A stretch of DNA of 59,440 bases from a virus (Duplodnaviria; Caudoviricetes), in the IMG/VR virus record IMGVR_UViG_3300031788_000016, positions 1-59,440 of that record; one strand, given 5' to 3'. Below the pieces are notes generated by a model that saw only the letters and a list, made by a program, of their open reading frames with translations, was not told the origin of the DNA and made no database searches. The translations under genes and the position numbers were made by a program. Positions 1 to 59,440 of this stretch are shown here, one piece after another. The number at the start of each line of letters is the position of its first letter. Positions within the stretch are counted from its first letter, which is position 1.

Positions 1-390
1 TCCGCGCGCCATGCCGCCGAGGCCGAACATGGCAGCCGTCTTCATCTCGATGTAGTCGGCGGCCCAGTTGTCTTCATCGACGTCGATCTCGACTTGGGCC
101 GATGCGGTTTTCGAGCAGACGCACTTGTGCGTGGCCTTCCCGCACTCGGGGCATTCACCTCGCGCTTCGCTGCGCTTGCGGATCAGTTCCTTGTAGTCGA
201 ACGAGGCCATCTTCAGGACTTCGCTCGCCCAGAAGTCTGCCTTCTTCTTCTGGTGCTTCTTCCGCTTCTTCTCCGGCAGGTGTGAGTAGTCGGTGGCGTG
301 CGACCATTCGTCGACGTCTACTCCCTCTTTCTCTAGCTCCTTTTTGTTGCTATAGAAATAGCGCTGCTGCGCACGAGATTGGAAGGGCAT
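1..390 (-). CDS. Hypothetical virion-associated protein (3' partial; not in ORF track)
   Basis: Open frame from ATG at 390 to the window edge: MPFQSRAQQRYFYSNKKELEKEGVDVDEWSHATDYSHLPEKK...CPECGKATHKCVC...MKTAAMF. Carries K-x-A motifs like the neighbouring head proteins. Confidence 0.75.
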   Translation of the reverse strand, partial: MPFQSRAQQRYFYSNKKELEKEGVDVDEWSHATDYSHLPEKKRKKHQKKKADFWASEVLKMASFDYKELIRKRSEARGECPECGKATHKCVCSKTASAQVEIDVDEDNWAADYIEMKTAAMFGLGGMARG

Positions 391-448
391 TGGAGTAGCT
401 CCGGAACACGGAAAGTCTACCTACCGCTGTCCCACGCGCACTAGCCGC

Positions 449-478
449 TTTACAACGCCTACGCAGTCGTAGTATACC
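449..478 (+). promoter_or_regulatory. Sigma70-like promoter of the HNH gene (leaderless)
   Basis: TTTACA-N18-TATACC, with 6 nt before the GTG at 485 and no SD. Confidence 0.4.
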
Positions 479-484
479 GACACT

Positions 485-1105
485 GTGGCCACGAATATAA
501 AATATGGAACAGATCGTAAATGCCCAGTCTGCCTCGTGGATTTCAAGTCCTATGCGGCCATCACCTGTTCCCGTAAATGCATGGGGCTACTTCACGCGAA
601 GAAAAACTCTGTCATCTGTGTTTGCAAAACGTGCACAAAAGAATTCAGGATAAAACGCTCAGAAAAAGATGAGGGGCGTGGTGTATATTGTTCGTCGAAA
701 TGTTACAGAGATAGAGAACCTACCGCTTTTGATACAACTCTTGTTTTGTCTATGTGGGAGACTGGATTGAGTGCTGGGGCAATCGGGCGGAAAGTTGGCC
801 ATTCAAATGGTCAGACGGTAGCTCGCTATCTTCGTCGCATCGGAATTTTCGAAATCCGCCACGCTACAAAAGAGAAATGCCGAACGTGGAAAGGTGGAGT
901 GACGTATCGGGGCGCGACGGCAGATCGAATTCGCAAGAGAGCAGGAAACAAATGCGAACGGTGCAAATGGAACGAAGAACCTGGAGTTCTTCAAATCCAC
1001 CATGTCGACAGAAATCGTCGGCACAATGGGGATGAAAATCTTATTCTACTATGCCCGAACTGTCATGAGGTTGATCACTTCAAGGCAGGAGACGGGCGCT
1101 ACTGA
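485..1105 (+). CDS. Free-standing HNH (homing) endonuclease with N-terminal Zn-finger/HTH
   Basis: CERC...LQIHHVDRNRRHNGDENLILLCPNCH HNH core; CxxC/CS repeats; low GC; opposite orientation to the flanking genes. Confidence 0.9.
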   Translation: MATNIKYGTDRKCPVCLVDFKSYAAITCSRKCMGLLHAKKNSVICVCKTCTKEFRIKRSEKDEGRGVYCSSKCYRDREPTAFDTTLVLSMWETGLSAGAIGRKVGHSNGQTVARYLRRIGIFEIRHATKEKCRTWKGGVTYRGATADRIRKRAGNKCERCKWNEEPGVLQIHHVDRNRRHNGDENLILLCPNCHEVDHFKAGDGRY

Positions 1106-2584
1106 TCAGGCGCCGCGATCGAAGAGGCCGGCGCTGTGCAGGTTCTGCACCGTGTGGCGCCGGCCGTAATCACGGCCGACGATCTGGTGCCCGGTGACCG
1201 CTCCGAGCCCAGCGCCTGCGATCGCGCTGGGGATCTCCATGTTGGAGATCGTCTCACCGACGCCTTCGCCGCCGGGGATCATGCTCACCGCGCCGCCGAG
1301 CAGCGGGGCGCCGATGGCACCAGCCAGCCCGCCGAAGCCTGCACCGATCAGCCCGCCGCCGGCCGCTTCGAGGTTGCCGGCGAGATTGCTGGCGAAGCCC
1401 GGCCGCGCGTCATCGGCTTCCTGGCCGGTGAGTTGCGGGTTGCGGGAGATGACGTCATCGGAGCCGCCGCGCACGGGATTCAGCGAGAACGCGGCCATCT
1501 TCTCTTCGCCGAAGAAGGACGACGCCCACGGCGCCTCCTCGTCTTCGAGATCGTCGGGAGCGAAGGACGATTCCTTCGTGCGGTAATCGTGCAGCGCCTG
1601 GGCCGCTTCATCGTGGCCGCCCATGTAGGCGTTTGCGATCGAGTGCGGGATGCCGGCGGCGAGACCGAGGCCCAGGCCTGCGAGACCGCCACGTGCCGTG
1701 CGAGAGAAGAAGCCGGGGTGGGCCGCAGGATCGCTTTCGAAGCGGAAACCACGATTTCCTTGCAGCGCCTTCGAGGCCGTATCATAGGTCGAATCGCGGG
1801 CACCCTGCATGCGCTGGGCCATGTCCATCTTGGGATCGGGCGCGGCCGGCGGCGCGGTCGGCGCGAGACCCTTGCCCACCGCGGTAACGCCGGTCATCGC
1901 TGCGTCGTTCACCGCGTTCCAGGCGCGCGGCGCGATGCCGTAGCGATCGACCGCGCCGACGCCCGCACCGAGCACGCCACCGAGCGCGGCGTCGTCGAGG
2001 ATCGTCGCACCGGCGTCCCCAAGGCCGCTGCTCGTGTTGGCGCGCACCGCGTCCTGTTCTTTGGACGAGACGTTGGGGTCGTGGGTGACCTCGTCGCTGC
2101 CCATCGAATGCAGCCCCATCGCACCGCCGGTTGCGAGAACCGGCATCGGCAGGAAGCCCAACTTCTCCTCGCCGTCTTCGCGATCGAGGATGGCGTCGAG
2201 CGCATCGTCGGTGGCCGGCGCGGTGAAACGGTCGAAGAGATTGATGTAGGACATGGCGCTGACCTTGGTGGCTATTGCCAGTTTAGGGATGTCGCGGGCG
2301 AGGCCAAGCGAACGGAGCGTATCTGCGAAGCCCTGCTTCCAGGCCTCCGAGTGCTCCTGCCAGGACAGCCAGTGCTGATCTTCTGCTTGCGAGATTGCTT
2401 GGAATCCGAGGTGCTCGGCGAAGAGATGGCCGTTCTCGTATTCGTGTGCGTCTGGGCTCTTGGTGTTCTGCGTTCCGAATGGATTCGCGATCAGCGTTGC
2501 GGGATTCGAATCACCGTGAGGCGCCGGCGCATTCGTTCCGACGCGAGCGAGTGGTGCGACAGTCGAGAGCTTGAAGAAGTTCAT
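1106..2584 (-). CDS. Gly/Ala-rich virion protein with glycine-zipper segments (possible ejected internal protein)
   Basis: Start taken at ATG 2584 (TAATG overlap with the upstream stop). Several GxxxG hydrophobic stretches (GGGLIGAGFGGLAGAIG) and KLA/KLG/KMA motifs. Confidence 0.6.
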   Translation of the reverse strand: MNFFKLSTVAPLARVGTNAPAPHGDSNPATLIANPFGTQNTKSPDAHEYENGHLFAEHLGFQAISQAEDQHWLSWQEHSEAWKQGFADTLRSLGLARDIPKLAIATKVSAMSYINLFDRFTAPATDDALDAILDREDGEEKLGFLPMPVLATGGAMGLHSMGSDEVTHDPNVSSKEQDAVRANTSSGLGDAGATILDDAALGGVLGAGVGAVDRYGIAPRAWNAVNDAAMTGVTAVGKGLAPTAPPAAPDPKMDMAQRMQGARDSTYDTASKALQGNRGFRFESDPAAHPGFFSRTARGGLAGLGLGLAAGIPHSIANAYMGGHDEAAQALHDYRTKESSFAPDDLEDEEAPWASSFFGEEKMAAFSLNPVRGGSDDVISRNPQLTGQEADDARPGFASNLAGNLEAAGGGLIGAGFGGLAGAIGAPLLGGAVSMIPGGEGVGETISNMEIPSAIAGAGLGAVTGHQIVGRDYGRRHTVQNLHSAGLFDRGA

Positions 2585-3075
2585 TACCACCACTCGCCAT
2601 ATGCCGTCTGCCATGTTCCGTATTCGCTCATCACGCCCATCTGGTTGTAGGCGAGAGCGATGTTGATTGCGGTTTTCAGATCCGACTTCTGCCGTTCGTA
2701 GCGCTGCTCAAGACGCTCGATCCACCCGCTATATTCCGAGGATTTTGCATGATCGTCGCCGCTGGTGCCGCCGTCGCTGCCGGGCATGTGCTCGCGGCTG
2801 TGCCAGATACCTGCGCTCGTGAGCGCCTGGATCGCCGCGCACTGCAAGAGCAGGTATTTGTTCGGATGCGTCTTGAGCGTGATCGGCGGGATCAGCGGCG
2901 GCGACATATTCCAATCGGTGACAGCCTGCGCGATGCACATGCGCAACTCTGAATCGTTCGATTCGAATTGGCCCATGAGCAGGCGATTCAGTTCGCGTTT
3001 GTCGCGGATGAACTCGCGGAGCGAGGTCACCGCGCGCTTCATGCGTTCCGTGTCATCGATCTCGACGACGGACAC
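2584..3075 (-). CDS. Putative head-tail adaptor/head completion protein
   Basis: 163 aa, predicted helical, downstream of the capsid genes; size and position typical of gp15/gp6-like adaptors. Confidence 0.5.
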   Translation of the reverse strand: MSVVEIDDTERMKRAVTSLREFIRDKRELNRLLMGQFESNDSELRMCIAQAVTDWNMSPPLIPPITLKTHPNKYLLLQCAAIQALTSAGIWHSREHMPGSDGGTSGDDHAKSSEYSGWIERLEQRYERQKSDLKTAINIALAYNQMGVMSEYGTWQTAYGEWW

Positions 3076-3078
3076 GGA

Positions 3079-3819
3079 TCAGACCGTGGGTGCGGCGGGG
3101 GCGGCCGGCACGGTTTCGGCGACGGGCGCGACGGTGGCGGCCGGGGTCACGACCGTCTCGACCGGCGTGACGGTCGCGGCCGGGGTGACGACGGCGGGCG
3201 TGACTTCGACCACGGGCGCGGTGCTCGGGGTGGCCACGGCCGGCGCGGTCTCGACGGCGGCGGGCGGCGCCGCCGGGGGGACGACGGCGGGGGCGACGAC
3301 GGGCGCGGCGGGCGCGGCGGGCGCGGCGGCGGGGGCGGGCGCGGCCGGCGTCGCGGCGGCTGCCGCCGCGGCCTGCAACTGCGCCGGGCTGGTGCCGGCG
3401 GGCGCGGGCGGCGTGTGCTTGACGTTCTTGCCGGTCACGGGATCGAGACCGGGCGTGACCTTGGTGTCGATGGTGAGCGCGGGGCCGTCCACCTTCGGCT
3501 TGATGGCGGGGCCGGCGACCACCGCCGGGCGGCTGAGATCCGTCGAGCGCTGGAACCGCGGGGCCGCGGTGGTGGGGTTCTTGGCGACGTGGCGCGGCAG
3601 CATGACGCCGGTCGAGAGGGTCATCTCGATCGACTTGCCATTCGCGTTCTGGATCGCGGCCCAGGCGCGGCGACGGATCGCGGGGTTCATTCCCGCGAGA
3701 TCGACTTCTTTCGTCTCATTCGCCTTCAGCGTGATCACGCCGTTGAGCGATTGCGGGGCATTGATCAGGCTCTTGAGCGTGACCTTGGTGGCGGTCGTGT
3801 CGGCGCGGAGGAGAGTCAT
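3079..3819 (-). CDS. Hypothetical protein with Pro/Ala/Val/Thr-rich C-terminal tail
   Basis: Good GC3 codon bias; low-complexity PAAP/VTPA repeats. Confidence 0.75.
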   Translation of the reverse strand: MTLLRADTTATKVTLKSLINAPQSLNGVITLKANETKEVDLAGMNPAIRRRAWAAIQNANGKSIEMTLSTGVMLPRHVAKNPTTAAPRFQRSTDLSRPAVVAGPAIKPKVDGPALTIDTKVTPGLDPVTGKNVKHTPPAPAGTSPAQLQAAAAAAATPAAPAPAAAPAAPAAPVVAPAVVPPAAPPAAVETAPAVATPSTAPVVEVTPAVVTPAATVTPVETVVTPAATVAPVAETVPAAPAAPTV

Positions 3820-3950
3820 GTTTTCGCTTTCTTGAGAGGGATGGTGTCACTGTCGACCGGGCGCCGTAGGGATGCCCGAAGAAGGCGTGTCGACGGTGAC
3901 CGCAGAAGTGTAGCTCTTCGTCTTGTCAACACCAGAGACCCAGAACAAAG

Positions 3951-3978
3951 AAAACCCCGGCATTTCTGCCGGGGTTTT
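3951..3978 (-). terminator. Intrinsic terminator after major capsid gene
   Basis: AAAACCCCGGCA-GAAA-TGCCGGGGTTTT on the minus strand. Confidence 0.85.
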
Positions 3979-4032
3979 GAGACCACCAATGTCGAAGGCG
4001 AGATCAGGCGCACAACCCGAAAGTAGCTACTA

Positions 4033-4953
4033 TCAGGCCGCGAGGCTGATACGGGCCACGGCCGGGGCGTTGGCGATGGCGAGCCCGATGTACTCCCAGC
4101 TGCAGAAGCTGAGGACCTGGAACTCCTTCTTCACGCCGAACTTCGTGCTCTCCAGCACCAGGAAGCGGCCGAGGGCCTTCTCGTCGGCGAACCCGTAGAT
4201 CATCGGGTTGCCGGCGCCGTCCGTCAGCAGATCGACCTTGATCGACACGATCAGCTTGCGCCCGGCCCAGTTGAAGTACTTGTAGCCGTCGATCGTGACT
4301 TCCTTCAGGAGATCGCTGCCGAGGTCCTGGAAGTCCATGCCGAGGATGTCGTTGAAGGTCGTCACGCCCATGAGCAGCGTGGTGCACTTCAGGAACTTGC
4401 TCTCGATCAGGTTGATCAGAGTCACCACGGCGGCCTTGGTGAGCTTCTGACCGGTGCCCGAGATCACGAGGATGTTGCCCGCAGCGGCGGCAGCGGCCTC
4501 GACGTACTTGAGGAAGATCGTGTCTTCGACACGTTCCATCTCGCGCACGATGTTCTCTTCGACGATCTTGACGACCGGCTGCATGCTGGCCAGCAGTTCG
4601 ATCTCGCGCTTCTGGATGAGGTTCGAGGAGATCTCCTGGATGGGGATCTCGTAGGCCGGCGTGTTGATGTACGTGCCGTCCGGGTCGGCGCGGAAGTTGA
4701 TGACCGTCGCGGGACCGACGTCGACTTCCTTTTCGTCCACGAACACCAGCTGTTCGTGCAGGGACGAGCGCTTCAGGTCATACCGGGTGACCGTGCGGGG
4801 CGTCAGGATCTGACGCGAGAACGCGCGCTCACGCAGCTTCACCGCGATGAAGAGACCGGCGGCTTCCGCCATCTTCATGGTGTTGGGGCCACCGACTTCG
4901 CGGATGAAGGTGGTGTTGTCGTTCTTGAACAGATCGAGGTACTGGGTATCCAT
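4033..4953 (-). CDS. Major capsid protein (HK97 fold, encapsulin-like)
   Basis: 306 aa, strongly biased codons, followed by stops TGA TAG TAG and a terminator. Motifs KLRERAFSRQIL, REMERVED and CSWEYIGLAIANAPAVARI fit the HK97 fold; lies downstream of protease and scaffold-like genes. Confidence 0.85.
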   Translation of the reverse strand: MDTQYLDLFKNDNTTFIREVGGPNTMKMAEAAGLFIAVKLRERAFSRQILTPRTVTRYDLKRSSLHEQLVFVDEKEVDVGPATVINFRADPDGTYINTPAYEIPIQEISSNLIQKREIELLASMQPVVKIVEENIVREMERVEDTIFLKYVEAAAAAAGNILVISGTGQKLTKAAVVTLINLIESKFLKCTTLLMGVTTFNDILGMDFQDLGSDLLKEVTIDGYKYFNWAGRKLIVSIKVDLLTDGAGNPMIYGFADEKALGRFLVLESTKFGVKKEFQVLSFCSWEYIGLAIANAPAVARISLAA

Positions 4954-4956
4954 GAC

Positions 4957-5439
4957 TCAGACTCCCAGCGTACGGAAAGTGAGGGCGCTGGCGGAGACCG
5001 CCTCACAGGTGGCCACGCGGACGCCGCCCGCGAGGAGGATGAGACGACCGGCAGCATCCAGCTGCAGGCCGGAGCCGATCGCGATGCCGGCGGCGACGAA
5101 GCCGACCGGCTGCACGGTGGCGCGGAAGATCCCGTACATCAGGCCGACCTGACCGGACGCCATGGCGTCGGGCAGGCTGAACAGCTGCGTGGGATCGACG
5201 AGCGAACCGTCGACGTTGTAGGCCACGGCGGGGAGATCGTCCGGGACCGCGTGGGAAGGACCCCAGGTCAGATACGCGCCGCCGAGGCCGGCGCCGCTGA
5301 TGCCAGGGGGGATGGCGAGCCCGGTGGAATCCAGGATCGCCCAGCGGCCCAACCACAGCTGCACGGTGGCAGTGTTGAAGGCCACCGACCGCGTCTCGAC
5401 GTGCGAGAGCGGCGTGATGGGGATGAGGGAATTGAGCAT
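4957..5439 (-). CDS. Putative capsid decoration/cement protein
   Basis: 160 aa, Gly-rich and beta-prone, immediately upstream of the MCP. Confidence 0.6.
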   Translation of the reverse strand: MLNSLIPITPLSHVETRSVAFNTATVQLWLGRWAILDSTGLAIPPGISGAGLGGAYLTWGPSHAVPDDLPAVAYNVDGSLVDPTQLFSLPDAMASGQVGLMYGIFRATVQPVGFVAAGIAIGSGLQLDAAGRLILLAGGVRVATCEAVSASALTFRTLGV

Positions 5440-5505
5440 TGGTTTTCCTGCAACTCACGTTGCGCAGAGAGGTCGAAGAGGCGGAGACTGATTGTTCCGG
5501 CGCGC

Positions 5506-5856
5506 CTACACAGTGCGCAGGAAGGAGGTCAGCGGGTCCAGCTTGCCAGGAGTCGGAGTGGTTTGTCCTTCGGTGGGTGGAGCGCCTTCGATATCTCCGG
5601 GGGAGAGTTCGAAGAGGTCATCCGCCGCCGTCGAGCGAACCGAACCGGTCTTGATCAGCTGTCGGGCGTGCTCGAAGATGTCGGAGACATCAATGAGACC
5701 GTCCTGTGCTTGCTGTACCGCCTGAACCAGTGCTGCCGCAGTCTTGACGTCTTGCAGACGCGCGGAGTGCAGTTCTCTGATCAGACTGGCTTGCTTCTCG
5801 ATGGTCGAAGCAGCCGCAGCGATCTTGCTGGTGGCAACGATATTCTGCGTGTCCAC
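5506..5856 (-). CDS. Small head protein (scaffold-like)
   Basis: Helical; KIA, KQA, KTA, KTG motifs; C-terminal DPLTSFL. Confidence 0.6.
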   Translation of the reverse strand: MDTQNIVATSKIAAAASTIEKQASLIRELHSARLQDVKTAAALVQAVQQAQDGLIDVSDIFEHARQLIKTGSVRSTAADDLFELSPGDIEGAPPTEGQTTPTPGKLDPLTSFLRTV

Positions 5857-5864
5857 AGCGTCAA

Positions 5865-6155
5865 TCAGTTGTTGGAAGAAACGGCGCCGCTGGCGAAGAG
5901 CCGGAGCGCCGCCTTGGTGATGTAGCGAGCGGCCGAGATCTTTTCAGCACGGCGTTCCGCGCGGGCCGAGAGGATCTCGCGCAGGGAAGCGGTGACGACA
6001 CGCGCTTCCTTGTCGAGTTCCTCGACCGACTCTTGCAGCTTCTCGGCCGTCTTCTGGGTCAGCGGTTTCGCTGCTTGGATGCGGGCCTGCGCGGTCTTCA
6101 ACCGCACATCCACATTCGCGAGCAGATCGCTGAATTCCTTGTCGCGATCGAACAT
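5865..6155 (-). CDS. Small coiled-coil head protein
   Basis: 96 aa, helical, KTA motifs, coupled to the upstream gene. Confidence 0.65.
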   Translation of the reverse strand: MFDRDKEFSDLLANVDVRLKTAQARIQAAKPLTQKTAEKLQESVEELDKEARVVTASLREILSARAERRAEKISAARYITKAALRLFASGAVSSNN

Positions 6156-7003
6156 CAGGCCTCCTGCGAGGAAGCGCGCAGCTGGATTTCATCCGACCGG
6201 CGCGCGTTGAGATACCACTCGACGGCGGGCGACATCAGGCTGGCCTGCGCCGCGGCGAACTTCATCGACTCGGGCCACGTGCGGGTCTGCGCGGCGATGG
6301 CGACGAAGGCGTGCGCGGGGCCGCGGTGGTCGGCGGTCTTCTCGCTGCCGGAGAGCGCGCTCGCGACCTTGCGGCCGAGGTCTGCATCGCCGCCGTAGTA
6401 GGCGCCGGTCGCGGCGTAGAAGGCGTGGAGGTCGAGCGCGTTCGCGTCGTACGTGCCGCCGTGGAAGAGACCACGGGCATCGAATTCGGGGAGGTTGACG
6501 GCGGCGGCGGCGCGCTTCGACATCTCTTCGCCGTCCGCGGTGGACGCAGCGGTGATGATGACGGCCTGCGCGGCCTGCATCTGCTCGGGCGAGACGGAGA
6601 CGACGCCCTGGGCGAGTTCCGCCATCTTGAGCGCGTCATGCGTGCTCAGTTCGACTTGGTGCTTGGTCAAGACGGCCTGCACGGCAGCGGCGGCGGCGAT
6701 CTTGAGTTCTTCCGCGAGAGCGGCGCCGAATTCGGCACAGGTGCGGTTGTGCTTGAGGTAGTTCTCGGCGACGGTGAAGGCATCGGCGAGTTTGGCTTGG
6801 GGCGATTCATGCTCGACGCCATCGACGAGCATCTGGTTGTAGACGCTCTGCGCGATCTTGGCGAGTTCGGCGGAGACGCCGCGCGCTGCGGCGAGCTTCT
6901 CGATGTCGGCGGGATTCGGCGCGGTCACGCCATTCGCTTTCAGCGTCTCGGCGTAGAACTCTTCCAGGGTCACCGGCGCAGCTTGTTTGATGGTCGTGCT
7001 CAC
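6155..7003 (-). CDS. Ala-rich head/scaffold protein
   Basis: 282 aa with about 10 K-x-A motifs; SD AGGAG upstream. Confidence 0.7.
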   Translation of the reverse strand: MSTTIKQAAPVTLEEFYAETLKANGVTAPNPADIEKLAAARGVSAELAKIAQSVYNQMLVDGVEHESPQAKLADAFTVAENYLKHNRTCAEFGAALAEELKIAAAAAVQAVLTKHQVELSTHDALKMAELAQGVVSVSPEQMQAAQAVIITAASTADGEEMSKRAAAAVNLPEFDARGLFHGGTYDANALDLHAFYAATGAYYGGDADLGRKVASALSGSEKTADHRGPAHAFVAIAAQTRTWPESMKFAAAQASLMSPAVEWYLNARRSDEIQLRASSQEA

Positions 7004-7046
7004 GGTGAAACTCTCCTGGCGTTTTGATGATCTCTTCTACTGAAGA

Positions 7047-7074
7047 AACCCAGCCGGCTTTCGCCGGCTGGGTT
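7047..7074 (-). terminator. Terminator-like hairpin
   Basis: AACCCAGCCGGC-GAAA-GCCGGCTGGGTT followed by TCTTC on the minus strand. Confidence 0.7.
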
Positions 7075-7088
7075 CACTTCGACCTTGT

Positions 7089-8000
7089 TCAGGCCATCGA
7101 GGAGCGGGCCTTGCCCTCATCCACTTCCTGGCCGTGGTTGAGGCCGGGGTTGCCGGGCAGGGTCCAGGCGTCGACGAAGCGGAGCAGCTTCTCGTCGATG
7201 CCGGAGACGGCCTTGCGGGTGCCGGCGATCGCCTCGACCGAGCGGGTGGTGCTCTGGTTGTCGTTCTTGTCCGCGACTTCCTGCACGACGCTGGTGTTGA
7301 TGCGCGCGGCCGAGCCGAGCAGACCATCGACCAGGGCGGGCGAGGAGGTGGCGGCCTGCAGCTGTTCGGCGCGCTTCGCGATGTTCTCGACCGGGATGCC
7401 GATGCCGGCGGCGACGAGCGAGGCGGTCTTGAGCGCGCTCGCGTACTTCTCCTTGTCGCCGCTGTTGGCCGCATCCATCAGACCCCAGGCGGTCTGCTCG
7501 CCCAGGAAGCCCTGGAACAGGATCGCGCCACGGGCGCGTTCCTCGGCCGCGCGCTTCTCCAGCGCGGCGGTCTTGTTCTGCTCGGCCTTCTCGACGAACA
7601 TCGAGATCATCTGGTCGGCCTTGGCCGGATCGGCGATGTCGCCGTAGCCGTTCTTGGCGAGCCATTCCTGCGCGGCGGTCTTCTGCGCGGGCGGATCGGT
7701 GTTCTTGACGCGCGGCTTCACGCCGCCATCGGGGGTGGGCTCGGGCTGGGACGCGGTGCCCTTGCCGGCGGAGCGATCCGCGGCGAGCTTGGCGGCGGCG
7801 GCGTCGGCCACCAGCTTGTCGGCCGCCAGCTGCTCGGCGGTCTTGGCCGGGGCGGGCGCGGGCTTCGCGGCGCCGGTCTTGGACGCGGCGGGAGCCGGGG
7901 CGGGAGTGGAGGTGGGGGCGGCGGCCGGCGCGGGCTTCGCGGCGGCTTCCTTGAGGAGACCGTTTTCGGTCATGAACTGGGCGAGGGTGCGGGAAGACAT
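7089..8000 (-). CDS. Ala/Pro-rich head/scaffold protein
   Basis: Start reassigned to ATG 8000 (MSSRTLAQF) because the longer ORF overlaps the protease gene; many K-x-A motifs. Confidence 0.7.
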   Translation of the reverse strand: MSSRTLAQFMTENGLLKEAAAKPAPAAAPTSTPAPAPAASKTGAAKPAPAPAKTAEQLAADKLVADAAAAKLAADRSAGKGTASQPEPTPDGGVKPRVKNTDPPAQKTAAQEWLAKNGYGDIADPAKADQMISMFVEKAEQNKTAALEKRAAEERARGAILFQGFLGEQTAWGLMDAANSGDKEKYASALKTASLVAAGIGIPVENIAKRAEQLQAATSSPALVDGLLGSAARINTSVVQEVADKNDNQSTTRSVEAIAGTRKAVSGIDEKLLRFVDAWTLPGNPGLNHGQEVDEGKARSSMA

Positions 8001-8068
8001 GGTTTGGTACCTTGGATCAGGAGTGGAGAGGGGTTGGATGCCTGCGCTTCTCAGATGCACTCCGGTTG

Positions 8069-9484
8069 TCAGCGGCTCAACAGTTTGGTTGAGATGCCGG
8101 CATAGGCCAGATGATACATCGCGGATTTCACGCGATCGTGATCGACTGGATTTCCCGTCAGTTTGCGGAGCGCAGGGTTGAGCATCGCAGACTTGTAGAA
8201 ATGGTCGATCGTCAAAGAGCCGAGCAGTCGGCGGTAGTACGCGTAGAGGTCGGAGACGAGTTCGGGTCCAGCGATCTTGGTGGGTTCCCACCCCGAGGCC
8301 GGACCGCGCACCGCGAATCCGCTGCGTGCTGCGATCTTCTGCTCCAGCGCATGATAGAGAGGCAAGGAGAAATTGTCCAGGGAAAGCGCCGTGGGGGCAT
8401 TCACTTCGGCGTCCTTCTCGATCGCCGCAGGATTCTCCATCGTGGTCGCTTCGAGGACGAGATGCGCGAATTCGATCGGCGAGAGCACGGCGCCGGAAGC
8501 CGCCAGCGTCGAGACGATCCGGTTCAGATCGTTGCCGGTGGTATCGAGCATCGTCTTCATGTCTTCGGCCGTGAAGTCGGAAGGCGCCTCTGCGCTCTCG
8601 GCCGCGCAGCCCGGATCCGAGTCGGGATGGATCTGCCCGATCTGCATGCCGCCGTCTGCCGGCGGCATCTGCTTCTCCATTTCGGCCATCTTTGATCTCC
8701 AGTTGCGGTCCATGGAATCGTAGACGTCCTTCTCACGCCGCGGTGCGGTCATGTAGCCTCCAAATGCAGCGACCTTTCCGAGCGACAGCGCGATCGGATC
8801 GGCAGGGATGGTGACGCGGCTGATGTCGAAGAAGCGAGGCTTGATATTGTCCGCGCAGACGAGACGCCCGTCCGGCAGGATCTGATTCATCATCGTGCGC
8901 AGATGCACGCAGCGCTGATGGATGAACTGGTTGCGGTTCTGGCAGATGCGGCACTGCTCGTGGTCGATGCGGCAGCCCATCGAGACGGGGATGATGCCGC
9001 CGTTGTCGAGGATCTGCGCCGAGTCGCGGTCACGATCGACGAAGATGCGGATGATCAGTTCCACCCGATGCATCGGAGCATTCCACGCGGCCACCGGCAC
9101 GTTGCCGAAGCGCGGCGAGAAGTCCGTGTTGTCGTGGTGGTGGAAATAGTTCGCGGTCTCGAACGTCTGATAGCGCGGGATGCAGATGCCGGCGAACGGA
9201 TCGGGATTCTTCTCCGCTTCAGACGGGTCTTGAATGCCGCACAGTTCGGCTTCGCGGAAGACGTCGCCGTTGAGATTGCTGCCGAAGAAGTCGCCGTCCG
9301 ACATCGCGATCGTGTGCATGTACCGATAGCGCGGATCGGGCTGCACCTGATTGATGAATGCCTGGATCGATGGCGGGATGAACTCTTCCGGCTGGAAGAG
9401 CGCCGTCTTGATGATCGTGGAGGAGCCGCGCCCATCGAAGAGCGAGGCCACCTTCATCTCAGTATTGAGCCACTTCTCGATCAT
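8069..9484 (-). CDS. Prohead maturation protease (HK97/assemblin-like) with Zn-binding insert
   Basis: NLNGDVF, YFHHHDN (His), VSMGC (Ser), CRIC...CVH, FFDISRVTIPADP; located upstream of the scaffold-like genes and MCP. Confidence 0.75.
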   Translation of the reverse strand: MIEKWLNTEMKVASLFDGRGSSTIIKTALFQPEEFIPPSIQAFINQVQPDPRYRYMHTIAMSDGDFFGSNLNGDVFREAELCGIQDPSEAEKNPDPFAGICIPRYQTFETANYFHHHDNTDFSPRFGNVPVAAWNAPMHRVELIIRIFVDRDRDSAQILDNGGIIPVSMGCRIDHEQCRICQNRNQFIHQRCVHLRTMMNQILPDGRLVCADNIKPRFFDISRVTIPADPIALSLGKVAAFGGYMTAPRREKDVYDSMDRNWRSKMAEMEKQMPPADGGMQIGQIHPDSDPGCAAESAEAPSDFTAEDMKTMLDTTGNDLNRIVSTLAASGAVLSPIEFAHLVLEATTMENPAAIEKDAEVNAPTALSLDNFSLPLYHALEQKIAARSGFAVRGPASGWEPTKIAGPELVSDLYAYYRRLLGSLTIDHFYKSAMLNPALRKLTGNPVDHDRVKSAMYHLAYAGISTKLLSR

Positions 9485-9487
9485 GGA

Positions 9488-9859
9488 TTACATCTCGACG
9501 TTGACGACGCTCGGCGTGGTGACAGGCGGATTCGCTTTGAGCGCAGTCATCGCCGCGAGCATGCGCGCCTGCAGCGTGGTGGCCCAGCCGGCCACCTTGT
9601 ACGACGCAGCCGGATCGACGATCGCGCTCAGCCCGAAGCTGAACGGAGTTCCGCTGCGGATGTAGACCAGCTTCGGGCTGCCCGCGATCACGAACGTCTG
9701 CGGGTTGTGCATGGAGTCGGTGTAATTGATCGTGCCCGCGACGTCGACCTGGGGCTCGCCGTATGCGTCGATCAGCGCGCGCTCCACCGACGTGAGTTCG
9801 GTGGTGACGATCGCCGTCCAGAGATTGTTGATGAGCGTGGTCGTGAACGTGGCGATCAT
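9488..9859 (-). CDS. Hypothetical structural protein
   Basis: 123 aa within the operon. Confidence 0.7.
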   Translation of the reverse strand: MIATFTTTLINNLWTAIVTTELTSVERALIDAYGEPQVDVAGTINYTDSMHNPQTFVIAGSPKLVYIRSGTPFSFGLSAIVDPAASYKVAGWATTLQARMLAAMTALKANPPVTTPSVVNVEM

Positions 9860-9868
9860 GGTGTGGTC

Positions 9869-11953
9869 TCAGCGGCTTTGGGTGAAGAGATCAGCCATGG
9901 CGTCGTTGAAGAAGCCGTAGGCGGTGGCGCGGTCGGTCTTGGGCTCGGCCTCGCCCAGCTTGATCGAGATGCGCAGCGGGAGGACGATCTCTTGCGACAT
10001 GGGATTCGGCGGCGCCTGCGGCGTCACGCCGGGGACGGCCGGCGCCGACGTGACGGGCTGCGGCATCGGAGCCGGAGCCGGAGCCGACATCGGCGGCGCG
10101 GCTTCCCCACCGCCGCCGGCCGCGTGGCCGCCAGCATTGAGCGTGGCCGCGAGTTGCGCGTCGGAGGCCTCGTCTTCCGGCGAGCCTTCCGGCGCGCCCG
10201 AAGCCGCATCGGCCACCGCGTCTTCGGGCGTGCCTTCGACGGATTCCGGCGTGTTCGGCCCAGCGGCCAGCGCGGCCTCGGGGTCGATCTCGGGATGCGC
10301 GCCGGGCTCTTCACCTTCCGCGGCCGGGGGCTCTTCACCCTCGGCGGCCGGGGGCTCTTCGCCTTCCGCAGCCGGGGGCTCTTCGCCTTCCGCAGCCGGA
10401 TTCTCGCCGTGCGGCGCGTCTTCCGTCTCGCCTTCGGCGGCCGGCGGCGCCTCTTCGGCCGCAGTGGGTTCGGTGCCAGTGGCCTCGGCCTCGCCGGCTT
10501 CGGTCGGCATCGCCGCCGCAGCGCCGTCGCCGGGTTCGGGATGGCCGACCGGGACTTCGGGCTGCGAGCCGAGACCGTTGGGCTCTTCGCCGATCTCGGA
10601 CGGCGGATTGCCGCTCTCGGGCGGCATGCCTTCGGGCGCGCCGCCACCTTCCGACGCGGGAGCGCCGTGGCCGGTCATGGGTTCGGCGGTTTCTTCGCCC
10701 ATCGCGGGATCGGGCTCGACGCCTTCCGGCGCCGGCTTCACGCCGGTCTGCTCTTCGTCGCCTTCCGCGCCCGGGGGCGCGCCGGGCGGGATGTCGCCAG
10801 GGGCCGAAGCATCGGGCTCGGCCGCCATGGGCTCGGCGCCCGGCTGTTCGCCACCGGCAGCAGGATCTTCCGCCATCGGCGGCGCTTCCGCGGCGGGCTC
10901 TTCGGCGGCAGGCTCGGCGGCAGGCGGCTCCGCGGGATCGCCGGTGTTGGGGTTGACGCCGGAGATGCCCTGGTATTCGTTGCCGGCCTGTTGGATCTGC
11001 TGCATCGCCTCTTGGATCTGCTGCTCGCGCTGCGCGACGATTTCTTCGCGCTGCTGCAATTCCTGCTGCTTCTGGATGAGTTCGCGCACGATCGAGTCGA
11101 GAGGCATCATCGAAGAGCCCATGGACATATCGTCCATCTGCGTGCCCTGATTCGCCTGCTGCATCATGTCGCCGGAGCCGGTAAAGCTGTCGGTGAGCCC
11201 GGCTTTCTTGGCGGCTTCGGTGGCCCAATTGAGCACGGGCTTGTATTCGGCGTGCTTCGGCGCGCCGTCGCCGGGCGGCAGGCCGCCGCGGATCTGCTCG
11301 GGCATGGTCGGCGCGCGGCCGAGTTGGTCGATGAAGCCGGGCTGACGCATCGCGGTCATGCGATCACCGACGCCGCCGAGCGCCTGACCGAAGCCGGTCA
11401 TTGCGGGATTGCCTGCGAACATCGAACCGGAGTTGCGGCTGGTTTCGGCGCGCATCTTCGAGATCTCGACCATCTTGGAGATGGTGCCGAGATCGAGCAT
11501 GGGCATCGACATCATCTGCGTGAGCAGATCGACGAGCAGGACGGTGTTCGACGCGAGATCGGGCGCCGAATTGAAGATGAGATCGAAGATGGCTTGGGCG
11601 CGGCCGGGGTTCTGCTCGAACAGCTGCGGTGCCATCGCCTGCGCATCGGAGAGCGCCTTGGACTTCTTCTGCTGATTCATGAAGTGCGAGACGATCGAAG
11701 ACACCGGGCCGGCGAGCGCGCCAGCGAGACCGATTCCTGCGCCGGCGATTCCGAGGCCTTCACCCCAGGTCGCGGCGGTTTTCTTCTCCTGCTCGATCGT
11801 GTCCGTGACCGCGTCGAAGATGAGACCGACGTCTTCCGGCTCTTCGATGAGCGCCGCGAACTTCTTGAAGATCTCGGAGTGGAGCGCTGTCGCGCCCTCG
11901 CCGGCAGCGCTGATGAGGTCGGCTTCGATGGCCGCGAGCTTCTGGATGGTCAT
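9869..11953 (-). CDS. Acidic Pro/Glu/Ala-rich internal head/scaffold-like protein
   Basis: 694 aa with a Q-rich coiled coil and a long disordered acidic region. Confidence 0.75.
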   Translation of the reverse strand: MTIQKLAAIEADLISAAGEGATALHSEIFKKFAALIEEPEDVGLIFDAVTDTIEQEKKTAATWGEGLGIAGAGIGLAGALAGPVSSIVSHFMNQQKKSKALSDAQAMAPQLFEQNPGRAQAIFDLIFNSAPDLASNTVLLVDLLTQMMSMPMLDLGTISKMVEISKMRAETSRNSGSMFAGNPAMTGFGQALGGVGDRMTAMRQPGFIDQLGRAPTMPEQIRGGLPPGDGAPKHAEYKPVLNWATEAAKKAGLTDSFTGSGDMMQQANQGTQMDDMSMGSSMMPLDSIVRELIQKQQELQQREEIVAQREQQIQEAMQQIQQAGNEYQGISGVNPNTGDPAEPPAAEPAAEEPAAEAPPMAEDPAAGGEQPGAEPMAAEPDASAPGDIPPGAPPGAEGDEEQTGVKPAPEGVEPDPAMGEETAEPMTGHGAPASEGGGAPEGMPPESGNPPSEIGEEPNGLGSQPEVPVGHPEPGDGAAAAMPTEAGEAEATGTEPTAAEEAPPAAEGETEDAPHGENPAAEGEEPPAAEGEEPPAAEGEEPPAAEGEEPGAHPEIDPEAALAAGPNTPESVEGTPEDAVADAASGAPEGSPEDEASDAQLAATLNAGGHAAGGGGEAAPPMSAPAPAPMPQPVTSAPAVPGVTPQAPPNPMSQEIVLPLRISIKLGEAEPKTDRATAYGFFNDAMADLFTQSR
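10304..10399. repeat. Four tandem 24-bp repeats encoding AAEGEEPP
   Basis: GGGCTCTTC(A/G)CC(T/C)TC...GCCGG x4, in frame. Confidence 0.9.
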
Positions 11954-11960
11954 TGGGTCC

Positions 11961-12992
11961 TCAGCGGATGTCAGAGAGTGGGCGATCGTTTGCGCGGATC
12001 ATCTTCGAAGGCAGAAGGTCCGTCTTGCGGGTCAGCATATTGCCGAGACCGGTGCCGGCCGCGCTCGCTGCACCATTGCTGAAATTCGAGATGGTGTCCG
12101 CGACCATGCCCGAGACTTTCGGCATGTTGACGTCCGGCGTGAACGCGCCAGGGGCGCCGGCCGAGCCGCGCGGCGTCTGCGAGATCGGCTTCGGGCCGCC
12201 CTTGGTGATGCCGGGGCCGCTGCCGGGCAGGCTCGGCCGCACCACCATCGTCTGCACCGAGAGCTTCATCGGATCGGGTGGACGCGGCGCTTTGGGCATC
12301 GCGGCCCCGGCGACGGTGGCTGCATTCGCAGCGGTGCCGACAGCTTCCATGGCCTTCGGGGCAGCCGACATCAGGCGCGGTAGCGCGGCGGCGCCCATGC
12401 GTGCGGCACCGGCGATGAGCGGGGCGAGGAAGCCCAGCTTCTCGCCGCCGGCAGGCTGCATCATCGGCGGGTTGTTCGGGCGGATGGGCGACGGCGGCGG
12501 GCGCGGGGTGAGCAGATCGCGGCCGAAGCTGAGCGCCATCGCGCCGTTGGCGACGTGGCCGAGCGACGGCAGCATCGCCTTGCCGGCGTTCATCACGCCG
12601 GTGGGGAGCAGACCACCGACCTTCGGCATCGGCGCCACGCCCTGCACCGAAGGATTTTCATTCGCCGGTTCGGAGGACATGACCGCGGCCTGCGTGCGCG
12701 GCGACTCGATGTCCGGCGCCAGCGACTTCATCAGCTGCGCACGGTGCGCGGACGAGATGATGTCGAGCATCTTCTTGTGCACGTTCAGCTGGTGTTCGAG
12801 GCTCTGCTGTTTCTTCGAATCGAAGTAGCTCTTCACGCTGAGACCGACCGGGATCGCGGTCAGGCCGAGCATGCCGACGCCCTGCGTCACCGGGCTTGCG
12901 ACGAACTTCCCGAGCGAGGACGACGGGGGCTGCAGAGAGCCCTTGGTGTCGTACTTCGCCGAGAAGTCGCCCCAAAATCCGAGCTTCATCAT
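11961..12992 (-). CDS. Pro/Gly/Met-rich virion protein
   Basis: 343 aa; KLGF motif twice; hydrophobic segments. Confidence 0.7.
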   Translation of the reverse strand: MMKLGFWGDFSAKYDTKGSLQPPSSSLGKFVASPVTQGVGMLGLTAIPVGLSVKSYFDSKKQQSLEHQLNVHKKMLDIISSAHRAQLMKSLAPDIESPRTQAAVMSSEPANENPSVQGVAPMPKVGGLLPTGVMNAGKAMLPSLGHVANGAMALSFGRDLLTPRPPPSPIRPNNPPMMQPAGGEKLGFLAPLIAGAARMGAAALPRLMSAAPKAMEAVGTAANAATVAGAAMPKAPRPPDPMKLSVQTMVVRPSLPGSGPGITKGGPKPISQTPRGSAGAPGAFTPDVNMPKVSGMVADTISNFSNGAASAAGTGLGNMLTRKTDLLPSKMIRANDRPLSDIR

Positions 12993-12995
12993 GGC

Positions 12996-14219
12996 TCAGG
13001 CCTTCACGCTCGCGAGGCGGGCCGCGCGCACACCGGAGAGAGCGCTGATGGCCTCTTCGATCTGCTTCAGCTTGAGCCCCAGGTATTCCTGCGCGCCGTG
13101 CAGCTGCACCATGCGGCTGCGGTCGCCGATGAGGTTCTCGACCGAGATGATGAACGGATGATTCGAGTTGAAGACGCGCACGTGGTTCTTCGCCTGATCG
13201 ACGCGGAACTGCGGGATCTTGTAGTCCTTGACGGACGGACGATTCATCAGGATCTTGACCGGGTCATTCGTCTGATCCGACCAGAAGTCGATGGGCTGAT
13301 CCGCGGTGTGCGCTTCGGAATAGGTCATGGCCGCGTCCTTCTCGACGCTCGCGCCCTTGGCTTCCTGCATGGTGAACGTGTTCTGCACGCTCATGTCGCC
13401 GTAGCCGCTGACCATCATGCAGTGCTTGAGCAAGTCCTCGGTGGACATCGCTTCCAGCTTCTCGGGGTTGCCGTAGTCGCGGAAGCCCATGCGGTAGGCC
13501 GGCATGCCGCGCTCTTTCAACCCCTCGATCACCATGCCCATCAGGTTGTTGACGTTGCGGAGGTGATTGGCCTGATCGATGTCGGAGCCGGCGCCGGCCG
13601 CATAGCAGGCGGCGTAGAGATCGGGCAGCGTCACAGCGTGCTCGATCATGTCCATCGCGGCCTGGATCAGATCCTTGCGGTGGGACTCCGCGGAATCGGA
13701 GAGCCGGGCGACTTCGAAGTTCGCGGTCTTCTCCAGCAACTCCAGCTTGATGCGCGACTCGTCGAGAGCGAAGAGCGCTTCGCGGTCTTGCTTCTCTTGG
13801 ATGTCGAACGCCAGCTTCTCGGCCTGATCGTCGGTGATGCGGTAGCCGGTCAGGCTGGTTTCGGTCTGGCGATGCGGGGCCGCGAACGGATCGCCGCCGG
13901 CATCGTTGATGGCCGCAGCCAGCTTCTCGGTGTCGGTGGCCTCGGGGAGGGCCTGCCACTCGGCGCTCTTCTTGCGCGCGTGCGTGCGCGTCTTCGAGGG
14001 ATCGGCGACCTCGAACTTGAAGCGCTTGTTGGAGGAGGTCTTGTGCAGTTCCAGCTGCACATTGCGGTTGGCCATCTCGGCGACGCGATTGATCTCGTCG
14101 GCCGTGAGGTCTTCACGCTCCGCGACTTTGTCCAGCACCGCCTGCATGCTTTCGCCTGCGACGCCGGCCTTCTTCAGTTCGTCAGCGAAATTGGACAGGC
14201 GCAGTGCTTGGGCTGTCAT
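12996..14219 (-). CDS. Putative head protein
   Basis: 407 aa; EINRVAEMAN motif; many K-x-A. Confidence 0.7.
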   Translation of the reverse strand: MTAQALRLSNFADELKKAGVAGESMQAVLDKVAEREDLTADEINRVAEMANRNVQLELHKTSSNKRFKFEVADPSKTRTHARKKSAEWQALPEATDTEKLAAAINDAGGDPFAAPHRQTETSLTGYRITDDQAEKLAFDIQEKQDREALFALDESRIKLELLEKTANFEVARLSDSAESHRKDLIQAAMDMIEHAVTLPDLYAACYAAGAGSDIDQANHLRNVNNLMGMVIEGLKERGMPAYRMGFRDYGNPEKLEAMSTEDLLKHCMMVSGYGDMSVQNTFTMQEAKGASVEKDAAMTYSEAHTADQPIDFWSDQTNDPVKILMNRPSVKDYKIPQFRVDQAKNHVRVFNSNHPFIISVENLIGDRSRMVQLHGAQEYLGLKLKQIEEAISALSGVRAARLASVKA

Positions 14220-14281
14220 GGGAAAAACCTCGTGTCAGGGCTCGTTGTACTGTACTGGTGATAGGATGGCAGGCAACGCCG

Positions 14282-15970
14282 TCACTGATAGAACGAATTG
14301 GGCACGCCCCAGCCGTCGTCGGCCATTTGTTCCAGAGATTGCTGCCCGGCGCTGACGGACTGGCTTCCGGCGTGCGCGCCGAAGTTGCCCTGGATCAGCA
14401 GTTCGCCGGCCAGCATGGCATAGGTCAGTGCGTGGGTCGCATCGTCCGGTTTGATGTGGACGTACTGCATCGTGTTCGTCTTCTCGTTGAACTCGATTGA
14501 GACCGCGAGGAGGTGGTCGAACAGGGTGGCATTGTCTTCGGCGCGCGGCAGCCGGCAGTTCGCCTTGCGCAGCATTTCGAAGGTGTCGGTCAGCACCGGC
14601 GTGCGGGCCAGATGCCACTTGCGGGTCTTCGGTTCCCACTTTGCGCGCTGGGTTTTGCCGCCGCGGCCGATCATTCCGGTGTGCCACATCTGGGCCACAC
14701 GCTGCTCGCCGAGTTCGTTGATCAGCTGCAGGTTCTGCACCTGACCAGCGCCGTAGTCAGCGCCGATCAGATAGATGTCGTGCTGTTGGGCGATGCGCAG
14801 GATCTCTTTGATCTGGTACAGCGAATCGGTTTCAGCGCCCTTGAAGCAGTGGTGGTAGTAGACATCGAATTGATGCGGGAAGGAGTTCCAGGCACCGATG
14901 ACGACGTAGGTGTAGGAGTCGATTCCATGGAAGGCCCAGTCGACGCCCATGACCAGCGGAGGAATGCCTCTCGCACCCTTGGCCGGGATCTCGTTCTTGC
15001 GGTCAGCGACGCAGCAGTGCATCAGCTGATTGAGCGTGACCGGCGGAATGCCGGAGTCGAAAGGTAAACCGAAGACTTCGTTGTAGAGCAGCGCCGTGCT
15101 CATCTCGCGCACGTCTTTGAGCAGATCGCGCCACTTGAACGGATCGTCCATGATCGGCTTGCAGATCAGCTGCGAGACGCGATACGACTCCATGGTGACG
15201 GAGGCGTCTTTGCCCTTCTCGAAATCCAGTTCGCGGCGCTTGACCCACTGTCCGAGATTGGTGTTGATCGAGCGACCGCAGAACTCGCAGATGACGCCGT
15301 GGTTGCCGATGTTCTTCTCGGCCCAGGTCATGTTCCACTTGCCGCAGCCCATCTGCTGACACTTCACCGCCCACTCGGCCGCGGTGCTGCGACCGCGCAT
15401 GCCTTCCATGTGGTTGCCGAGAGACTTCGGCGTCCCGCAATACCAGAAGCTGGGTTCCAAGACGCGGAACGCCATGCGCTTCACGACTTGGATGACGTCC
15501 GACATGATGTCCTGGACTTCATCGAACTTCAGTCGGCCAGCCGACCGGCCGCGCAGGCGATCGGCCGTGCGCTGTGCGAAACCACACGAGATCATCGCGC
15601 CATTGCTGAGGATTTTCTGATGCACCTGATTGGTGATGTTGCCGGAGAAGAATCCATCGTGGACGAGAGGGCTGTCTTCGAGGAAATCTTTCAAACGCTG
15701 AGTCGAGAAGACTTTCGCCTGATCTTCTAGGGGCGACACGTACAGCTGCGCGCTCTTCGGATTCAGGACAGCGTGCGCAACCATCAGCGAGGCCAGCGTG
15801 GTCGACTTCGAGACCTGACGTGCGGTGAACAGCCCGACCTCGCGGGAGTTCGTATTGTAGATGGACTTCAGATACGGGTAGTCACTGAGATCGAAAGGCT
15901 TGTTGTTGAGCGAGAGGATCTCTTGACAGAAATCGTACGGCTCCAGCTTGAGCTTCGGTTCTTCGATCAC
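14282..15970 (-). CDS. terL: Terminase large subunit (lambda gpA-like)
   Basis: Walker A ARQVSKST, Walker B FDEVQD, coupling motif GTP, Zn finger, RNase H-like nuclease motifs GVDW, GADYG and PDDATHA. Confidence 0.92.
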   Translation of the reverse strand: MIEEPKLKLEPYDFCQEILSLNNKPFDLSDYPYLKSIYNTNSREVGLFTARQVSKSTTLASLMVAHAVLNPKSAQLYVSPLEDQAKVFSTQRLKDFLEDSPLVHDGFFSGNITNQVHQKILSNGAMISCGFAQRTADRLRGRSAGRLKFDEVQDIMSDVIQVVKRMAFRVLEPSFWYCGTPKSLGNHMEGMRGRSTAAEWAVKCQQMGCGKWNMTWAEKNIGNHGVICEFCGRSINTNLGQWVKRRELDFEKGKDASVTMESYRVSQLICKPIMDDPFKWRDLLKDVREMSTALLYNEVFGLPFDSGIPPVTLNQLMHCCVADRKNEIPAKGARGIPPLVMGVDWAFHGIDSYTYVVIGAWNSFPHQFDVYYHHCFKGAETDSLYQIKEILRIAQQHDIYLIGADYGAGQVQNLQLINELGEQRVAQMWHTGMIGRGGKTQRAKWEPKTRKWHLARTPVLTDTFEMLRKANCRLPRAEDNATLFDHLLAVSIEFNEKTNTMQYVHIKPDDATHALTYAMLAGELLIQGNFGAHAGSQSVSAGQQSLEQMADDGWGVPNSFYQ

Positions 15971-16908
15971 TTCTTCACCGCCGGCAGTGCCGCTTCAATC
16001 GGCGCCGGCGTGGGAGGCTTCTCCTGATCTGCTGAGAGACCAGGAACCTCCGACATCAGCGGGATTTCCTGCTCCGTGTATTTGAGCACGATCTTGGCGA
16101 TGGCCTTCGCTGCGGCAGTGGCTCCGCCGTCGCCCTCGTTCAGCTTGGCGACGCGGATCTTCACGCGGCGGTCCATCGCTTTGAAGATGGTGTCGCGTTC
16201 CAGCTTGATGCGGGCAATGTCGGCAGCGGTCGTGGTCTGCCCTTCGACGGACATCTCGACGTTGACGAAATAGCTGTCGCTCATCAGACGATCGATGACT
16301 TCTTCATCGTTCAGATGCACCGGCACGCCCAGCTTGTAGCGGGCGTAGTCCTTCGGGGCCTGCATCATCTTCATCTTGAAGAGCGACTCGGTGGTGCCGA
16401 TGCACTCCTGGTAGTCAAGCCAGGAGTCGCCTTCGATGAATTCGTTGTCGATGAAGAGGGCAGCGAATTCGGAGATGTCGTCTTCCGTCACCTGGATTTG
16501 GTACATGCGCCGCAGATCCGCGGTGACCTGTTCCACCGAGATGCCGCACAGCAGCAACGTCTCGATGCAGATGCGCATCTGCTCGTTCTTGCGCCACTTC
16601 TTGATGTGGTGCGCCAGATTGATTTCGAGACCGTCCGGACCGATGGTGATGTACTTCGAGATCTCCAGCTGCGCGGCAGCCATGAAAGCCACTTCGTAGC
16701 TGCCAACCGCGTTGAAATCGGTGGTGAGCAGCAGTGATTCGACTTCAGGCGTCAGCCACGAAAGAACCTCGGTGGTCCAGAAGCCGAGGACGTCTTTCGG
16801 AAACTTGACATGGCAAATGTCCTCCAGCTTCTCGCGCTCGCCTTCAGGATCCAGAGAGCAGTGCGCGAGAATCGCGATGATACGGAGGATCTTGCGATGC
16901 GGGACCAT
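15967..16908 (-). CDS. Hypothetical protein, candidate terminase small subunit
   Basis: ATGA overlap with terL; the functional guess is positional only. Confidence 0.45.
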   Translation of the reverse strand: MVPHRKILRIIAILAHCSLDPEGEREKLEDICHVKFPKDVLGFWTTEVLSWLTPEVESLLLTTDFNAVGSYEVAFMAAAQLEISKYITIGPDGLEINLAHHIKKWRKNEQMRICIETLLLCGISVEQVTADLRRMYQIQVTEDDISEFAALFIDNEFIEGDSWLDYQECIGTTESLFKMKMMQAPKDYARYKLGVPVHLNDEEVIDRLMSDSYFVNVEMSVEGQTTTAADIARIKLERDTIFKAMDRRVKIRVAKLNEGDGGATAAAKAIAKIVLKYTEQEIPLMSEVPGLSADQEKPPTPAPIEAALPAVKK

Positions 16909-16915
16909 CTATGGC

Positions 16916-18748
16916 TCAGAATCCCGCGGCCCCGGTATTCGACTGCGCGGGCTGGCCTTCGAGGCCGGTGCTGCGCAGGCGCTCCGCGACGCGGCTGAGG
17001 GCCTTCATCGCGACCACGGTTGCCGATTCATCGCCGGGGAAGCCCAGGCGGATGGCCAGGAGCAGGCGGCAGAGACGGCCGACCACCGTTTCGAACTGGT
17101 CGGCGAGCCCGACGAATTCAGCGACGTTGTCTTCGGTCAGGAAGCCGGCGCCCAGCACCGCATCCACGCCCGAGGGATCGCCGATGGCGGCGGCCAGCTT
17201 CACGGCCTTGTCGAGAGGGAGGACGATGTCGCGCATGACGTCGACGAAGAAGGTCGGTAGATCCTTCAGACGGCTGGCCTGCTTGGTGATCTGCTCGATG
17301 GTATCTTCCATGCCGGCGCGGAAGCGCACGGAGCCGTCGACTTCAGCCTTCTTCATGATCTCTTCGGGATTCGAGATGTAGCTGCCGAGCACTTCGGCCA
17401 TCTTCTCGCGATCGACGAAGGACGAGAACGGCTCACCGGAGACGATCAGGCTCCACTGCCCAGCCGAATTCACCAGCTGATCCGGCACGAGGCGCGCCAT
17501 CTGCGAGGCGACCTTGTCGGGCGTCATGGGCAGGAGGTCCTGGTGCGTGCCGAGAGCGATGACCTGGGTCGTCATCGGGAGAAGCCAGACGTCGCGGGCG
17601 TCGTCGTGGATCGCGGTCTTGAGCCGACCGTCGAGCGCGATGCGATGCTCGGCGCCGAAGTCATCGGTCATGGTCAGTTCGACGTAGTTCTGGTCTTCAT
17701 GCACCGCGACGCGGGCGAGCTTGCAGGGCGCGGTGAAGATGCCATCGGTGCAGAACATCAGCGTCTGCCCGTTGCGCAGTGCCGGCGTCGCGGTCGCGAC
17801 CTTCATCGCGGCGACGGCGGCATCCTCTTCCTTCTCGGCCATCTTGAAGCCGGTGGCCTCGATCGGCGCGCGGGCATAGGAGCCGTCGTCGAAGATGAGC
17901 CAGCGGCCCTTCTCCTTGCGGAAGAGATCGACGGCTTCCACCGAGACAGCGGTCTTGGTGGTGTTGCCATCGACGAAGATCTCGGCGGCGAGGATGCTGT
18001 CGGTCTTGAAGGCCTCGATGTTGGCCGGCAGTTCGAGGAACATGCCCTTCGGCAGTTCGATGCTGGCGTGCAGGATCTGCGCCGCGGCGGTCTTCTTCGG
18101 CTCGGGCGAGGCCAACCATTCATCGACCACGCCACCGGTCTGGTTGTGGGCGAAGCCCATGAGCACGTCGCGGTTCTGCAGGAGGGAAGCGAGCTTCTCC
18201 TTCTGCTTCTCGGTGGTGCCGAGAACGCTGGCCAGCACGGTGCGCCCGCGGTAGGGGAGACGCAGCGAGCTTCCGTCTTCGGAGTAGCCCGACTGGATCT
18301 GCTGCGAAGACGGCACCGGGTCGCCGATCGACGAGACGTCGAGCGCGTGCCGGAAGGTGTCTTCGTTGAGCGGCATCACCTCGTTGTTGTCCATCGACGT
18401 GGACTGCGACTTGGAGTCGGCGCTCGGGTCCTTGTTCTGCACGATCAGGATGTCGAGCGGCGAGAGTTCCCAGTTCCGGATGACGATCGGGATCGAGAGG
18501 TGGCTGGCACCGACGATCGAGATGTAGCCGGTCGCCATGCCCGAGGCGTCGTCCTTGCGCGTGAAATTGATCAGCGCGCGGTCGGACGGGATATAGGGGT
18601 GCTCGCGGATGAGCAGCTGCATGATCTCGTCGTCCCAGTAGGCCGGCGGCGAAGTCAGACGGACTCCGGCGGTCTTGAGGCCCGGGATGACCGAGGCGAA
18701 TTCAGCCGGGTCGAGACGCGGGGCCGCTGGTTCCAGGGTGGACGGCAT
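16916..18748 (-). CDS. Putative head/internal virion protein
   Basis: 610 aa; IPIVIRNWELSPLD; more than 10 K-x-A/G motifs. Confidence 0.7.
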   Translation of the reverse strand: MPSTLEPAAPRLDPAEFASVIPGLKTAGVRLTSPPAYWDDEIMQLLIREHPYIPSDRALINFTRKDDASGMATGYISIVGASHLSIPIVIRNWELSPLDILIVQNKDPSADSKSQSTSMDNNEVMPLNEDTFRHALDVSSIGDPVPSSQQIQSGYSEDGSSLRLPYRGRTVLASVLGTTEKQKEKLASLLQNRDVLMGFAHNQTGGVVDEWLASPEPKKTAAAQILHASIELPKGMFLELPANIEAFKTDSILAAEIFVDGNTTKTAVSVEAVDLFRKEKGRWLIFDDGSYARAPIEATGFKMAEKEEDAAVAAMKVATATPALRNGQTLMFCTDGIFTAPCKLARVAVHEDQNYVELTMTDDFGAEHRIALDGRLKTAIHDDARDVWLLPMTTQVIALGTHQDLLPMTPDKVASQMARLVPDQLVNSAGQWSLIVSGEPFSSFVDREKMAEVLGSYISNPEEIMKKAEVDGSVRFRAGMEDTIEQITKQASRLKDLPTFFVDVMRDIVLPLDKAVKLAAAIGDPSGVDAVLGAGFLTEDNVAEFVGLADQFETVVGRLCRLLLAIRLGFPGDESATVVAMKALSRVAERLRSTGLEGQPAQSNTGAAGF

Positions 18749-18789
18749 GTGTTTTTGTCCTGTGACGGAGGTACTTGAATGCTACTTCT

Positions 18790-20439
18790 TCATGTCTTGA
18801 CGGCAATCGCTGAACTGGTGAGCGCCGTATCCGCCGCTGGCACCTGAGTACCGGCCGGTTCGACGGCGAACGTGACGCACGGGATCGGCGCGGACGGTGC
18901 AGTGCAGCCGAAGACGTGCTGATGCTTCTGAACGGAAATACCCATCGTGGTGATGAGATCGGAGCCCTTGACCGTGCCGGGCGTGTCGAGGCCGTTCTTG
19001 TCCCAGGTGCCGGCGTCGTCGCCGTGGATGCTCAGCGTCTTCGCGGATGTCGAGAGCGCCTTCGCAGCGGTCGTCGTCATGCTGCCCTGGATCGCCTGCT
19101 GCATGTCGCCTGCGACCGACATCTTCGAGGTGCCTTTGGCATCCGTTCCGGTCAATCCCCAAGTTGCGGCCGCAACCAGGAAAGCCGCCGGCGTTTCGAA
19201 CAAATAGCCGCCTTTCGCGAAGAACTTGGCCAGCCCGGTGGCCTTGTCCACGTTCAGGCTGAACACCGGCGCCGCCGCCGGCCCGATGCGGATGGTGAAG
19301 ATGCCGGTGGGGACGTCGAAGCCGAATTTGAAGTCCATCGCATCGGCGGCGAGCGGGACGTTGCCCAGGCCTTTCGTCGAGTTGCCGGATTGCAGCGTGA
19401 CCGATCCATCGGCGTAGACCTTGAAGTCGTAGACCGGCATGCCGCGTGTGGCGTAGTCGTTGTCGTTCGGGATCGGCGGATTCGGCGACGGGCCGGTGGG
19501 TTGCACCAGCGTGTCGCGCTTGAGGAGGAAGCGATTCGATGCGAACTGTGAGAGGATATCGGTGGGAAGAATGGTTGGCGTCTCGCCGGCAGTGCGCCCG
19601 CGCAGCAAGCAGTCAGACGAGACGAAGCCGCGCTGCTTCACGAAATACGGTGCGCCGTTCTCGACGAACGGAGACGACTCGATGACCTCAGTCCGCCGCG
19701 TGTAGCCATCGGCGTTGGTGGTGGCGGAGGCACCCAACCACGTCTTGTGGTAGCCGAGATAGCCGGGCGCGCGCGTTTCCGAATTGACGTAGCGCTCGAA
19801 TCGCTGCTGCCCATCGGTGCGCCAGAAGAAGCCGTTGTAGGCATCGCTGCCGACGTAGAGGCCTTCTTTCGATGCACGGATTCGGGCGCCATTACGGCCC
19901 TGGATCCAGTCACCCTCGTCCAGGTCGAACCAGCCGGGCAGCGCCCGGTTGTCAAGCGCGGCGTTCCCCACCTCTTCAATGCCGGGGTTGTAGGAGAATT
20001 CGGCGTTGGTGTCGATCGAGCCGTCTTGGGCAACGATGGGGCCGGTGTAGAAGCCGAGGATCACCCAGCCGCGCGTATCCTCGCCGACGCAGACGACCGA
20101 GCCCTGGCTGGGGATGCCCATGTTTCCGGTCGGGGTCGATTGGGAGTCGAGCGCGCCGAACAGCGGCTGCAGGCAGCGCACCCGCGGGATGACCGCCACC
20201 GGCTCGCCGCCAGTGCTGGATAGCGGTGCGATGTCCGTGCCCTTGGGCCAGTTATCGAGCGGCTCCACATCGAAGAGCATTGAGACGCGGGCGCGCTGAT
20301 TCGCATCGCGCCAGACGTGGGCGATCTTGCCGACCCACATGCCAGAGCGCGACGGCATTCCTTCTCTCAGGATGCGGTCGAGCGAGTTGTGCGTGGACCG
20401 CAGCGCGGAGAACGGGGACTTCTTGAGCGGGTCGTCCAT
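18790..20439 (-). CDS. Baseplate central spike (gpV/gp5/gp138-like)
   Basis: N-terminal OB-fold-like PSQGSVVCVG...WVILG, beta-strand repeats, C-terminal GISVQKHQH metal-binding HxH motif. Confidence 0.75.
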   Translation of the reverse strand: MDDPLKKSPFSALRSTHNSLDRILREGMPSRSGMWVGKIAHVWRDANQRARVSMLFDVEPLDNWPKGTDIAPLSSTGGEPVAVIPRVRCLQPLFGALDSQSTPTGNMGIPSQGSVVCVGEDTRGWVILGFYTGPIVAQDGSIDTNAEFSYNPGIEEVGNAALDNRALPGWFDLDEGDWIQGRNGARIRASKEGLYVGSDAYNGFFWRTDGQQRFERYVNSETRAPGYLGYHKTWLGASATTNADGYTRRTEVIESSPFVENGAPYFVKQRGFVSSDCLLRGRTAGETPTILPTDILSQFASNRFLLKRDTLVQPTGPSPNPPIPNDNDYATRGMPVYDFKVYADGSVTLQSGNSTKGLGNVPLAADAMDFKFGFDVPTGIFTIRIGPAAAPVFSLNVDKATGLAKFFAKGGYLFETPAAFLVAAATWGLTGTDAKGTSKMSVAGDMQQAIQGSMTTTAAKALSTSAKTLSIHGDDAGTWDKNGLDTPGTVKGSDLITTMGISVQKHQHVFGCTAPSAPIPCVTFAVEPAGTQVPAADTALTSSAIAVKT

Positions 20440-20637
20440 TTATCTTTTCGTTTTCGTGAGAATGAGTTGGATGCGGCCTGGGCCGAGAACATTCTGACGT
20501 ATCGCGTGGTTCGGGAAGAGGCGCTTGTACTGGGTGATCTGGTCCGCGTTGGCGACGACGATCGAGAGCGTCGTCGATTTGGCCTTCCGTGTGGACGCGG
20601 CCATCTGAATCGTCTTGGGGCAATTGGCGCAGGCCAT
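20440..20637 (-). CDS. Small hypothetical protein
   Basis: Start taken at ATG 20637 (MACANCPK...); abuts the spike gene. Confidence 0.55.
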   Translation of the reverse strand: MACANCPKTIQMAASTRKAKSTTLSIVVANADQITQYKRLFPNHAIRQNVLGPGRIQLILTKTKR

Positions 20638-20649
20638 GGGCAGATGGTA

Positions 20650-20680
20650 GCTAAAAATGCAGGGTGGAATACGGGAAAAG
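20650..20680 (+). promoter_or_regulatory. Phage-specific early promoter-like motif, copy 1
   Basis: GCTAAAAA...GGGAAAAG, second box starting 23 nt after the first. Confidence 0.5.
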
Positions 20681-20697
20681 ACGGTAAGGAGATTTCT

Positions 20698-20850
20698 ATG
20701 TCGGACGCCGTCAAACACGATCTCAGGTTCTACTGGTGGAAGTTTGTCCACAACGCCATCTGCCATCCGCTGATGGCTTTCCCATACGAGCCGAAGTGGC
20801 TCCAGGATTTCCACGACTGGACCGCGACTCGGTGCTGGGGTGCGGGCTGA
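20698..20850 (+). CDS. Small Trp/His-rich hypothetical protein (50 aa)
   Basis: SD AAGGAG; WKFVHNAICHPL...FHDWTA. Confidence 0.75.
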   Translation: MSDAVKHDLRFYWWKFVHNAICHPLMAFPYEPKWLQDFHDWTATRCWGAG

Positions 20851-20873
20851 AGAGCCCGGCTGCTTTCGATCTC

Positions 20874-20924
20874 GCTAAAGAAGCGAGATCGAAAGCGGTA
20901 TAAGGATCATAGAGAGCTTTCTAC
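20874..20924 (+). promoter_or_regulatory. Promoter-like motif, copy 2, overlapping a 15-bp inverted repeat
   Basis: GCTAAAG...GGTATAAGGATCATAGAGAGCTTTCTA. Confidence 0.6.
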
Positions 20925-20957
20925 TTCCAGAGAGCTTCAAACACGAAGGAGAATTTC

Positions 20958-21140
20958 ATGGCTTCAAATCTCGGTCCTGCTGACACGCTTCGCTACGGCC
21001 TCGGATACGCCGCGGGTGCGACGGTTGCCACTGCCGCGGTCGTCCTCCCTGCCGTCGCAGCTGCCGCTGGTGCCGCTGTCCTCACCTACGGTGGGATCTC
21101 GGCGGTGCAGTGGGGAGTGCGCAAACTCAAGAGACGGTGA
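20958..21140 (+). CDS. Small membrane peptide
   Basis: SD AAGGAG; Ala/Gly hydrophobic core and basic tail RKLKRR. Confidence 0.75.
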   Translation: MASNLGPADTLRYGLGYAAGATVATAAVVLPAVAAAAGAAVLTYGGISAVQWGVRKLKRR

Positions 21141-21143
21141 AAA

Positions 21144-21178
21144 CAGCCGGGGCGAAAGCCCCGGCTGCTCTTCTTTTT
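21144..21178 (+). terminator. Intrinsic terminator
   Basis: CAGCCGGGGC-GAAA-GCCCCGGCTG plus T-rich tail. Confidence 0.85.
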
Positions 21179-21193
21179 ACGTCTGGCGTTGGA

Positions 21194-21242
21194 GCTAAAA
21201 AGAAGGGTCGAAAGGGGTATAAGGTGGATAGAGAGCTTTCTA
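21194..21242 (+). promoter_or_regulatory. Promoter-like motif, copy 3
   Basis: GCTAAAAAG...GGTATAAGGTGGATAGAGAGCTTTCTA. Confidence 0.6.
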
Positions 21243-21280
21243 AACCAAGAGCGTCTCTACCTCTTTGAAAGGAGTACACC

Positions 21281-21688
21281 ATGGCTTCGTTCATTGCTTC
21301 GCAATTCAAGTCCGCCATCGCCCACACTCCTGTCGAGTCGTGGTGGGGCGGCGGCCACACTCCTGAGACGCTCCCCACCAACAAAGGGTGGCGGTGCCGT
21401 TTCATGGGGAATGGTGGCTTCACCGGCGGCGGGCGCGGGCTCTGGCTCATGGGTCAGAGGAACGTCGCTGGGTGCGCGAGCATCCAGTGGTACCCCTCCA
21501 TGCCGGAGGAGTTCCCGGCTCTCGATGTCGCCCTCTACGATGAAACCCCGGAGGAAATCTCCGCGATCATCAAGGCGGGTAAATCAATGGAAGGGATCTA
21601 CGTGAAAACCCCCGTCCTTGAATTGGGCGGAACGGGGCTTCTCGTAATCCAGTTCATCGAGCATCGTCGGCTGGAATGTGCCAGCTGA
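21281..21688 (+). CDS. Hypothetical protein
   Basis: SD AAGGAG; 135 aa. Confidence 0.8.
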   Translation: MASFIASQFKSAIAHTPVESWWGGGHTPETLPTNKGWRCRFMGNGGFTGGGRGLWLMGQRNVAGCASIQWYPSMPEEFPALDVALYDETPEEISAIIKAGKSMEGIYVKTPVLELGGTGLLVIQFIEHRRLECAS

Positions 21689-21713
21689 GCGCCGAAAGAA
21701 ATCACCGCAATTG

Positions 21714-21745
21714 CCAGGGCGCAAGCCCTGGGTGGTTTTCTTTTT
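21714..21745 (+). terminator. Intrinsic terminator
   Basis: CCAGGGC-GCAA-GCCCTGG plus T-run. Confidence 0.8.
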
Positions 21746-21760
21746 ACGTCGAACGCTGGA

Positions 21761-21806
21761 GCTAAAAAGAAGAGATCGATTGTGATAAAAGGAAGTATGG
21801 AGCTTC
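21761..21806 (+). promoter_or_regulatory. Promoter-like motif, copy 4
   Basis: GCTAAAAAG...GATAAAAGGAAGTATGGAGCTT. Confidence 0.55.
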
Positions 21807-22029
21807 ATACCTCCGCGGGCGTCAGAAGCCTATCGTCGCTCTCCGTGTCACCGGGGAGACGTTGTCTGGTAGATGCGCTACCCAGACGCGATGAAAAAGT
21901 GCATGACCCCTGTAGGGGTTGGATGGGAATCCCGAATCCCCAGACGTTGGCACTGAAGCCAACACGAGGACCGCTACAGCGGGAACTCATTTTTCTTTCA
22001 CTCCACCGCTTTGTCGAAAGGGACACAGC

Positions 22030-22332
22030 ATGAAGACTTCAACTCTGTACGGTGAAATCACAGTGATCATCAACCGAGTCGCCCAACTCCCAACGGGCGA
22101 TGTACCTGGAACCAGGGCCGCGAAGCAGGCGTTTCTGCAAGCCCTCTACGCCGCGAGGATGGATGTGCTCGACTCCCAGGGTGACACCCAGAGCCCGCAA
22201 GCCGTGAAGAACCTCCTCTTCGCTGCGAGATGGCAACTCGAAGTCGGAGCGCGGATGCTCGAACGACTTCCGGAATCGATTCGCAATCAGGTCGACCTTC
22301 AACCGCTGATCGAGGATCTTCCCGTCGACTAG
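22030..22332 (+). CDS. Hypothetical protein
   Basis: ATG 22030 with AAGGGA upstream; 100 aa; TAG stop. Confidence 0.75.
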   Translation: MKTSTLYGEITVIINRVAQLPTGDVPGTRAAKQAFLQALYAARMDVLDSQGDTQSPQAVKNLLFAARWQLEVGARMLERLPESIRNQVDLQPLIEDLPVD

Positions 22333-22366
22333 AAATCAAACCGCCCACCTCCTACAAGGAGTTTCA

Positions 22367-22558
22367 ATGAGCATCAGATCGAAGTTAGTCAAGGCAGCGC
22401 CATTCATCCCGGCTGCAGTCGGTATTCCGATTGTCGCTGTGACAGTCGGGCTTCCTGCTGCAATTGCCGGGACGGCCGGCGGCCTCATCGGTGGCATCGC
22501 ATGCATCGCGGTTGACGAAGCCGTGCACCGGGCGCGCGAACGCCGCAATCGAAGGTGA
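22367..22558 (+). CDS. Small membrane peptide (glycine zipper)
   Basis: SD AAGGAG; hydrophobic AGTAGGLIGG and basic tail. Confidence 0.75.
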   Translation: MSIRSKLVKAAPFIPAAVGIPIVAVTVGLPAAIAGTAGGLIGGIACIAVDEAVHRARERRNRR

Positions 22559-22690
22559 GTCCAACGTCGATTCTCGGACGTTAAATCGGGAGGGGTGCTA
22601 GGCCCGCACACATTTACTGCGCGCGGGGCGCTCAAACCCAGGCAGGCAACTGCCGTTTCACAATCCCGCCTTTGAGCGGAAGGATATACC

Positions 22691-22951
22691 ATGCCGTCGA
22701 TTCACACCATTCTCATCATGATCTTCATCGCGTCGATGGGGGTCCTCAACGAGACCGTCAAACTCTTCCGGAGTATCCGGATTGCCAATGAAAGGGCAAA
22801 GCGCCAAGCAGAAGCTATTCAGGAGTTGGAGACACCGGTATTGGTTCAGTGCAAGAAGATAGCTAACTACTGCTTGCGGCTGATCCTATCGTACAAACCA
22901 AAAGGAGCATCCGATGCTCATGAAAGCGAAAGATCCGGACAAGTGTTGTGA
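22691..22951 (+). CDS. Small protein with N-terminal TM helix
   Basis: SD AAGGA; ILIMIFIASMGV. Confidence 0.65.
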   Translation: MPSIHTILIMIFIASMGVLNETVKLFRSIRIANERAKRQAEAIQELETPVLVQCKKIANYCLRLILSYKPKGASDAHESERSGQVL

Positions 22952-23153
22952 CATCTGCAAATGTGATGAACGCATACACATGCTCCGGGACCGGGAGACG
23001 GGTGAAGAACTCCGTCTCTGTTCGGTCTGTTTCAAGGCCCTGGAAATCCTGTCGCGTGAGTTGAAAGACAAAATTGCACAACAACTCACGATCGACTTCA
23101 CCTATCCTCCGGTCGAAGAGCCGGTAGAGGAGATATATGCCGCAGTCAGCTAG
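22914..23153 (+). CDS. Small Zn-finger-like protein
   Basis: CDIC...LCSVC; SD AGGAG. Confidence 0.65.
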   Translation: MLMKAKDPDKCCDICKCDERIHMLRDRETGEELRLCSVCFKALEILSRELKDKIAQQLTIDFTYPPVEEPVEEIYAAVS

Positions 23154-23694
23154 CATCGTCAGAGATCCGATCGATGCGTTCCTTCCGCCTGGGCTCATGC
23201 GATCGAGTTTCGAGGTGATCCGGCGGGCGAGGATCGTGGTCGGCCACATGAAGAAGGAATGGGATCGGCTCACCGCCGGAAACGTCCACATTCGAGTGAG
23301 CCGAATGAACGGCAGATACATCCCGGAGGATGAGTCTACTGATATGGAACCGGAAGATATCGTCTTCGAGGATTTGCCCACCTTCAGGGTCTTGAGCCGA
23401 CCCGCAGGATTCAAGAAAGCCCTGTGGTTCGGCGCCGGTAGAGAACGGATGATCAGCGAGGAAGATCTCAAAGACGACCCGGATGGGGATCTGTTCTTTT
23501 CTCTTTCTCTTCTGTGTTGTGCTGCAGATAGATCCATCCCTCCGTGGATCGAGCATATGATCGCCAAGAAATGGCTCGTGCTCACGTTTCATATGGAGTT
23601 CCTCGTCGGCCTCGACACGTATGAGATCGACATCGAAAACTGGAATACGTCGAAGTCTTCGAATGAATTCGAGATCGTGCCCGCCAGGGTCTGA
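23137..23694 (+). CDS. Hypothetical protein
   Basis: SD GAGGAG; 185 aa. Confidence 0.75.
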   Translation: MPQSASIVRDPIDAFLPPGLMRSSFEVIRRARIVVGHMKKEWDRLTAGNVHIRVSRMNGRYIPEDESTDMEPEDIVFEDLPTFRVLSRPAGFKKALWFGAGRERMISEEDLKDDPDGDLFFSLSLLCCAADRSIPPWIEHMIAKKWLVLTFHMEFLVGLDTYEIDIENWNTSKSSNEFEIVPARV

Positions 23695-23784
23695 TCATCT
23701 AGCTACAGCTGGCTGGCGCTGATGCCTCCCTTCATTGTCCCAGCCAGCTGTAGTCGAGCGCTAAACCGTAGCGCGGTATAAATA

Positions 23785-24280
23785 CCTGGAGAGATCCAGG
23801 CGGTCCCCGGCGACAGCCGGTCGGTGAGATGGGTTTTCTCGCCGTATGGGACTCAAGCTGCTGCCTCAGCAGAAAGAGTGGACTGGGTTGTCCCAAGCAA
23901 GGTCTGACGGTCTTCTCGATACTCGTCACGAGGAATTTCGTGATCGAGAAAGGAAGATACAAGACGCTATAAGAAAAGACGATGGGGTAGTTTCCATCGT
24001 TAAACTCACGCCAAACCGAAGGAGCAAAGGTATTGCTCTCGGCGTGTACTAAATACCGCTCCGAAAGGACGGCGATCTTCGACAGAGACAAAGCGCTCAG
24101 TCGATTGGGGGATCTTCGAAGCCGGCGCCAACTCCAGGGCCTGTTTTCGAGACGGATCGGGTTGTCCCCAGCACGGCCTGTCGATTCGAGATCTTGACGT
24201 ACGAGACATTGCCCGTCTTTGAAAGGCGGCTGATGGCTCAGACAGAGAGAAATCAAACCTAAAAAGGGAGACGTCCCCGG
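23785..24280 (+). ncRNA. Candidate large structured non-coding RNA
   Basis: About 500 nt with no SD-led ORF and more than 10 hairpins found by eye; begins just after GCTAAA...GGTATAAATA. Confidence 0.4.
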
Positions 24281-24326
24281 CGCTAAAACCAAATCCGGCC
24301 ACAGAGCCGAATGAAAGGGAATCATC

Positions 24327-24578
24327 ATGGTCGACAGTCTCGTCATCGCCGCAGTCGCTCGCGGAGACGTCTATGCCGAAGAGAAATTCGGCGTCGCCTC
24401 CTGGACCGTCGCCCGCCGAGTCCGGCTGGCGGGAATCCGTCGTCACCGTAGCCATCGCAGGGCCACGCGCAACGATCGCATCAGGCAGCTGCGTGGTGCC
24501 GGTGCGAAGGTCACCGAACTCGGTGAAGCCTTCGGCCTGCACCCGAGCCGCATCAGTCAGATCGCGCATTCCGAATGA
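24327..24578 (+). CDS. HTH DNA-binding protein (Mor-like C-terminus)
   Basis: RNDRIRQLRGAGAKVTELGEAFGLHPSRISQI. Confidence 0.7.
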   Translation: MVDSLVIAAVARGDVYAEEKFGVASWTVARRVRLAGIRRHRSHRRATRNDRIRQLRGAGAKVTELGEAFGLHPSRISQIAHSE

Positions 24579-24901
24579 TCCGCGGCGGGAGCCTGGATGG
24601 TGTCACACATCCAGGCTCCCGCCGATCACGTCGCTCGAAAGAGCAAGCTGCCGCTAAAATAAATGCGGCCAGAAAGGATTGACGATATGGTGGAGAGTCC
24701 GGCTACCGCTGTATAGGAGTGGCACACCAGCCATTTGACCGCCTCGGCACCAAGAGTCTATTGGATTGGATTGGTTCGCTCACCCTGCAAGAGGGTTTCG
24801 TCGTGTAACAACCGCCTCGTCTCTTCTTCATCTCACGTCGATGCGGCGATCGGGCTGCGTACGCCTGACCGCCGCGTCGCTTTCAAATCCGGGGCTGATG
24901 G

Positions 24902-25174
24902 ATGTATTTCCGTCATCTGCTCCGCCGGATCGTCGCTTGGCCGCTCGACTACCTGATCAGCGCCATTGGAATTGCGCGCATCTATGAGGACGAACTCCGT
25001 CTCATGGCCGCCTACCTGACGTTGATCTTGCGTCTGACTTTCGATCGGGGATCCACGATCGCTTGTTTGGACAAGTCGCTGACCTTCCGGTGGAAGAACT
25101 TTTGTGATCACATCTGGGCTCGCTCGATACCGAAGACTCATCCCCGCTGCAGCGCGGAACGTCTGAGGGTTTGA
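24902..25174 (+). CDS. Hypothetical protein
   Basis: Coding-like codon bias; start uncertain. Confidence 0.45.
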   Translation: MYFRHLLRRIVAWPLDYLISAIGIARIYEDELRLMAAYLTLILRLTFDRGSTIACLDKSLTFRWKNFCDHIWARSIPKTHPRCSAERLRV

Positions 25175-25266
25175 GTGGGGCCTGACTTGTTGCCATGATC
25201 TAGCCGATCCATGCGGTCGGCTAGATCTTGGCTATTTTCTTTCACTCCAGCGTCAGAAAGGACGTC

Positions 25267-25818
25267 ATGGATTTGTTCGATACGTCTCAAGCCGAGATCA
25301 AAGGCGGGGAGGCACCAGCGATTCTACGATTTGGAATGGAGGCTGTCTCAGTAGCGTTTGGGCTATCGTTGATCGCAGTGGCGAAAGGTGGAAAAACCCA
25401 AGCCGAACAGGATCGTCTTGTCAGAAACCTCCAAGCAATTCTGACTGAAGAAGTGAAAGCGATGTTGGTCGTCACTCCAATCTGCAAGGCAAAGAACGAC
25501 AAGGGGAGATACGTCTTCGTCGGTGCCGCATTCGTTGGTCGCGGTGCGGACATCAACGTCGAAGACGATCCCGAGCACGCCATAGTGCACGCGCTGGTCA
25601 CAAATGATCAGCACGATTACAATACCGCGATTGGGCTGCTCCAGCACACGCGAAAGATTCTACACGCCGACGACAACTTCAAGACGGTGTCTGCCCGTGT
25701 CTCAGGGCCATTCATGAAGGCAATCGGTCCGTACGGGTGGCGCGGTGTGCTGCTCGCGGATTTTTCCTACAAGATCACGGCAACGTGTTCACCAACGGTC
25801 AAGAAAGCAGCTACATGA
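25267..25818 (+). CDS. Hypothetical protein
   Basis: ATG 25267 with AAAGGA upstream. Confidence 0.75.
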   Translation: MDLFDTSQAEIKGGEAPAILRFGMEAVSVAFGLSLIAVAKGGKTQAEQDRLVRNLQAILTEEVKAMLVVTPICKAKNDKGRYVFVGAAFVGRGADINVEDDPEHAIVHALVTNDQHDYNTAIGLLQHTRKILHADDNFKTVSARVSGPFMKAIGPYGWRGVLLADFSYKITATCSPTVKKAAT

Positions 25819-26276
25819 GCAACCGCATGATCACCCATGCGCGATTCTACATTCCGATCGAGATCTTTGAGTCGCGAAAAGATGCGCTCGGAGAAATCTT
25901 CGAAGACTATGACGGAGAAGAGATCGAAGACCGGAAGTTCATCGAATACGAAAACACGGAGGACAGCCAAGCGGAGGTCCTGCAACGTGTTCTCATCAGC
26001 CAGAACATCCCGTTCGTCAGCATCCTCGGATACACGGGCGAGAACCCTCCGGAGATGGCGGTCTTCAATGCGGGGGACACCGAGATGGCGTCCATGTGGT
26101 TGGACGACGACCACTGCATGATCAATCGTACGTACTACGATGAATTCAAAGAGGCCTTCATCATCATCCCGGAAGACACAATCGCGTCGGGAGAAGTCGT
26201 CGAGGCCTACAGGGAATTCAGGAAGCTCTACGGTAAGCTCAACATCGCTCAGAGCATCCTGTTTGGTTCTGAATAA
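25815..26276 (+). CDS. Acidic hypothetical protein
   Basis: ATGA overlap with the previous gene. Confidence 0.75.
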   Translation: MSNRMITHARFYIPIEIFESRKDALGEIFEDYDGEEIEDRKFIEYENTEDSQAEVLQRVLISQNIPFVSILGYTGENPPEMAVFNAGDTEMASMWLDDDHCMINRTYYDEFKEAFIIIPEDTIASGEVVEAYREFRKLYGKLNIAQSILFGSE

Positions 26277-26297
26277 TTGAAACCTCCTATCAGGAGA

Positions 26298-27125
26298 ATG
26301 ACAACTGACCTCTTTTCACGAACACCATCACAGTCAAGCGAGAGCCGGATGAAAGACACGACAGTCAAAGACATTCAGAGGAGTCGGGCAGATGATGCGT
26401 ACGCCCGGCACCAGAAGCAGCGTGATGACGACGAGAAGGCCCGGAAAAAGGCGGAGGCCGAAGAAGCCGCAACGCAGGAAGAAGCCGCGAAAGCTGCGGC
26501 ACAGGAAGTGATCGACGCCGAGGCTCGGCGACTGGCACAAGAGAAGGCCATGGAAGATCACGAGCGCAAGATCGCCGAATCCGCCAAGCGGTTCGGCGTC
26601 ATGATCCACCGGGCTATGGGCTGGACCGCCTATTTCCCGAAGCCGTCGAAGCGGGACGAGAAGGACTATTACTCGCTCCTCGACGTCGTCTCTTTGGGGA
26701 TCTTCAGCCGCCGGGCAGAGATCGGCCCCTGGTCCGATCTGGTCATAGGGAAGGGCAAGAAGAAGAAGACCTTCGAGACCGCAGCCATCACGCTACCCAA
26801 GCGCGTGAAGGGTGTGGACATCAAGCAACCGGCTGGGTTCGTCGTTCGAAACGAACTCAAGACAATCGTCGAACTCGAATTCTTCGCCAAGGTCGACACG
26901 GCGAAGAAGGTCACGGCAGAGATGCGGAAAGATCCGAATCTCATCACCTATATCGAGAAGGGCGTGGAGATGACGAAGGTCAAGAAGCTCTTCACCTTCA
27001 TCGTGGAAGGACGGGCTGCCACGTACCCGTTCGATCATCGTATTCTGGGCTTCGAGCGGTTGACCGCGACCAACTGCCCGCTGTTCCCGTCGAACAAGAT
27101 CCTGATTCCACCACCCGCCAAGTGA
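26298..27125 (+). CDS. Hypothetical protein with N-terminal coiled coil
   Basis: SD AGGAG; E/K/A-rich helix followed by a basic domain. Confidence 0.8.
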   Translation: MTTDLFSRTPSQSSESRMKDTTVKDIQRSRADDAYARHQKQRDDDEKARKKAEAEEAATQEEAAKAAAQEVIDAEARRLAQEKAMEDHERKIAESAKRFGVMIHRAMGWTAYFPKPSKRDEKDYYSLLDVVSLGIFSRRAEIGPWSDLVIGKGKKKKTFETAAITLPKRVKGVDIKQPAGFVVRNELKTIVELEFFAKVDTAKKVTAEMRKDPNLITYIEKGVEMTKVKKLFTFIVEGRAATYPFDHRILGFERLTATNCPLFPSNKILIPPPAK

Positions 27126-27217
27126 TGGATGACTCCGTTGACTGATAGTGCTCATGGAGCGTAGGCAGCTGGTGGCACCGGCTGTCGCCCGATCAGCGAA
27201 GCGATCAGAGGTGCTCC

Positions 27218-27340
27218 ATGAGCATGAACATCATCAAGCATTGCGAGACCGCGAAAAAGGGTGTTGGCACCGCCATCATCGTCTTGAACGGAGCACTCGT
27301 CGTGCTTGAGGCTATCGCCAAGGCAGCAGCAAAGAAGTGA
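27218..27340 (+). CDS. 40-aa membrane peptide (not in ORF track)
   Basis: SD GAGGTG; MSMNIIKHCETAKKGVGTAIIVLNGALVVLEAIAKAAAKK. Confidence 0.55.
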   Translation: MSMNIIKHCETAKKGVGTAIIVLNGALVVLEAIAKAAAKK

Positions 27341-27526
27341 CCCGGACGCTGCTTGGCAACACGTATGACGTATGGTCAAACCGTCGTGCAAAACTGAAAT
27401 GGAGGCCCAATGGGCACCATCGGCTGGTTCCGCTGAACATCCAGTCTCCGGGGCGAATGCCCCGGGGACGCTTTCATCGCCAAACTCTTGACGATGAAAC
27501 CGTCCTCTACCCCAGAAAGGAAGACA

Positions 27527-27895
27527 ATGGACGCGACACTCTATGCTATCTATTCACGGAGGCTGTCTGACGTGATGGCGTCAATCACTGAATCAAGACG
27601 ACGAGTTGAGGCATTCCCAGAAGATCCGGTCCGGATCGCGAAGATCGGAGACGAACAAGCGGTTGAGGTCCTTGCGCATATGTATGAAACGCGTTCGAAG
27701 ATCAAAGACCTGACGCAGCACATCGTCGACTTGCGGGACAAACCCCACAATGCGGCAGAGACGCTCCTGATGCTGGAGCGCGAGGACAAGCGGCTAGAAA
27801 AGATAGCGGCGGTTGCTGTTTGCTTCACTTTATCTCGCGATCTCTTCGGGACAGATAGGCACGACAATCAGCTCTTCACGACTCTTCACCACTGA
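27527..27895 (+). CDS. Hypothetical coiled-coil protein
   Basis: ATG 27527 with AAGGA upstream. Confidence 0.7.
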   Translation: MDATLYAIYSRRLSDVMASITESRRRVEAFPEDPVRIAKIGDEQAVEVLAHMYETRSKIKDLTQHIVDLRDKPHNAAETLLMLEREDKRLEKIAAVAVCFTLSRDLFGTDRHDNQLFTTLHH

Positions 27896-27913
27896 CTCCA
27901 CAAGGAGAATGAT

Positions 27914-28111
27914 ATGCGAGTCTTCAAACCAACGCTCAACGAGGCCTGCGCCGTCAACCAAGACAACGCAGCAATCGATGGGCAAGAAGTGGTTCGCGTC
28001 GCGGACCTCGTCGCTCACCTCAACAACCGCATCAACCGCCTCGACGACAACTACCTCTACGAACGGCAGGCCATCACCGAACTGAAGGTGTTGCTCGCTG
28101 GCCTCAGCTGA
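27914..28111 (+). CDS. Hypothetical protein
   Basis: SD AAGGAG. Confidence 0.7.
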   Translation: MRVFKPTLNEACAVNQDNAAIDGQEVVRVADLVAHLNNRINRLDDNYLYERQAITELKVLLAGLS

Positions 28112-28126
28112 TCTACGGGGAAGATC

Positions 28127-28399
28127 ATGCCGAAAGAGACGTATCAAAAAGACGTATTGGCGTGGATGGCAGCCACTGACCAACTCACGGCTGCCATTTC
28201 TCTTTTCCGGCGAGCGCCATGTGTCGAGACATTCGCGCAGCTGGAAGAGAAGATGCGGGAATACATCCAAACGGGCCGGGAGTACATCACGGCCCAGGAG
28301 GACATGGTCTCGCACAAGGAATGGAAGCGTATCGACAAAGTCCTCAAGGGCGGGCCAGCATTCGTAGTGGCCCTCCTTCATTCGGCTACCCACCGATGA
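28127..28399 (+). CDS. Hypothetical protein
   Basis: SD GGGGA; within the operon. Confidence 0.65.
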   Translation: MPKETYQKDVLAWMAATDQLTAAISLFRRAPCVETFAQLEEKMREYIQTGREYITAQEDMVSHKEWKRIDKVLKGGPAFVVALLHSATHR

Positions 28400-28518
28400 G
28401 GTCGAGATGTGGAACAAACTCATCGCCGCGAAATCGACGATGAGAGTGTTCCACATCCCGATGTTCGGCACAGCCAATGCCGGGCATGACATCGATGCAT
28501 CCACAAGGAGAGCGCTAT

Positions 28519-29517
28519 ATGGCCGTCGTTTCGGACTCACAGGAAGTAAGGGAGATCCCCGGGATCCCTCTGAACCAATATCTGAACGTCGACGAGAAGC
28601 TGGTTCTCGCCCGATTGTTCAAAGGACGGCTGGTCGCCAAAGTGAAACGGAAGCAGGGCCAGGATCTGAAGGCCGCTGTGGAAATGATCGCTGATGGTCC
28701 TGACATCAGCGAGTCTGTCGCGAACGAACTGCGCTATGCGGTGGAGGATATCTGTGAAGACACGCTGCATGTGCGTGGTGTGGTGTTGCCGCGGCATGCG
28801 TACCTGCTCCAAGTTGTCAAAGCAGGGATCATGCTGAACGCTGCGAAACTGGTCGGGCTGGCGTCGCTCTATTGCAATACTGTTGGAGCGGCTCTCCGGT
28901 ATTCCCCGAAGATCGCAGAAGATGATGGTGCCGCAATCAAGAGCGGCATGGACACGGCAGTCTCGTTGGAGGACTGGGTCCGTATCATCGAGTTCATTGG
29001 TGAAGTGGCTGCGGCGAAGCTCCTGGTGAAGAGGGAGACTTCGGACTCGCCGTGGACGCTGCACCCCGGCCTCACCTGGGATCTGAATGCGATCGATGTC
29101 TATGTCATCAAGGCCCTCGAAGGGGGCGTGCGACATGGGGAACTCGATCGGGCGTCTATCAAGACGCATACGATCATCGAGAAAGTCAACGAGGGTTTGG
29201 CCTTCGACTTCGACCATGCGAAGGGCAAGCCCACCCGCCCTTTTGCTGAAGCGGTCGAGGAACTTCTTGAGCACTTGCGAGAGCGAGTGACTCGAAATCT
29301 CGATGCCCGAGGCATCGAGAAGGTCCTCGACCGCATCGCCGTACAGACGGAAGACCGTCTGGCCGATTTCCTCCGCGGAGACCGCGGAGGAAATCGGTGC
29401 ATTCGTGCTGTGCCTTGGGGGTGTAGCGAGGTTGCCGCGACGGACTTCTACGATCCTTCCTATCAGGAAGATCTGATGCTGCGTCCGACGCGTCGTCGCC
29501 ACAAACACGTCGACTGA
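28519..29517 (+). CDS. Hypothetical protein
   Basis: ATG 28519 with SD AAGGAG; 332 aa. Confidence 0.8.
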   Translation: MAVVSDSQEVREIPGIPLNQYLNVDEKLVLARLFKGRLVAKVKRKQGQDLKAAVEMIADGPDISESVANELRYAVEDICEDTLHVRGVVLPRHAYLLQVVKAGIMLNAAKLVGLASLYCNTVGAALRYSPKIAEDDGAAIKSGMDTAVSLEDWVRIIEFIGEVAAAKLLVKRETSDSPWTLHPGLTWDLNAIDVYVIKALEGGVRHGELDRASIKTHTIIEKVNEGLAFDFDHAKGKPTRPFAEAVEELLEHLRERVTRNLDARGIEKVLDRIAVQTEDRLADFLRGDRGGNRCIRAVPWGCSEVAATDFYDPSYQEDLMLRPTRRRHKHVD

Positions 29518-29527
29518 ACAAACGGAC

Positions 29528-29558
29528 TCCCGGGGCCGTGTGGCCCCGGGATGTCTTT
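29528..29558 (+). terminator. Terminator-like hairpin
   Basis: TCCCGGGGCC-GTGT-GGCCCCGGGA plus TGTCTTT. Confidence 0.6.
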
Positions 29559-29562
29559 GTAT

Positions 29563-29635
29563 GGACCTCTAGCTCAGCTGGTAGAGCGGCCGGACTTAAA
29601 GCCGGGAGGCACTGGTTCGATTCCAGTGGGGTCCA
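29563..29635 (+). tRNA. Atypical tRNA, 8-nt anticodon loop ACTTAAAG (TTA or TAA reading), no encoded CCA
   Basis: Acceptor GGACCTC/GGGGTCC, D-arm GCTC/GAGC, T-arm ACTGG-TTCGATT-CCAGT; anticodon stem only CCGG/CCGG. Confidence 0.75.
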
Positions 29636-29659
29636 CAACCATCAACCAACGGAGGATTC

Positions 29660-30010
29660 ATGCTCATCGCAGGACTCACACCAGAAGAATTAAAAGCGAA
29701 AGTCAACGCCGCCATAGAGTCATTCTATGACGGGCTCCGGGAAGCCTTTTCGCTTCCAAGACCGGAGTGCCTCGCATATCTCAACGAACTCGAAAATGCG
29801 TGGCGCGGCACCAAAGGACTCGCCGGATTCGACATCTTCATCGAAATGCTGCAGACCCTATCCCTCGCTGTCAAAACGAATGATCCGAGAGCGAACGGAT
29901 TCTTCAACCTCGCAGGGGCAACGACGAAGAGAATCCAATCCGAATATCGACGCTGTTTCGGACTGCCGAAATCCTACGTCGCCAAGAGCCGAAAAGCCGG
30001 CAACGGATAG
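29660..30010 (+). CDS. Hypothetical protein
   Basis: SD GGAGG. Confidence 0.8.
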   Translation: MLIAGLTPEELKAKVNAAIESFYDGLREAFSLPRPECLAYLNELENAWRGTKGLAGFDIFIEMLQTLSLAVKTNDPRANGFFNLAGATTKRIQSEYRRCFGLPKSYVAKSRKAGNG

Positions 30011-30018
30011 TTCTGATC

Positions 30019-30051
30019 GCCCGGGGGACGGTACACCCCGGGCTTTCATTT
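30019..30051 (+). terminator. Intrinsic terminator
   Basis: GCCCGGGG...CCCCGGGC plus TTTCATTT. Confidence 0.7.
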
Positions 30052-30116
30052 ACACCTTCAAGGGATCCCATGCCAACAAGGACATTGCGCTTGAACACCT
30101 CCACATGTTCGCCTAG

Positions 30117-30623
30117 CTACGTACCGAGTTTTCTTTCGCGATACGCAATATGCGCGAGTCTGTTGCCTTCACGGCAAACGTCACACCGGCATTTGTAATA
30201 GCTATACGCGTTCTTGGTCCCATGCACCAACCCAGTTTTAGGTGTGCTTTGCCCGGTGTGACCGTTTTCCTTCTTCCACTTTTTCATATATTCGTTCTTG
30301 GCCGCGCGGCAGATCTCGCAATGGCAATACCGGTAGGATGAAAGCGTACCGTGTGTGCCTTTTGCGGTTGTTTGTTCTTGCGTAGTCTTCTCTCTATGGT
30401 GTGAATAGCACAGCAATTGGCATTTCTTTAATTCCGCTACGAGCACGACCCAGCGGCTTCCGCACATATGGCTAACGTCGAATTCTTTCATTTCTGGGTC
30501 TACGTGATCGATCTGAAGACGATCGCTCGATCCACACTTCACACACCGACCGCCTAGATGGTCGATGATTCTGTTCATTCGCTTGACGTATCCTGCTCTT
30601 GCCTTCTCTTTTGAAATCTTCAT
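30117..30623 (-). CDS. HNH endonuclease with two HGT-x-Y-x-CxCxxC Zn motifs
   Basis: CVKCGSSDRLQIDHVDP...KCQLLCYSHH; low GC; leaderless promoter TTGATT-N16-TATCAT-N6-ATG. Confidence 0.9.
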   Translation of the reverse strand: MKISKEKARAGYVKRMNRIIDHLGGRCVKCGSSDRLQIDHVDPEMKEFDVSHMCGSRWVVLVAELKKCQLLCYSHHREKTTQEQTTAKGTHGTLSSYRYCHCEICRAAKNEYMKKWKKENGHTGQSTPKTGLVHGTKNAYSYYKCRCDVCREGNRLAHIAYRERKLGT

Positions 30624-30665
30624 GCTCCCATGATACGGAAGCTGCTCTACTAATCAAGCTAAACC

Positions 30666-30739
30666 GCCCCTATACCTCAATGGTCGAGGACCTGTTTCGT
30701 AAACAGGCTATGTGGGTTCGATTCCCACTGGGGGCTCCA
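30666..30739 (+). tRNA. tRNA-Thr(CGT)
   Basis: Canonical cloverleaf; CCTGT-TT CGT AA-ACAGG; encoded CCA. Confidence 0.92.
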
Positions 30740-30759
30740 CCCCAAACGAGAAAGAAAGT

Positions 30760-31200
30760 ATGCCGAATCCATTCGAACATCCGCACTGGGAGCCGGACGA
30801 CGGACACAAACTCATCGCATTCGGAATGATGGACGACATCGTCGAGTTCCTGAAAAACGACAATGATCCGAAGATGCTGGAGCACATTCCTCCGGCCGTC
30901 CAAAAAGCCGCCAAGCTGGTGGCCCATGGAATCGAACAGGGCCATTCCGCTGACTGCGGCCACTGCATGGTCGGCCACCTCGTCTGGAACGCATTCGAGG
31001 TGTTCTGCGAACGCATCCGCCCAGGCGGATGGGATGATGAAGACGTGAACGCGGCGACGCTCTTGGTGAAGCTGATACTCAAGCTCACCAAGGAAGAACC
31101 CGCCAACCCGTGCGATGTCACCATCGTCCGTTCCTATTTCAAAGCTGGCACAGATCTGGGTCCGATCGCGGACTACAACCCGGAGCCGTGCCCGAACTAG
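30760..31200 (+). CDS. Hypothetical protein
   Basis: ATG 30760; HSADCGHC motif; TAG stop. Confidence 0.75.
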   Translation: MPNPFEHPHWEPDDGHKLIAFGMMDDIVEFLKNDNDPKMLEHIPPAVQKAAKLVAHGIEQGHSADCGHCMVGHLVWNAFEVFCERIRPGGWDDEDVNAATLLVKLILKLTKEEPANPCDVTIVRSYFKAGTDLGPIADYNPEPCPN

Positions 31201-31239
31201 CCTTCAGCCTCTTTAACAATCCAAACCCACGGAGTATTC

Positions 31240-31893
31240 ATGTCTCTTCCCGACACCTACAAAGGTCTTCTCGGATGTCGCACCGAACCAATGGACATCA
31301 AACTCACCGAACTGTTCATGAAGCTGTTCATGGCGGAGATGGACCCGGCCTTCGAGGCCGCGGTGATGAAAGAGAAGGAAGCCGGACGGCTGCCCGATGG
31401 GGCGAAGATCCTGCTCGGCCGACTCAACTGGTACGGCATCAGACCGAACATGGCACTGACGCTGCTGATCACCGGTATCTGCGATTCGCCCGGCAAGGTC
31501 ATCACCTGGGCCTTCACCTTGGCGATGATCGCCAAGAAGTACAACGTCCCGGTGCTGAAGATTTCGCTGCTCACCAACTGCTTCCCCGATGGATTTCCGG
31601 TCGCGTCGGAATATGAACGCATCTGGCAGGAGCAGAAGATCGGTGGCGGCAACCAACTCGACGATGGTGGCAACTGGCCCGACTTCAATTGGTACGACGT
31701 CTGGGAGGACATCACCGTCCAGGAATTCGCCACCATTCTTCGGCGAGATCATCGGGTGGTGATCGAGGTGCTCATGCAGATGGGCATCGTGGCTGATCCG
31801 GCTTTCAAGATGAAGACGGATCACATCAATCAGTTCCGCGATCTGTGGAAGAAGAAGATCCAGATCAATCCGAAAAAGGACAAAGCAGCATGA
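31240..31893 (+). CDS. Hypothetical protein with C-terminal IF2_N-like domain
   Basis: ITVQEFATILRRDHRVVIEVLMQMGI resembles the IF2 N-domain pattern. Confidence 0.6.
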   Translation: MSLPDTYKGLLGCRTEPMDIKLTELFMKLFMAEMDPAFEAAVMKEKEAGRLPDGAKILLGRLNWYGIRPNMALTLLITGICDSPGKVITWAFTLAMIAKKYNVPVLKISLLTNCFPDGFPVASEYERIWQEQKIGGGNQLDDGGNWPDFNWYDVWEDITVQEFATILRRDHRVVIEVLMQMGIVADPAFKMKTDHINQFRDLWKKKIQINPKKDKAA

Positions 31894-31904
31894 GCAGACC
31901 GGAC

Positions 31905-31938
31905 ACCCGGCCGAAAGGCCGGGTTGTTTTTCTTTTTA
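31905..31938 (+). terminator. Intrinsic terminator ending the plus-strand region
   Basis: ACCCGGCC-GAAA-GGCCGGGT plus T-run. Confidence 0.85.
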
Positions 31939-31951
31939 CTTCCAGCGTGAA

Positions 31952-31986
31952 ACGAAAAACCCAGGCCTACCGCCTGGGTTTTTCGT
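31952..31986 (-). terminator. Terminator of the minus-strand RNA operon (bidirectional shape)
   Basis: Perfect 15-bp stem ACGAAAAACCCAGGC/GCCTGGGTTTTTCGT. Confidence 0.85.
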
Positions 31987-31994
31987 AGTGAGGT

Positions 31995-32234
31995 TCACCG
32001 CCAGCCAGGATCAGGCTTTAGGCCGTCTTCTGGCAAATGTCCGGCAGATGGACGTCGAACCCATTCCCTCTCGAAAGAGGGTATCGCCGCTGGCACGGTC
32101 ATTTTGACATCGCACCAGTTCGAAGCCGCCGGTTACCTCCTTGAGTCCTCCGTGAGAGGCTCGGCAGACGTTGCCCTGGCCGGGGCGCGGTCCACAGAAG
32201 CAAGGATTGGCGAGATCTTAGTGTGGCGGGGTGA
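31995..32234 (-). ncRNA. Unidentified ~240-nt structured RNA with a tRNA-like subdomain
   Basis: 5' and 3' ends pair; 7-bp acceptor-like stem stacked on a T-arm; lies between tRNA-Asn and a terminator. Confidence 0.55.
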
Positions 32235-32244
32235 CTTGACAAGA

Positions 32245-32319
32245 TGGCTCCCAGAGAGGGATTCGAACCCACGACCAACGTGTTAACAGCACGCTGCTCT
32301 CCCACTGAGCTACCCGGGA
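32245..32319 (-). tRNA. tRNA-Asn(GTT)
   Basis: Cloverleaf with loop CT GTT AA, G73 and CCA. Confidence 0.9.
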
Positions 32320-32359
32320 ATGTTTCATCTGGGAGAGACGTCTCTCCCAGACGAGATGA

Positions 32360-32444
32360 TGGTGCGGGCCGAGGGAGTCGAACCCTCTTGGGCGTAGCCG
32401 CCAGGATTACAATCTGGCCCGGAGCCGAGCCGGTCTTTGCCCGC
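32360..32444 (-). tRNA. tRNA-Tyr(GTA)-like, type II, atypical D-arm
   Basis: Acceptor GCGGGC/GCCCGC, loop TT GTA AT, variable arm GGC-TAC-GCC, T-arm GAGGG-TTCGACT-CCCTC, ACCA. Confidence 0.75.
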
Positions 32445-32547
32445 AAAACGAAAAAGCCCGGTCTTTCGACCGGGCTTTTGAAGAGAAGAATGCCTAGAAG
32501 TCCAGGCATAGATCACCCAATCGCCCGGTCTCCCGTGCGATTGTAGC
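32445..32547 (-). promoter_or_regulatory. Attenuator-like leader: TACAAT -10 box, antiterminator segment and intrinsic terminator ahead of the tRNAs
   Basis: Terminator AAAAGCCCGGTC-GAAA-GACCGGGCTTTTT; upstream duplicate GACCGGGC at 32523-32530. Confidence 0.5.
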
Positions 32548-32610
32548 GATAACCAGCGGCCTGAAGCGACATCGGCATGGCCGTACTCTGGCGGTGCTCT
32601 CCGAAAAGTC

Positions 32611-32642
32611 AAAACGAAAACGCAGGCCTCGCGGCCTGCGTT
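32611..32642 (-). terminator. Intrinsic terminator after the IPT/TIG gene
   Basis: AACGCAGGCC-GCGA-GGCCTGCG-TTTTCGTTTT. Confidence 0.8.
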
Positions 32643-32668
32643 GTCGTCGTACTCCGGGAGAAGAAGGC

Positions 32669-33865
32669 TCAGGTGTAGGTGAAGGCCGCGGCGGCGGTGG
32701 CGACCGAACCGCCCGTGCCGGGGTTGGTGACCGCGACCGCGACCGCGCCGGCCGCGCCCGCCGGCACCGTGGCCGTCAGCTGCGTCGAGTTGACGAAGAC
32801 CACCGCGGTGGCCGGGTTGCCGCCCACGGTGACCGTGGCACCCGGCTTGAAGTTCGTGCCGTTGATGGTGATCGAGGTGCCGCCCAGGTGGCTGCCGGTG
32901 GCGGGGATGATCGGCGTGGTGATCGTCGCCGCGGTGACGGTGAGCGCCGCCGCTGCGGTGACGGTGCCGGCGCCGCTGCCGGGGTTGGTGACGACGATCG
33001 CCTTGGCGCCGGCCGAGAGGACAGGCACGGTGCAGGTGATTTCGGTGGGGCTGACCACGACCACGTCGCCGGCCGCGACACCGCCGATGGTGACGCCCGC
33101 GCCGACCACGAAGTCGGTGCCGATGATGGTGACCGAGCCACCGGCGAGATCGACGGTGCTCGGGGTGACCGAGACGAAGGTGGGGGCGACATAGGTGAAG
33201 GCCGCGGCCAGGGTGCCGCTGTACCCGACGCTGTTCTGGACGACGACGGCATAGGGGCCGCCGGCCGCCGCCGCAGGCGCCATGGCGGTGATGGTGTGGG
33301 CGTTGACCCAGGTGACGTTGGTGGCCGCGATGCCGTTGACGGTGACGGTCGCGCCCGGCGCGAAGTCGATGCCCGTGATGGTGAGGAGGGTGCCGGCGAG
33401 ATCGCCCTGGCTGGGCGAGACGCTGACGACGGTGGGGACATCGGTGCTGGGCGTCGGCTCGTAGAGGATCACGCCATTGCCGGTCGCCTGTTCGATCGAG
33501 ACCCAGAAGCGGATGCGCTGAGAGGCGCTGACATCGGTGAGATCGACGTCGATGGAGTCGCTGGCGTTGATGAGCCCGACCTGATCGAGCACGACCGGCG
33601 AGGCGGTCAGGTTCTTGATGCGGACCTTGCCCCAGAGCAGATTGGGCGAGGTGTAGGAGATGACGCCAGCCGCCACCGCGCGCTCGATCGCGTTCCAGCG
33701 GCGCTGCTTGCGCCACTCGGTGTTGATGCCGCTGGCCGAGGTCAGGTCGATCACCGTGGTGCCCGGCGCCAGCGGCGGCAGGTTGTCGACATAGACCGGC
33801 GATGCGCCGGCATTGTGGACGGAGACCGAGGTCGGCAGATCGGGGATCGGGTAGGTGACGGGCAT
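32669..33865 (-). CDS. Virion surface protein with three IPT/TIG (Ig-like) domains
   Basis: Three repeats of P-x-G-x3-GG-x-ITI-x-GT(D/N)F...VTV-x-G...VVV-x-N...FTY. Confidence 0.85.
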   Translation of the reverse strand: MPVTYPIPDLPTSVSVHNAGASPVYVDNLPPLAPGTTVIDLTSASGINTEWRKQRRWNAIERAVAAGVISYTSPNLLWGKVRIKNLTASPVVLDQVGLINASDSIDVDLTDVSASQRIRFWVSIEQATGNGVILYEPTPSTDVPTVVSVSPSQGDLAGTLLTITGIDFAPGATVTVNGIAATNVTWVNAHTITAMAPAAAAGGPYAVVVQNSVGYSGTLAAAFTYVAPTFVSVTPSTVDLAGGSVTIIGTDFVVGAGVTIGGVAAGDVVVVSPTEITCTVPVLSAGAKAIVVTNPGSGAGTVTAAAALTVTAATITTPIIPATGSHLGGTSITINGTNFKPGATVTVGGNPATAVVFVNSTQLTATVPAGAAGAVAVAVTNPGTGGSVATAAAAFTYT

Positions 33866-33915
33866 GGCAATGGGCTCCGGTTACGGCTGGAGTGTAAAAG
33901 GGCTGGAAAGAAAGG

Positions 33916-36900
33916 CTAGGCCACTTCCGAGGGCATGGGCCGCTCGAAGGCGTCATCGACGATCTGATTCTGGCGGAACTTCGCACCGTAGGCGAGGCCC
34001 GCGATCGGGCTGGCATTACCCGTGAGATCGCTCGACCCGGACTGAGACGCGACGTCGCGCACGCTGTCATCGAGACGTTGGAAATTCAACCGCGAGAGGA
34101 GGTCTTTCGATTCGAGCGGCTTGTAGCCGAGACCGAGCAGCACCGGCTTCGCGGTGATCTTCGGATTGCGCATGTGGCGCAGATTGAATTCGTTCTCGTG
34201 CATCACGTCGCCGATGGCGAGATCCGGCTCGCCGCCATCGTCGGTGATCTCGACGGTGCGCATCATGCCGGCGGCGATCACTTCGATCACCGGCTTGCGC
34301 ACGACTGCGCCGGCGTCTGCGTAGCTCTTGCGGATCTGATTGACGACGTACTTCTGCGCCGCCAGCGCGCCTTGCGAGGCCGCGATCTCGCGCGGATCGA
34401 AATTGCCCGTCGAGATGGGCTGGCCGATGTCCACCATCTGATCGTGCTTCACGATGACATCACGGCCCTGCAGGATGTGGTGCTCGACCGGTTCCTGGTC
34501 CGGCGCCTGGATGTAGACGAAGCTGCCGCCCTGCGGCGCCGCGCGGATGTCGGTGACGCGGCCGGTGACCGTGGCGAGGCCGCCCTGGTTCTTGATGGTG
34601 CTCGGCACCGCGAGCAGTTCGTGCAGGCGTTGGAAGCCGGCGCTCAGGCTGTCGCCAGAGCCCACCGTGCCGCCGGAGTGGAAGCTCTTCAGCATCAGCT
34701 GAGTGGATCGCTCAGACACGGTCTGACCGTAGTTGTAGCCGATGTTGGATCCAAGCGGATGCAGCTGTCCGTTCGCATCACGTCCCGCGCACATCTGACA
34801 GGGAACATGAACGGCGGCACAGGTGAGCGGGGAGCGGACGCGCACAATTTCCATTCCGGCGTCGCGCATCTTTGCCAGGATCTCAGGCGTGACGGGGTCA
34901 TTCCGCTTCGCAATTCCAGGCACATCTTCAAGAAGATGGCGATCAAGAAGATCGACATCTGGTTCAGAGAGTTGTTCGTCGAGGCCGTTGTGGGTTCCAC
35001 AGTCGCGCTCCATGATGCGGATATCGCCCATGTTACCGGCGATCTCCTTGGCGAGGAAGCCCGGCATGGCGACGGAGAGGCCCTTGGCCACCATTCCCTT
35101 ACGCGCGCCGGGCGTGACCATGATGTAGTCGCTCGGGCGCATGCCCATGGCATAGCTGGAGCGGATGACGCCGGGCACGATCTGGTCGTGCACGTCGGTC
35201 ACCATGACCGGCGAGGCGAGCATCTGCTTCAGCTGATCGAGCTTCTTGTTCGAGCCGCTCTCGATGAAGCTGTGGTAGCCGAGGTCGATCTTGCCGAGGT
35301 GGTCTTTCACCTCGTCGATCAGCTGGCTGTCGTACTTCTTCGAGAGGCCGTAGAGCGCCTCCTGATCCTTCGGATCGGTATTGGCGACGTCTTTGTCCAG
35401 TTGCTTGAGCAGCCGGTCGATCTTGGTGCGGTCCACCACGAGTTCTTTGATCGAGGCGGTGATGCCGCCCGCCGCAGCCGCGGCGCTGAACCCCGCGGAA
35501 GCGATTTTCCGGGAAAGATTGTTGTAGTCGGCGGGCGACTTCTCGGCGATCGTCGTCAAAATCTTTTCGAGCTTCTTGCCGTCGATGGGAGCCGAGACGC
35601 CCATCATGAAACGAGCCGGCACGATCTCTTCGAAGATCAGCCAACCGATCGCCACCTGAGTGGGCTGTCCCTTGATCTTGACGAGGCTGCCCATCTGCAG
35701 GCTCGAATCTTTGTTGCTGCGGTAGGCGTCGATCGCATCGTCCGCAGAATCGAAGGTCTTGCCAGTCGGCGTGCCGGGTTTGGTCAGCGCGAAGATGCCC
35801 GAGATGACGTCTTTCGAAACGCCGAACGCGAGGCTCTTGTCTTTGTCATAGAGCAGATTGTTCGTCGGCAGCAGCTTCACCGCTTCGCGCTTGGCGTCAT
35901 CGGTGATCGGCACGAACACCGACATGGTGTCGCCATCGTAGTCGGCGTTGAACGGGCCGACGACGAGCGGGCTGATGCGGACTTCCTTGCCCTCGCTGAT
36001 GCGCGGCTTCGCCGCGAGGATGCTCCAGCGGTGCAGCGACGGCGCGCGGTTGTAGAGGACGAGGCGGTCCTTCATCTCGGCATCGAGATTCTGGCGCGCG
36101 GCCATGGTGCGCTTCTCGACGTGATCCATCGCCTCGGCAGGCTTCCAGCCGCCCTTCGACATGCGGCGGACGACGATGGGCTTGAACAGCTTCCACGCCA
36201 TGTCTTCCGGGATGGCGATCTCGTCAGGGCCGAGAGAAGCGTCGGGCTCGATGGTGGATCGACCGCTGTAGTCGTTGCGGTGGGCGACGACCATGCGCTG
36301 GAACAGGCCCTCTTTGTTGAGCTTGCCCTTGATGACGTCGATGAAGCCCGACGCGTCTTCGCGATCGTCGCGATGCGTCAGCGGATTGTTCACGCCGATG
36401 AGCGCACCGAACGAGGTGTAGAGGTTGTTGCGCGCCGCCTTCATGTGCTCTTCGGGCAGATGCGCGGCCTTGGCGTCCTTCAGCGCGTCATTGGTCAGGA
36501 CGAGGTCGCGGTAGAGGAGATTGCTGTCGGCGATGCGCAGCGACTTGTCGCCCATCTCGATGATGGGGCGGTACTTCGGCGGCACGACTGGCACTACATT
36601 CGTCATGTAGGCGTCGAAAGGCGACAATTTTGACAGCTTGAGGCCACGCAGGTACTTCGTGGCCCGGCTGTATTTGTTCGCGTCGCTGCCCACGGCGGTG
36701 TGGAGCTTCGCTTTGAAATCGTCGAGCTTCTTGTCCACGTCGAAGTCGAGGATCTTCTTGAAGCCGGCCTCGCCCGTCAGCGTGTGCGCGTTCGGCGTCT
36801 CGACGAACTTCCCGGTGCGCGGGTCGTAATGCCGCGTGTGCATGATGAGGCCGTAATAGTCGGCCGTCTTCATCCCCGTCATGTCGCGGATGGTCTTCTC

Positions 36901-39900
36901 GTAGAGCGGATGCGGGATTCTTTCCGCCAACTCGATGTGCGTCCACTTGTCGCCCTTGAGCCCGCCGGTCTTGGCGACGTCGAACAGCCCGCCCTTCTCT
37001 TCGGCGAGGTCTTTCGAGCGGATCAAGCGCGCGCCGGTGATCTCGCCATTCGAGAGAGAACGCACTGTCTTCTCGGTCATCGGCAGGTAGTGGAGGATGT
37101 TGCCCTTCTGCTGCGTGTCGACGCCGGCCGCATTCAGGAAGGCGCGGAACTTCTCGAAGACGAAGGGCACCTTGGGTGGTGGCGGCGTTTCGCCAGCTTG
37201 GTATGCACGCCAGAAATCCTCATTTCGAGTTCCGCGAATACCCGCTGCCTCTCCGAGGATGGCATGGGCATCGTGTCCGAGCAGCGCGTACGTCGTGAGG
37301 TGGTCATAGCTCTGTCCTCCCTTGCCGCCGCCGCGAGTCGGCGTCTCGTCGTAGGTGTAGCCGTCGCGCTCGCGCGCCGAGAACTTCTTCCGCACGGGAT
37401 GGTCGAGTTTGACCATGTAGTTGTAGCCGACGCCGACCGGCTTTTCGAGATACTTTCCGGTCTGCGGATCGAACAGGCGCACGGTGTGGCTGAGCCCCGC
37501 CGCGTCCAAGGCCTTGTCGATCTCGCGGGCGTGATCCTTGCCGTCGAAATTGGCGAACGTGTAGGGCTTTCCGGTTTCGTGCACGAGCAGCCCGGCTGCC
37601 TGCTCGATGGTCTGCGACGGGTTGATGCGGTTGACGATTCCGTGGGTGTTGAGGATGACCTCGATCGGCTTGCCGTCATCGGTGCGCGGCATCTCGGCGT
37701 CGGGGATGATCGCGGCCACAGTGCCCTTGGCGGCCGAAGACATCGACAGCTTGTCGCCGACGCCCATGGGCTCTTCAGTCTGCAGATGCACGTCGATGCG
37801 CGTGCTGCTGCGCAGGACACGGTAGACGGTGGCGGGGAAGTCCTCATTCCAAACCAGCGAGGCGTCCTTGTAGGGGCGCTGCAGGCTCTTGTGGATCTGG
37901 CCCAGGTTCTGTGACGAGCGGTCCTGCTTGTCGAACTCGTTCTTGCGCAGCGCCGCGACCAGGATGTCGCCTGGATCGACGCGCGATCCCTCTTTGACGA
38001 CGCCGGTGTCGTCCAGCTTGGCGTAGTTCGCGCCGGTGTATTTGGTCGGGAACTGCGCGAAGGCCAGCTTCTTGTCGATCACCATGCCGGGCTGGAGTTC
38101 CAGTTCCTCGCGATGGATATGCATCGACGAGAACTTCTCCTTGGCGCTCTCGCTGATGGAGATGGCGTCTTCGAAGTTGAGGCCGTTCTTCCACGGCATG
38201 AAGGCGGTGCGCACGTTGACGCCCAGAGCCAGCTTGCCGTCGCGAGAGTAGTTGCTGTCAGCGAGGAGATCGCCCTTCTTCACCATCTGGCCGACTTTGA
38301 CGACGGGGATGTGATCCAGAGCCACCTTCGCCTGCATCGGATAGTGGTCGAAGAGTTCGTGGCGCACGCCGGCCACCACGATCGCCTGCGGCGACACGCT
38401 CTCGACCTTTCCATCGACCATCGAACGGATCACGAAGGCGCGGGCCAATTCCTCATACACGCTGTTGCCGGCGCCATCGACCATGGAGGCGAGCGGCAGT
38501 TCGCGGTGCACCAGCGGGAGCGCCTGGGTCAGATGCTTGCCGGCCATCATGGCGCGGTTGGCGTGCGTGTGGTCGAGGAAGAGAGCGGCATTCGAGGTGT
38601 TGTCGAACATCGCGCGGCCAGACGGGATGATGTATTCGACCTTCTTCGGGTCGACCATCACGATGTGGCCCTTCTCGTTTGCGCGAACCAGCGTGTCGAT
38701 GGGCTTGCCCTTGTCGTCCCAGTATTCCGGGTAGCCGATGACCGCATCCGAGGCCTGCACCGTGCTCAGCGAGACGGGCTTGTCGTTCTGGTTGACGTGG
38801 CCGCCGTCGACCTTCAAGAAGAAGGAGCGGATCTCGTTGCCGTGCTTCTGTGCGTTGACCGCGAGATGGGTCGTGACGCCCACCGCCATGCCTTCAGGGC
38901 TGTGCACGGGGTCGATGAAGTTGGCAGAGCCGGGGCGGAACAGGCGCGCGTCCTGCGTGATGGCGCGCTCGGTGCCGATGCCGCCCTCGCCCATCACGGT
39001 GATCTTCGAGTTCTCGGAGAGGATCGAGAGCGGGTTCGCTGCTTCAGCGGTGGTCGCCAAGCCGCCTTCGACGTCGTTCGTCCCGCCGAAGAAGGAAACG
39101 GTGGCCGAGTTCAGCCAGCCGTTTCCGAACGCTTTCACCAGTGTGTTCCCTGGTTTCGCGATACGCAGGAGCAGTTTACGCTTGAGGAGGCGCTGGAGAC
39201 GCCGAATGCGCTCGGGGATGAAATCATCGACATGGTAGATGTTCTTGAATTCCACCGAGTCACGGTCGTCCGGCGGTGCCGTGCCACGAGAGACTTCCAG
39301 GATGCGTCGCGATGCTTCGAGGAAGACTCGCGGCGTGATGTAATTGAACGGAGCGCCCAGAGTTTTCTGGGTGGTGTATGCATCGAGCTTGCGGCCCTCA
39401 AGCCACTGCCGGATCGCCACGATCTGTCCCGCCTCATCGACATCATCGAACTCCTTGCTCTTCTCGATCACACCCGCGCGAATGAGATCGCGGTTCTGTT
39501 TGTGCTCCACAACGGAGTGGAACATCTTCGAGACGTCAGAGGCGCGCGCCTTGACGCGGTTCTTGTCCAGGATCTCGTGCGCACCCTTGTCGTTCCCCCA
39601 CACCGCGAGGATGTCGGAGTCGGATACACCAAGAGCGCGCATGATGGCATACCAGCTGACGTTGGACTTGTAGACCTCGATCTTGAAGATCGACGTCTTG
39701 GGCTCCATATACACCTTCAGCTGGCCACTGGGCGTATTGATCCAAGACTCGAACTCGCCGTTGGTCTTCTCCCGGGTGTAGACGCCGGGCTTCATCCGCA
39801 GTTGGTAGGGCTCGAAGTAATCGCTGCCCTTGACCATCATCGTTCCGAGCGCTCCCATGAGAGGCAAGCTGCCGAGATTGAATCCCGGCAGCTTTTGCGC

Positions 39901-40167
39901 GATCTTCCCGTCACGACTCAACGTGATGTCGGCGATGATGCGCCCGCCCACCGTTCTACCAGACTGGCGCGCAGCTTGCCACGCGTTCAACCCATGCGGA
40001 TTGAACTGAGTGTCGTCGACGTGGATACCAGTCGCTTCAATACGGATGGAGCCCTCCTCGATAGGGAAGATGCTCGCGACCGCGTCTATGACATTCTTCT
40101 TCAGCGCATCGTTGACCTGTTCATACCGAAACGAGCGCGCCGGTAGCTGTGCAAATGGGTCGGCCAT
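33916..40167 (-). CDS. rpoBC: DNA-directed RNA polymerase, fused beta-beta' single chain
   Basis: Beta motifs: SPEG, GDKLS..KG, KLDH..KKFSAR. Beta' motifs: GGLFD..HIEL, DYSGRS, NRAPSLH, catalytic NADYDGD, GARKG, TQLMLKSFHSGG. Confidence 0.95.
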   Translation of the reverse strand: MADPFAQLPARSFRYEQVNDALKKNVIDAVASIFPIEEGSIRIEATGIHVDDTQFNPHGLNAWQAARQSGRTVGGRIIADITLSRDGKIAQKLPGFNLGSLPLMGALGTMMVKGSDYFEPYQLRMKPGVYTREKTNGEFESWINTPSGQLKVYMEPKTSIFKIEVYKSNVSWYAIMRALGVSDSDILAVWGNDKGAHEILDKNRVKARASDVSKMFHSVVEHKQNRDLIRAGVIEKSKEFDDVDEAGQIVAIRQWLEGRKLDAYTTQKTLGAPFNYITPRVFLEASRRILEVSRGTAPPDDRDSVEFKNIYHVDDFIPERIRRLQRLLKRKLLLRIAKPGNTLVKAFGNGWLNSATVSFFGGTNDVEGGLATTAEAANPLSILSENSKITVMGEGGIGTERAITQDARLFRPGSANFIDPVHSPEGMAVGVTTHLAVNAQKHGNEIRSFFLKVDGGHVNQNDKPVSLSTVQASDAVIGYPEYWDDKGKPIDTLVRANEKGHIVMVDPKKVEYIIPSGRAMFDNTSNAALFLDHTHANRAMMAGKHLTQALPLVHRELPLASMVDGAGNSVYEELARAFVIRSMVDGKVESVSPQAIVVAGVRHELFDHYPMQAKVALDHIPVVKVGQMVKKGDLLADSNYSRDGKLALGVNVRTAFMPWKNGLNFEDAISISESAKEKFSSMHIHREELELQPGMVIDKKLAFAQFPTKYTGANYAKLDDTGVVKEGSRVDPGDILVAALRKNEFDKQDRSSQNLGQIHKSLQRPYKDASLVWNEDFPATVYRVLRSSTRIDVHLQTEEPMGVGDKLSMSSAAKGTVAAIIPDAEMPRTDDGKPIEVILNTHGIVNRINPSQTIEQAAGLLVHETGKPYTFANFDGKDHAREIDKALDAAGLSHTVRLFDPQTGKYLEKPVGVGYNYMVKLDHPVRKKFSARERDGYTYDETPTRGGGKGGQSYDHLTTYALLGHDAHAILGEAAGIRGTRNEDFWRAYQAGETPPPPKVPFVFEKFRAFLNAAGVDTQQKGNILHYLPMTEKTVRSLSNGEITGARLIRSKDLAEEKGGLFDVAKTGGLKGDKWTHIELAERIPHPLYEKTIRDMTGMKTADYYGLIMHTRHYDPRTGKFVETPNAHTLTGEAGFKKILDFDVDKKLDDFKAKLHTAVGSDANKYSRATKYLRGLKLSKLSPFDAYMTNVVPVVPPKYRPIIEMGDKSLRIADSNLLYRDLVLTNDALKDAKAAHLPEEHMKAARNNLYTSFGALIGVNNPLTHRDDREDASGFIDVIKGKLNKEGLFQRMVVAHRNDYSGRSTIEPDASLGPDEIAIPEDMAWKLFKPIVVRRMSKGGWKPAEAMDHVEKRTMAARQNLDAEMKDRLVLYNRAPSLHRWSILAAKPRISEGKEVRISPLVVGPFNADYDGDTMSVFVPITDDAKREAVKLLPTNNLLYDKDKSLAFGVSKDVISGIFALTKPGTPTGKTFDSADDAIDAYRSNKDSSLQMGSLVKIKGQPTQVAIGWLIFEEIVPARFMMGVSAPIDGKKLEKILTTIAEKSPADYNNLSRKIASAGFSAAAAAGGITASIKELVVDRTKIDRLLKQLDKDVANTDPKDQEALYGLSKKYDSQLIDEVKDHLGKIDLGYHSFIESGSNKKLDQLKQMLASPVMVTDVHDQIVPGVIRSSYAMGMRPSDYIMVTPGARKGMVAKGLSVAMPGFLAKEIAGNMGDIRIMERDCGTHNGLDEQLSEPDVDLLDRHLLEDVPGIAKRNDPVTPEILAKMRDAGMEIVRVRSPLTCAAVHVPCQMCAGRDANGQLHPLGSNIGYNYGQTVSERSTQLMLKSFHSGGTVGSGDSLSAGFQRLHELLAVPSTIKNQGGLATVTGRVTDIRAAPQGGSFVYIQAPDQEPVEHHILQGRDVIVKHDQMVDIGQPISTGNFDPREIAASQGALAAQKYVVNQIRKSYADAGAVVRKPVIEVIAAGMMRTVEITDDGGEPDLAIGDVMHENEFNLRHMRNPKITAKPVLLGLGYKPLESKDLLSRLNFQRLDDSVRDVASQSGSSDLTGNASPIAGLAYGAKFRQNQIVDDAFERPMPSEVA

Positions 40168-40188
40168 GGGCCGGCGAGTGTAGCCCGA

Positions 40189-40371
40189 TCAGTCCGGCTC
40201 GCCAGCGGGCTCGGGAGGCAGTTGGATCGGCTCGCCCTGGATCACAGGCTCACCGTATCTGACCGAGACGCCGACGACAGCGTGCTCGGTGACGCCGCCG
40301 CAGTGGCACATCGAGCCGGGCATGACGCCGCCGTAGATGGTTCCGCAGGCCTTGCAGCGAGAGAGGCTCAT
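40189..40371 (-). CDS. 60-aa Zn-ribbon protein
   Basis: TGATG coupling to the upstream gene; CKAC-x12-CHC. Confidence 0.6.
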   Translation of the reverse strand: MSLSRCKACGTIYGGVMPGSMCHCGGVTEHAVVGVSVRYGEPVIQGEPIQLPPEPAGEPD

Positions 40372-42836
40372 CAGTTCCCTTTCAGATTCACGGTGGGCGT
40401 CGTGACGCCGAGCGTGGTCGGTGGCGTCGGGGCGGAATCGCTCCCGTCGTAGTCGTAATACTTCTGCGAGACCGCCTGGAAGTTGCCGCGGTTGATGTAG
40501 GCCGTTTGGTTGGCCTGCGTCTGCGTGGCCGTCACGCTGCCGGGCGCATTCGTGGGCGTGGTGCAGAGCGTGCTGAAGTCGAGATTCAGAAGCTGGTTGA
40601 TCTGATCGATGACGTTCAGCAGGCGCTGAAGACGATCGTTGTCTATGCACTTCTTACCGACCGCGGGGATGCCATCGAACGTGCCCATCGAGATGGTCTG
40701 CGAATCGGCGATGTCGTAGCTGTCCTGCACCTGATTCAACACGTTGTTCGCGATCTTTGAGATCACCGGGTTGTCGCAGTTGAGTACCAAGCACTGCACC
40801 GCTTTGATCAGCGTGTCGAGAGCGGACGAGCTTTGGCCATTCGTTCCGAGCAGGCGACTGAGATCTGCTGTCTTGAGCGTCTCGTACAGATCCGAGAACT
40901 GGGTGGCGAGGCCGGCGATGTTCTCTTCGATGGCCACGGCATCCGAAGCCACGGACAGCGCGACTTCCAGCTGCCCGATTCCAAGGCCGAGGTGGCTCTT
41001 CATGCAGTAGAGGAACGTCTCGCGCTGCTTGATGGCGATATTCAGCGCAGTGGCCGCGGCCTGCAGATCGGTCGTGCTGTTGATGGCATTCGAGGGATCG
41101 TCGATCGAGCGGCGATTCGAATGGTTCTGGCACGCCAGGAGGAAGTTGTCGATGAGCGTGATCACCACTGCGCCGCCCTGCGGGTCGCCACAGGGCGTGA
41201 CGTCGAAGAGATCGATGATGGCCTGCAGTTCGGCAGCGAAGCCCTGCTGCACGTCGAGGATGTCCTGGATGATGTTGAAGATCTTCGGAATGGTGTTCAT
41301 CAGCGGGCACAGCACCGCCAGGATCGAATAGGCGCCGACCATCGACGAGATGTATGTCCATACGTCGGTCTTCGGCTGTGCCGGGATGGCGTTTGCGGCC
41401 GCAAGCCGCTGGCGCGCATAGTTGTTCACGTTCACATAGAACTGCTGCAACTGATCCTGCGAGGCCGTCGTGGTCACCAGGGCCTCGCCCTGCTGCTTGA
41501 TGTAGGTCGCGATGTCCTTGTTCGCCGCAGCCTGCGCCGTGATCTGATTCAGCGAGCCTGCAGGATCACCGCTCTCCAGCTGAATGCGCAGCGCAGAGAT
41601 CTGCATTTGGATGACGTTGATGATCAACGAGAGCATCTCGCCGAGCGGCAGCTGCTCCAACGACTTCAGCAGCGCGACGGCGTTGATGATGTTGTTGTAA
41701 AGCGTGAGGATGTACTGGTCTTCGATCTTCAGCTGGTTGCGTAGGAACTGGAGTTCCGCGCAGGCCAGCCGGAAATTGATGCCAGGGAGGACCTGGGCGA
41801 GGCTGGAGTTGAGGAAGGCTTGGAGATCGGTGACCTTGATGCCATTGATGCCGATGAACGACTCCAGCGAATCGGTGGCGCCGGTGTAGATCGTGTCCTT
41901 GGCATGGCAGACGTGCGCGGTGGCGTCTTGCAGCGTCGCGCGATCGAAGACGCCCTGCGTGCGCAGCTTCCGTGACACGATCCGGAGATCCCGGTCGGCG
42001 ATGCAGAGATCGTTCAGCAGCGACGTATTGGCCAGCGAGACGTCGATCTGCGCCGGGATGAAGCTGGCTTGCTGGAAGCACGTCGAGACTGCGCCACGGA
42101 TCTGCTTGAGATACGTCAGTTCGGTGTCGATCGCCGGAATGCCGTGCTTGAAGGCAAAGAGATAGATCGCCCGCATGTTCCCTTCGGCGTTCGGGCTAAA
42201 GAAAAGAGATTTGCCGACCAGCATGACCTGATCGACGTATTGGGTGATGAGTGATTGGTCAGCCGGGTTTGAATCCGGCGAGAGCGGCTGGATCGTGGCG
42301 TCGTAAAGCGTGCCGAGAGATTGCTGCAGCGTGGCCTGCTGCAACTTGAAGATCGCGGTCAGCGGATCCGACAGGGCATCCGTCACCGAATTTATCATCG
42401 TGTCGAGCACGCTGCTGCCCGATGTCGGCCCGCCGGTCGCACCGTTATTCGGGATCAGGATGTCTTTGAAGAGATCGTAGGTATCGGTGATCGGCTTCGT
42501 CATCGCCGCCGAGAGCTTTGTCGAAGACGCGCTCTGGCCGCTGTAGAAGCTGGTGATCGAGAGCGCGCTCTGCGCCAGTCCGGTGAGGCAGCCGAGAAAT
42601 CCTTCAGCAGGGACAAGTCCGTCCGCGGTCTGCACTCCGTCCAGCTGATTGTTGACGGCGGTGACGCCGGCCAACACCTCCGTTGTGCCGCCAACACCGG
42701 TGGCCATGCCCTGCATGATTCCGAGTTCCGTCGCGGACGGCGCCGGCGTATATGCCGGGCCTGGAAGGCTTTCCGGCGCGACAACGCCGGGGTACCCGAC
42801 ATTGCTCCCCGGTGGGACGTAGGGAGCAGCGGTCAT
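40371..42836 (-). CDS. Large hypothetical (probably virion) protein
   Basis: 821 aa, helical; ATGA overlap with the sigma gene. Confidence 0.8.
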   Translation of the reverse strand: MTAAPYVPPGSNVGYPGVVAPESLPGPAYTPAPSATELGIMQGMATGVGGTTEVLAGVTAVNNQLDGVQTADGLVPAEGFLGCLTGLAQSALSITSFYSGQSASSTKLSAAMTKPITDTYDLFKDILIPNNGATGGPTSGSSVLDTMINSVTDALSDPLTAIFKLQQATLQQSLGTLYDATIQPLSPDSNPADQSLITQYVDQVMLVGKSLFFSPNAEGNMRAIYLFAFKHGIPAIDTELTYLKQIRGAVSTCFQQASFIPAQIDVSLANTSLLNDLCIADRDLRIVSRKLRTQGVFDRATLQDATAHVCHAKDTIYTGATDSLESFIGINGIKVTDLQAFLNSSLAQVLPGINFRLACAELQFLRNQLKIEDQYILTLYNNIINAVALLKSLEQLPLGEMLSLIINVIQMQISALRIQLESGDPAGSLNQITAQAAANKDIATYIKQQGEALVTTTASQDQLQQFYVNVNNYARQRLAAANAIPAQPKTDVWTYISSMVGAYSILAVLCPLMNTIPKIFNIIQDILDVQQGFAAELQAIIDLFDVTPCGDPQGGAVVITLIDNFLLACQNHSNRRSIDDPSNAINSTTDLQAAATALNIAIKQRETFLYCMKSHLGLGIGQLEVALSVASDAVAIEENIAGLATQFSDLYETLKTADLSRLLGTNGQSSSALDTLIKAVQCLVLNCDNPVISKIANNVLNQVQDSYDIADSQTISMGTFDGIPAVGKKCIDNDRLQRLLNVIDQINQLLNLDFSTLCTTPTNAPGSVTATQTQANQTAYINRGNFQAVSQKYYDYDGSDSAPTPPTTLGVTTPTVNLKGN

Positions 42837-43576
42837 TTGCCGCCCATATATTGATGCAGCTTCTTCGCGATGGACGTGCGCAGCTGTGAGACGCGGCCGG
42901 CGGAGAGCGCCAGCTTCTTCGCGATTGCATTGTTCGTCATCTTCGTGCGCCCATGAGCGCCGAGGCTATAGTCGAAGACGTTCTGCTCGTCGGGCGTCAA
43001 CGAGTAGTAGGCCATCATGGCGCGTTCGTAGTCAGCATCATGTTCGAACTGGGTAAGGTCGTCGACTCCTCCTCCGAATTCGAGCAGATCCTTTCGCATG
43101 AGACCCTGCAGATCAACGACATGAGAGACGGGCACACCGATATGGTCCGCGATCTCGTGCGTCGTGGGCTCACGTCCGAATTTGATATTGAGGTCAGCCA
43201 CCGCTTCACGGTAGGGTCCGATCTCCTGAATTCTGTGTTCGGGAATGCGGGCCGCGTTCTGGTACTGGCTGACATAGCGGTACAGCTTGTTCTTCACCGC
43301 GGTGGTGACGTAGGTGCCCATGTTCGACGTGCGGGACGGATCGTAATCCTTCAGCGCCTCGACAGCGAAGACGCGGCCCTGCAGTTCGAGCGTGGGCATG
43401 GGCAGCGGTGCGCCGCGAAACGAATTGATCGCCGTGCCGATGGCGCCGCTGAAGTTGTCGAGCAGCGGAACCAGAGCCTCGTCCTTCTCATCCCCAGTCG
43501 CGTTCTTCCATTGCGAATGCAAACGCTGATCCAGGGATCCAGGCGAGGTTCCGGGCAGCGGCATGGGGTCAAACAC
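42833..43576 (-). CDS. Sigma70-family sigma factor (regions 2, 3 and 4)
   Basis: EALKDYDPSR..MGTY, ARIPE, GREPTTHEIADHIG, HTH IAKKLALSAGRVSQL; start set to GTG 43576. Confidence 0.9.
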   Translation of the reverse strand: MFDPMPLPGTSPGSLDQRLHSQWKNATGDEKDEALVPLLDNFSGAIGTAINSFRGAPLPMPTLELQGRVFAVEALKDYDPSRTSNMGTYVTTAVKNKLYRYVSQYQNAARIPEHRIQEIGPYREAVADLNIKFGREPTTHEIADHIGVPVSHVVDLQGLMRKDLLEFGGGVDDLTQFEHDADYERAMMAYYSLTPDEQNVFDYSLGAHGRTKMTNNAIAKKLALSAGRVSQLRTSIAKKLHQYMGGK

Positions 43577-43592
43577 GTGGTCGCCTTGTGGT

Positions 43593-45824
43593 TCAACCGT
43601 TGGTGATGAGGGCCTTGATGCGAGCGGAGATCTGCAGTGCAGCATTCTGCCGGAAGGTGGAGATGGTGCCAGCCTTGCCATCGGGCGCGACAGCGGTGTA
43701 GGCACCATATTGGTTGGCAGCCGGCGTTCCGGTATTGCCCACGAATTGCAGTTGCACCGGCGCGCCGAACAGCGGATTGCCCACCGACGTGCTCTTGACC
43801 AGATTGTCGGGCAGCAGGTTCGCGGCGACTGAATCAGGATCGGTGGTGTTCGTGATCGCCGAGTTAAAACCCTGCAGACCATCGAGCCCGTGGAAGTTGG
43901 CGTATTCAGTGATCGTGACGCCCGGCCGGAACTGATAGCGCAGCATGTTGGTCTGGTAGTCGCCACCGGGCATCGCCATGAGATCGGCGAGCGTCATGTC
44001 CGACGATTCGCTCTGCGGGAAGAGGCCGCTCGGATCATAGGTGGGCGAATTGAGCAGCACCTGAGCCAGCACATCGAGATTCACCTGTTGCGGTGCGAAC
44101 TCCGCTGCCGGCGATTGAGTCGTCTGGATCAAGGTCTGGGGCACCATAGCCGCGTGCGCACCAAGCCCGAAGCCAGGGAATGCCACCGAGGGGAAGTTCG
44201 TGCCGAAGAGCTTGGAATAGGTCGCGTCGATGTTGCCGGCCCAGAAGGCAGAGTTCACCCACGACGGCATCGGCGAATGGCGCTGCTTGCCAGGGACGAC
44301 ATATGACTCGCGGATATTTCCGATCAAGACGGTCGTCGACGCGCGCCCAGTGGCCTGGAGCGTGTGCGTGAGGCTGGCGACGATGCCATAGAACGGCCCG
44401 GTGGGATCTTCCACCAAGCACGGGAAGCCGGCGACGAGATATGGCAGGAAGGCGCAGTTCACCTGGGTGCTTCGCACCGCAGAGCGCGCGAGATCGAAGT
44501 GATAGCGGACACACGCCATCATGTAGTTGATCACGCTGTTCTGCTGCACCTGGGAATAGCCAGAGGTAGATGGCGAGGTGCCGGGCTTCGTGGCCGCGAG
44601 CTTGGCCAGCGTGTTCTCGATCGAGATGTTCCCGGGCGACGCCGGGATGATGCCCTTGTAGAGTTCTTCCGGCGACGGATAGCCATGCGTGACGATGGTG
44701 CTCGCGCCGTTCTTCGACGTGTCCATGTTGGCTACGGTCGGATCGTAATTCAGCTGCGCCTGGAACTCCGAGTTCTCGACCGACGTCGCCAAGACGAACG
44801 CCGGGATTTGAAGGCCGCCGGCCAGGGCCGACCCCGGCTGCGCGTAGACGCGCGTCGGCTCGCTGAGATAGCTGCGCGTCATGTCGAAGTCGGTGACTTG
44901 GCTGCGGAAGATGACGTTGCAAGCCGGCGGCACGACGTTGAGAAGATTGGGAACGAAGAGCAATTCGGCGAGGACAGATCCGCTGTCCAGCTGCGAAGAC
45001 TGCTGTGAGCTGGAATCGCCGAGCCCGAGGCTGGCCTGGACGTCATCGATCGCCGTCGCGACCTGCAAGAACTGCTGTGCGTTGGACGAGATCAGCGGCG
45101 GATTCAGGATCGGCGTGTGATGATACAGGATCATCGCCTCGATCTGTTGGAGCACAGAACTCAGTTGCTGATCGGTGGCCATGTTCAGCAATTGATTCTT
45201 CAGCAGGCTGTCGGTCAGTTCTCGCGACAGCAGCTTCTGGATCTCCAAATCGTCGATCGTGAAGACCTTTTTGTTGATGTACCGGGCGAAGTGGTAGAAC
45301 GAGTCCACCGCGCTCTGCTGCATGAACGCGTCGATGATGTTCAAGAGAATGAAGTTGATGCTGGCGTCGGATGCTTGGGATTGGCTGACCGCGGTATCGA
45401 TGAATCCAGCGAGAGTGGTGCCCAACAGATTGCTCTGCGCGCCGCACGACACGTTCAATCCGTTCACGACGAGAGACGACAGCCCTCCTGGATTGGTGGC
45501 GCCAAGAACCGAAGCGATCTTCACGCGATCCCACATCGAATGCAGGCCGCGGAAGATCAGCGTGCGCCGGCGTTTGCTGTCGGCCGCTTTTGATTTGGAA
45601 TAGCCGGTGTATTCGCCTTCGACCATGAAGCGCCACACGTTGGTGACCGGGTCGGAGTAGAAGATGGCGCAGTGCGATCGCGCCGGCAGCAGATCCCATT
45701 CGGCCACTGCAGGCACATCGACAGAGAAGGTGACGAGGCCACCGTCCTGCGCGGTGACAGAGACGGAAGCCGGGTCGAAGCGAACGCCGTTGATGTAGGC
45801 AACAACGGCAATGTTCTTGGCCAT
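43593..45824 (-). CDS. Putative baseplate hub/tail protein
   Basis: Beta-rich N-terminus (AYINGV..VSV..FSVDVP) and PYLVAGFP...YGIVASLTH hub-like C-terminal barrel; tail-module context. Confidence 0.55.
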   Translation of the reverse strand: MAKNIAVVAYINGVRFDPASVSVTAQDGGLVTFSVDVPAVAEWDLLPARSHCAIFYSDPVTNVWRFMVEGEYTGYSKSKAADSKRRRTLIFRGLHSMWDRVKIASVLGATNPGGLSSLVVNGLNVSCGAQSNLLGTTLAGFIDTAVSQSQASDASINFILLNIIDAFMQQSAVDSFYHFARYINKKVFTIDDLEIQKLLSRELTDSLLKNQLLNMATDQQLSSVLQQIEAMILYHHTPILNPPLISSNAQQFLQVATAIDDVQASLGLGDSSSQQSSQLDSGSVLAELLFVPNLLNVVPPACNVIFRSQVTDFDMTRSYLSEPTRVYAQPGSALAGGLQIPAFVLATSVENSEFQAQLNYDPTVANMDTSKNGASTIVTHGYPSPEELYKGIIPASPGNISIENTLAKLAATKPGTSPSTSGYSQVQQNSVINYMMACVRYHFDLARSAVRSTQVNCAFLPYLVAGFPCLVEDPTGPFYGIVASLTHTLQATGRASTTVLIGNIRESYVVPGKQRHSPMPSWVNSAFWAGNIDATYSKLFGTNFPSVAFPGFGLGAHAAMVPQTLIQTTQSPAAEFAPQQVNLDVLAQVLLNSPTYDPSGLFPQSESSDMTLADLMAMPGGDYQTNMLRYQFRPGVTITEYANFHGLDGLQGFNSAITNTTDPDSVAANLLPDNLVKSTSVGNPLFGAPVQLQFVGNTGTPAANQYGAYTAVAPDGKAGTISTFRQNAALQISARIKALITNG

Positions 45825-45842
45825 GCGAAACCTCTTTCTCGT

Positions 45843-48131
45843 TTACCCTGCAACCAGAAGAACGCCGTTCACGAGGGTCGTCTGATAGATGGCGGTCTGC
45901 AGCAGGGTCATGATCTCGGTGTAGGCGGCATTCAGATCGACGTTCAGCATCGGCTGCGGCTGGCCGTTCGGGCCGCCGAAGTTCATCGACACCACCGTGA
46001 ACACCAGCGTCGTGGCATTCGCCATCGTGCTCATGATGGTGGACTTGATACGAATCGTGGCGGTGTAGCTCGCGCTGCGGAGGATGACAGTCGACAGGCC
46101 GCCCGGCGTGTTCTGGACGATGGTCTGATCCGCATACTGCGCGGCGCCGATGACGATGTTGATCATCGCGCGGGTCAGTTCGCTTGGATACGACGCCGGC
46201 TGGACGTTGGCCGCGATGGAATTGGCGCTCCAGTGGTAGTTGATCTGTGCAAACGGAGACAAGCGCTGCTGCGACAGCTGCGTGATCCTGGCGTAATCAA
46301 AGAGCGTCGTCACCGCGGTGGTACCAATGAGCTTGAGATCAATGGTGGCATTGATCGGCTTGACCTGGAACGATCCCGAAGGCGTGAAAGAGATGCCGAA
46401 CGTGAGGCGCGCGCCATTTGCGTATTTGAACGGATTGTTCTGGGTGAGATCGGTGAGCGTGCCGAAGTCCACGGAGAGCTTCGTGATCGAGAGCTTCGCG
46501 GGCGTCAGCGTGCTGCTGATCACAGCGCCCACCACATTGCTGCCGCTGTCCTGCGTCGTGGCCGGCGGCGTCGGAGAGCCGCTGTATAGCGGGATCGCGA
46601 CCAAGCCGGGGACGAGCGCGGCCGGATTCAGCTGCGTCATGTCGATCGCGGCATTGTTGCTGTCGACGGCCGAGAGATCGAACGAGATGTCGAGTTCATC
46701 AGCGAAGCCATCGAACACGACGAAGTCGCCATTCACCAGCTGCACAGTCGGCGTGAGGAGATTGCCAGTCGATTTGTCGACGGCGGCCTGCAGCGACTGG
46801 CTGCCAACCTTGAAGTTGGTGATGAGGAAGGTCGGCACCACACCAGTCTGCAGCGAGAAGACGCAGTTGAGCGTGGCGATCACGCTGGACTGCTTGCTCG
46901 ACTGGATGGTGATCGGGATGGTGCCAGAAGTGGCGTTACCGAGAAAGGCATTCAGCGCGGTCGGCGTGGTGACCATGACGCGGACTTCTTGGGCGCCGGC
47001 AGTGGATCCCGAGAGATTGACCGGCGAGCCATCAGCGTAGACCAACGACAAGCCGCCGCCGCAAGAGACCTTGAGGATGTCGTTCGCCAGCGCACACGTC
47101 AGCGTGAGAATCGGATTGGATGCGAAGCTATTGCTTCCCGGATTGAATAGCCCGAGACCAATCGTCTCGGTGGCCTGTGCCGGCCCCACTTCTGGGCCTT
47201 TGACGGTGATCGTCTGGTCCTGCGTGGCAGACGAGATCTGCGTCGGATCGGAGGTCGTCTGCGTCGGCGTGGTGGTCGCCGCGTAATCTCTCAGCGCGAT
47301 CGTCGCGCCAGACTGATCGGTGCGATCGAAGACGACCATATTGAACGCGAAAGTCGACGCGAGTTCCATGTTGGAATTGCGGTCGATGTCGAGATCGGTG
47401 ACGAAGCCTTTGAACGTGTGGCCGTCCACCACGATTGCGGCGTAACGCCCGGCCTGGGCGCAGGCGCTGGCGCGAAGATATTGTTCGTAAAAATTGATCA
47501 GGAGGTCTCTCTGCGAAACTTTCGAGAGGACCTTGGCCTTCGCGTTCCCGGTGACAGAGTAGCCATCCTGCTTGGGATCGGCCGCGGGGTAGTTCCGCAC
47601 GATGCCAGAGAACGAATACTTCCGGACGAAGCGACCGGTGGTGAAGAAGTGGGGTAGGCCGAACGTCTCCAGCACTTCCATACGCTCTTGATCGAGAGCG
47701 CGCACATCGCCGAGAATGAAATGGGTGAACGGCGGCACATGCACGCTGGCATCGGAGCCGTCGATGGCATACAGGCGGATCGCGGGGCGGTTGCGATAGT
47801 TCAGCGTGGTCGGCGGCATGACGCCGGGCTGCAGAGCGTGCCATGCTGAATCGGTGAGCGTATCGGTGTAGGCGTTGATCCCGCCCTGCTGCGCCACGAA
47901 TGCGGCCTTCTGCTGCGTGCTGTTCTGCGCCGAGAGCGCAGCCTGCGTCTGCGACTGCACGGCAGCTGAGGTCATCAGCTGCTTTGAGGTGACCGTCGAG
48001 ATGTTGGAACTGCCGAGCGCTGGCGACAGCGAGGGGTTGTAGCGCGTGAAGACGGTGCCCGGGGCAGTCGGCAAAGTCGACGGACCGAAGGAGGTCTGCA
48101 GTTCAGCCGGATTGACATATTGTTTAGGCAT
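45843..48131 (-). CDS. Putative baseplate/tail-tube-initiator-like protein
   Basis: Start ATG 48131 (SD GAGG); ERMEVLETFG...YSFSG tube-like motif; Thr/Ser-rich beta C-terminus. Confidence 0.55.
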   Translation of the reverse strand: MPKQYVNPAELQTSFGPSTLPTAPGTVFTRYNPSLSPALGSSNISTVTSKQLMTSAAVQSQTQAALSAQNSTQQKAAFVAQQGGINAYTDTLTDSAWHALQPGVMPPTTLNYRNRPAIRLYAIDGSDASVHVPPFTHFILGDVRALDQERMEVLETFGLPHFFTTGRFVRKYSFSGIVRNYPAADPKQDGYSVTGNAKAKVLSKVSQRDLLINFYEQYLRASACAQAGRYAAIVVDGHTFKGFVTDLDIDRNSNMELASTFAFNMVVFDRTDQSGATIALRDYAATTTPTQTTSDPTQISSATQDQTITVKGPEVGPAQATETIGLGLFNPGSNSFASNPILTLTCALANDILKVSCGGGLSLVYADGSPVNLSGSTAGAQEVRVMVTTPTALNAFLGNATSGTIPITIQSSKQSSVIATLNCVFSLQTGVVPTFLITNFKVGSQSLQAAVDKSTGNLLTPTVQLVNGDFVVFDGFADELDISFDLSAVDSNNAAIDMTQLNPAALVPGLVAIPLYSGSPTPPATTQDSGSNVVGAVISSTLTPAKLSITKLSVDFGTLTDLTQNNPFKYANGARLTFGISFTPSGSFQVKPINATIDLKLIGTTAVTTLFDYARITQLSQQRLSPFAQINYHWSANSIAANVQPASYPSELTRAMINIVIGAAQYADQTIVQNTPGGLSTVILRSASYTATIRIKSTIMSTMANATTLVFTVVSMNFGGPNGQPQPMLNVDLNAAYTEIMTLLQTAIYQTTLVNGVLLVAG

Positions 48132-48612
48132 TGCTGACCTCACGAGTCCGTTCCAGCGTCTGCGCCGATGCTGTTGGATCAGTGTCTGCGGTGTATTCGG
48201 CGCCGGCATTTTCGCCGACGACTGGAGATCCGAGGCTGAGAGAAGAGATCAACGTCGAGACCGTAGCATCGCTGGCGCTCGCCGTCTTCGCGACTTCTGA
48301 GACCGCGTTGACGCCCTGCGCGTATGGATTGGTGATGGTCAATCCCGCGAGGGTGTCGAAGTCGGCACGGCCGAGGGCCTGGGCGTTCGGCGCCGCGGCC
48401 TGCGCAGCAGTTTTGGTGAACCGGGAGCGCTCAGCAGCCAGGGCCTGCGTGGCGTTCGAAGAGGCTTGTGCAATCCGAATCTGGCGCTGCACGTCTTCAC
48501 GCGACTGCGGACGATTCGGCGGCTGCGTCTCTTGGTGCCCATCGTCATACGTGAAGATCACGTAGGAGCCGACGTAGTCGGTCAGGTATTCACGGCTGAT
48601 GATGGTGCTCAC
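48124..48612 (-). CDS. Hypothetical tail-module protein
   Basis: In operon; overlaps the next gene. Confidence 0.7.
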   Translation of the reverse strand: MSTIISREYLTDYVGSYVIFTYDDGHQETQPPNRPQSREDVQRQIRIAQASSNATQALAAERSRFTKTAAQAAAPNAQALGRADFDTLAGLTITNPYAQGVNAVSEVAKTASASDATVSTLISSLSLGSPVVGENAGAEYTADTDPTASAQTLERTREVSNA

Positions 48613-48615
48613 GGT

Positions 48616-49377
48616 TTATGCCTGGGAGTTGAAGACGTCGGCGGCAGTCTGCTGTGGGATGTCGGTCTCGGGCGCCAGGACGCAGATGCTGCTGAGGGTG
48701 TTGGCATAGGGCGGCGGCTCGGCGGTGATCGTACCGGTCGAAGGCGCCAAGGCATTCGTCATCATGTCGGTGAGCGAGATCTTCGTCGTAGGGGCGTTGA
48801 GCGCCGACGAGACGTTGATTCCGATGTTCGCCAGCTGCGCGCGAATCCAGGTCGCACGCTGAGACGGAGTCGAGAGCGCATTGAAATCCGCCTGTGACGG
48901 GCTGATCTGCACCGGCAGGTAGGAGAAGACCTGGAAGTTGGTCCAGGCGTCGACGAGTTCGGCCGGCGTCGGATCCATGGCGGTCGCGGTGGCCATGGAG
49001 GCTGCGATCGTCTCGATGGCGTCGCTGGTGGTCCAGAAGCCAGAGCGGTACTGATCGAGGATGCTGAGGCCGCGGGCGATGGAATAGGGCGCCACGACAG
49101 GCGTCGTGGGGATGGCAGTCGGCGCCGCCGGCTGCGGGATGGTAGTGGTAGAGGCAACGTCATCAGGCGTGGCCGCGAGCGTCTGGCCTGGGATGGTCAG
49201 GATCTGGGGCGTGGCGAAGTCGGGTGTGATCGGCGCCGAGTTGGGCTGCGGGACGCGGTAGTAGGTGTTGAGCGGCACCGTGGCCGGAGCCTCGTTGTTG
49301 CCCCACACGTCTCCCGGCTGGTTGAAGATCGTCGACGGCGTGTTGATCGAATCGGGATTCAGGAAATTATTCGGCAT
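48616..49377 (-). CDS. Hypothetical tail-module protein
   Basis: SD GAGGA; Pro/Thr-rich. Confidence 0.75.
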   Translation of the reverse strand: MPNNFLNPDSINTPSTIFNQPGDVWGNNEAPATVPLNTYYRVPQPNSAPITPDFATPQILTIPGQTLAATPDDVASTTTIPQPAAPTAIPTTPVVAPYSIARGLSILDQYRSGFWTTSDAIETIAASMATATAMDPTPAELVDAWTNFQVFSYLPVQISPSQADFNALSTPSQRATWIRAQLANIGINVSSALNAPTTKISLTDMMTNALAPSTGTITAEPPPYANTLSSICVLAPETDIPQQTAADVFNSQA

Positions 49378-49537
49378 TGCGTTTCCTCTTGTCGTTCACC
49401 AAGGACAGATACGTCTTCATGTCGACGTTGAGCGCGGCCGAGACGGGGAACGCGACTTCTTTCGTGTTCAGTATGGCCTGCAAGATCTGTGCAGTCTTGC
49501 GCATGTTCTCGGCATAGAGGTCGTCGAGTTTGGTCAT
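49367..49537 (-). CDS. 56-aa protein (not in ORF track)
   Basis: ATGA overlap with the tape measure stop; MTKLDDLYAENMRKTAQILQAILNTKEV... Confidence 0.6.
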   Translation of the reverse strand: MTKLDDLYAENMRKTAQILQAILNTKEVAFPVSAALNVDMKTYLSLVNDKRKRNAE

Positions 49538-52500
49538 TGCTGTTTGATGTCGAGGAGTTTGACGAGGCGTTCGAGAGCGTCAGCAGCCATCTTCTGGTTC
49601 TTACCTGCGGCGGTGTCGAGATCCGAATCTTTATCCTCAGCAGGCGCGGTCTGCTCGCGCTCTGCACGCTCGGAGAGGAGTTGGTCCATGAGTTTCTTGC
49701 CGCGCTCTTCATCCGTCAGGTGCTCGCCGTGCGCGGCAGCGTCTTTGTCGATGTCTGCGAGTTTGCCCTGATAGGCGCTGGTGTCGAAGTTGAGGGCCTT
49801 CAGGCCTGCGAGATCAAGATGCGAGAACTTGTCTTTGGCATCGAAGATCTTTTTCTCGTCCTTCCAGAAAGCGCCCCATTGATCGTTGTCGACGGCTTTC
49901 GCGATGTCTTTGTTCTGGAACAAGACCCCAAGCGCTTCGATATCGTGATCAGACGTGCTCGCGGCACGGACACGGGCAATGTCAGCGGTGGGATCGAGTT
50001 TATTCCCATCGACGGCGATGTTGCGGATATTGCTGGAGGCAGAGTCAACCATGCTCTCGAAGGTATCGCGCAAGCGGCTCTGGTTGACTCGATCGTTGAT
50101 GCCCTGCGTAAAGGCGATCCCTGCATCGAGGTCCGCGTAGTAGCTGGTCTTGTCCCCGGTGAACAGAGTGATCGTCGCGTCTTGCTCTCGTCCGATATTC
50201 GCGAAGAGAATGTTCTCTTTGTCTTCGCCGATAGCTCCCGCGAGCATACGACGCGCAGCATCCATCTCCTTCTCATCCCCTCCCCGCATCGCGCGGAGGT
50301 AGGCATTCACCTCTTTGGCATTGGTCTTGAGATCAATTCCGGTATTGACCTGCTTGGTGTCTTGGTTCCACCATGCTTTCCACCCGTTCTCCTCACCGAG
50401 GAGATTCGTGAGCTTGGCCTCATTTGCTTTCTGTTCCGGGCTCTTCATGAAGCTATCGATCGTCTGCCCGATATGGCCATTCACGGATTTCAATCCGAAC
50501 GTCACGTTGTCTTTGCGCGTCGCCAGGATGTCCGCGAGTTGCTGCGCAGTCAGACGCTCTCCATTCTGGCCGACCGTGAGATTCGAATTGTCAGCCAAGG
50601 CCTGCTCGAAGAGCGAGTTCACCTCAAGCTGCTTGTCCGCGTCTCCAGACAGTTGGTCGAAGTTAGTGCTGAGAAGAGCATTCCAGGCATCTCCCTTCAC
50701 AACACCGGGCATTGCGTCGGCAAGAGCATTACCGCGTTGGCGATCCGCGTTGTTCAATGCATCCGCAGTGACCACGAGACGAGCTTCGAGTTGTTTGTCG
50801 ATTTCCGTCTTGGTCGGGCCAGACAGTCCGAGCCCCACTGCGATCAGGAGTAGTGGGTTCAGCGTGAGCATACCGGCCGCCACGGCACGACCGCCGGCCT
50901 TTGGTGTGACTTGCAGATATTGCTGAGATGCTGACCCGGCGCGCTCAGCAGACAGACGCTCAGCCGTCGTCATCGGGCCGCCGCCTTCTGCAGCGACAGC
51001 AGCGAGATCGATAGCATGCGCGCGGCTGAATTGATTGCCGGCGGTATCGGTGCCACTGAAGACCATATCGAGCGCGCTGTGGTATTCACGCGCCCAGGAA
51101 TTCTCCGCAGCCTTCAGCCGGCCACCGATCGTGCTCCGCGTGTATTCGAGGTCGTCCTCGTTCTTGAGCATGTTGTAGCGCTCGGCACGGCGCTGCTGCC
51201 ATTCGGCATTCTCCGAAGCCTTGCGGCCCTCTTCTGTATAGTTCGCGGTGACGAATGCCTCTGCCTCCACCGGCCCCATTCCACGGTCCATGGCCATGCT
51301 GAAGGCCATACCGCGGCGGCCCTTCTCATTCAGCCCAGTGCCGACCGCATCCAGCTGCGTGTCGATCATGTTCTTGAAGAGATTGTTCAGTTCGCGCGGC
51401 GTCGCCTTCTGCATCTCCGTGTAGCGATCCATCTGAAACGAGACGAGATCGTTGTACGAGAGATTGCCGAGAGCGCCGCCCATGGCACCGAAAGCGCCAA
51501 CGCCCTTCTGGCCGCCACCACCGCGGAACATCAAGAAGCCCTGGTCGCTCATCGCGAAGCGTTCGATGGCCGCGCGCTGGTTCTCGGCAATCGCAGCAAT
51601 GCCGCCGCCACGGGCGATGTCGTTCTGCGTCAGCAGGCCCTGGCTGCTCATCGTGCGCAGCTGCATCGCGGCATCCATGGCGCCGATGGCACCAGCCTCG
51701 GTCGAGAGGCCCATAGCATTCGCAGTGGCCCCGGCGCGGGTGGCCACACCCAGCATCTCGGTGGGCGACATACCAGCCACCAAGCCGGCGCTGCCAGCGT
51801 AGCGGAGGATGTTGGTCTGCTGCTCGACGGAGCGCACACCCATCATGCGCAGCGTGCCCATCGCGTTCGCGACTTCTTGTGGCACCAGCTTGAGGGAGCG
51901 CGTCAGTTCTTCAGTTGCTGCGGCGAGTTCGCGGACCTTGAGCCGGAACTCTTCGGTGCTGCTGACTTCATTGAACTGTCCAGCCTGCATCCCGGTGTTG
52001 GCGATGGTCTGGTAGTCGTTCTGCGAGAGACGCAGATTCCCGAGCGCCTCATAGTTGACGGCGCGCGCCAGCTGATTCGATTGGATCTGATCGAAGCCGG
52101 CGCCGAAGATGTTGCTCGCGTTCGGATTGCCGAAGCGAATGAAGCGGCTGCTGTTCTGTTGGATGTTCGCTGCAAAGTCAGTCGTCTGCCGGGTGTACTC
52201 CGGGGCGAAGAAGCCGGAGATGGTGCGCGAGACGCGCAGACCGACCGATTGGCCCGCCAGCTGTTCGTATTCAGACTGGGTCAGCGTTTCAGGCGCACGG
52301 CCGAAGCCTGTCAGCGCGAGGATGTCGCGGCCGAAGGACGATTGATACGTCGGCTTGTAGGCGTTCGCCCAGTTCAGCGTGTTCCACTGCCCCGAGAGGA
52401 CCTGATCCGAGATGGTCTGCGCGCGGGAGAAGGTGCCGAAGCCGGGCGTAGCCGAGAAGCCGTAGGAGGATGCACCCGTGGCTTGTGCCGTCGATGCAGC

Positions 52501-52578
52501 GCGCGTAGAGCGGAGTTCGTCGCGGATCTCCTGCAGGAGCCGGGTCTGATTCTGCAGGAACTGCTCGTCGAGATCCAT
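49534..52578 (-). CDS. Tape measure protein
   Basis: 1014 aa, Ala/Gly/Gln-rich and helical with a hydrophobic segment, directly downstream of the frameshifted chaperone. Confidence 0.75.
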   Translation of the reverse strand: MDLDEQFLQNQTRLLQEIRDELRSTRAASTAQATGASSYGFSATPGFGTFSRAQTISDQVLSGQWNTLNWANAYKPTYQSSFGRDILALTGFGRAPETLTQSEYEQLAGQSVGLRVSRTISGFFAPEYTRQTTDFAANIQQNSSRFIRFGNPNASNIFGAGFDQIQSNQLARAVNYEALGNLRLSQNDYQTIANTGMQAGQFNEVSSTEEFRLKVRELAAATEELTRSLKLVPQEVANAMGTLRMMGVRSVEQQTNILRYAGSAGLVAGMSPTEMLGVATRAGATANAMGLSTEAGAIGAMDAAMQLRTMSSQGLLTQNDIARGGGIAAIAENQRAAIERFAMSDQGFLMFRGGGGQKGVGAFGAMGGALGNLSYNDLVSFQMDRYTEMQKATPRELNNLFKNMIDTQLDAVGTGLNEKGRRGMAFSMAMDRGMGPVEAEAFVTANYTEEGRKASENAEWQQRRAERYNMLKNEDDLEYTRSTIGGRLKAAENSWAREYHSALDMVFSGTDTAGNQFSRAHAIDLAAVAAEGGGPMTTAERLSAERAGSASQQYLQVTPKAGGRAVAAGMLTLNPLLLIAVGLGLSGPTKTEIDKQLEARLVVTADALNNADRQRGNALADAMPGVVKGDAWNALLSTNFDQLSGDADKQLEVNSLFEQALADNSNLTVGQNGERLTAQQLADILATRKDNVTFGLKSVNGHIGQTIDSFMKSPEQKANEAKLTNLLGEENGWKAWWNQDTKQVNTGIDLKTNAKEVNAYLRAMRGGDEKEMDAARRMLAGAIGEDKENILFANIGREQDATITLFTGDKTSYYADLDAGIAFTQGINDRVNQSRLRDTFESMVDSASSNIRNIAVDGNKLDPTADIARVRAASTSDHDIEALGVLFQNKDIAKAVDNDQWGAFWKDEKKIFDAKDKFSHLDLAGLKALNFDTSAYQGKLADIDKDAAAHGEHLTDEERGKKLMDQLLSERAEREQTAPAEDKDSDLDTAAGKNQKMAADALERLVKLLDIKQQ

Positions 52579-52587
52579 AGCCCACCA

Positions 52588-53135
52588 TCATCGTCCGGGC
52601 CGACCCTTTGGGAAGGATGTAGCAGGCCCAGCTTGGCGCTGCGGCGTGACCCTGGGCGCCTGGGGCGCCTGCGGGGCCGTGGGGCGGGCAAGGTCGCGCT
52701 TGCCCCACAAGCTGGGCGCGACGGGCGCGTCTGGTGCAACGGGTGGCGCCTTGGCCCCGGCAGCAGCCTTGCCGGGCGTCTTGGAGGCCTTCTGTCCCGG
52801 CTTTCTCTTGGCTCCGCGCTCAAGGATGGGCTTGAAGTAATAGCCGGTCTTCTCCAGCGACTTCAGCTGCTCTTCCTGGCTCATCAACTTCTCACGCTTG
52901 TCTTTCGCGCTGACCGGGATCGCCATTTCGAGATAGACCTTTGCCATCTTCGCCGCTGCGTCGGTGCTGCCCATCATTGCGAGAAGAGTCGCCTTCGTCT
53001 TCATCGCATCGAGAAGAAGACGGCGCTGATAGATATGGAAGAGGAACCTGTCGCGCGGGTTGTCCGATCCGGGATTCAGGCCGTCGAGCAGCGCGTTGCC
53101 GATGAACCACAGCCCCGGATCGGCAATCAGTTTCC
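52588..53135 (-). CDS. Tail assembly chaperone, frameshifted C-terminal (T) part
   Basis: The -1 frame is open from the slippery site GGGAAAC into ORF 52588-53004. Confidence 0.7.
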
Positions 53136-53735
53136 CAGTTCACGTTCCAGGAAGATGTTCACATAGCTGTTCATCGTCTGGCATTCATCGGCGACGGCGC
53201 CCAAGAGGGGCAGCGGCAGCGGACGCAAGACGGCGAGACGACTTGCGATCGGGACATTCGCGAAATTGCGGAGGGCGATCGGCTTGCCGCCGACCATGGG
53301 CGGCTGGAACTTCGTCACCCACTGCAAGAGGAGCATCTCGTGATGCTCGATCGGGCCGAGGTTCACTTTCACCTTCTGGCCCATCTGGTCGACGATCATG
53401 GTCGGGTCCATTGCGAAGGCCTGCACCTGACGCTGATGTTCGCCGGACGGCACCGCGAGCATGAAGGCGATGTCTTTGATCTTGAAGACGTGTTCGCCGC
53501 CGAGACCGATGATGGCGGCACCGAGATCGATGTCTTCAAAACGCTTGCCGTGGCGCGCGATGAACGCGTCTTGCGCGGTGCGCATCTTGTCTCGATTTGC
53601 ATTCGAGAGCGCCGCGACTTTGCCGTCGAGTTCGTTCTTCCGCTTTTCGAGCCCGGAGATCTCGGAGGTGAGGTTCGCGAGTTCGACTTCGAGCGCGAGC
53701 TTCTGTTCGATCGTGGGCGCGGCGGGAGCGTTCAT
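53127..53735 (-). CDS. Tail assembly chaperone (G)
   Basis: Start ATG 53735; ends ...ELGN* across G GGA AAC. Confidence 0.75.
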   Translation of the reverse strand: MNAPAAPTIEQKLALEVELANLTSEISGLEKRKNELDGKVAALSNANRDKMRTAQDAFIARHGKRFEDIDLGAAIIGLGGEHVFKIKDIAFMLAVPSGEHQRQVQAFAMDPTMIVDQMGQKVKVNLGPIEHHEMLLLQWVTKFQPPMVGGKPIALRNFANVPIASRLAVLRPLPLPLLGAVADECQTMNSYVNIFLERELGN

Positions 53736-53895
53736 CGGGAGGCCTTTCGTTTTCGGTTTCGCTGAAAGCGTTGCGTTTTTGGGTGTGAAAGTCAAGCGAA
53801 CCCGACAGGGTTCGGTGATATGTTGTATTTGCATCGACTTTGTGTTTTGGTGCCTACCCCGGCGGTTACCGGAGGTCTCCATTCGGACCCTATAG

Positions 53896-54200
53896 TTGGA
53901 GAGATCTTTAGTAGTTCGTTCGGTATAGAAACTTCCCTTAGTATTATCTATTACTTCTTATTCTATTATATTATATTATCTCTTTTTCTCTTCTTTTAAG
54001 AGAAAAGAAGAGAATTAAATATATAGTATATATAGTATATATAGTGATATGTGGTAGGTACTATGATATACATACCGTAACCCCATAGGTTTACGCCCCC
54101 AGAGGTACTCCATACACATTACACGCGGGAGAGGAGGATATATGATCGGAGTAAATAAGGGGTTAATTGATCAATATAGAGAGGGTAAAATAAAACGTGG
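53896..54200. other. AT-rich non-coding region, candidate replication origin
   Basis: Extreme AT richness; 12-bp inverted repeat at 53986-54014; (ATATATAGT)x3 at 54019-54045; at a strand divergence. Confidence 0.55.
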
Positions 54201-54508
54201 AAAAGTAGAGTTGCGGCGCGCGGGAGCGCACAGGCCGGACCTGTGGGGGGTGTTATCCCCTAGTTTCAGCGTAAGTCCTTGCGCAGCAACAACCCCGTGG
54301 GTGTGTCCCGGGGGTGCTCAGACCCGACCGTTGGGGGTCTCTTCAAGACGTGACAGAGAGTTAATACCTCGACAAATTTCGCTACACTCTCTACTAGCCC
54401 GGCATGTAAGTACTAATCTCAATATAGTTCTTAACATCGAACCGGTATAGTTCCCGTCACTCAGCGTACACATTCCGCCAGCCAATCTTGCGCTTGGCAA
54501 GGTCGGAC

Positions 54509-54536
54509 TTGACGAGGCGCTGACGGTTTGTATTGT
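54509..54536 (+). promoter_or_regulatory. Sigma70-like promoter of the Pth/tRNA operon
   Basis: TTGACG-N16-TATTGT, with 8 nt before ATG 54545. Confidence 0.6.
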
Positions 54537-54544
54537 CGGCCGCC

Positions 54545-55072
54545 ATGCAGTAGATCTCCAACCAAAACCGCTACGTGTACATCGGCGTCTGTGCCGATCT
54601 CCCCCTCGCCCAGCAGCTGGTCCAGGTGGCCCACGCGGCGCAAGAATGCGGGATCTATTTCTCCACCCCGCAGTTGGACTCCGACTTCATGGTGATCTGC
54701 ACCTTCCCGGATGAGGCCGCACTTCTGGCCGAAGCTGCGAAGCATGATCGTCTGCGCGTGATCCGCGAGCCCGACTTGGGCGGCCGGGCCACCGCCATCG
54801 CATCCCCTCCACTCGTCGGCGCGGAACGGAAGCCGTTCCGCCGCTGGCGTATGTGGACCCCTTCTCATGGAGGGATAGCGCATAGCTTCGCTGGGGCGCC
54901 ACATGCCTCAGCGCCAGGAGAATTCCCTGGTCCCTCCGCCATCTCGAAGGGAAGCTCAGAGGCCGAGCGCCGGAGCAGCAATGCTTCGGAGGTCGCAGGT
55001 TCGAATCCTGCCCCTTCGACCAAACACCTCGACCGCCGGAACGGCAAGGAGGATTTCGCTCATCTCGGCTAG
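54545..55072 (+). CDS. Pth2-like peptidyl-tRNA hydrolase with in-frame TAG at codon 3
   Basis: YIGVCADLPLAQQLVQVAHAA...IREPDLGGRATAIA is a Pth2-type pattern. ATG CAG TAG at 54545-54553 is in frame with ORF 54575-55072. Confidence 0.75.
54869..54941 (+). tRNA. Non-canonical tRNA-like gene (loop GCCACAT, no TTC in the T-loop)
   Basis: Perfect acceptor GGAGGGA/TCCCTCC plus G-CCA; T-stem CCAGG/CCTGG with loop AGAATTC. Confidence 0.65.
54945..55022 (+). tRNA. tRNA-Pro-like body with the anticodon loop replaced by a GNRA tetraloop
   Basis: CGAAGGG/CCCTTCG-A-CCA, canonical D- and T-arms, anticodon arm CCGGAGCA-GCAA-TGCTTCGG. Confidence 0.8.
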
Positions 55073-55149
55073 CAACCAAGACGAAGATTTTGAGACAATC
55101 ACCCGCGGCGCCCGCCGCAACGGAGACCGGCCCGTAGCCGGGATATCAT

Positions 55150-55222
55150 GCGTCTTTAGCTCAATTGGCAGAGCGGCCAGATCTAAACTGGCGGGTTGTG
55201 GGTTCGACTCCCACAGGACGCG
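55150..55222 (+). tRNA. Amber suppressor tRNA (anticodon CTA)
   Basis: GCGTCTT/AGGACGC, GCTC/GAGC, GCCAG-AT CTA AA-CTGGC, GTGGG-TTCGACT-CCCAC, G73; CCA not encoded. Confidence 0.9.
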
Positions 55223-55233
55223 ACACTTCAAGA

Positions 55234-55267
55234 GGCCTGGGCTTTTCAGCCCAGGCTTCTTCTTTTT
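55234..55267 (+). terminator. Intrinsic terminator
   Basis: GGCCTGGGCT-TTTC-AGCCCAGGCT plus T-run. Confidence 0.85.
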
Positions 55268-55545
55268 CAGGAATCGAGGATCGCGTAGACCTGGGTCATG
55301 ACCGCGCCGTTCTCGACATTGCCACCCGGCGTCAGCGGCGTCACCAGGATCGCATCGACATTGCCGCTGTCTTCATTCGGGATCGCGTTGAACAGATCCA
55401 CGATCTGATACAGGCAATTGGTGATCGAGCTTTTGTAGATGTCGCCCGCGTTCAGCCCGGTGGCCGGGAGCGAAGTGACGGCGAACAGCACGCCGCTCTT
55501 CCCGGTTGCAGCAGCGCCAGTGACGGTGAAAGCGGGAGTGGTCAT
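55267..55545 (-). CDS. Small hypothetical (possibly structural) protein
   Basis: SD AAGGA; 92 aa, beta-prone. Confidence 0.7.
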   Translation of the reverse strand: MTTPAFTVTGAAATGKSGVLFAVTSLPATGLNAGDIYKSSITNCLYQIVDLFNAIPNEDSGNVDAILVTPLTPGGNVENGAVMTQVYAILDS

Positions 55546-55574
55546 GATTTTTCCTTGGGGTTGTAGTCTATTTT

Positions 55575-56015
55575 ATGCCCCTCCCGAAGCCATACCCTGT
55601 CGCCATGCCGGCCGATATCAAAGTCATCGACTTCATCAATGGGCTCATCGTGCCCGAGTCCTGGCCGAACCCGGCCTATGCCGCAGGCCTCTACAATCTC
55701 GTGCAGCGCGTCTACCTGTGCCTCTTCTGTGAGGTGGGCGATGACGAAGACGATCCCACCTTTGGCGCCGGCATCCGCTCCACGCTCGGGCCTATCCAAG
55801 GCCCAACCAATGACGAGGCGACGCAGGCCGCGACGCTGATGCTGAAGAAGGTCCAGTCTGATCTCTCAGGCAACTCTTCTACCGACCCCTCTGAAGTGCT
55901 GACGGACCTGATCCTGAACAGCATCGACTACGACGAGACCGCCACCGCGTGGCGCCTCTCGATCACGATTGTGTCCGGCTCCACCAAGGCCACCATTGGC
56001 GTCTCGAACGCGTAA
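55575..56015 (+). CDS. Baseplate wedge gp25-like protein
   Basis: LVQRVYLCLF...DPTFGAGI motif, expected size, upstream of the baseplate J-like gene. Confidence 0.75.
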   Translation: MPLPKPYPVAMPADIKVIDFINGLIVPESWPNPAYAAGLYNLVQRVYLCLFCEVGDDEDDPTFGAGIRSTLGPIQGPTNDEATQAATLMLKKVQSDLSGNSSTDPSEVLTDLILNSIDYDETATAWRLSITIVSGSTKATIGVSNA

Positions 56016-56027
56016 GCGGAGAAAACG

Positions 56028-59000
56028 ATGGCTCTTGCCCTTCCCATTCGCGCTTTCATCCAGGACTACTGCCAGCGGGCATTCCCGACGAAAGACTTCG
56101 GCCGCGGTAGCGCCGCAAACGATCTGATCATCAAGGCCTACACCGGCCTGATGCAGCCGATCCGTCACGAGATCGACATGGTCAAAGTGAACCAGTCGAT
56201 CTCGAACTGGCAGGTGATGCGCCGGGAAGATCTCGATGCCATCTCTTCGAACTGGGGCCGCTTCCGCCAGACGGGCTCGACGTCCAGTGGCGTGGTGCGT
56301 CTCTACTTCAGCACCGTCGCGAACTACTCGCTCAGCAATCTCGTCTTCTACACCGCCGATGGCACGACCTTCAATCTCTCGGCTCCCATCTCCATCACCA
56401 CCGCGGACCTCTACGCGCGCCGTCTCGCTGACGGCACCTTCTACTACGACGTCGCCGTGCAATCGGTCGGCGTCGGCAACAGCTATGCCATCCCTGCCGG
56501 CGCGATCATCGGCGTGCAGAACCCGCCGCCCGGCATTATCCGCGTGGAGAATCCCACTGACTTCTCGATCACCTCGCCGGATCAGAGCAACTTCGACGTC
56601 GTCAACGCGATGTTCAAGAGCATCGGGTTGCAGAATCTCGTCGGCCGTGCCTCCACGCGTGCGCCTCTCCTCGACAACTACCCTGGGATCACTGATCTCT
56701 TCATCGCTGGTGTTGGTGATCCGCAAATGGTGCGCGATCTCGTCACGATCGTTTCCCCTGCCGGGAACATCCTCGTGCATCTGGGTGGGCTGGTCGACAT
56801 CTGGCTCAACACGAAGACGACGTCGCAGCAACAGCTGACGATCAGCTATCTGCCGTCTTCGCAGCAATTCAATATCGTCTCGGAAGACCAAGCCCAGGCC
56901 AATGAACTCGTCTTCGCATTCCAGCGCGGCATCCTCACGATCGAGGGGTTGTTCTGGAATCCCGATTCGCATGAGCCGCAACTCGATGAGAGCGTGGCCT
57001 TCAGCTTCGATCAGGACACCATCCCGGTCACCGGCTTCGTGGTGGGCTCCTTCGGTGTCGATCGTTTCGAGACCGCGAATCAAGACCTCGTCGCTGGCAG
57101 CGAACTCTTCGTGCTGCCCGGCCGCAATGGCGTCTCGTCTCTCGTCGGCGATCTCTTCGGCATCAGCTTCGCCCAGAGCAATCTCCAGGTCGGTGACATC
57201 CTCTACTACGGCGAGAACTACCGCCGCGTCACCGGGGTGGGTGGCCGTCTTCTCGATGTGAGCCCGTCCATCCAGAACGTGGTGAACGCCACCTATGTTG
57301 GCGCCCAGCTGCCCGCTGGCACGCTCACCATCCCGCTGACCTCCATCGGTGCCAGCGCCCGCGTGAACGACCGTCTGGTGGTCCCGGAGGGTGCTGCCGC
57401 CGGCATGTATCAGGTCCTGGCCGTGGCCACCAACTCTTTGATGGTGGGGCTGCCGCTGTCCGAGGGGGCTGTCGTCCACGCTGGCACCGATCTGAATCCC
57501 AACGTCCAGGTCTTCCAATACCGCAATCCCACCGGCGGACCGCCGCATCACCCGGCGACCATCGGCACGCAGTGCTACCTCTACTTCGGCAGCGATGACG
57601 GCTATACGCCGGCGCATTTCTTCCCGATCACGAGCGTGGTCATCGAAACGCTCTTCACGGAGATCCACATCTACGATCCGGGCAACGTCGCACAGACGCT
57701 CGGCTCAGTGGCGCAGATCATCTCCGGATTGGTGGGAGTCCTGCCGCAGAACAGCTTCTGCATCATCGAGCGTGACGATCAGGCCGTCTTCGAACAGTCG
57801 CCTCTGATCACTTTCCCCACCAACCACACCAAATACGTCAGTGAGTTGCCGTCGATCTTGGCCGCCACCACGACCACGCTCTCGGCCACCGGAATCGGCG
57901 CGACGGCCGACGTCGGCGATCTCATCGTCTTCTACAACCCGACCATCCCTGATGCCAACGTCGCCGCCACCGGCGGCGACGGCACCCGCTGCACCGTGCT
58001 CATCGATCAGGTGCTGGACCAGAACACCGTGGTCACGCGTCCTGCGCTGCCCTTCGACGTCGCCGCTGGCACCCGCTTCTCGGTGATGCGCAACAGCCAG
58101 TCGATCTCTTCGGCCGCGGTCAGCGCTGTCGATCTCGTCAACAACGTTGCCACCTTCTCCAGCTTCCCGCTCGGGCTTGGTGATGGCCTGGGGCTCTTCC
58201 TCAAATACGCCGGCGAATATTACACTGTTTTGTCGTCTCAAGTCGGTGCGGTGGTGACGCTTACGTTCGCGCCGCCGGTTAGCGTCATTCCAGTGACTCT
58301 AAATTCCGGCAGCTACACGGCGCCCACGCCGGCATCAAAGGGCAAGAGCGTTCAGCAGATCACCGGTGCCGCCACCTACAACGGTGTGCTCTACGACTAC
58401 GACAACACCGGTCTCATCTGGTACATCATCCCGAACAACCCGGGCACCGATCTCTTCGATGGCGTCGGCTACCAGATCCAGGTCTTCGGTGGCCAGGGCG
58501 TCGGCACGGAAGCCTCGTTCGCTGGCGCGCAGACGCAGGGCTACACCGGGCCGGTCGCGGGCGACATCGGCCTGCCCGTGCGCCAGGGCGCCTACAACGG
58601 CACGCTCATCTCCTACGACAACGGCACCTTCACGTGGGTTGTGCAGCCCGAGACGGGCGGCGATCTCTTCGACAATGAATCGGTGCTGACCTTCGTCGAT
58701 CTGGGCGGCGATACGCCTTCGGTCGGCCATGGCCAGGGCACCACCAATCAGACGCCGGCCGCCTCTTCGTTTGTCGGTGGTCCGGCCTCGGTGACGCTCG
58801 ATCGCCCGATCACGTTCGCCGCGACGGACACCGTGGATTTCTTCTCCCGGTTCGGTTTCTTGGGAACGAATTTCTCGTTGACGAGCGCGATCACCTATCC
58901 TGACAACACCCTGAACCCGCCCACGAATCTCAGCACCGTCGATCCTTCCAGCGACGTGCTGCAGATCCTCGCCGGAGCCGACCAGGACACCTACACCGTC

Positions 59001-59440
59001 TCCACCGCGGCAGCGCAGCAGCTGGGATTGGCCCAGCCGCAGCTGCCGGACGTGGTCCGCATCGCCAATGCGCCGCCGGCCACGCCATTCAGCCTGCTCT
59101 CCACGCTTCCGGCCGGCGCCACCACCATCAGCCAGACGAACATCGGCATCTACGGCGGCATCGGCCGCTGCGTTTTGATTGTCGGCCCCGGTGGTCAGCA
59201 GCTGCTGCCCATCATCGACGTGCTCGACCAGAACGATGTGATGGTGGGTGGCGGTGGCACCGCATTCGCCATCGCACCCTCCGCCGGCTACACCTGGGAG
59301 ATCGTCGAGGCGTTGCATCTGCCGTATTGGGTCACGCCCACCGTGGCGCTCACGCCCTATCGCCTCTTCCGTCCGCCGGCTGTCGTCAACATCCTGCAGC
59401 AATCCGCCACCGGCACGGTTGCGGACGCAAATCCGACGCA
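56028..59440 (+). CDS. Large baseplate J/gp6-like wedge protein (3' partial; not in ORF track)
   Basis: SD GGAG; LDAISSNWGRFRQTGSTSSGVVRLYF...VGVGNSYAIPAGAI...GVGDPQMVRD; frame appears open to the window end (spot-checked). Confidence 0.85.
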   Translation, partial: MALALPIRAFIQDYCQRAFPTKDFGRGSAANDLIIKAYTGLMQPIRHEIDMVKVNQSISNWQVMRREDLDAISSNWGRFRQTGSTSSGVVRLYFSTVANYSLSNLVFYTADGTTFNLSAPISITTADLYARRLADGTFYYDVAVQSVGVGNSYAIPAGAIIGVQNPPPGIIRVENPTDFSITSPDQSNFDVVNAMFKSIGLQNLVGRASTRAPLLDNYPGITDLFIAGVGDPQMVRDLVTIVSPAGNILVHLGGLVDIWLNTKTTSQQQLTISYLPSSQQFNIVSEDQAQANELVFAFQRGILTIEGLFWNPDSHEPQLDESVAFSFDQDTIPVTGFVVGSFGVDRFETANQDLVAGSELFVLPGRNGVSSLVGDLFGISFAQSNLQVGDILYYGENYRRVTGVGGRLLDVSPSIQNVVNATYVGAQLPAGTLTIPLTSIGASARVNDRLVVPEGAAAGMYQVLAVATNSLMVGLPLSEGAVVHAGTDLNPNVQVFQYRNPTGGPPHHPATIGTQCYLYFGSDDGYTPAHFFPITSVVIETLFTEIHIYDPGNVAQTLGSVAQIISGLVGVLPQNSFCIIERDDQAVFEQSPLITFPTNHTKYVSELPSILAATTTTLSATGIGATADVGDLIVFYNPTIPDANVAATGGDGTRCTVLIDQVLDQNTVVTRPALPFDVAAGTRFSVMRNSQSISSAAVSAVDLVNNVATFSSFPLGLGDGLGLFLKYAGEYYTVLSSQVGAVVTLTFAPPVSVIPVTLNSGSYTAPTPASKGKSVQQITGAATYNGVLYDYDNTGLIWYIIPNNPGTDLFDGVGYQIQVFGGQGVGTEASFAGAQTQGYTGPVAGDIGLPVRQGAYNGTLISYDNGTFTWVVQPETGGDLFDNESVLTFVDLGGDTPSVGHGQGTTNQTPAASSFVGGPASVTLDRPITFAATDTVDFFSRFGFLGTNFSLTSAITYPDNTLNPPTNLSTVDPSSDVLQILAGADQDTYTVSTAAAQQLGLAQPQLPDVVRIANAPPATPFSLLSTLPAGATTISQTNIGIYGGIGRCVLIVGPGGQQLLPIIDVLDQNDVMVGGGGTAFAIAPSAGYTWEIVEALHLPYWVTPTVALTPYRLFRPPAVVNILQQSATGTVADANPT

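Follow-up and report, generated by a model that had tools for sequence, protein, structure and literature searches.

The window analysed here is the whole of IMG/VR record IMGVR_UViG_3300031788_000016 (59,440 nucleotides), which is around 33% complete and corresponds to about one third of the genome of a tailed phage. As seen in the ORF list and its translation, an uninterrupted frame of 2,083 aa plus a stop occupies positions 33916 to 40167 of the minus strand, co-oriented with the packaging and head module, and its product is named P0001. The features of the locus are the following.

33916..40167, minus strand: whole gene, single-chain RNA polymerase (RNAP) beta-beta' fusion (ORF, Pfam, PDB phmmer)
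37111..40167, minus strand: beta moiety, residues 1-1019 (T. thermophilus beta alignment, PF00562)
37075..37110, minus strand: junction of the two moieties, residues 1020-1031, with a linker of 12 residues or fewer (homology limits of beta and beta')
33919..37074, minus strand: beta' moiety, residues 1032-2083 (8x6f_D alignment, PF00623/PF04998/PF04997)
38974..39093, minus strand: divergent rifampicin-pocket region, equivalent to cluster I (residues 359-398), carrying a 5-residue insertion
37867..37947, minus strand: region of the beta flap tip, residues 741-767, predicted to contact sigma (complex model)
37723..37758, minus strand: beta double-psi beta-barrel motif GDKLSMSSAAKG, residues 804-815, both Lys kept, RHGN part replaced
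36928..36993, minus strand: short link replacing the beta' zinc finger, residues 1059-1080 (MAFFT alignment, Cys survey, model)
36412..36567, minus strand: helices of the beta' clamp, residues 1201-1252, where sigma is predicted mainly to dock
35929..35949, minus strand: catalytic motif NADYDGD, residues 1407-1413
34789..35001, minus strand: second Zn site of beta' (C1723, C1783, C1790, C1793; A1 conservation)
40371..42836, minus strand: 821-aa protein between sigma and RNAP
42833..43564, minus strand: phage-encoded factor of the sigma-70 family, 243 aa when read from the ATG at 43564 (Pfam, phmmer, start analysis)
43593..45824, minus strand: 743-aa protein, next upstream of sigma and weakly related to gp8 of Salmonella phage Arash
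14282..15970, minus strand: large terminase (phrog_675, 1.7e-47; PF05876)

In the two closest relatives, the genes follow the same order, o788-o743-sigma-o821-RNAP. The 821-aa protein has tblastn matches at the same position in loci L006 and L005, and none in Pfam, PHROG, Atlas or distant genomes. The 743-aa protein was found by genome search in four of the five complete relatives, which range from 181 to 208 kb (three IMG/VR genomes of 194-208 kb with a completeness rating of 100%, Salmonella phage Arash, and Vibrio phage D69), and its Arash match falls within gp8, two genes upstream of the sigma gene gp10; gp8 is annotated as a cell wall hydrolase and was detected in particles with 44 unique peptides, according to the accessible text of PMC10585845. 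The large terminase is a conserved marker downstream of the RNAP gene in these phages: 46 of the 91 loci searched have a homologue, which in the best eight follows the RNAP gene at a distance of 5.6-7.4 kb.

Architecture and lineage of the fused polymerase

Pfam detected Rpb2 domains 2, 3 and 6 within residues 147-935 of P0001 (PF00562 at 9.9e-52, residues 615-935) and Rpb1 domains 1, 2 and 5 within residues 1189-1976. PF00623, PF04998 and PF04997 match the beta' moiety, the last with a sub-threshold 34.3 bits against the Pfam cut-off of 39.7, and Rpb1 domains 3 and 4 were not detected by Pfam in P0001. In phmmer searches against the PDB, where the best matches were bacterial beta' (3e-87) and beta (4e-72), residues 31-1019 aligned with residues 49-1100 of the 1119 of T. 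thermophilus beta, and residues from around 1113 to 2052 with residues 158-1166 of the 1207 of the beta' chain 8x6f_D; compared with a Firmicute beta', P0001 has around 56 residues fewer between positions 1485 and 1558. Against PHROG, phrog_25354 scored 1e-90, and the families named "RNA polymerase beta subunit" 7e-25 at best. Homology to beta ends at residue 1019 and homology to the beta' N-terminus starts at about 1026-1032, and the junction sequence between them (FLNAAGVDTQQKGNILHYLPMTEKTVRSLSNGEI in P0001) is conserved across alignment A1, made of 27 proteins. A fold model of residues 600-1500 (pLDDT 87.2, pTM 0.76) superimposed on bacterial beta' over about 525 columns (TMq 0.46) and on beta over 494 columns (TMq 0.42).

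The ORF, the Pfam domains and the PDB alignments thus agree on a beta subunit fused to beta' in one 2,083-aa chain, as originally predicted, and all the strings quoted in that prediction (FLNAAGVDTQQKGNILHYLPMTEKTVRSLSNGEI, GDKLSMSSAAKG, NADYDGD, GGLFD...HIEL) are present. Judged from its sequence, the gene encodes the catalytic core of a multisubunit RNAP of bacterial type that belongs to the phage, with beta and beta' as one polypeptide. The adjective "minimal", also applied to it, has to be replaced by "compact": the two smallest of the 16 bacterial beta plus beta' pairs sampled add up to 2,274 and 2,314 aa (stop-to-stop), and P0001 lies only around 8% below the smallest. A cellular fusion at a Helicobacter locus is longer, as had been stated, reaching 2,903 aa stop-to-stop.

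Relatives of P0001 are encoded by at least 570 IMG/VR stretches. Among the best 120 clusters at 90% identity, 61 are of 1,950-2,250 aa, 28 are longer and 26 carry intein or homing-endonuclease Pfam families; among the best 150 representatives at 50% identity, 129 have at least 1,900 aa, and many of them show an interruption of the match at about query position 394-402, adjoining the Asp triad, where an intein is presumably inserted. In the beta tree, all 20 phage rows formed one clade, a separate lineage far from 16 bacteria (SH-aLRT 100, branch 1.92 + 0.64). In a set of genomes from 185,579 species, 78 of the best 80 loci were ordinary rpoB-rpoC regions with 23-31% identity, and the other two were short MAG contigs of 3.8 and 7.3 kb.

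That the gene is a chimera, a frameshift error, a pseudogene or a mis-binned rpoBC of the Helicobacter/Wolbachia type is hardly credible and was rejected: a single in-frame stop does appear in two relatives (TAG in L005, TGA in L055), but the same fusion is uninterrupted, with 1,950-2,250 aa and a conserved junction, in 73 of the 84 independent IMG/VR loci fetched, the contig also encodes a terminase, a head protein, a protease and an HNH endonuclease, and the tree and the size of the Helicobacter fusion contradict a bacterial rpoBC.

The gene most probably belongs, from its sequence relationships, to the multimeric-RNAP-encoding Caudovirales (mReC) described by Weinheimer and Aylward (Nat Commun 2020, PMC7481178). 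As in the accessible text of that paper, we deal with uncultured tailed-phage contigs from IMG/VR and metagenomes, of up to more than 200 kb there, whose beta and beta' retain NADxDGD and can be aligned with COG0085 and COG0086; they branch deeply, as a clade separated from cellular RNAPs, the same picture given by our beta tree. By contrast, that text treats beta and beta' as two subunits and uses "fused" for crAssphage only; the words sigma, "alpha subunit" and virion are absent from its main text, and the mReC major capsid protein and TerL families named in it (PF07068, PF03237) have no clear match in the window. The lineage was published in 2020, the family has hundreds of members and a cultured relative exists, so the novelty of the enzyme was overstated.

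Conserved and altered parts of the enzyme

Conservation was followed in A1 and in a wider motif survey of 74 aligned sequences. In the catalytic motif, D1409, D1411, G1412 and D1413 are invariant in A1, and the 74 sequences show 12 variants, all with DxDGD. The Tyr found instead of the Phe of NADFDGD is indeed present, as first reported, but it is unremarkable, because relatives show F, Y, A, S, M, L, V or I at this position. The replacement of GDKxxGRHGNKG by GDKLSMSSAAKG is likewise true here, with D805, K806 and K814 invariant in A1, although it is a trait of one subclade and not of the family: it was found in 13 of the 27 A1 proteins, each at least 51% identical to the query, whereas more distant fusions retain GDKxxGRHGNKG-type motifs. 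At the second Zn site, C1783 is invariant in A1 and C1723, C1790 and C1793 reach a conservation of at least 90%, with DCGT in 53 of the 74 sequences; the bridge-helix and trigger-loop segments align to bacterial beta', with H1830 invariant in A1, and the flap corresponds to residues 715-815 of T. thermophilus beta.

The predicted deletion of the beta' N-terminal zinc finger between GGLFD and HIEL was confirmed in the MAFFT alignment, where a Cys4 block of about 30-32 residues lies between the GLF and HIEL anchors in all seven bacterial beta' and in none of the seven phage fusions shown. The 12 commonest of the 69 variants of the replacing link among the 74 sequences have no Cys, and the link is modelled at pLDDT 83-95. 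In the rifampicin-pocket segment, 70 variants were found among the 74 sequences, and in the alignment of P0001 with T. thermophilus beta the residues E, E and T occupy the positions that we take to be E. coli D516, H526 and S531; by this alignment, the pocket is remodelled.

According to the alignments and models, both double-psi beta-barrels, the Mg-binding Asp triad, the beta lysines, the bridge helix and the trigger loop are in place, as are the clamp helices, the flap and the second Zn site. These data support that P0001 is a genuine beta-beta' enzyme in one chain, whose active centre looks intact, although the loss of RHGN in the subclade (RHGN being otherwise near-universal) or that of the zinc finger could alter or impair its function.

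Sigma factor and possible independence from alpha and omega

The sigma gene lies 2.7 kb upstream of the RNAP gene. The ORF listed for it, of 377 aa with its GTG start at 43966, runs into the upstream gene and probably exceeds the true length; homologues have 233-260 aa. Pfam Sigma70_r3 and r4 match the protein, residues 193-298 of the long ORF align with RpoS regions 2-3 (PDB phmmer), and regions 2-4 are recognisable. Exactly one homologue of the 243-aa sigma was found in each of the five complete relatives, where its gene is non-adjacent to that of the RNAP.

The complex of the fusion with the sigma was modelled with a score of 0.73, compared with 0.00 for the best of three controls; the mark was attained by 58 of 80 solved complexes and by 2 of 110 mismatched pairs, rough counts here, as our own alignments were used. 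At least 82% of the contacts agreed between runs, with a partner pLDDT of at least 78. The lowest-error contacts joined residues 621-638 of chain 1 (whose numbering plus 599 gives that of P0001) with sigma residues 54-65 and 101-105, on helices modelled at chain 1 residues 615-635 and 640-658, the clamp helices; a second contact involved the flap tip (chain 1 residues 142-168), whose partner would be sigma region 4. Core-sigma complexes have been solved many times, and the result may reflect only likeness to them.

The proximity of the genes, their co-occurrence in five of five complete relatives and the complex model all argue for the pairing with a phage sigma proposed at the outset. In the model-based mechanism, the 243-aa sigma would dock on the clamp helices and the flap tip, forming a two-polypeptide holoenzyme, and promoter recognition probably takes place in this way. 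On the other side, no phage-specific promoter motif was found here. It is also conceivable, but quite improbable, that the sigma redirects the host core while the fused polymerase uses another, unrecognised initiation factor: in the accessible literature, large phages lacking an RNAP commonly encode sigma factors acting on the host enzyme, and the factors used by the polymerases of phiKZ and AR9 do not resemble sigma in sequence. This does not sit well with the single sigma homologue in each complete polymerase-bearing genome, the near adjacency of both genes in the window and its two closest relatives, the retention of clamp helices and flap, the complex model (with the caveat of a textbook pair), and the presence of sigma and RNAP together in Arash particles, as given in the accessible text of PMC10585845.

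No alpha or omega gene had been noticed in the window, and PF01000, PF01193 and PF01192 gave no match in it at E <= 1, a result that is weak by itself in a record around 33% complete. The same profiles found nothing in the five complete relatives, control profiles matching in 14 of 14 genomes; a divergent analogue would escape such HMMs, so the suggested independence from alpha gains indirect support. The alpha dimer normally brings beta and beta' together. In the fusion, the covalent tether would do this job, and therefore alpha and omega would be unneeded, a proposal from the sequence that we favour on balance.

Alternatively, the fused core could assemble on the host alpha dimer, perhaps with omega, the phage supplying only beta-beta' and sigma. 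The protein matches bacterial beta and beta' at 1e-70 to 1e-88 and is thus clearly bacterial in type, its beta C-terminal region aligns nearly to the end of T. thermophilus beta, and cellular Helicobacter fusions and engineered E. coli ones still use alpha. Nevertheless, we regard it as unlikely: identity to any bacterial enzyme is only 23-31% and the branch between clades is very long, so surfaces matching the alpha of one host are unlikely to be kept across a family from many environments, and known phage multisubunit RNAPs work without alpha and bind no host subunits, according to the accessible parts of reviews.

Proposed transcription programme and comparison with known systems

The tethered enzyme would transcribe phage genes independently of the host polymerase and be insensitive to rifampicin, which we hold to be somewhat probable. 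The fusion would be made late, alongside the neighbouring large proteins, and then carried with the sigma in the virion to start transcription in the next cell, a proposal to which we give slightly less than an even chance. In purified Arash particles, as reported in the accessible text of PMC10585845, Gp206 (beta + beta'N) gave 3,516 spectra, the most of all, Gp216 (beta'C) 1,210, the sigma Gp10 467 and the major capsid protein 1,333; 116 proteins were found, including ribonucleotide reductases and ligases, and the authors warn of carry-over. The Arash sigma gene is located among virion-protein genes. The packaging first suggested from gene position gains indirect support from the presence of these proteins in particles, within the limits of possible carry-over and of a polymerase only 29% identical.

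It is quite possible, on the other hand, that the polymerase stays outside the virion, host RNAP transcribing early genes and the phage enzyme with its sigma the middle and late ones, in a T7-like scheme. Each of the five complete relatives has one RNAP set, compared with the virion and non-virion sets of phiKZ-type phages, and abundant infection-phase enzymes may contaminate particles, as the Arash authors say (accessible text of PMC10585845). Against this scheme, the Arash RNAP piece outnumbers the major capsid protein, throughout the family the gene lies close to TerL, inside the structural and packaging block and in its orientation, and sigma-70-type promoter matches are not enriched in the small-gene region (5 found, 4.5 expected).

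Arash (Gp206 + Gp216) and Vibrio phages D69, D148 and D181 share the RNAP clade and the fusion of beta to beta', with one sigma homologue, no alpha or omega, one RNAP set and genomes of around 181-187 kb. They are only 29-31% identical to P0001, and their beta' is split after the catalytic barrel, into a 1,525-aa beta + beta'N and a beta'C of around 610 aa, whereas P0001 holds the whole beta'. Helicobacter RpoBC has the same order, beta C-terminus to beta' N-terminus, but with full-size bacterial subunits in a cellular genome; Wolbachia has another cellular RpoBC fusion, and these work with alpha, omega and the zinc finger. A phage RNAP as a single large polypeptide is also found in crAss-like gp66 and YonO (both two-barrel) and in the N4 virion RNAP; gp66 is delivered from the virion, and none of the three is known to use a sigma-70-family factor. 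The N4 enzyme, also delivered from the virion (according to the listing of PMC13434306), is of the unrelated single-subunit T7-like class, and those of crAss and YonO, unlike P0001, have no detectable similarity to COG0085 or COG0086 in the accessible text of PMC7481178. The phiKZ/AR9 RNAPs are, in the accessible parts of reviews, phage-encoded two-barrel enzymes working without alpha and omega, one of whose two sets is injected with the DNA; unlike P0001, they have beta and beta' each in two or three polypeptides and two paralogous sets, with no sigma homologue and a far weaker similarity to bacterial enzymes.

Taken as a whole, the reading that we consider likely is that these phages own a beta-beta' core and a sigma factor of their own, and that this enzyme would be independent of alpha, its late synthesis and carriage in the virion having slightly less than an even chance.

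The fused polymerase gene and its active centre

The window corresponds to the entire IMG/VR virus record, 59,440 bases with a completeness rating of about 33%, so that a phage genome of roughly 180 kb is implied. The main genes considered here are the following:

33916-40167, minus strand, RNAP beta-beta' fusion gene, open over 2,083 codons
14282-15970, large terminase (TerL)
4033-4953, head protein
8069-9484, maturation protease

All the strings quoted in the original prediction were found in the translated ORF 33916-40167. Pfam assigned Rpb2 domains 2, 3 and 6 to residues 147-935 and Rpb1 domains 1, 2 and 5 to residues 1189-1976, and the best PDB matches were bacterial beta' (8x6f_D, 3e-87) and beta (1iw7_C, 4e-72) chains. 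The gene is real and intact and, as predicted from it, the product is very probably an active enzyme. Residues 31-1019 align to positions 49-1100 of the 1119 of T. thermophilus beta, and residues around 1113-2052 to positions 158-1166 of the 1207 of a Firmicute beta', in such a way that, with the alignment of the beta' N-terminal segment beginning around residue 1026-1032, the linker can be no longer than about 12 residues. The junction sequence is conserved over the 27 full-length fusions that we aligned.

The same alignment was used to follow the catalytic residues. Both double-psi barrels are present, that of beta' (PF00623, 1.6e-26) with NADYDGD at 1407-1413 and the invariant D1409, D1411 and D1413, and that of beta (PF00562, 9.9e-52) with the invariant lysines K806 and K814. 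The trigger-loop His1830 is also invariant, as is C1783 of the second beta' zinc site, whose other three cysteines are at least 90% conserved. Segments for the bridge helix, trigger loop, clamp helices and flap align to the bacterial chains, and a model of residues 600-1500 (AlphaFold, pLDDT 87.2, pTM 0.76), computed from 55 aligned sequences (that of the window and those of 54 of the 73 full-length loci), can be superposed on beta' and beta chains of bacteria. By contrast, the beta' N-terminal Cys4 zinc-binding block of 30-32 residues, present in 7/7 bacterial beta' proteins, is missing from the 7/7 fusions shown beside them, and about 56 more residues are missing between 1485 and 1558 with respect to the Firmicute beta'.

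Two sequence peculiarities had been pointed out. The replacement of GDKxxGRHGNKG by GDKLSMSSAAKG holds for the subclade of the window (13/27 aligned fusions, each with an identity of 51% or more to the query) but not for the whole family, as more distant fusions retain motifs of the GDKxxGRHGNKG type and the RHGN between the two lysines is replaced in this subclade only. Similarly, Tyr is indeed present in NADYDGD instead of the Phe of NADFDGD, but this position varies across the family. Nor is the enzyme minimal, as had been claimed, but compact, with 2,083 aa against 2,274 and 2,314 aa (stop-to-stop) for the two smallest of 16 bacterial beta plus beta' pairs, that is, around 8% shorter than these. 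In the rifampicin cluster I region, the alignment to T. thermophilus beta revealed a 5-residue insertion, and the positions that we take to be E. coli D516, H526 and S531 are E, E and T in the fusion, so insensitivity to the drug is predicted from these substitutions and the insertion.

The sigma factor and the lack of alpha and omega homologues

Two genes upstream of RNAP there is a gene of the sigma-70 family. The ORF listed for it (42833-43966, minus strand, 377 aa with a GTG start) overlaps the upstream gene by around 370 nt and begins with 134 residues rich in Pro, Arg and Ser, an implausible N-terminus. The true start is likely the ATG at 43564, which gives 243 aa, in line with homologues of 233-260 aa. 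An alignment to RpoS from the PDB identified regions 2-3, and Pfam detected regions 3 and 4. The order of the genes, with ORFs of 788 and 743 aa (o743) before sigma and one of 821 aa between sigma and RNAP, is retained in the two closest relatives.

Five complete relatives were compared: three IMG/VR genomes of 208 kb, 198 kb (with terminal repeats) and 194 kb, Salmonella phage Arash (181 kb), a distant cultured relative, and Vibrio phage D69 (187 kb). In 5/5 there is exactly one match to the sigma of the window and one polymerase set per genome, and alpha or omega homologues were detected in 0/5 with PF01000, PF01193 and PF01192 (controls 14/14). With these three families the window, which holds around 33% of the genome, gave 0/1, in agreement with the lack of alpha and omega genes noticed previously. 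As a genomic pattern, a single-chain core with its own sigma and without alpha and omega is well supported.

The proposed pairing of the fusion with the phage sigma was examined by structure prediction, as the original prediction had suggested. A complex of polymerase residues 659-1359 with sigma was modelled from custom alignments, along with three controls, and sigma was placed on the clamp helices (1201-1252) and the flap tip (741-767) with a score of 0.73, versus 0.00 for the best control, in runs sharing at least 82% of the contacts and with partner pLDDT of at least 78. This 0.73 mark is reached by 58/80 solved complexes and by 2/110 mismatched pairs. Given the custom alignments, and the many core-sigma complexes already solved, this result shows likeness to those complexes and not binding, and the sigma is a putative partner of the fusion.

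Among 30 neighbouring ORFs, Pfam and PHROG provided names only for sigma, TerL, the head protein, the protease and an HNH endonuclease, and for none of the large RNAP-flanking proteins. An Atlas search with the 821-aa protein gave nothing above chance, and it has no match in the five complete relatives. For a 610-aa protein near TerL, considered as a possible portal, BLASTP against the Arash portal gave no match.

The phage family, its phylogeny and the surroundings of the gene

The lineage is common in viral metagenomes, with at least 570 IMG/VR stretches that encode relatives, on contigs of up to 208 kb. A word-indexed search detected 221 proteins at E ≤ 1e-10 among 7,999 candidates; among the 120 listed of these, 61 have 1,950-2,250 aa, 28 are longer and 24 have 1,390-1,720 aa, the size of a beta plus beta'N protein, and intein or homing-endonuclease families (PF14528, PF05204, PF14890) were found in 26/120. 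When the beta' half was used in an exhaustive search, 2,280 representatives were obtained at E ≤ 1e-30, cellular beta' proteins among them, and 129 of the best 150 have at least 1,900 aa. The matches often break at position 394-402 of this half, adjoining the Asp triad of the DxDGD motif, and we infer the presence of inteins at this break; such elements typically sit at sites that are essential and conserved. In length, many members of the family reach 2,250-3,260 aa, and the copy of the window has no intein-type insertion.

An uninterrupted frame of 1,950-2,250 aa was found in 73 of the 84 related loci fetched, and the other 11 are cut by a contig end, exceed 2,250 aa, are of the split type or carry one in-frame stop. 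In one of them (L005, 53% identical) a single in-frame TAG lies in the RNAP gene, with none in 8 other genes, and in another (L055) the RNAP gene has a single in-frame TGA; these could be due to local suppression or to sequencing errors. Genome-wide stop recoding is not supported, as TAG readthrough produced no convincing gene merging in the window and the TAG of L005 affects 1/9 genes checked.

A tree of the beta moiety was built with a quick IQ-TREE run (LG+C20, 990 columns) from 17 of the 27 aligned fusions, 3 split-type phages and 16 bacteria of around 10 phyla, leaving out Helicobacter, four further loci (L112, L132, L147 and the truncated L007), archaea, eukaryotes and NCLDV. In this check, also proposed in the original prediction, all 20 phage rows fall on one side as a single clade apart from the 16 bacteria (SH-aLRT 100, branch 1.92 + 0.64). 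A prophage or cellular origin was rejected: 78 of the 80 best loci in a bacterial and archaeal genome set are ordinary rpoB-rpoC at 23-31% identity, with two short MAG contigs making up the rest.

The split-type proteins (Arash, Vibrio phage D69 and L009, a related IMG/VR locus) nest among the fusions with support of 92-93 (unstarred), which hints that the full fusion is the ancestral state. The Arash-type beta' split falls after query residue 1484 or so, in the stretch of poor conservation from which the 56 or so residues are missing in the query. The cyanobacterial beta' is also split, and a TMt of 0.64-0.66 was obtained between its N-terminal chains (611-620 aa) and the model of residues 600-1500. 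The cultured Rhizobium phage RHph_TM30 (NC_070966.1, 208 kb, Kleczkowskaviridae) carries a stand-alone beta' of 1,127 aa at 155259-158642, matching query residues 1183-1840 with 28% identity, and therefore separate, partly fused and fully fused architectures all exist among phages.

A block of lower GC at 20440-33900 (0.54-0.57, versus around 0.61-0.66 in its surroundings), with small ORFs on both strands, an HNH endonuclease and three tRNAs, breaks up the RNAP-to-terminase arrangement of the relatives. The features detected in this block, along with tRNA calls outside it, are:

30117-30623, HNH endonuclease
21146-21205, 60-nt element, first copy
21713-21772, 60-nt element, second copy
31905-31964, 60-nt element, third copy
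55149-55224, plus strand, tRNA call with anticodon CTA (ARAGORN)
54945-55022, plus strand, odd tRNA call (ARAGORN)
29563-29636, plus strand, odd tRNA call (ARAGORN)

Terminator-like hairpins are enriched in the block (25 found versus 12.2 expected), and sigma-70-type sites are not enriched in 20000-34500 (5 versus 4.5). A repeat search of the window gave no clear common promoter box apart from the 60-nt element. In this element a GC-rich hairpin is followed by a T-run and by a conserved tail rich in A/T, which in 2/3 copies ends in GGAGCTAAAAAGAAG; it may combine a terminator with the start signals of the next small gene. ARAGORN predicted one tRNA with anticodon CTA (amber-suppressor type, labelled Pyl) and two odd ones, whose anticodon loops have 2 and 4 bases, besides ordinary genes for tRNA-Thr and tRNA-Asn. 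Separately, GC-rich tandem repeats of short period (9 and 24 nt) at 3088-3386, 7767-7945 and 10280-10735, within ORFs close to the head-protein and protease genes, presumably encode Ala/Pro/Gly-rich repeats.

Relation to known polymerases, packaging and implications

The lineage of the window is most probably the clade of multimeric-RNAP-encoding Caudovirales (mReC), described as a set of 97 contigs of Caudovirales, taken from IMG/VR and metagenomes, whose beta and beta' branch deeply, according to passages of the original paper by Weinheimer and Aylward (PMC7481178). TerL, head protein and protease on the contig, strong Pfam and PDB matches for beta and beta', and NADYDGD were found as in mReC, and so was the grouping of the RNAP in a clade separate from its cellular homologues, which were bacterial in the tree built here. 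The families that passages of that paper give for the mReC MCP (PF07068) and TerL (PF03237) have no clear match in the window, where TerL matches PF05876 at 3.7e-12 and PF03237 at 0.004, below the cut-off, and the head protein has no Pfam match. As far as its main text goes, the paper uses "fused" for crAssphage only and never mentions sigma, "alpha subunit" or the virion (PMC7481178). Full-text literature searches did not turn up any account of the beta-beta' fusion for these phages, and two candidate papers, on moraphages (PMC12619734) and on marine jumbo phages (PMC9123017), concern other phage groups. The lineage itself has been published since 2020, and a cultured relative with virion proteomics since 2023.

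Two known types differ from this arrangement. The Helicobacter-type RpoBC fusion is a full-length protein of 2,903 aa on a bacterial chromosome, far longer than the 2,083 aa encoded here on a phage contig, in a clade apart from the bacteria sampled (in a tree without Helicobacter). In phages of the phiKZ/AR9 type, beta and beta' are each split, two sets exist (virion and non-virion) and there is no sigma homologue, whereas the window lineage has one chain, one set in the complete relatives, and a sigma. According to passages of reviews of 2020, 2021 and 2026, the multisubunit RNAPs of phages are split and lack alpha and sigma, and large phages with a sigma lack an RNAP; the lineage of the window, with RNAP and sigma together, does not fit the rule as stated there.

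Packaging of the polymerase in the virion, suggested previously from its position, was judged partly from Arash, whose RNAP consists of a 1,525-aa beta plus beta'N protein (Gp206) and a separate beta'C protein (Gp216) (PMC10585845). According to passages of that report, in purified particles Gp206 is the top protein in spectra (3,516), with 1,210 for Gp216 and 467 for the sigma factor Gp10, in a set of 116 detected proteins for which the authors allow carry-over (PMC10585845). The Arash sigma gene sits among virion-protein genes. In the window, o743 (43593-45824, minus strand), which adjoins sigma, is weakly related (E 5e-7) to Arash gp8 (8089-11586 of the Arash record), a virion protein with the annotation of cell wall hydrolase, and an o743 homologue lies within around 3.5 kb upstream of sigma in Arash, Vibrio phage D69 and one complete IMG/VR genome (G002). 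A terminase homologue was found in 46/91 loci searched, and in the 8 best it lies 5.6-7.4 kb past the end of the polymerase gene; the distance in the window is 17.9 kb because the lower-GC block, with its small genes, tRNAs and endonuclease, intervenes. Together, the particle data, the sigma and o743-gp8 context and the proximity of the terminase favour late expression and packaging, which would by analogy with Arash apply to the fusion.

A wider scenario, tentative and as a whole rather doubtful, is that widespread phages of around 180-210 kb use a holoenzyme of two polypeptides, a 230-kDa beta-beta' chain and a 27-kDa sigma, with no need of alpha, omega or the beta' zinc finger. The covalent tether would be an evolutionary substitute for the alpha assembly platform, and both proteins would be packed in the capsid and injected, in such a way that the phage would never depend on the host polymerase. 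On this reading, the holoenzyme would be the simplest known cellular-type transcription machine. If the mechanism holds, these phages would offer, as a model, a bacterial-type RNA polymerase in a natural minimal form, with one core gene and one sigma gene, a direct test of the dispensability of alpha and omega once beta and beta' are tethered, and a route to asking what the beta' zinc finger does, as well as a compact, probably rifampicin-insensitive and orthogonal transcription module for synthetic biology.
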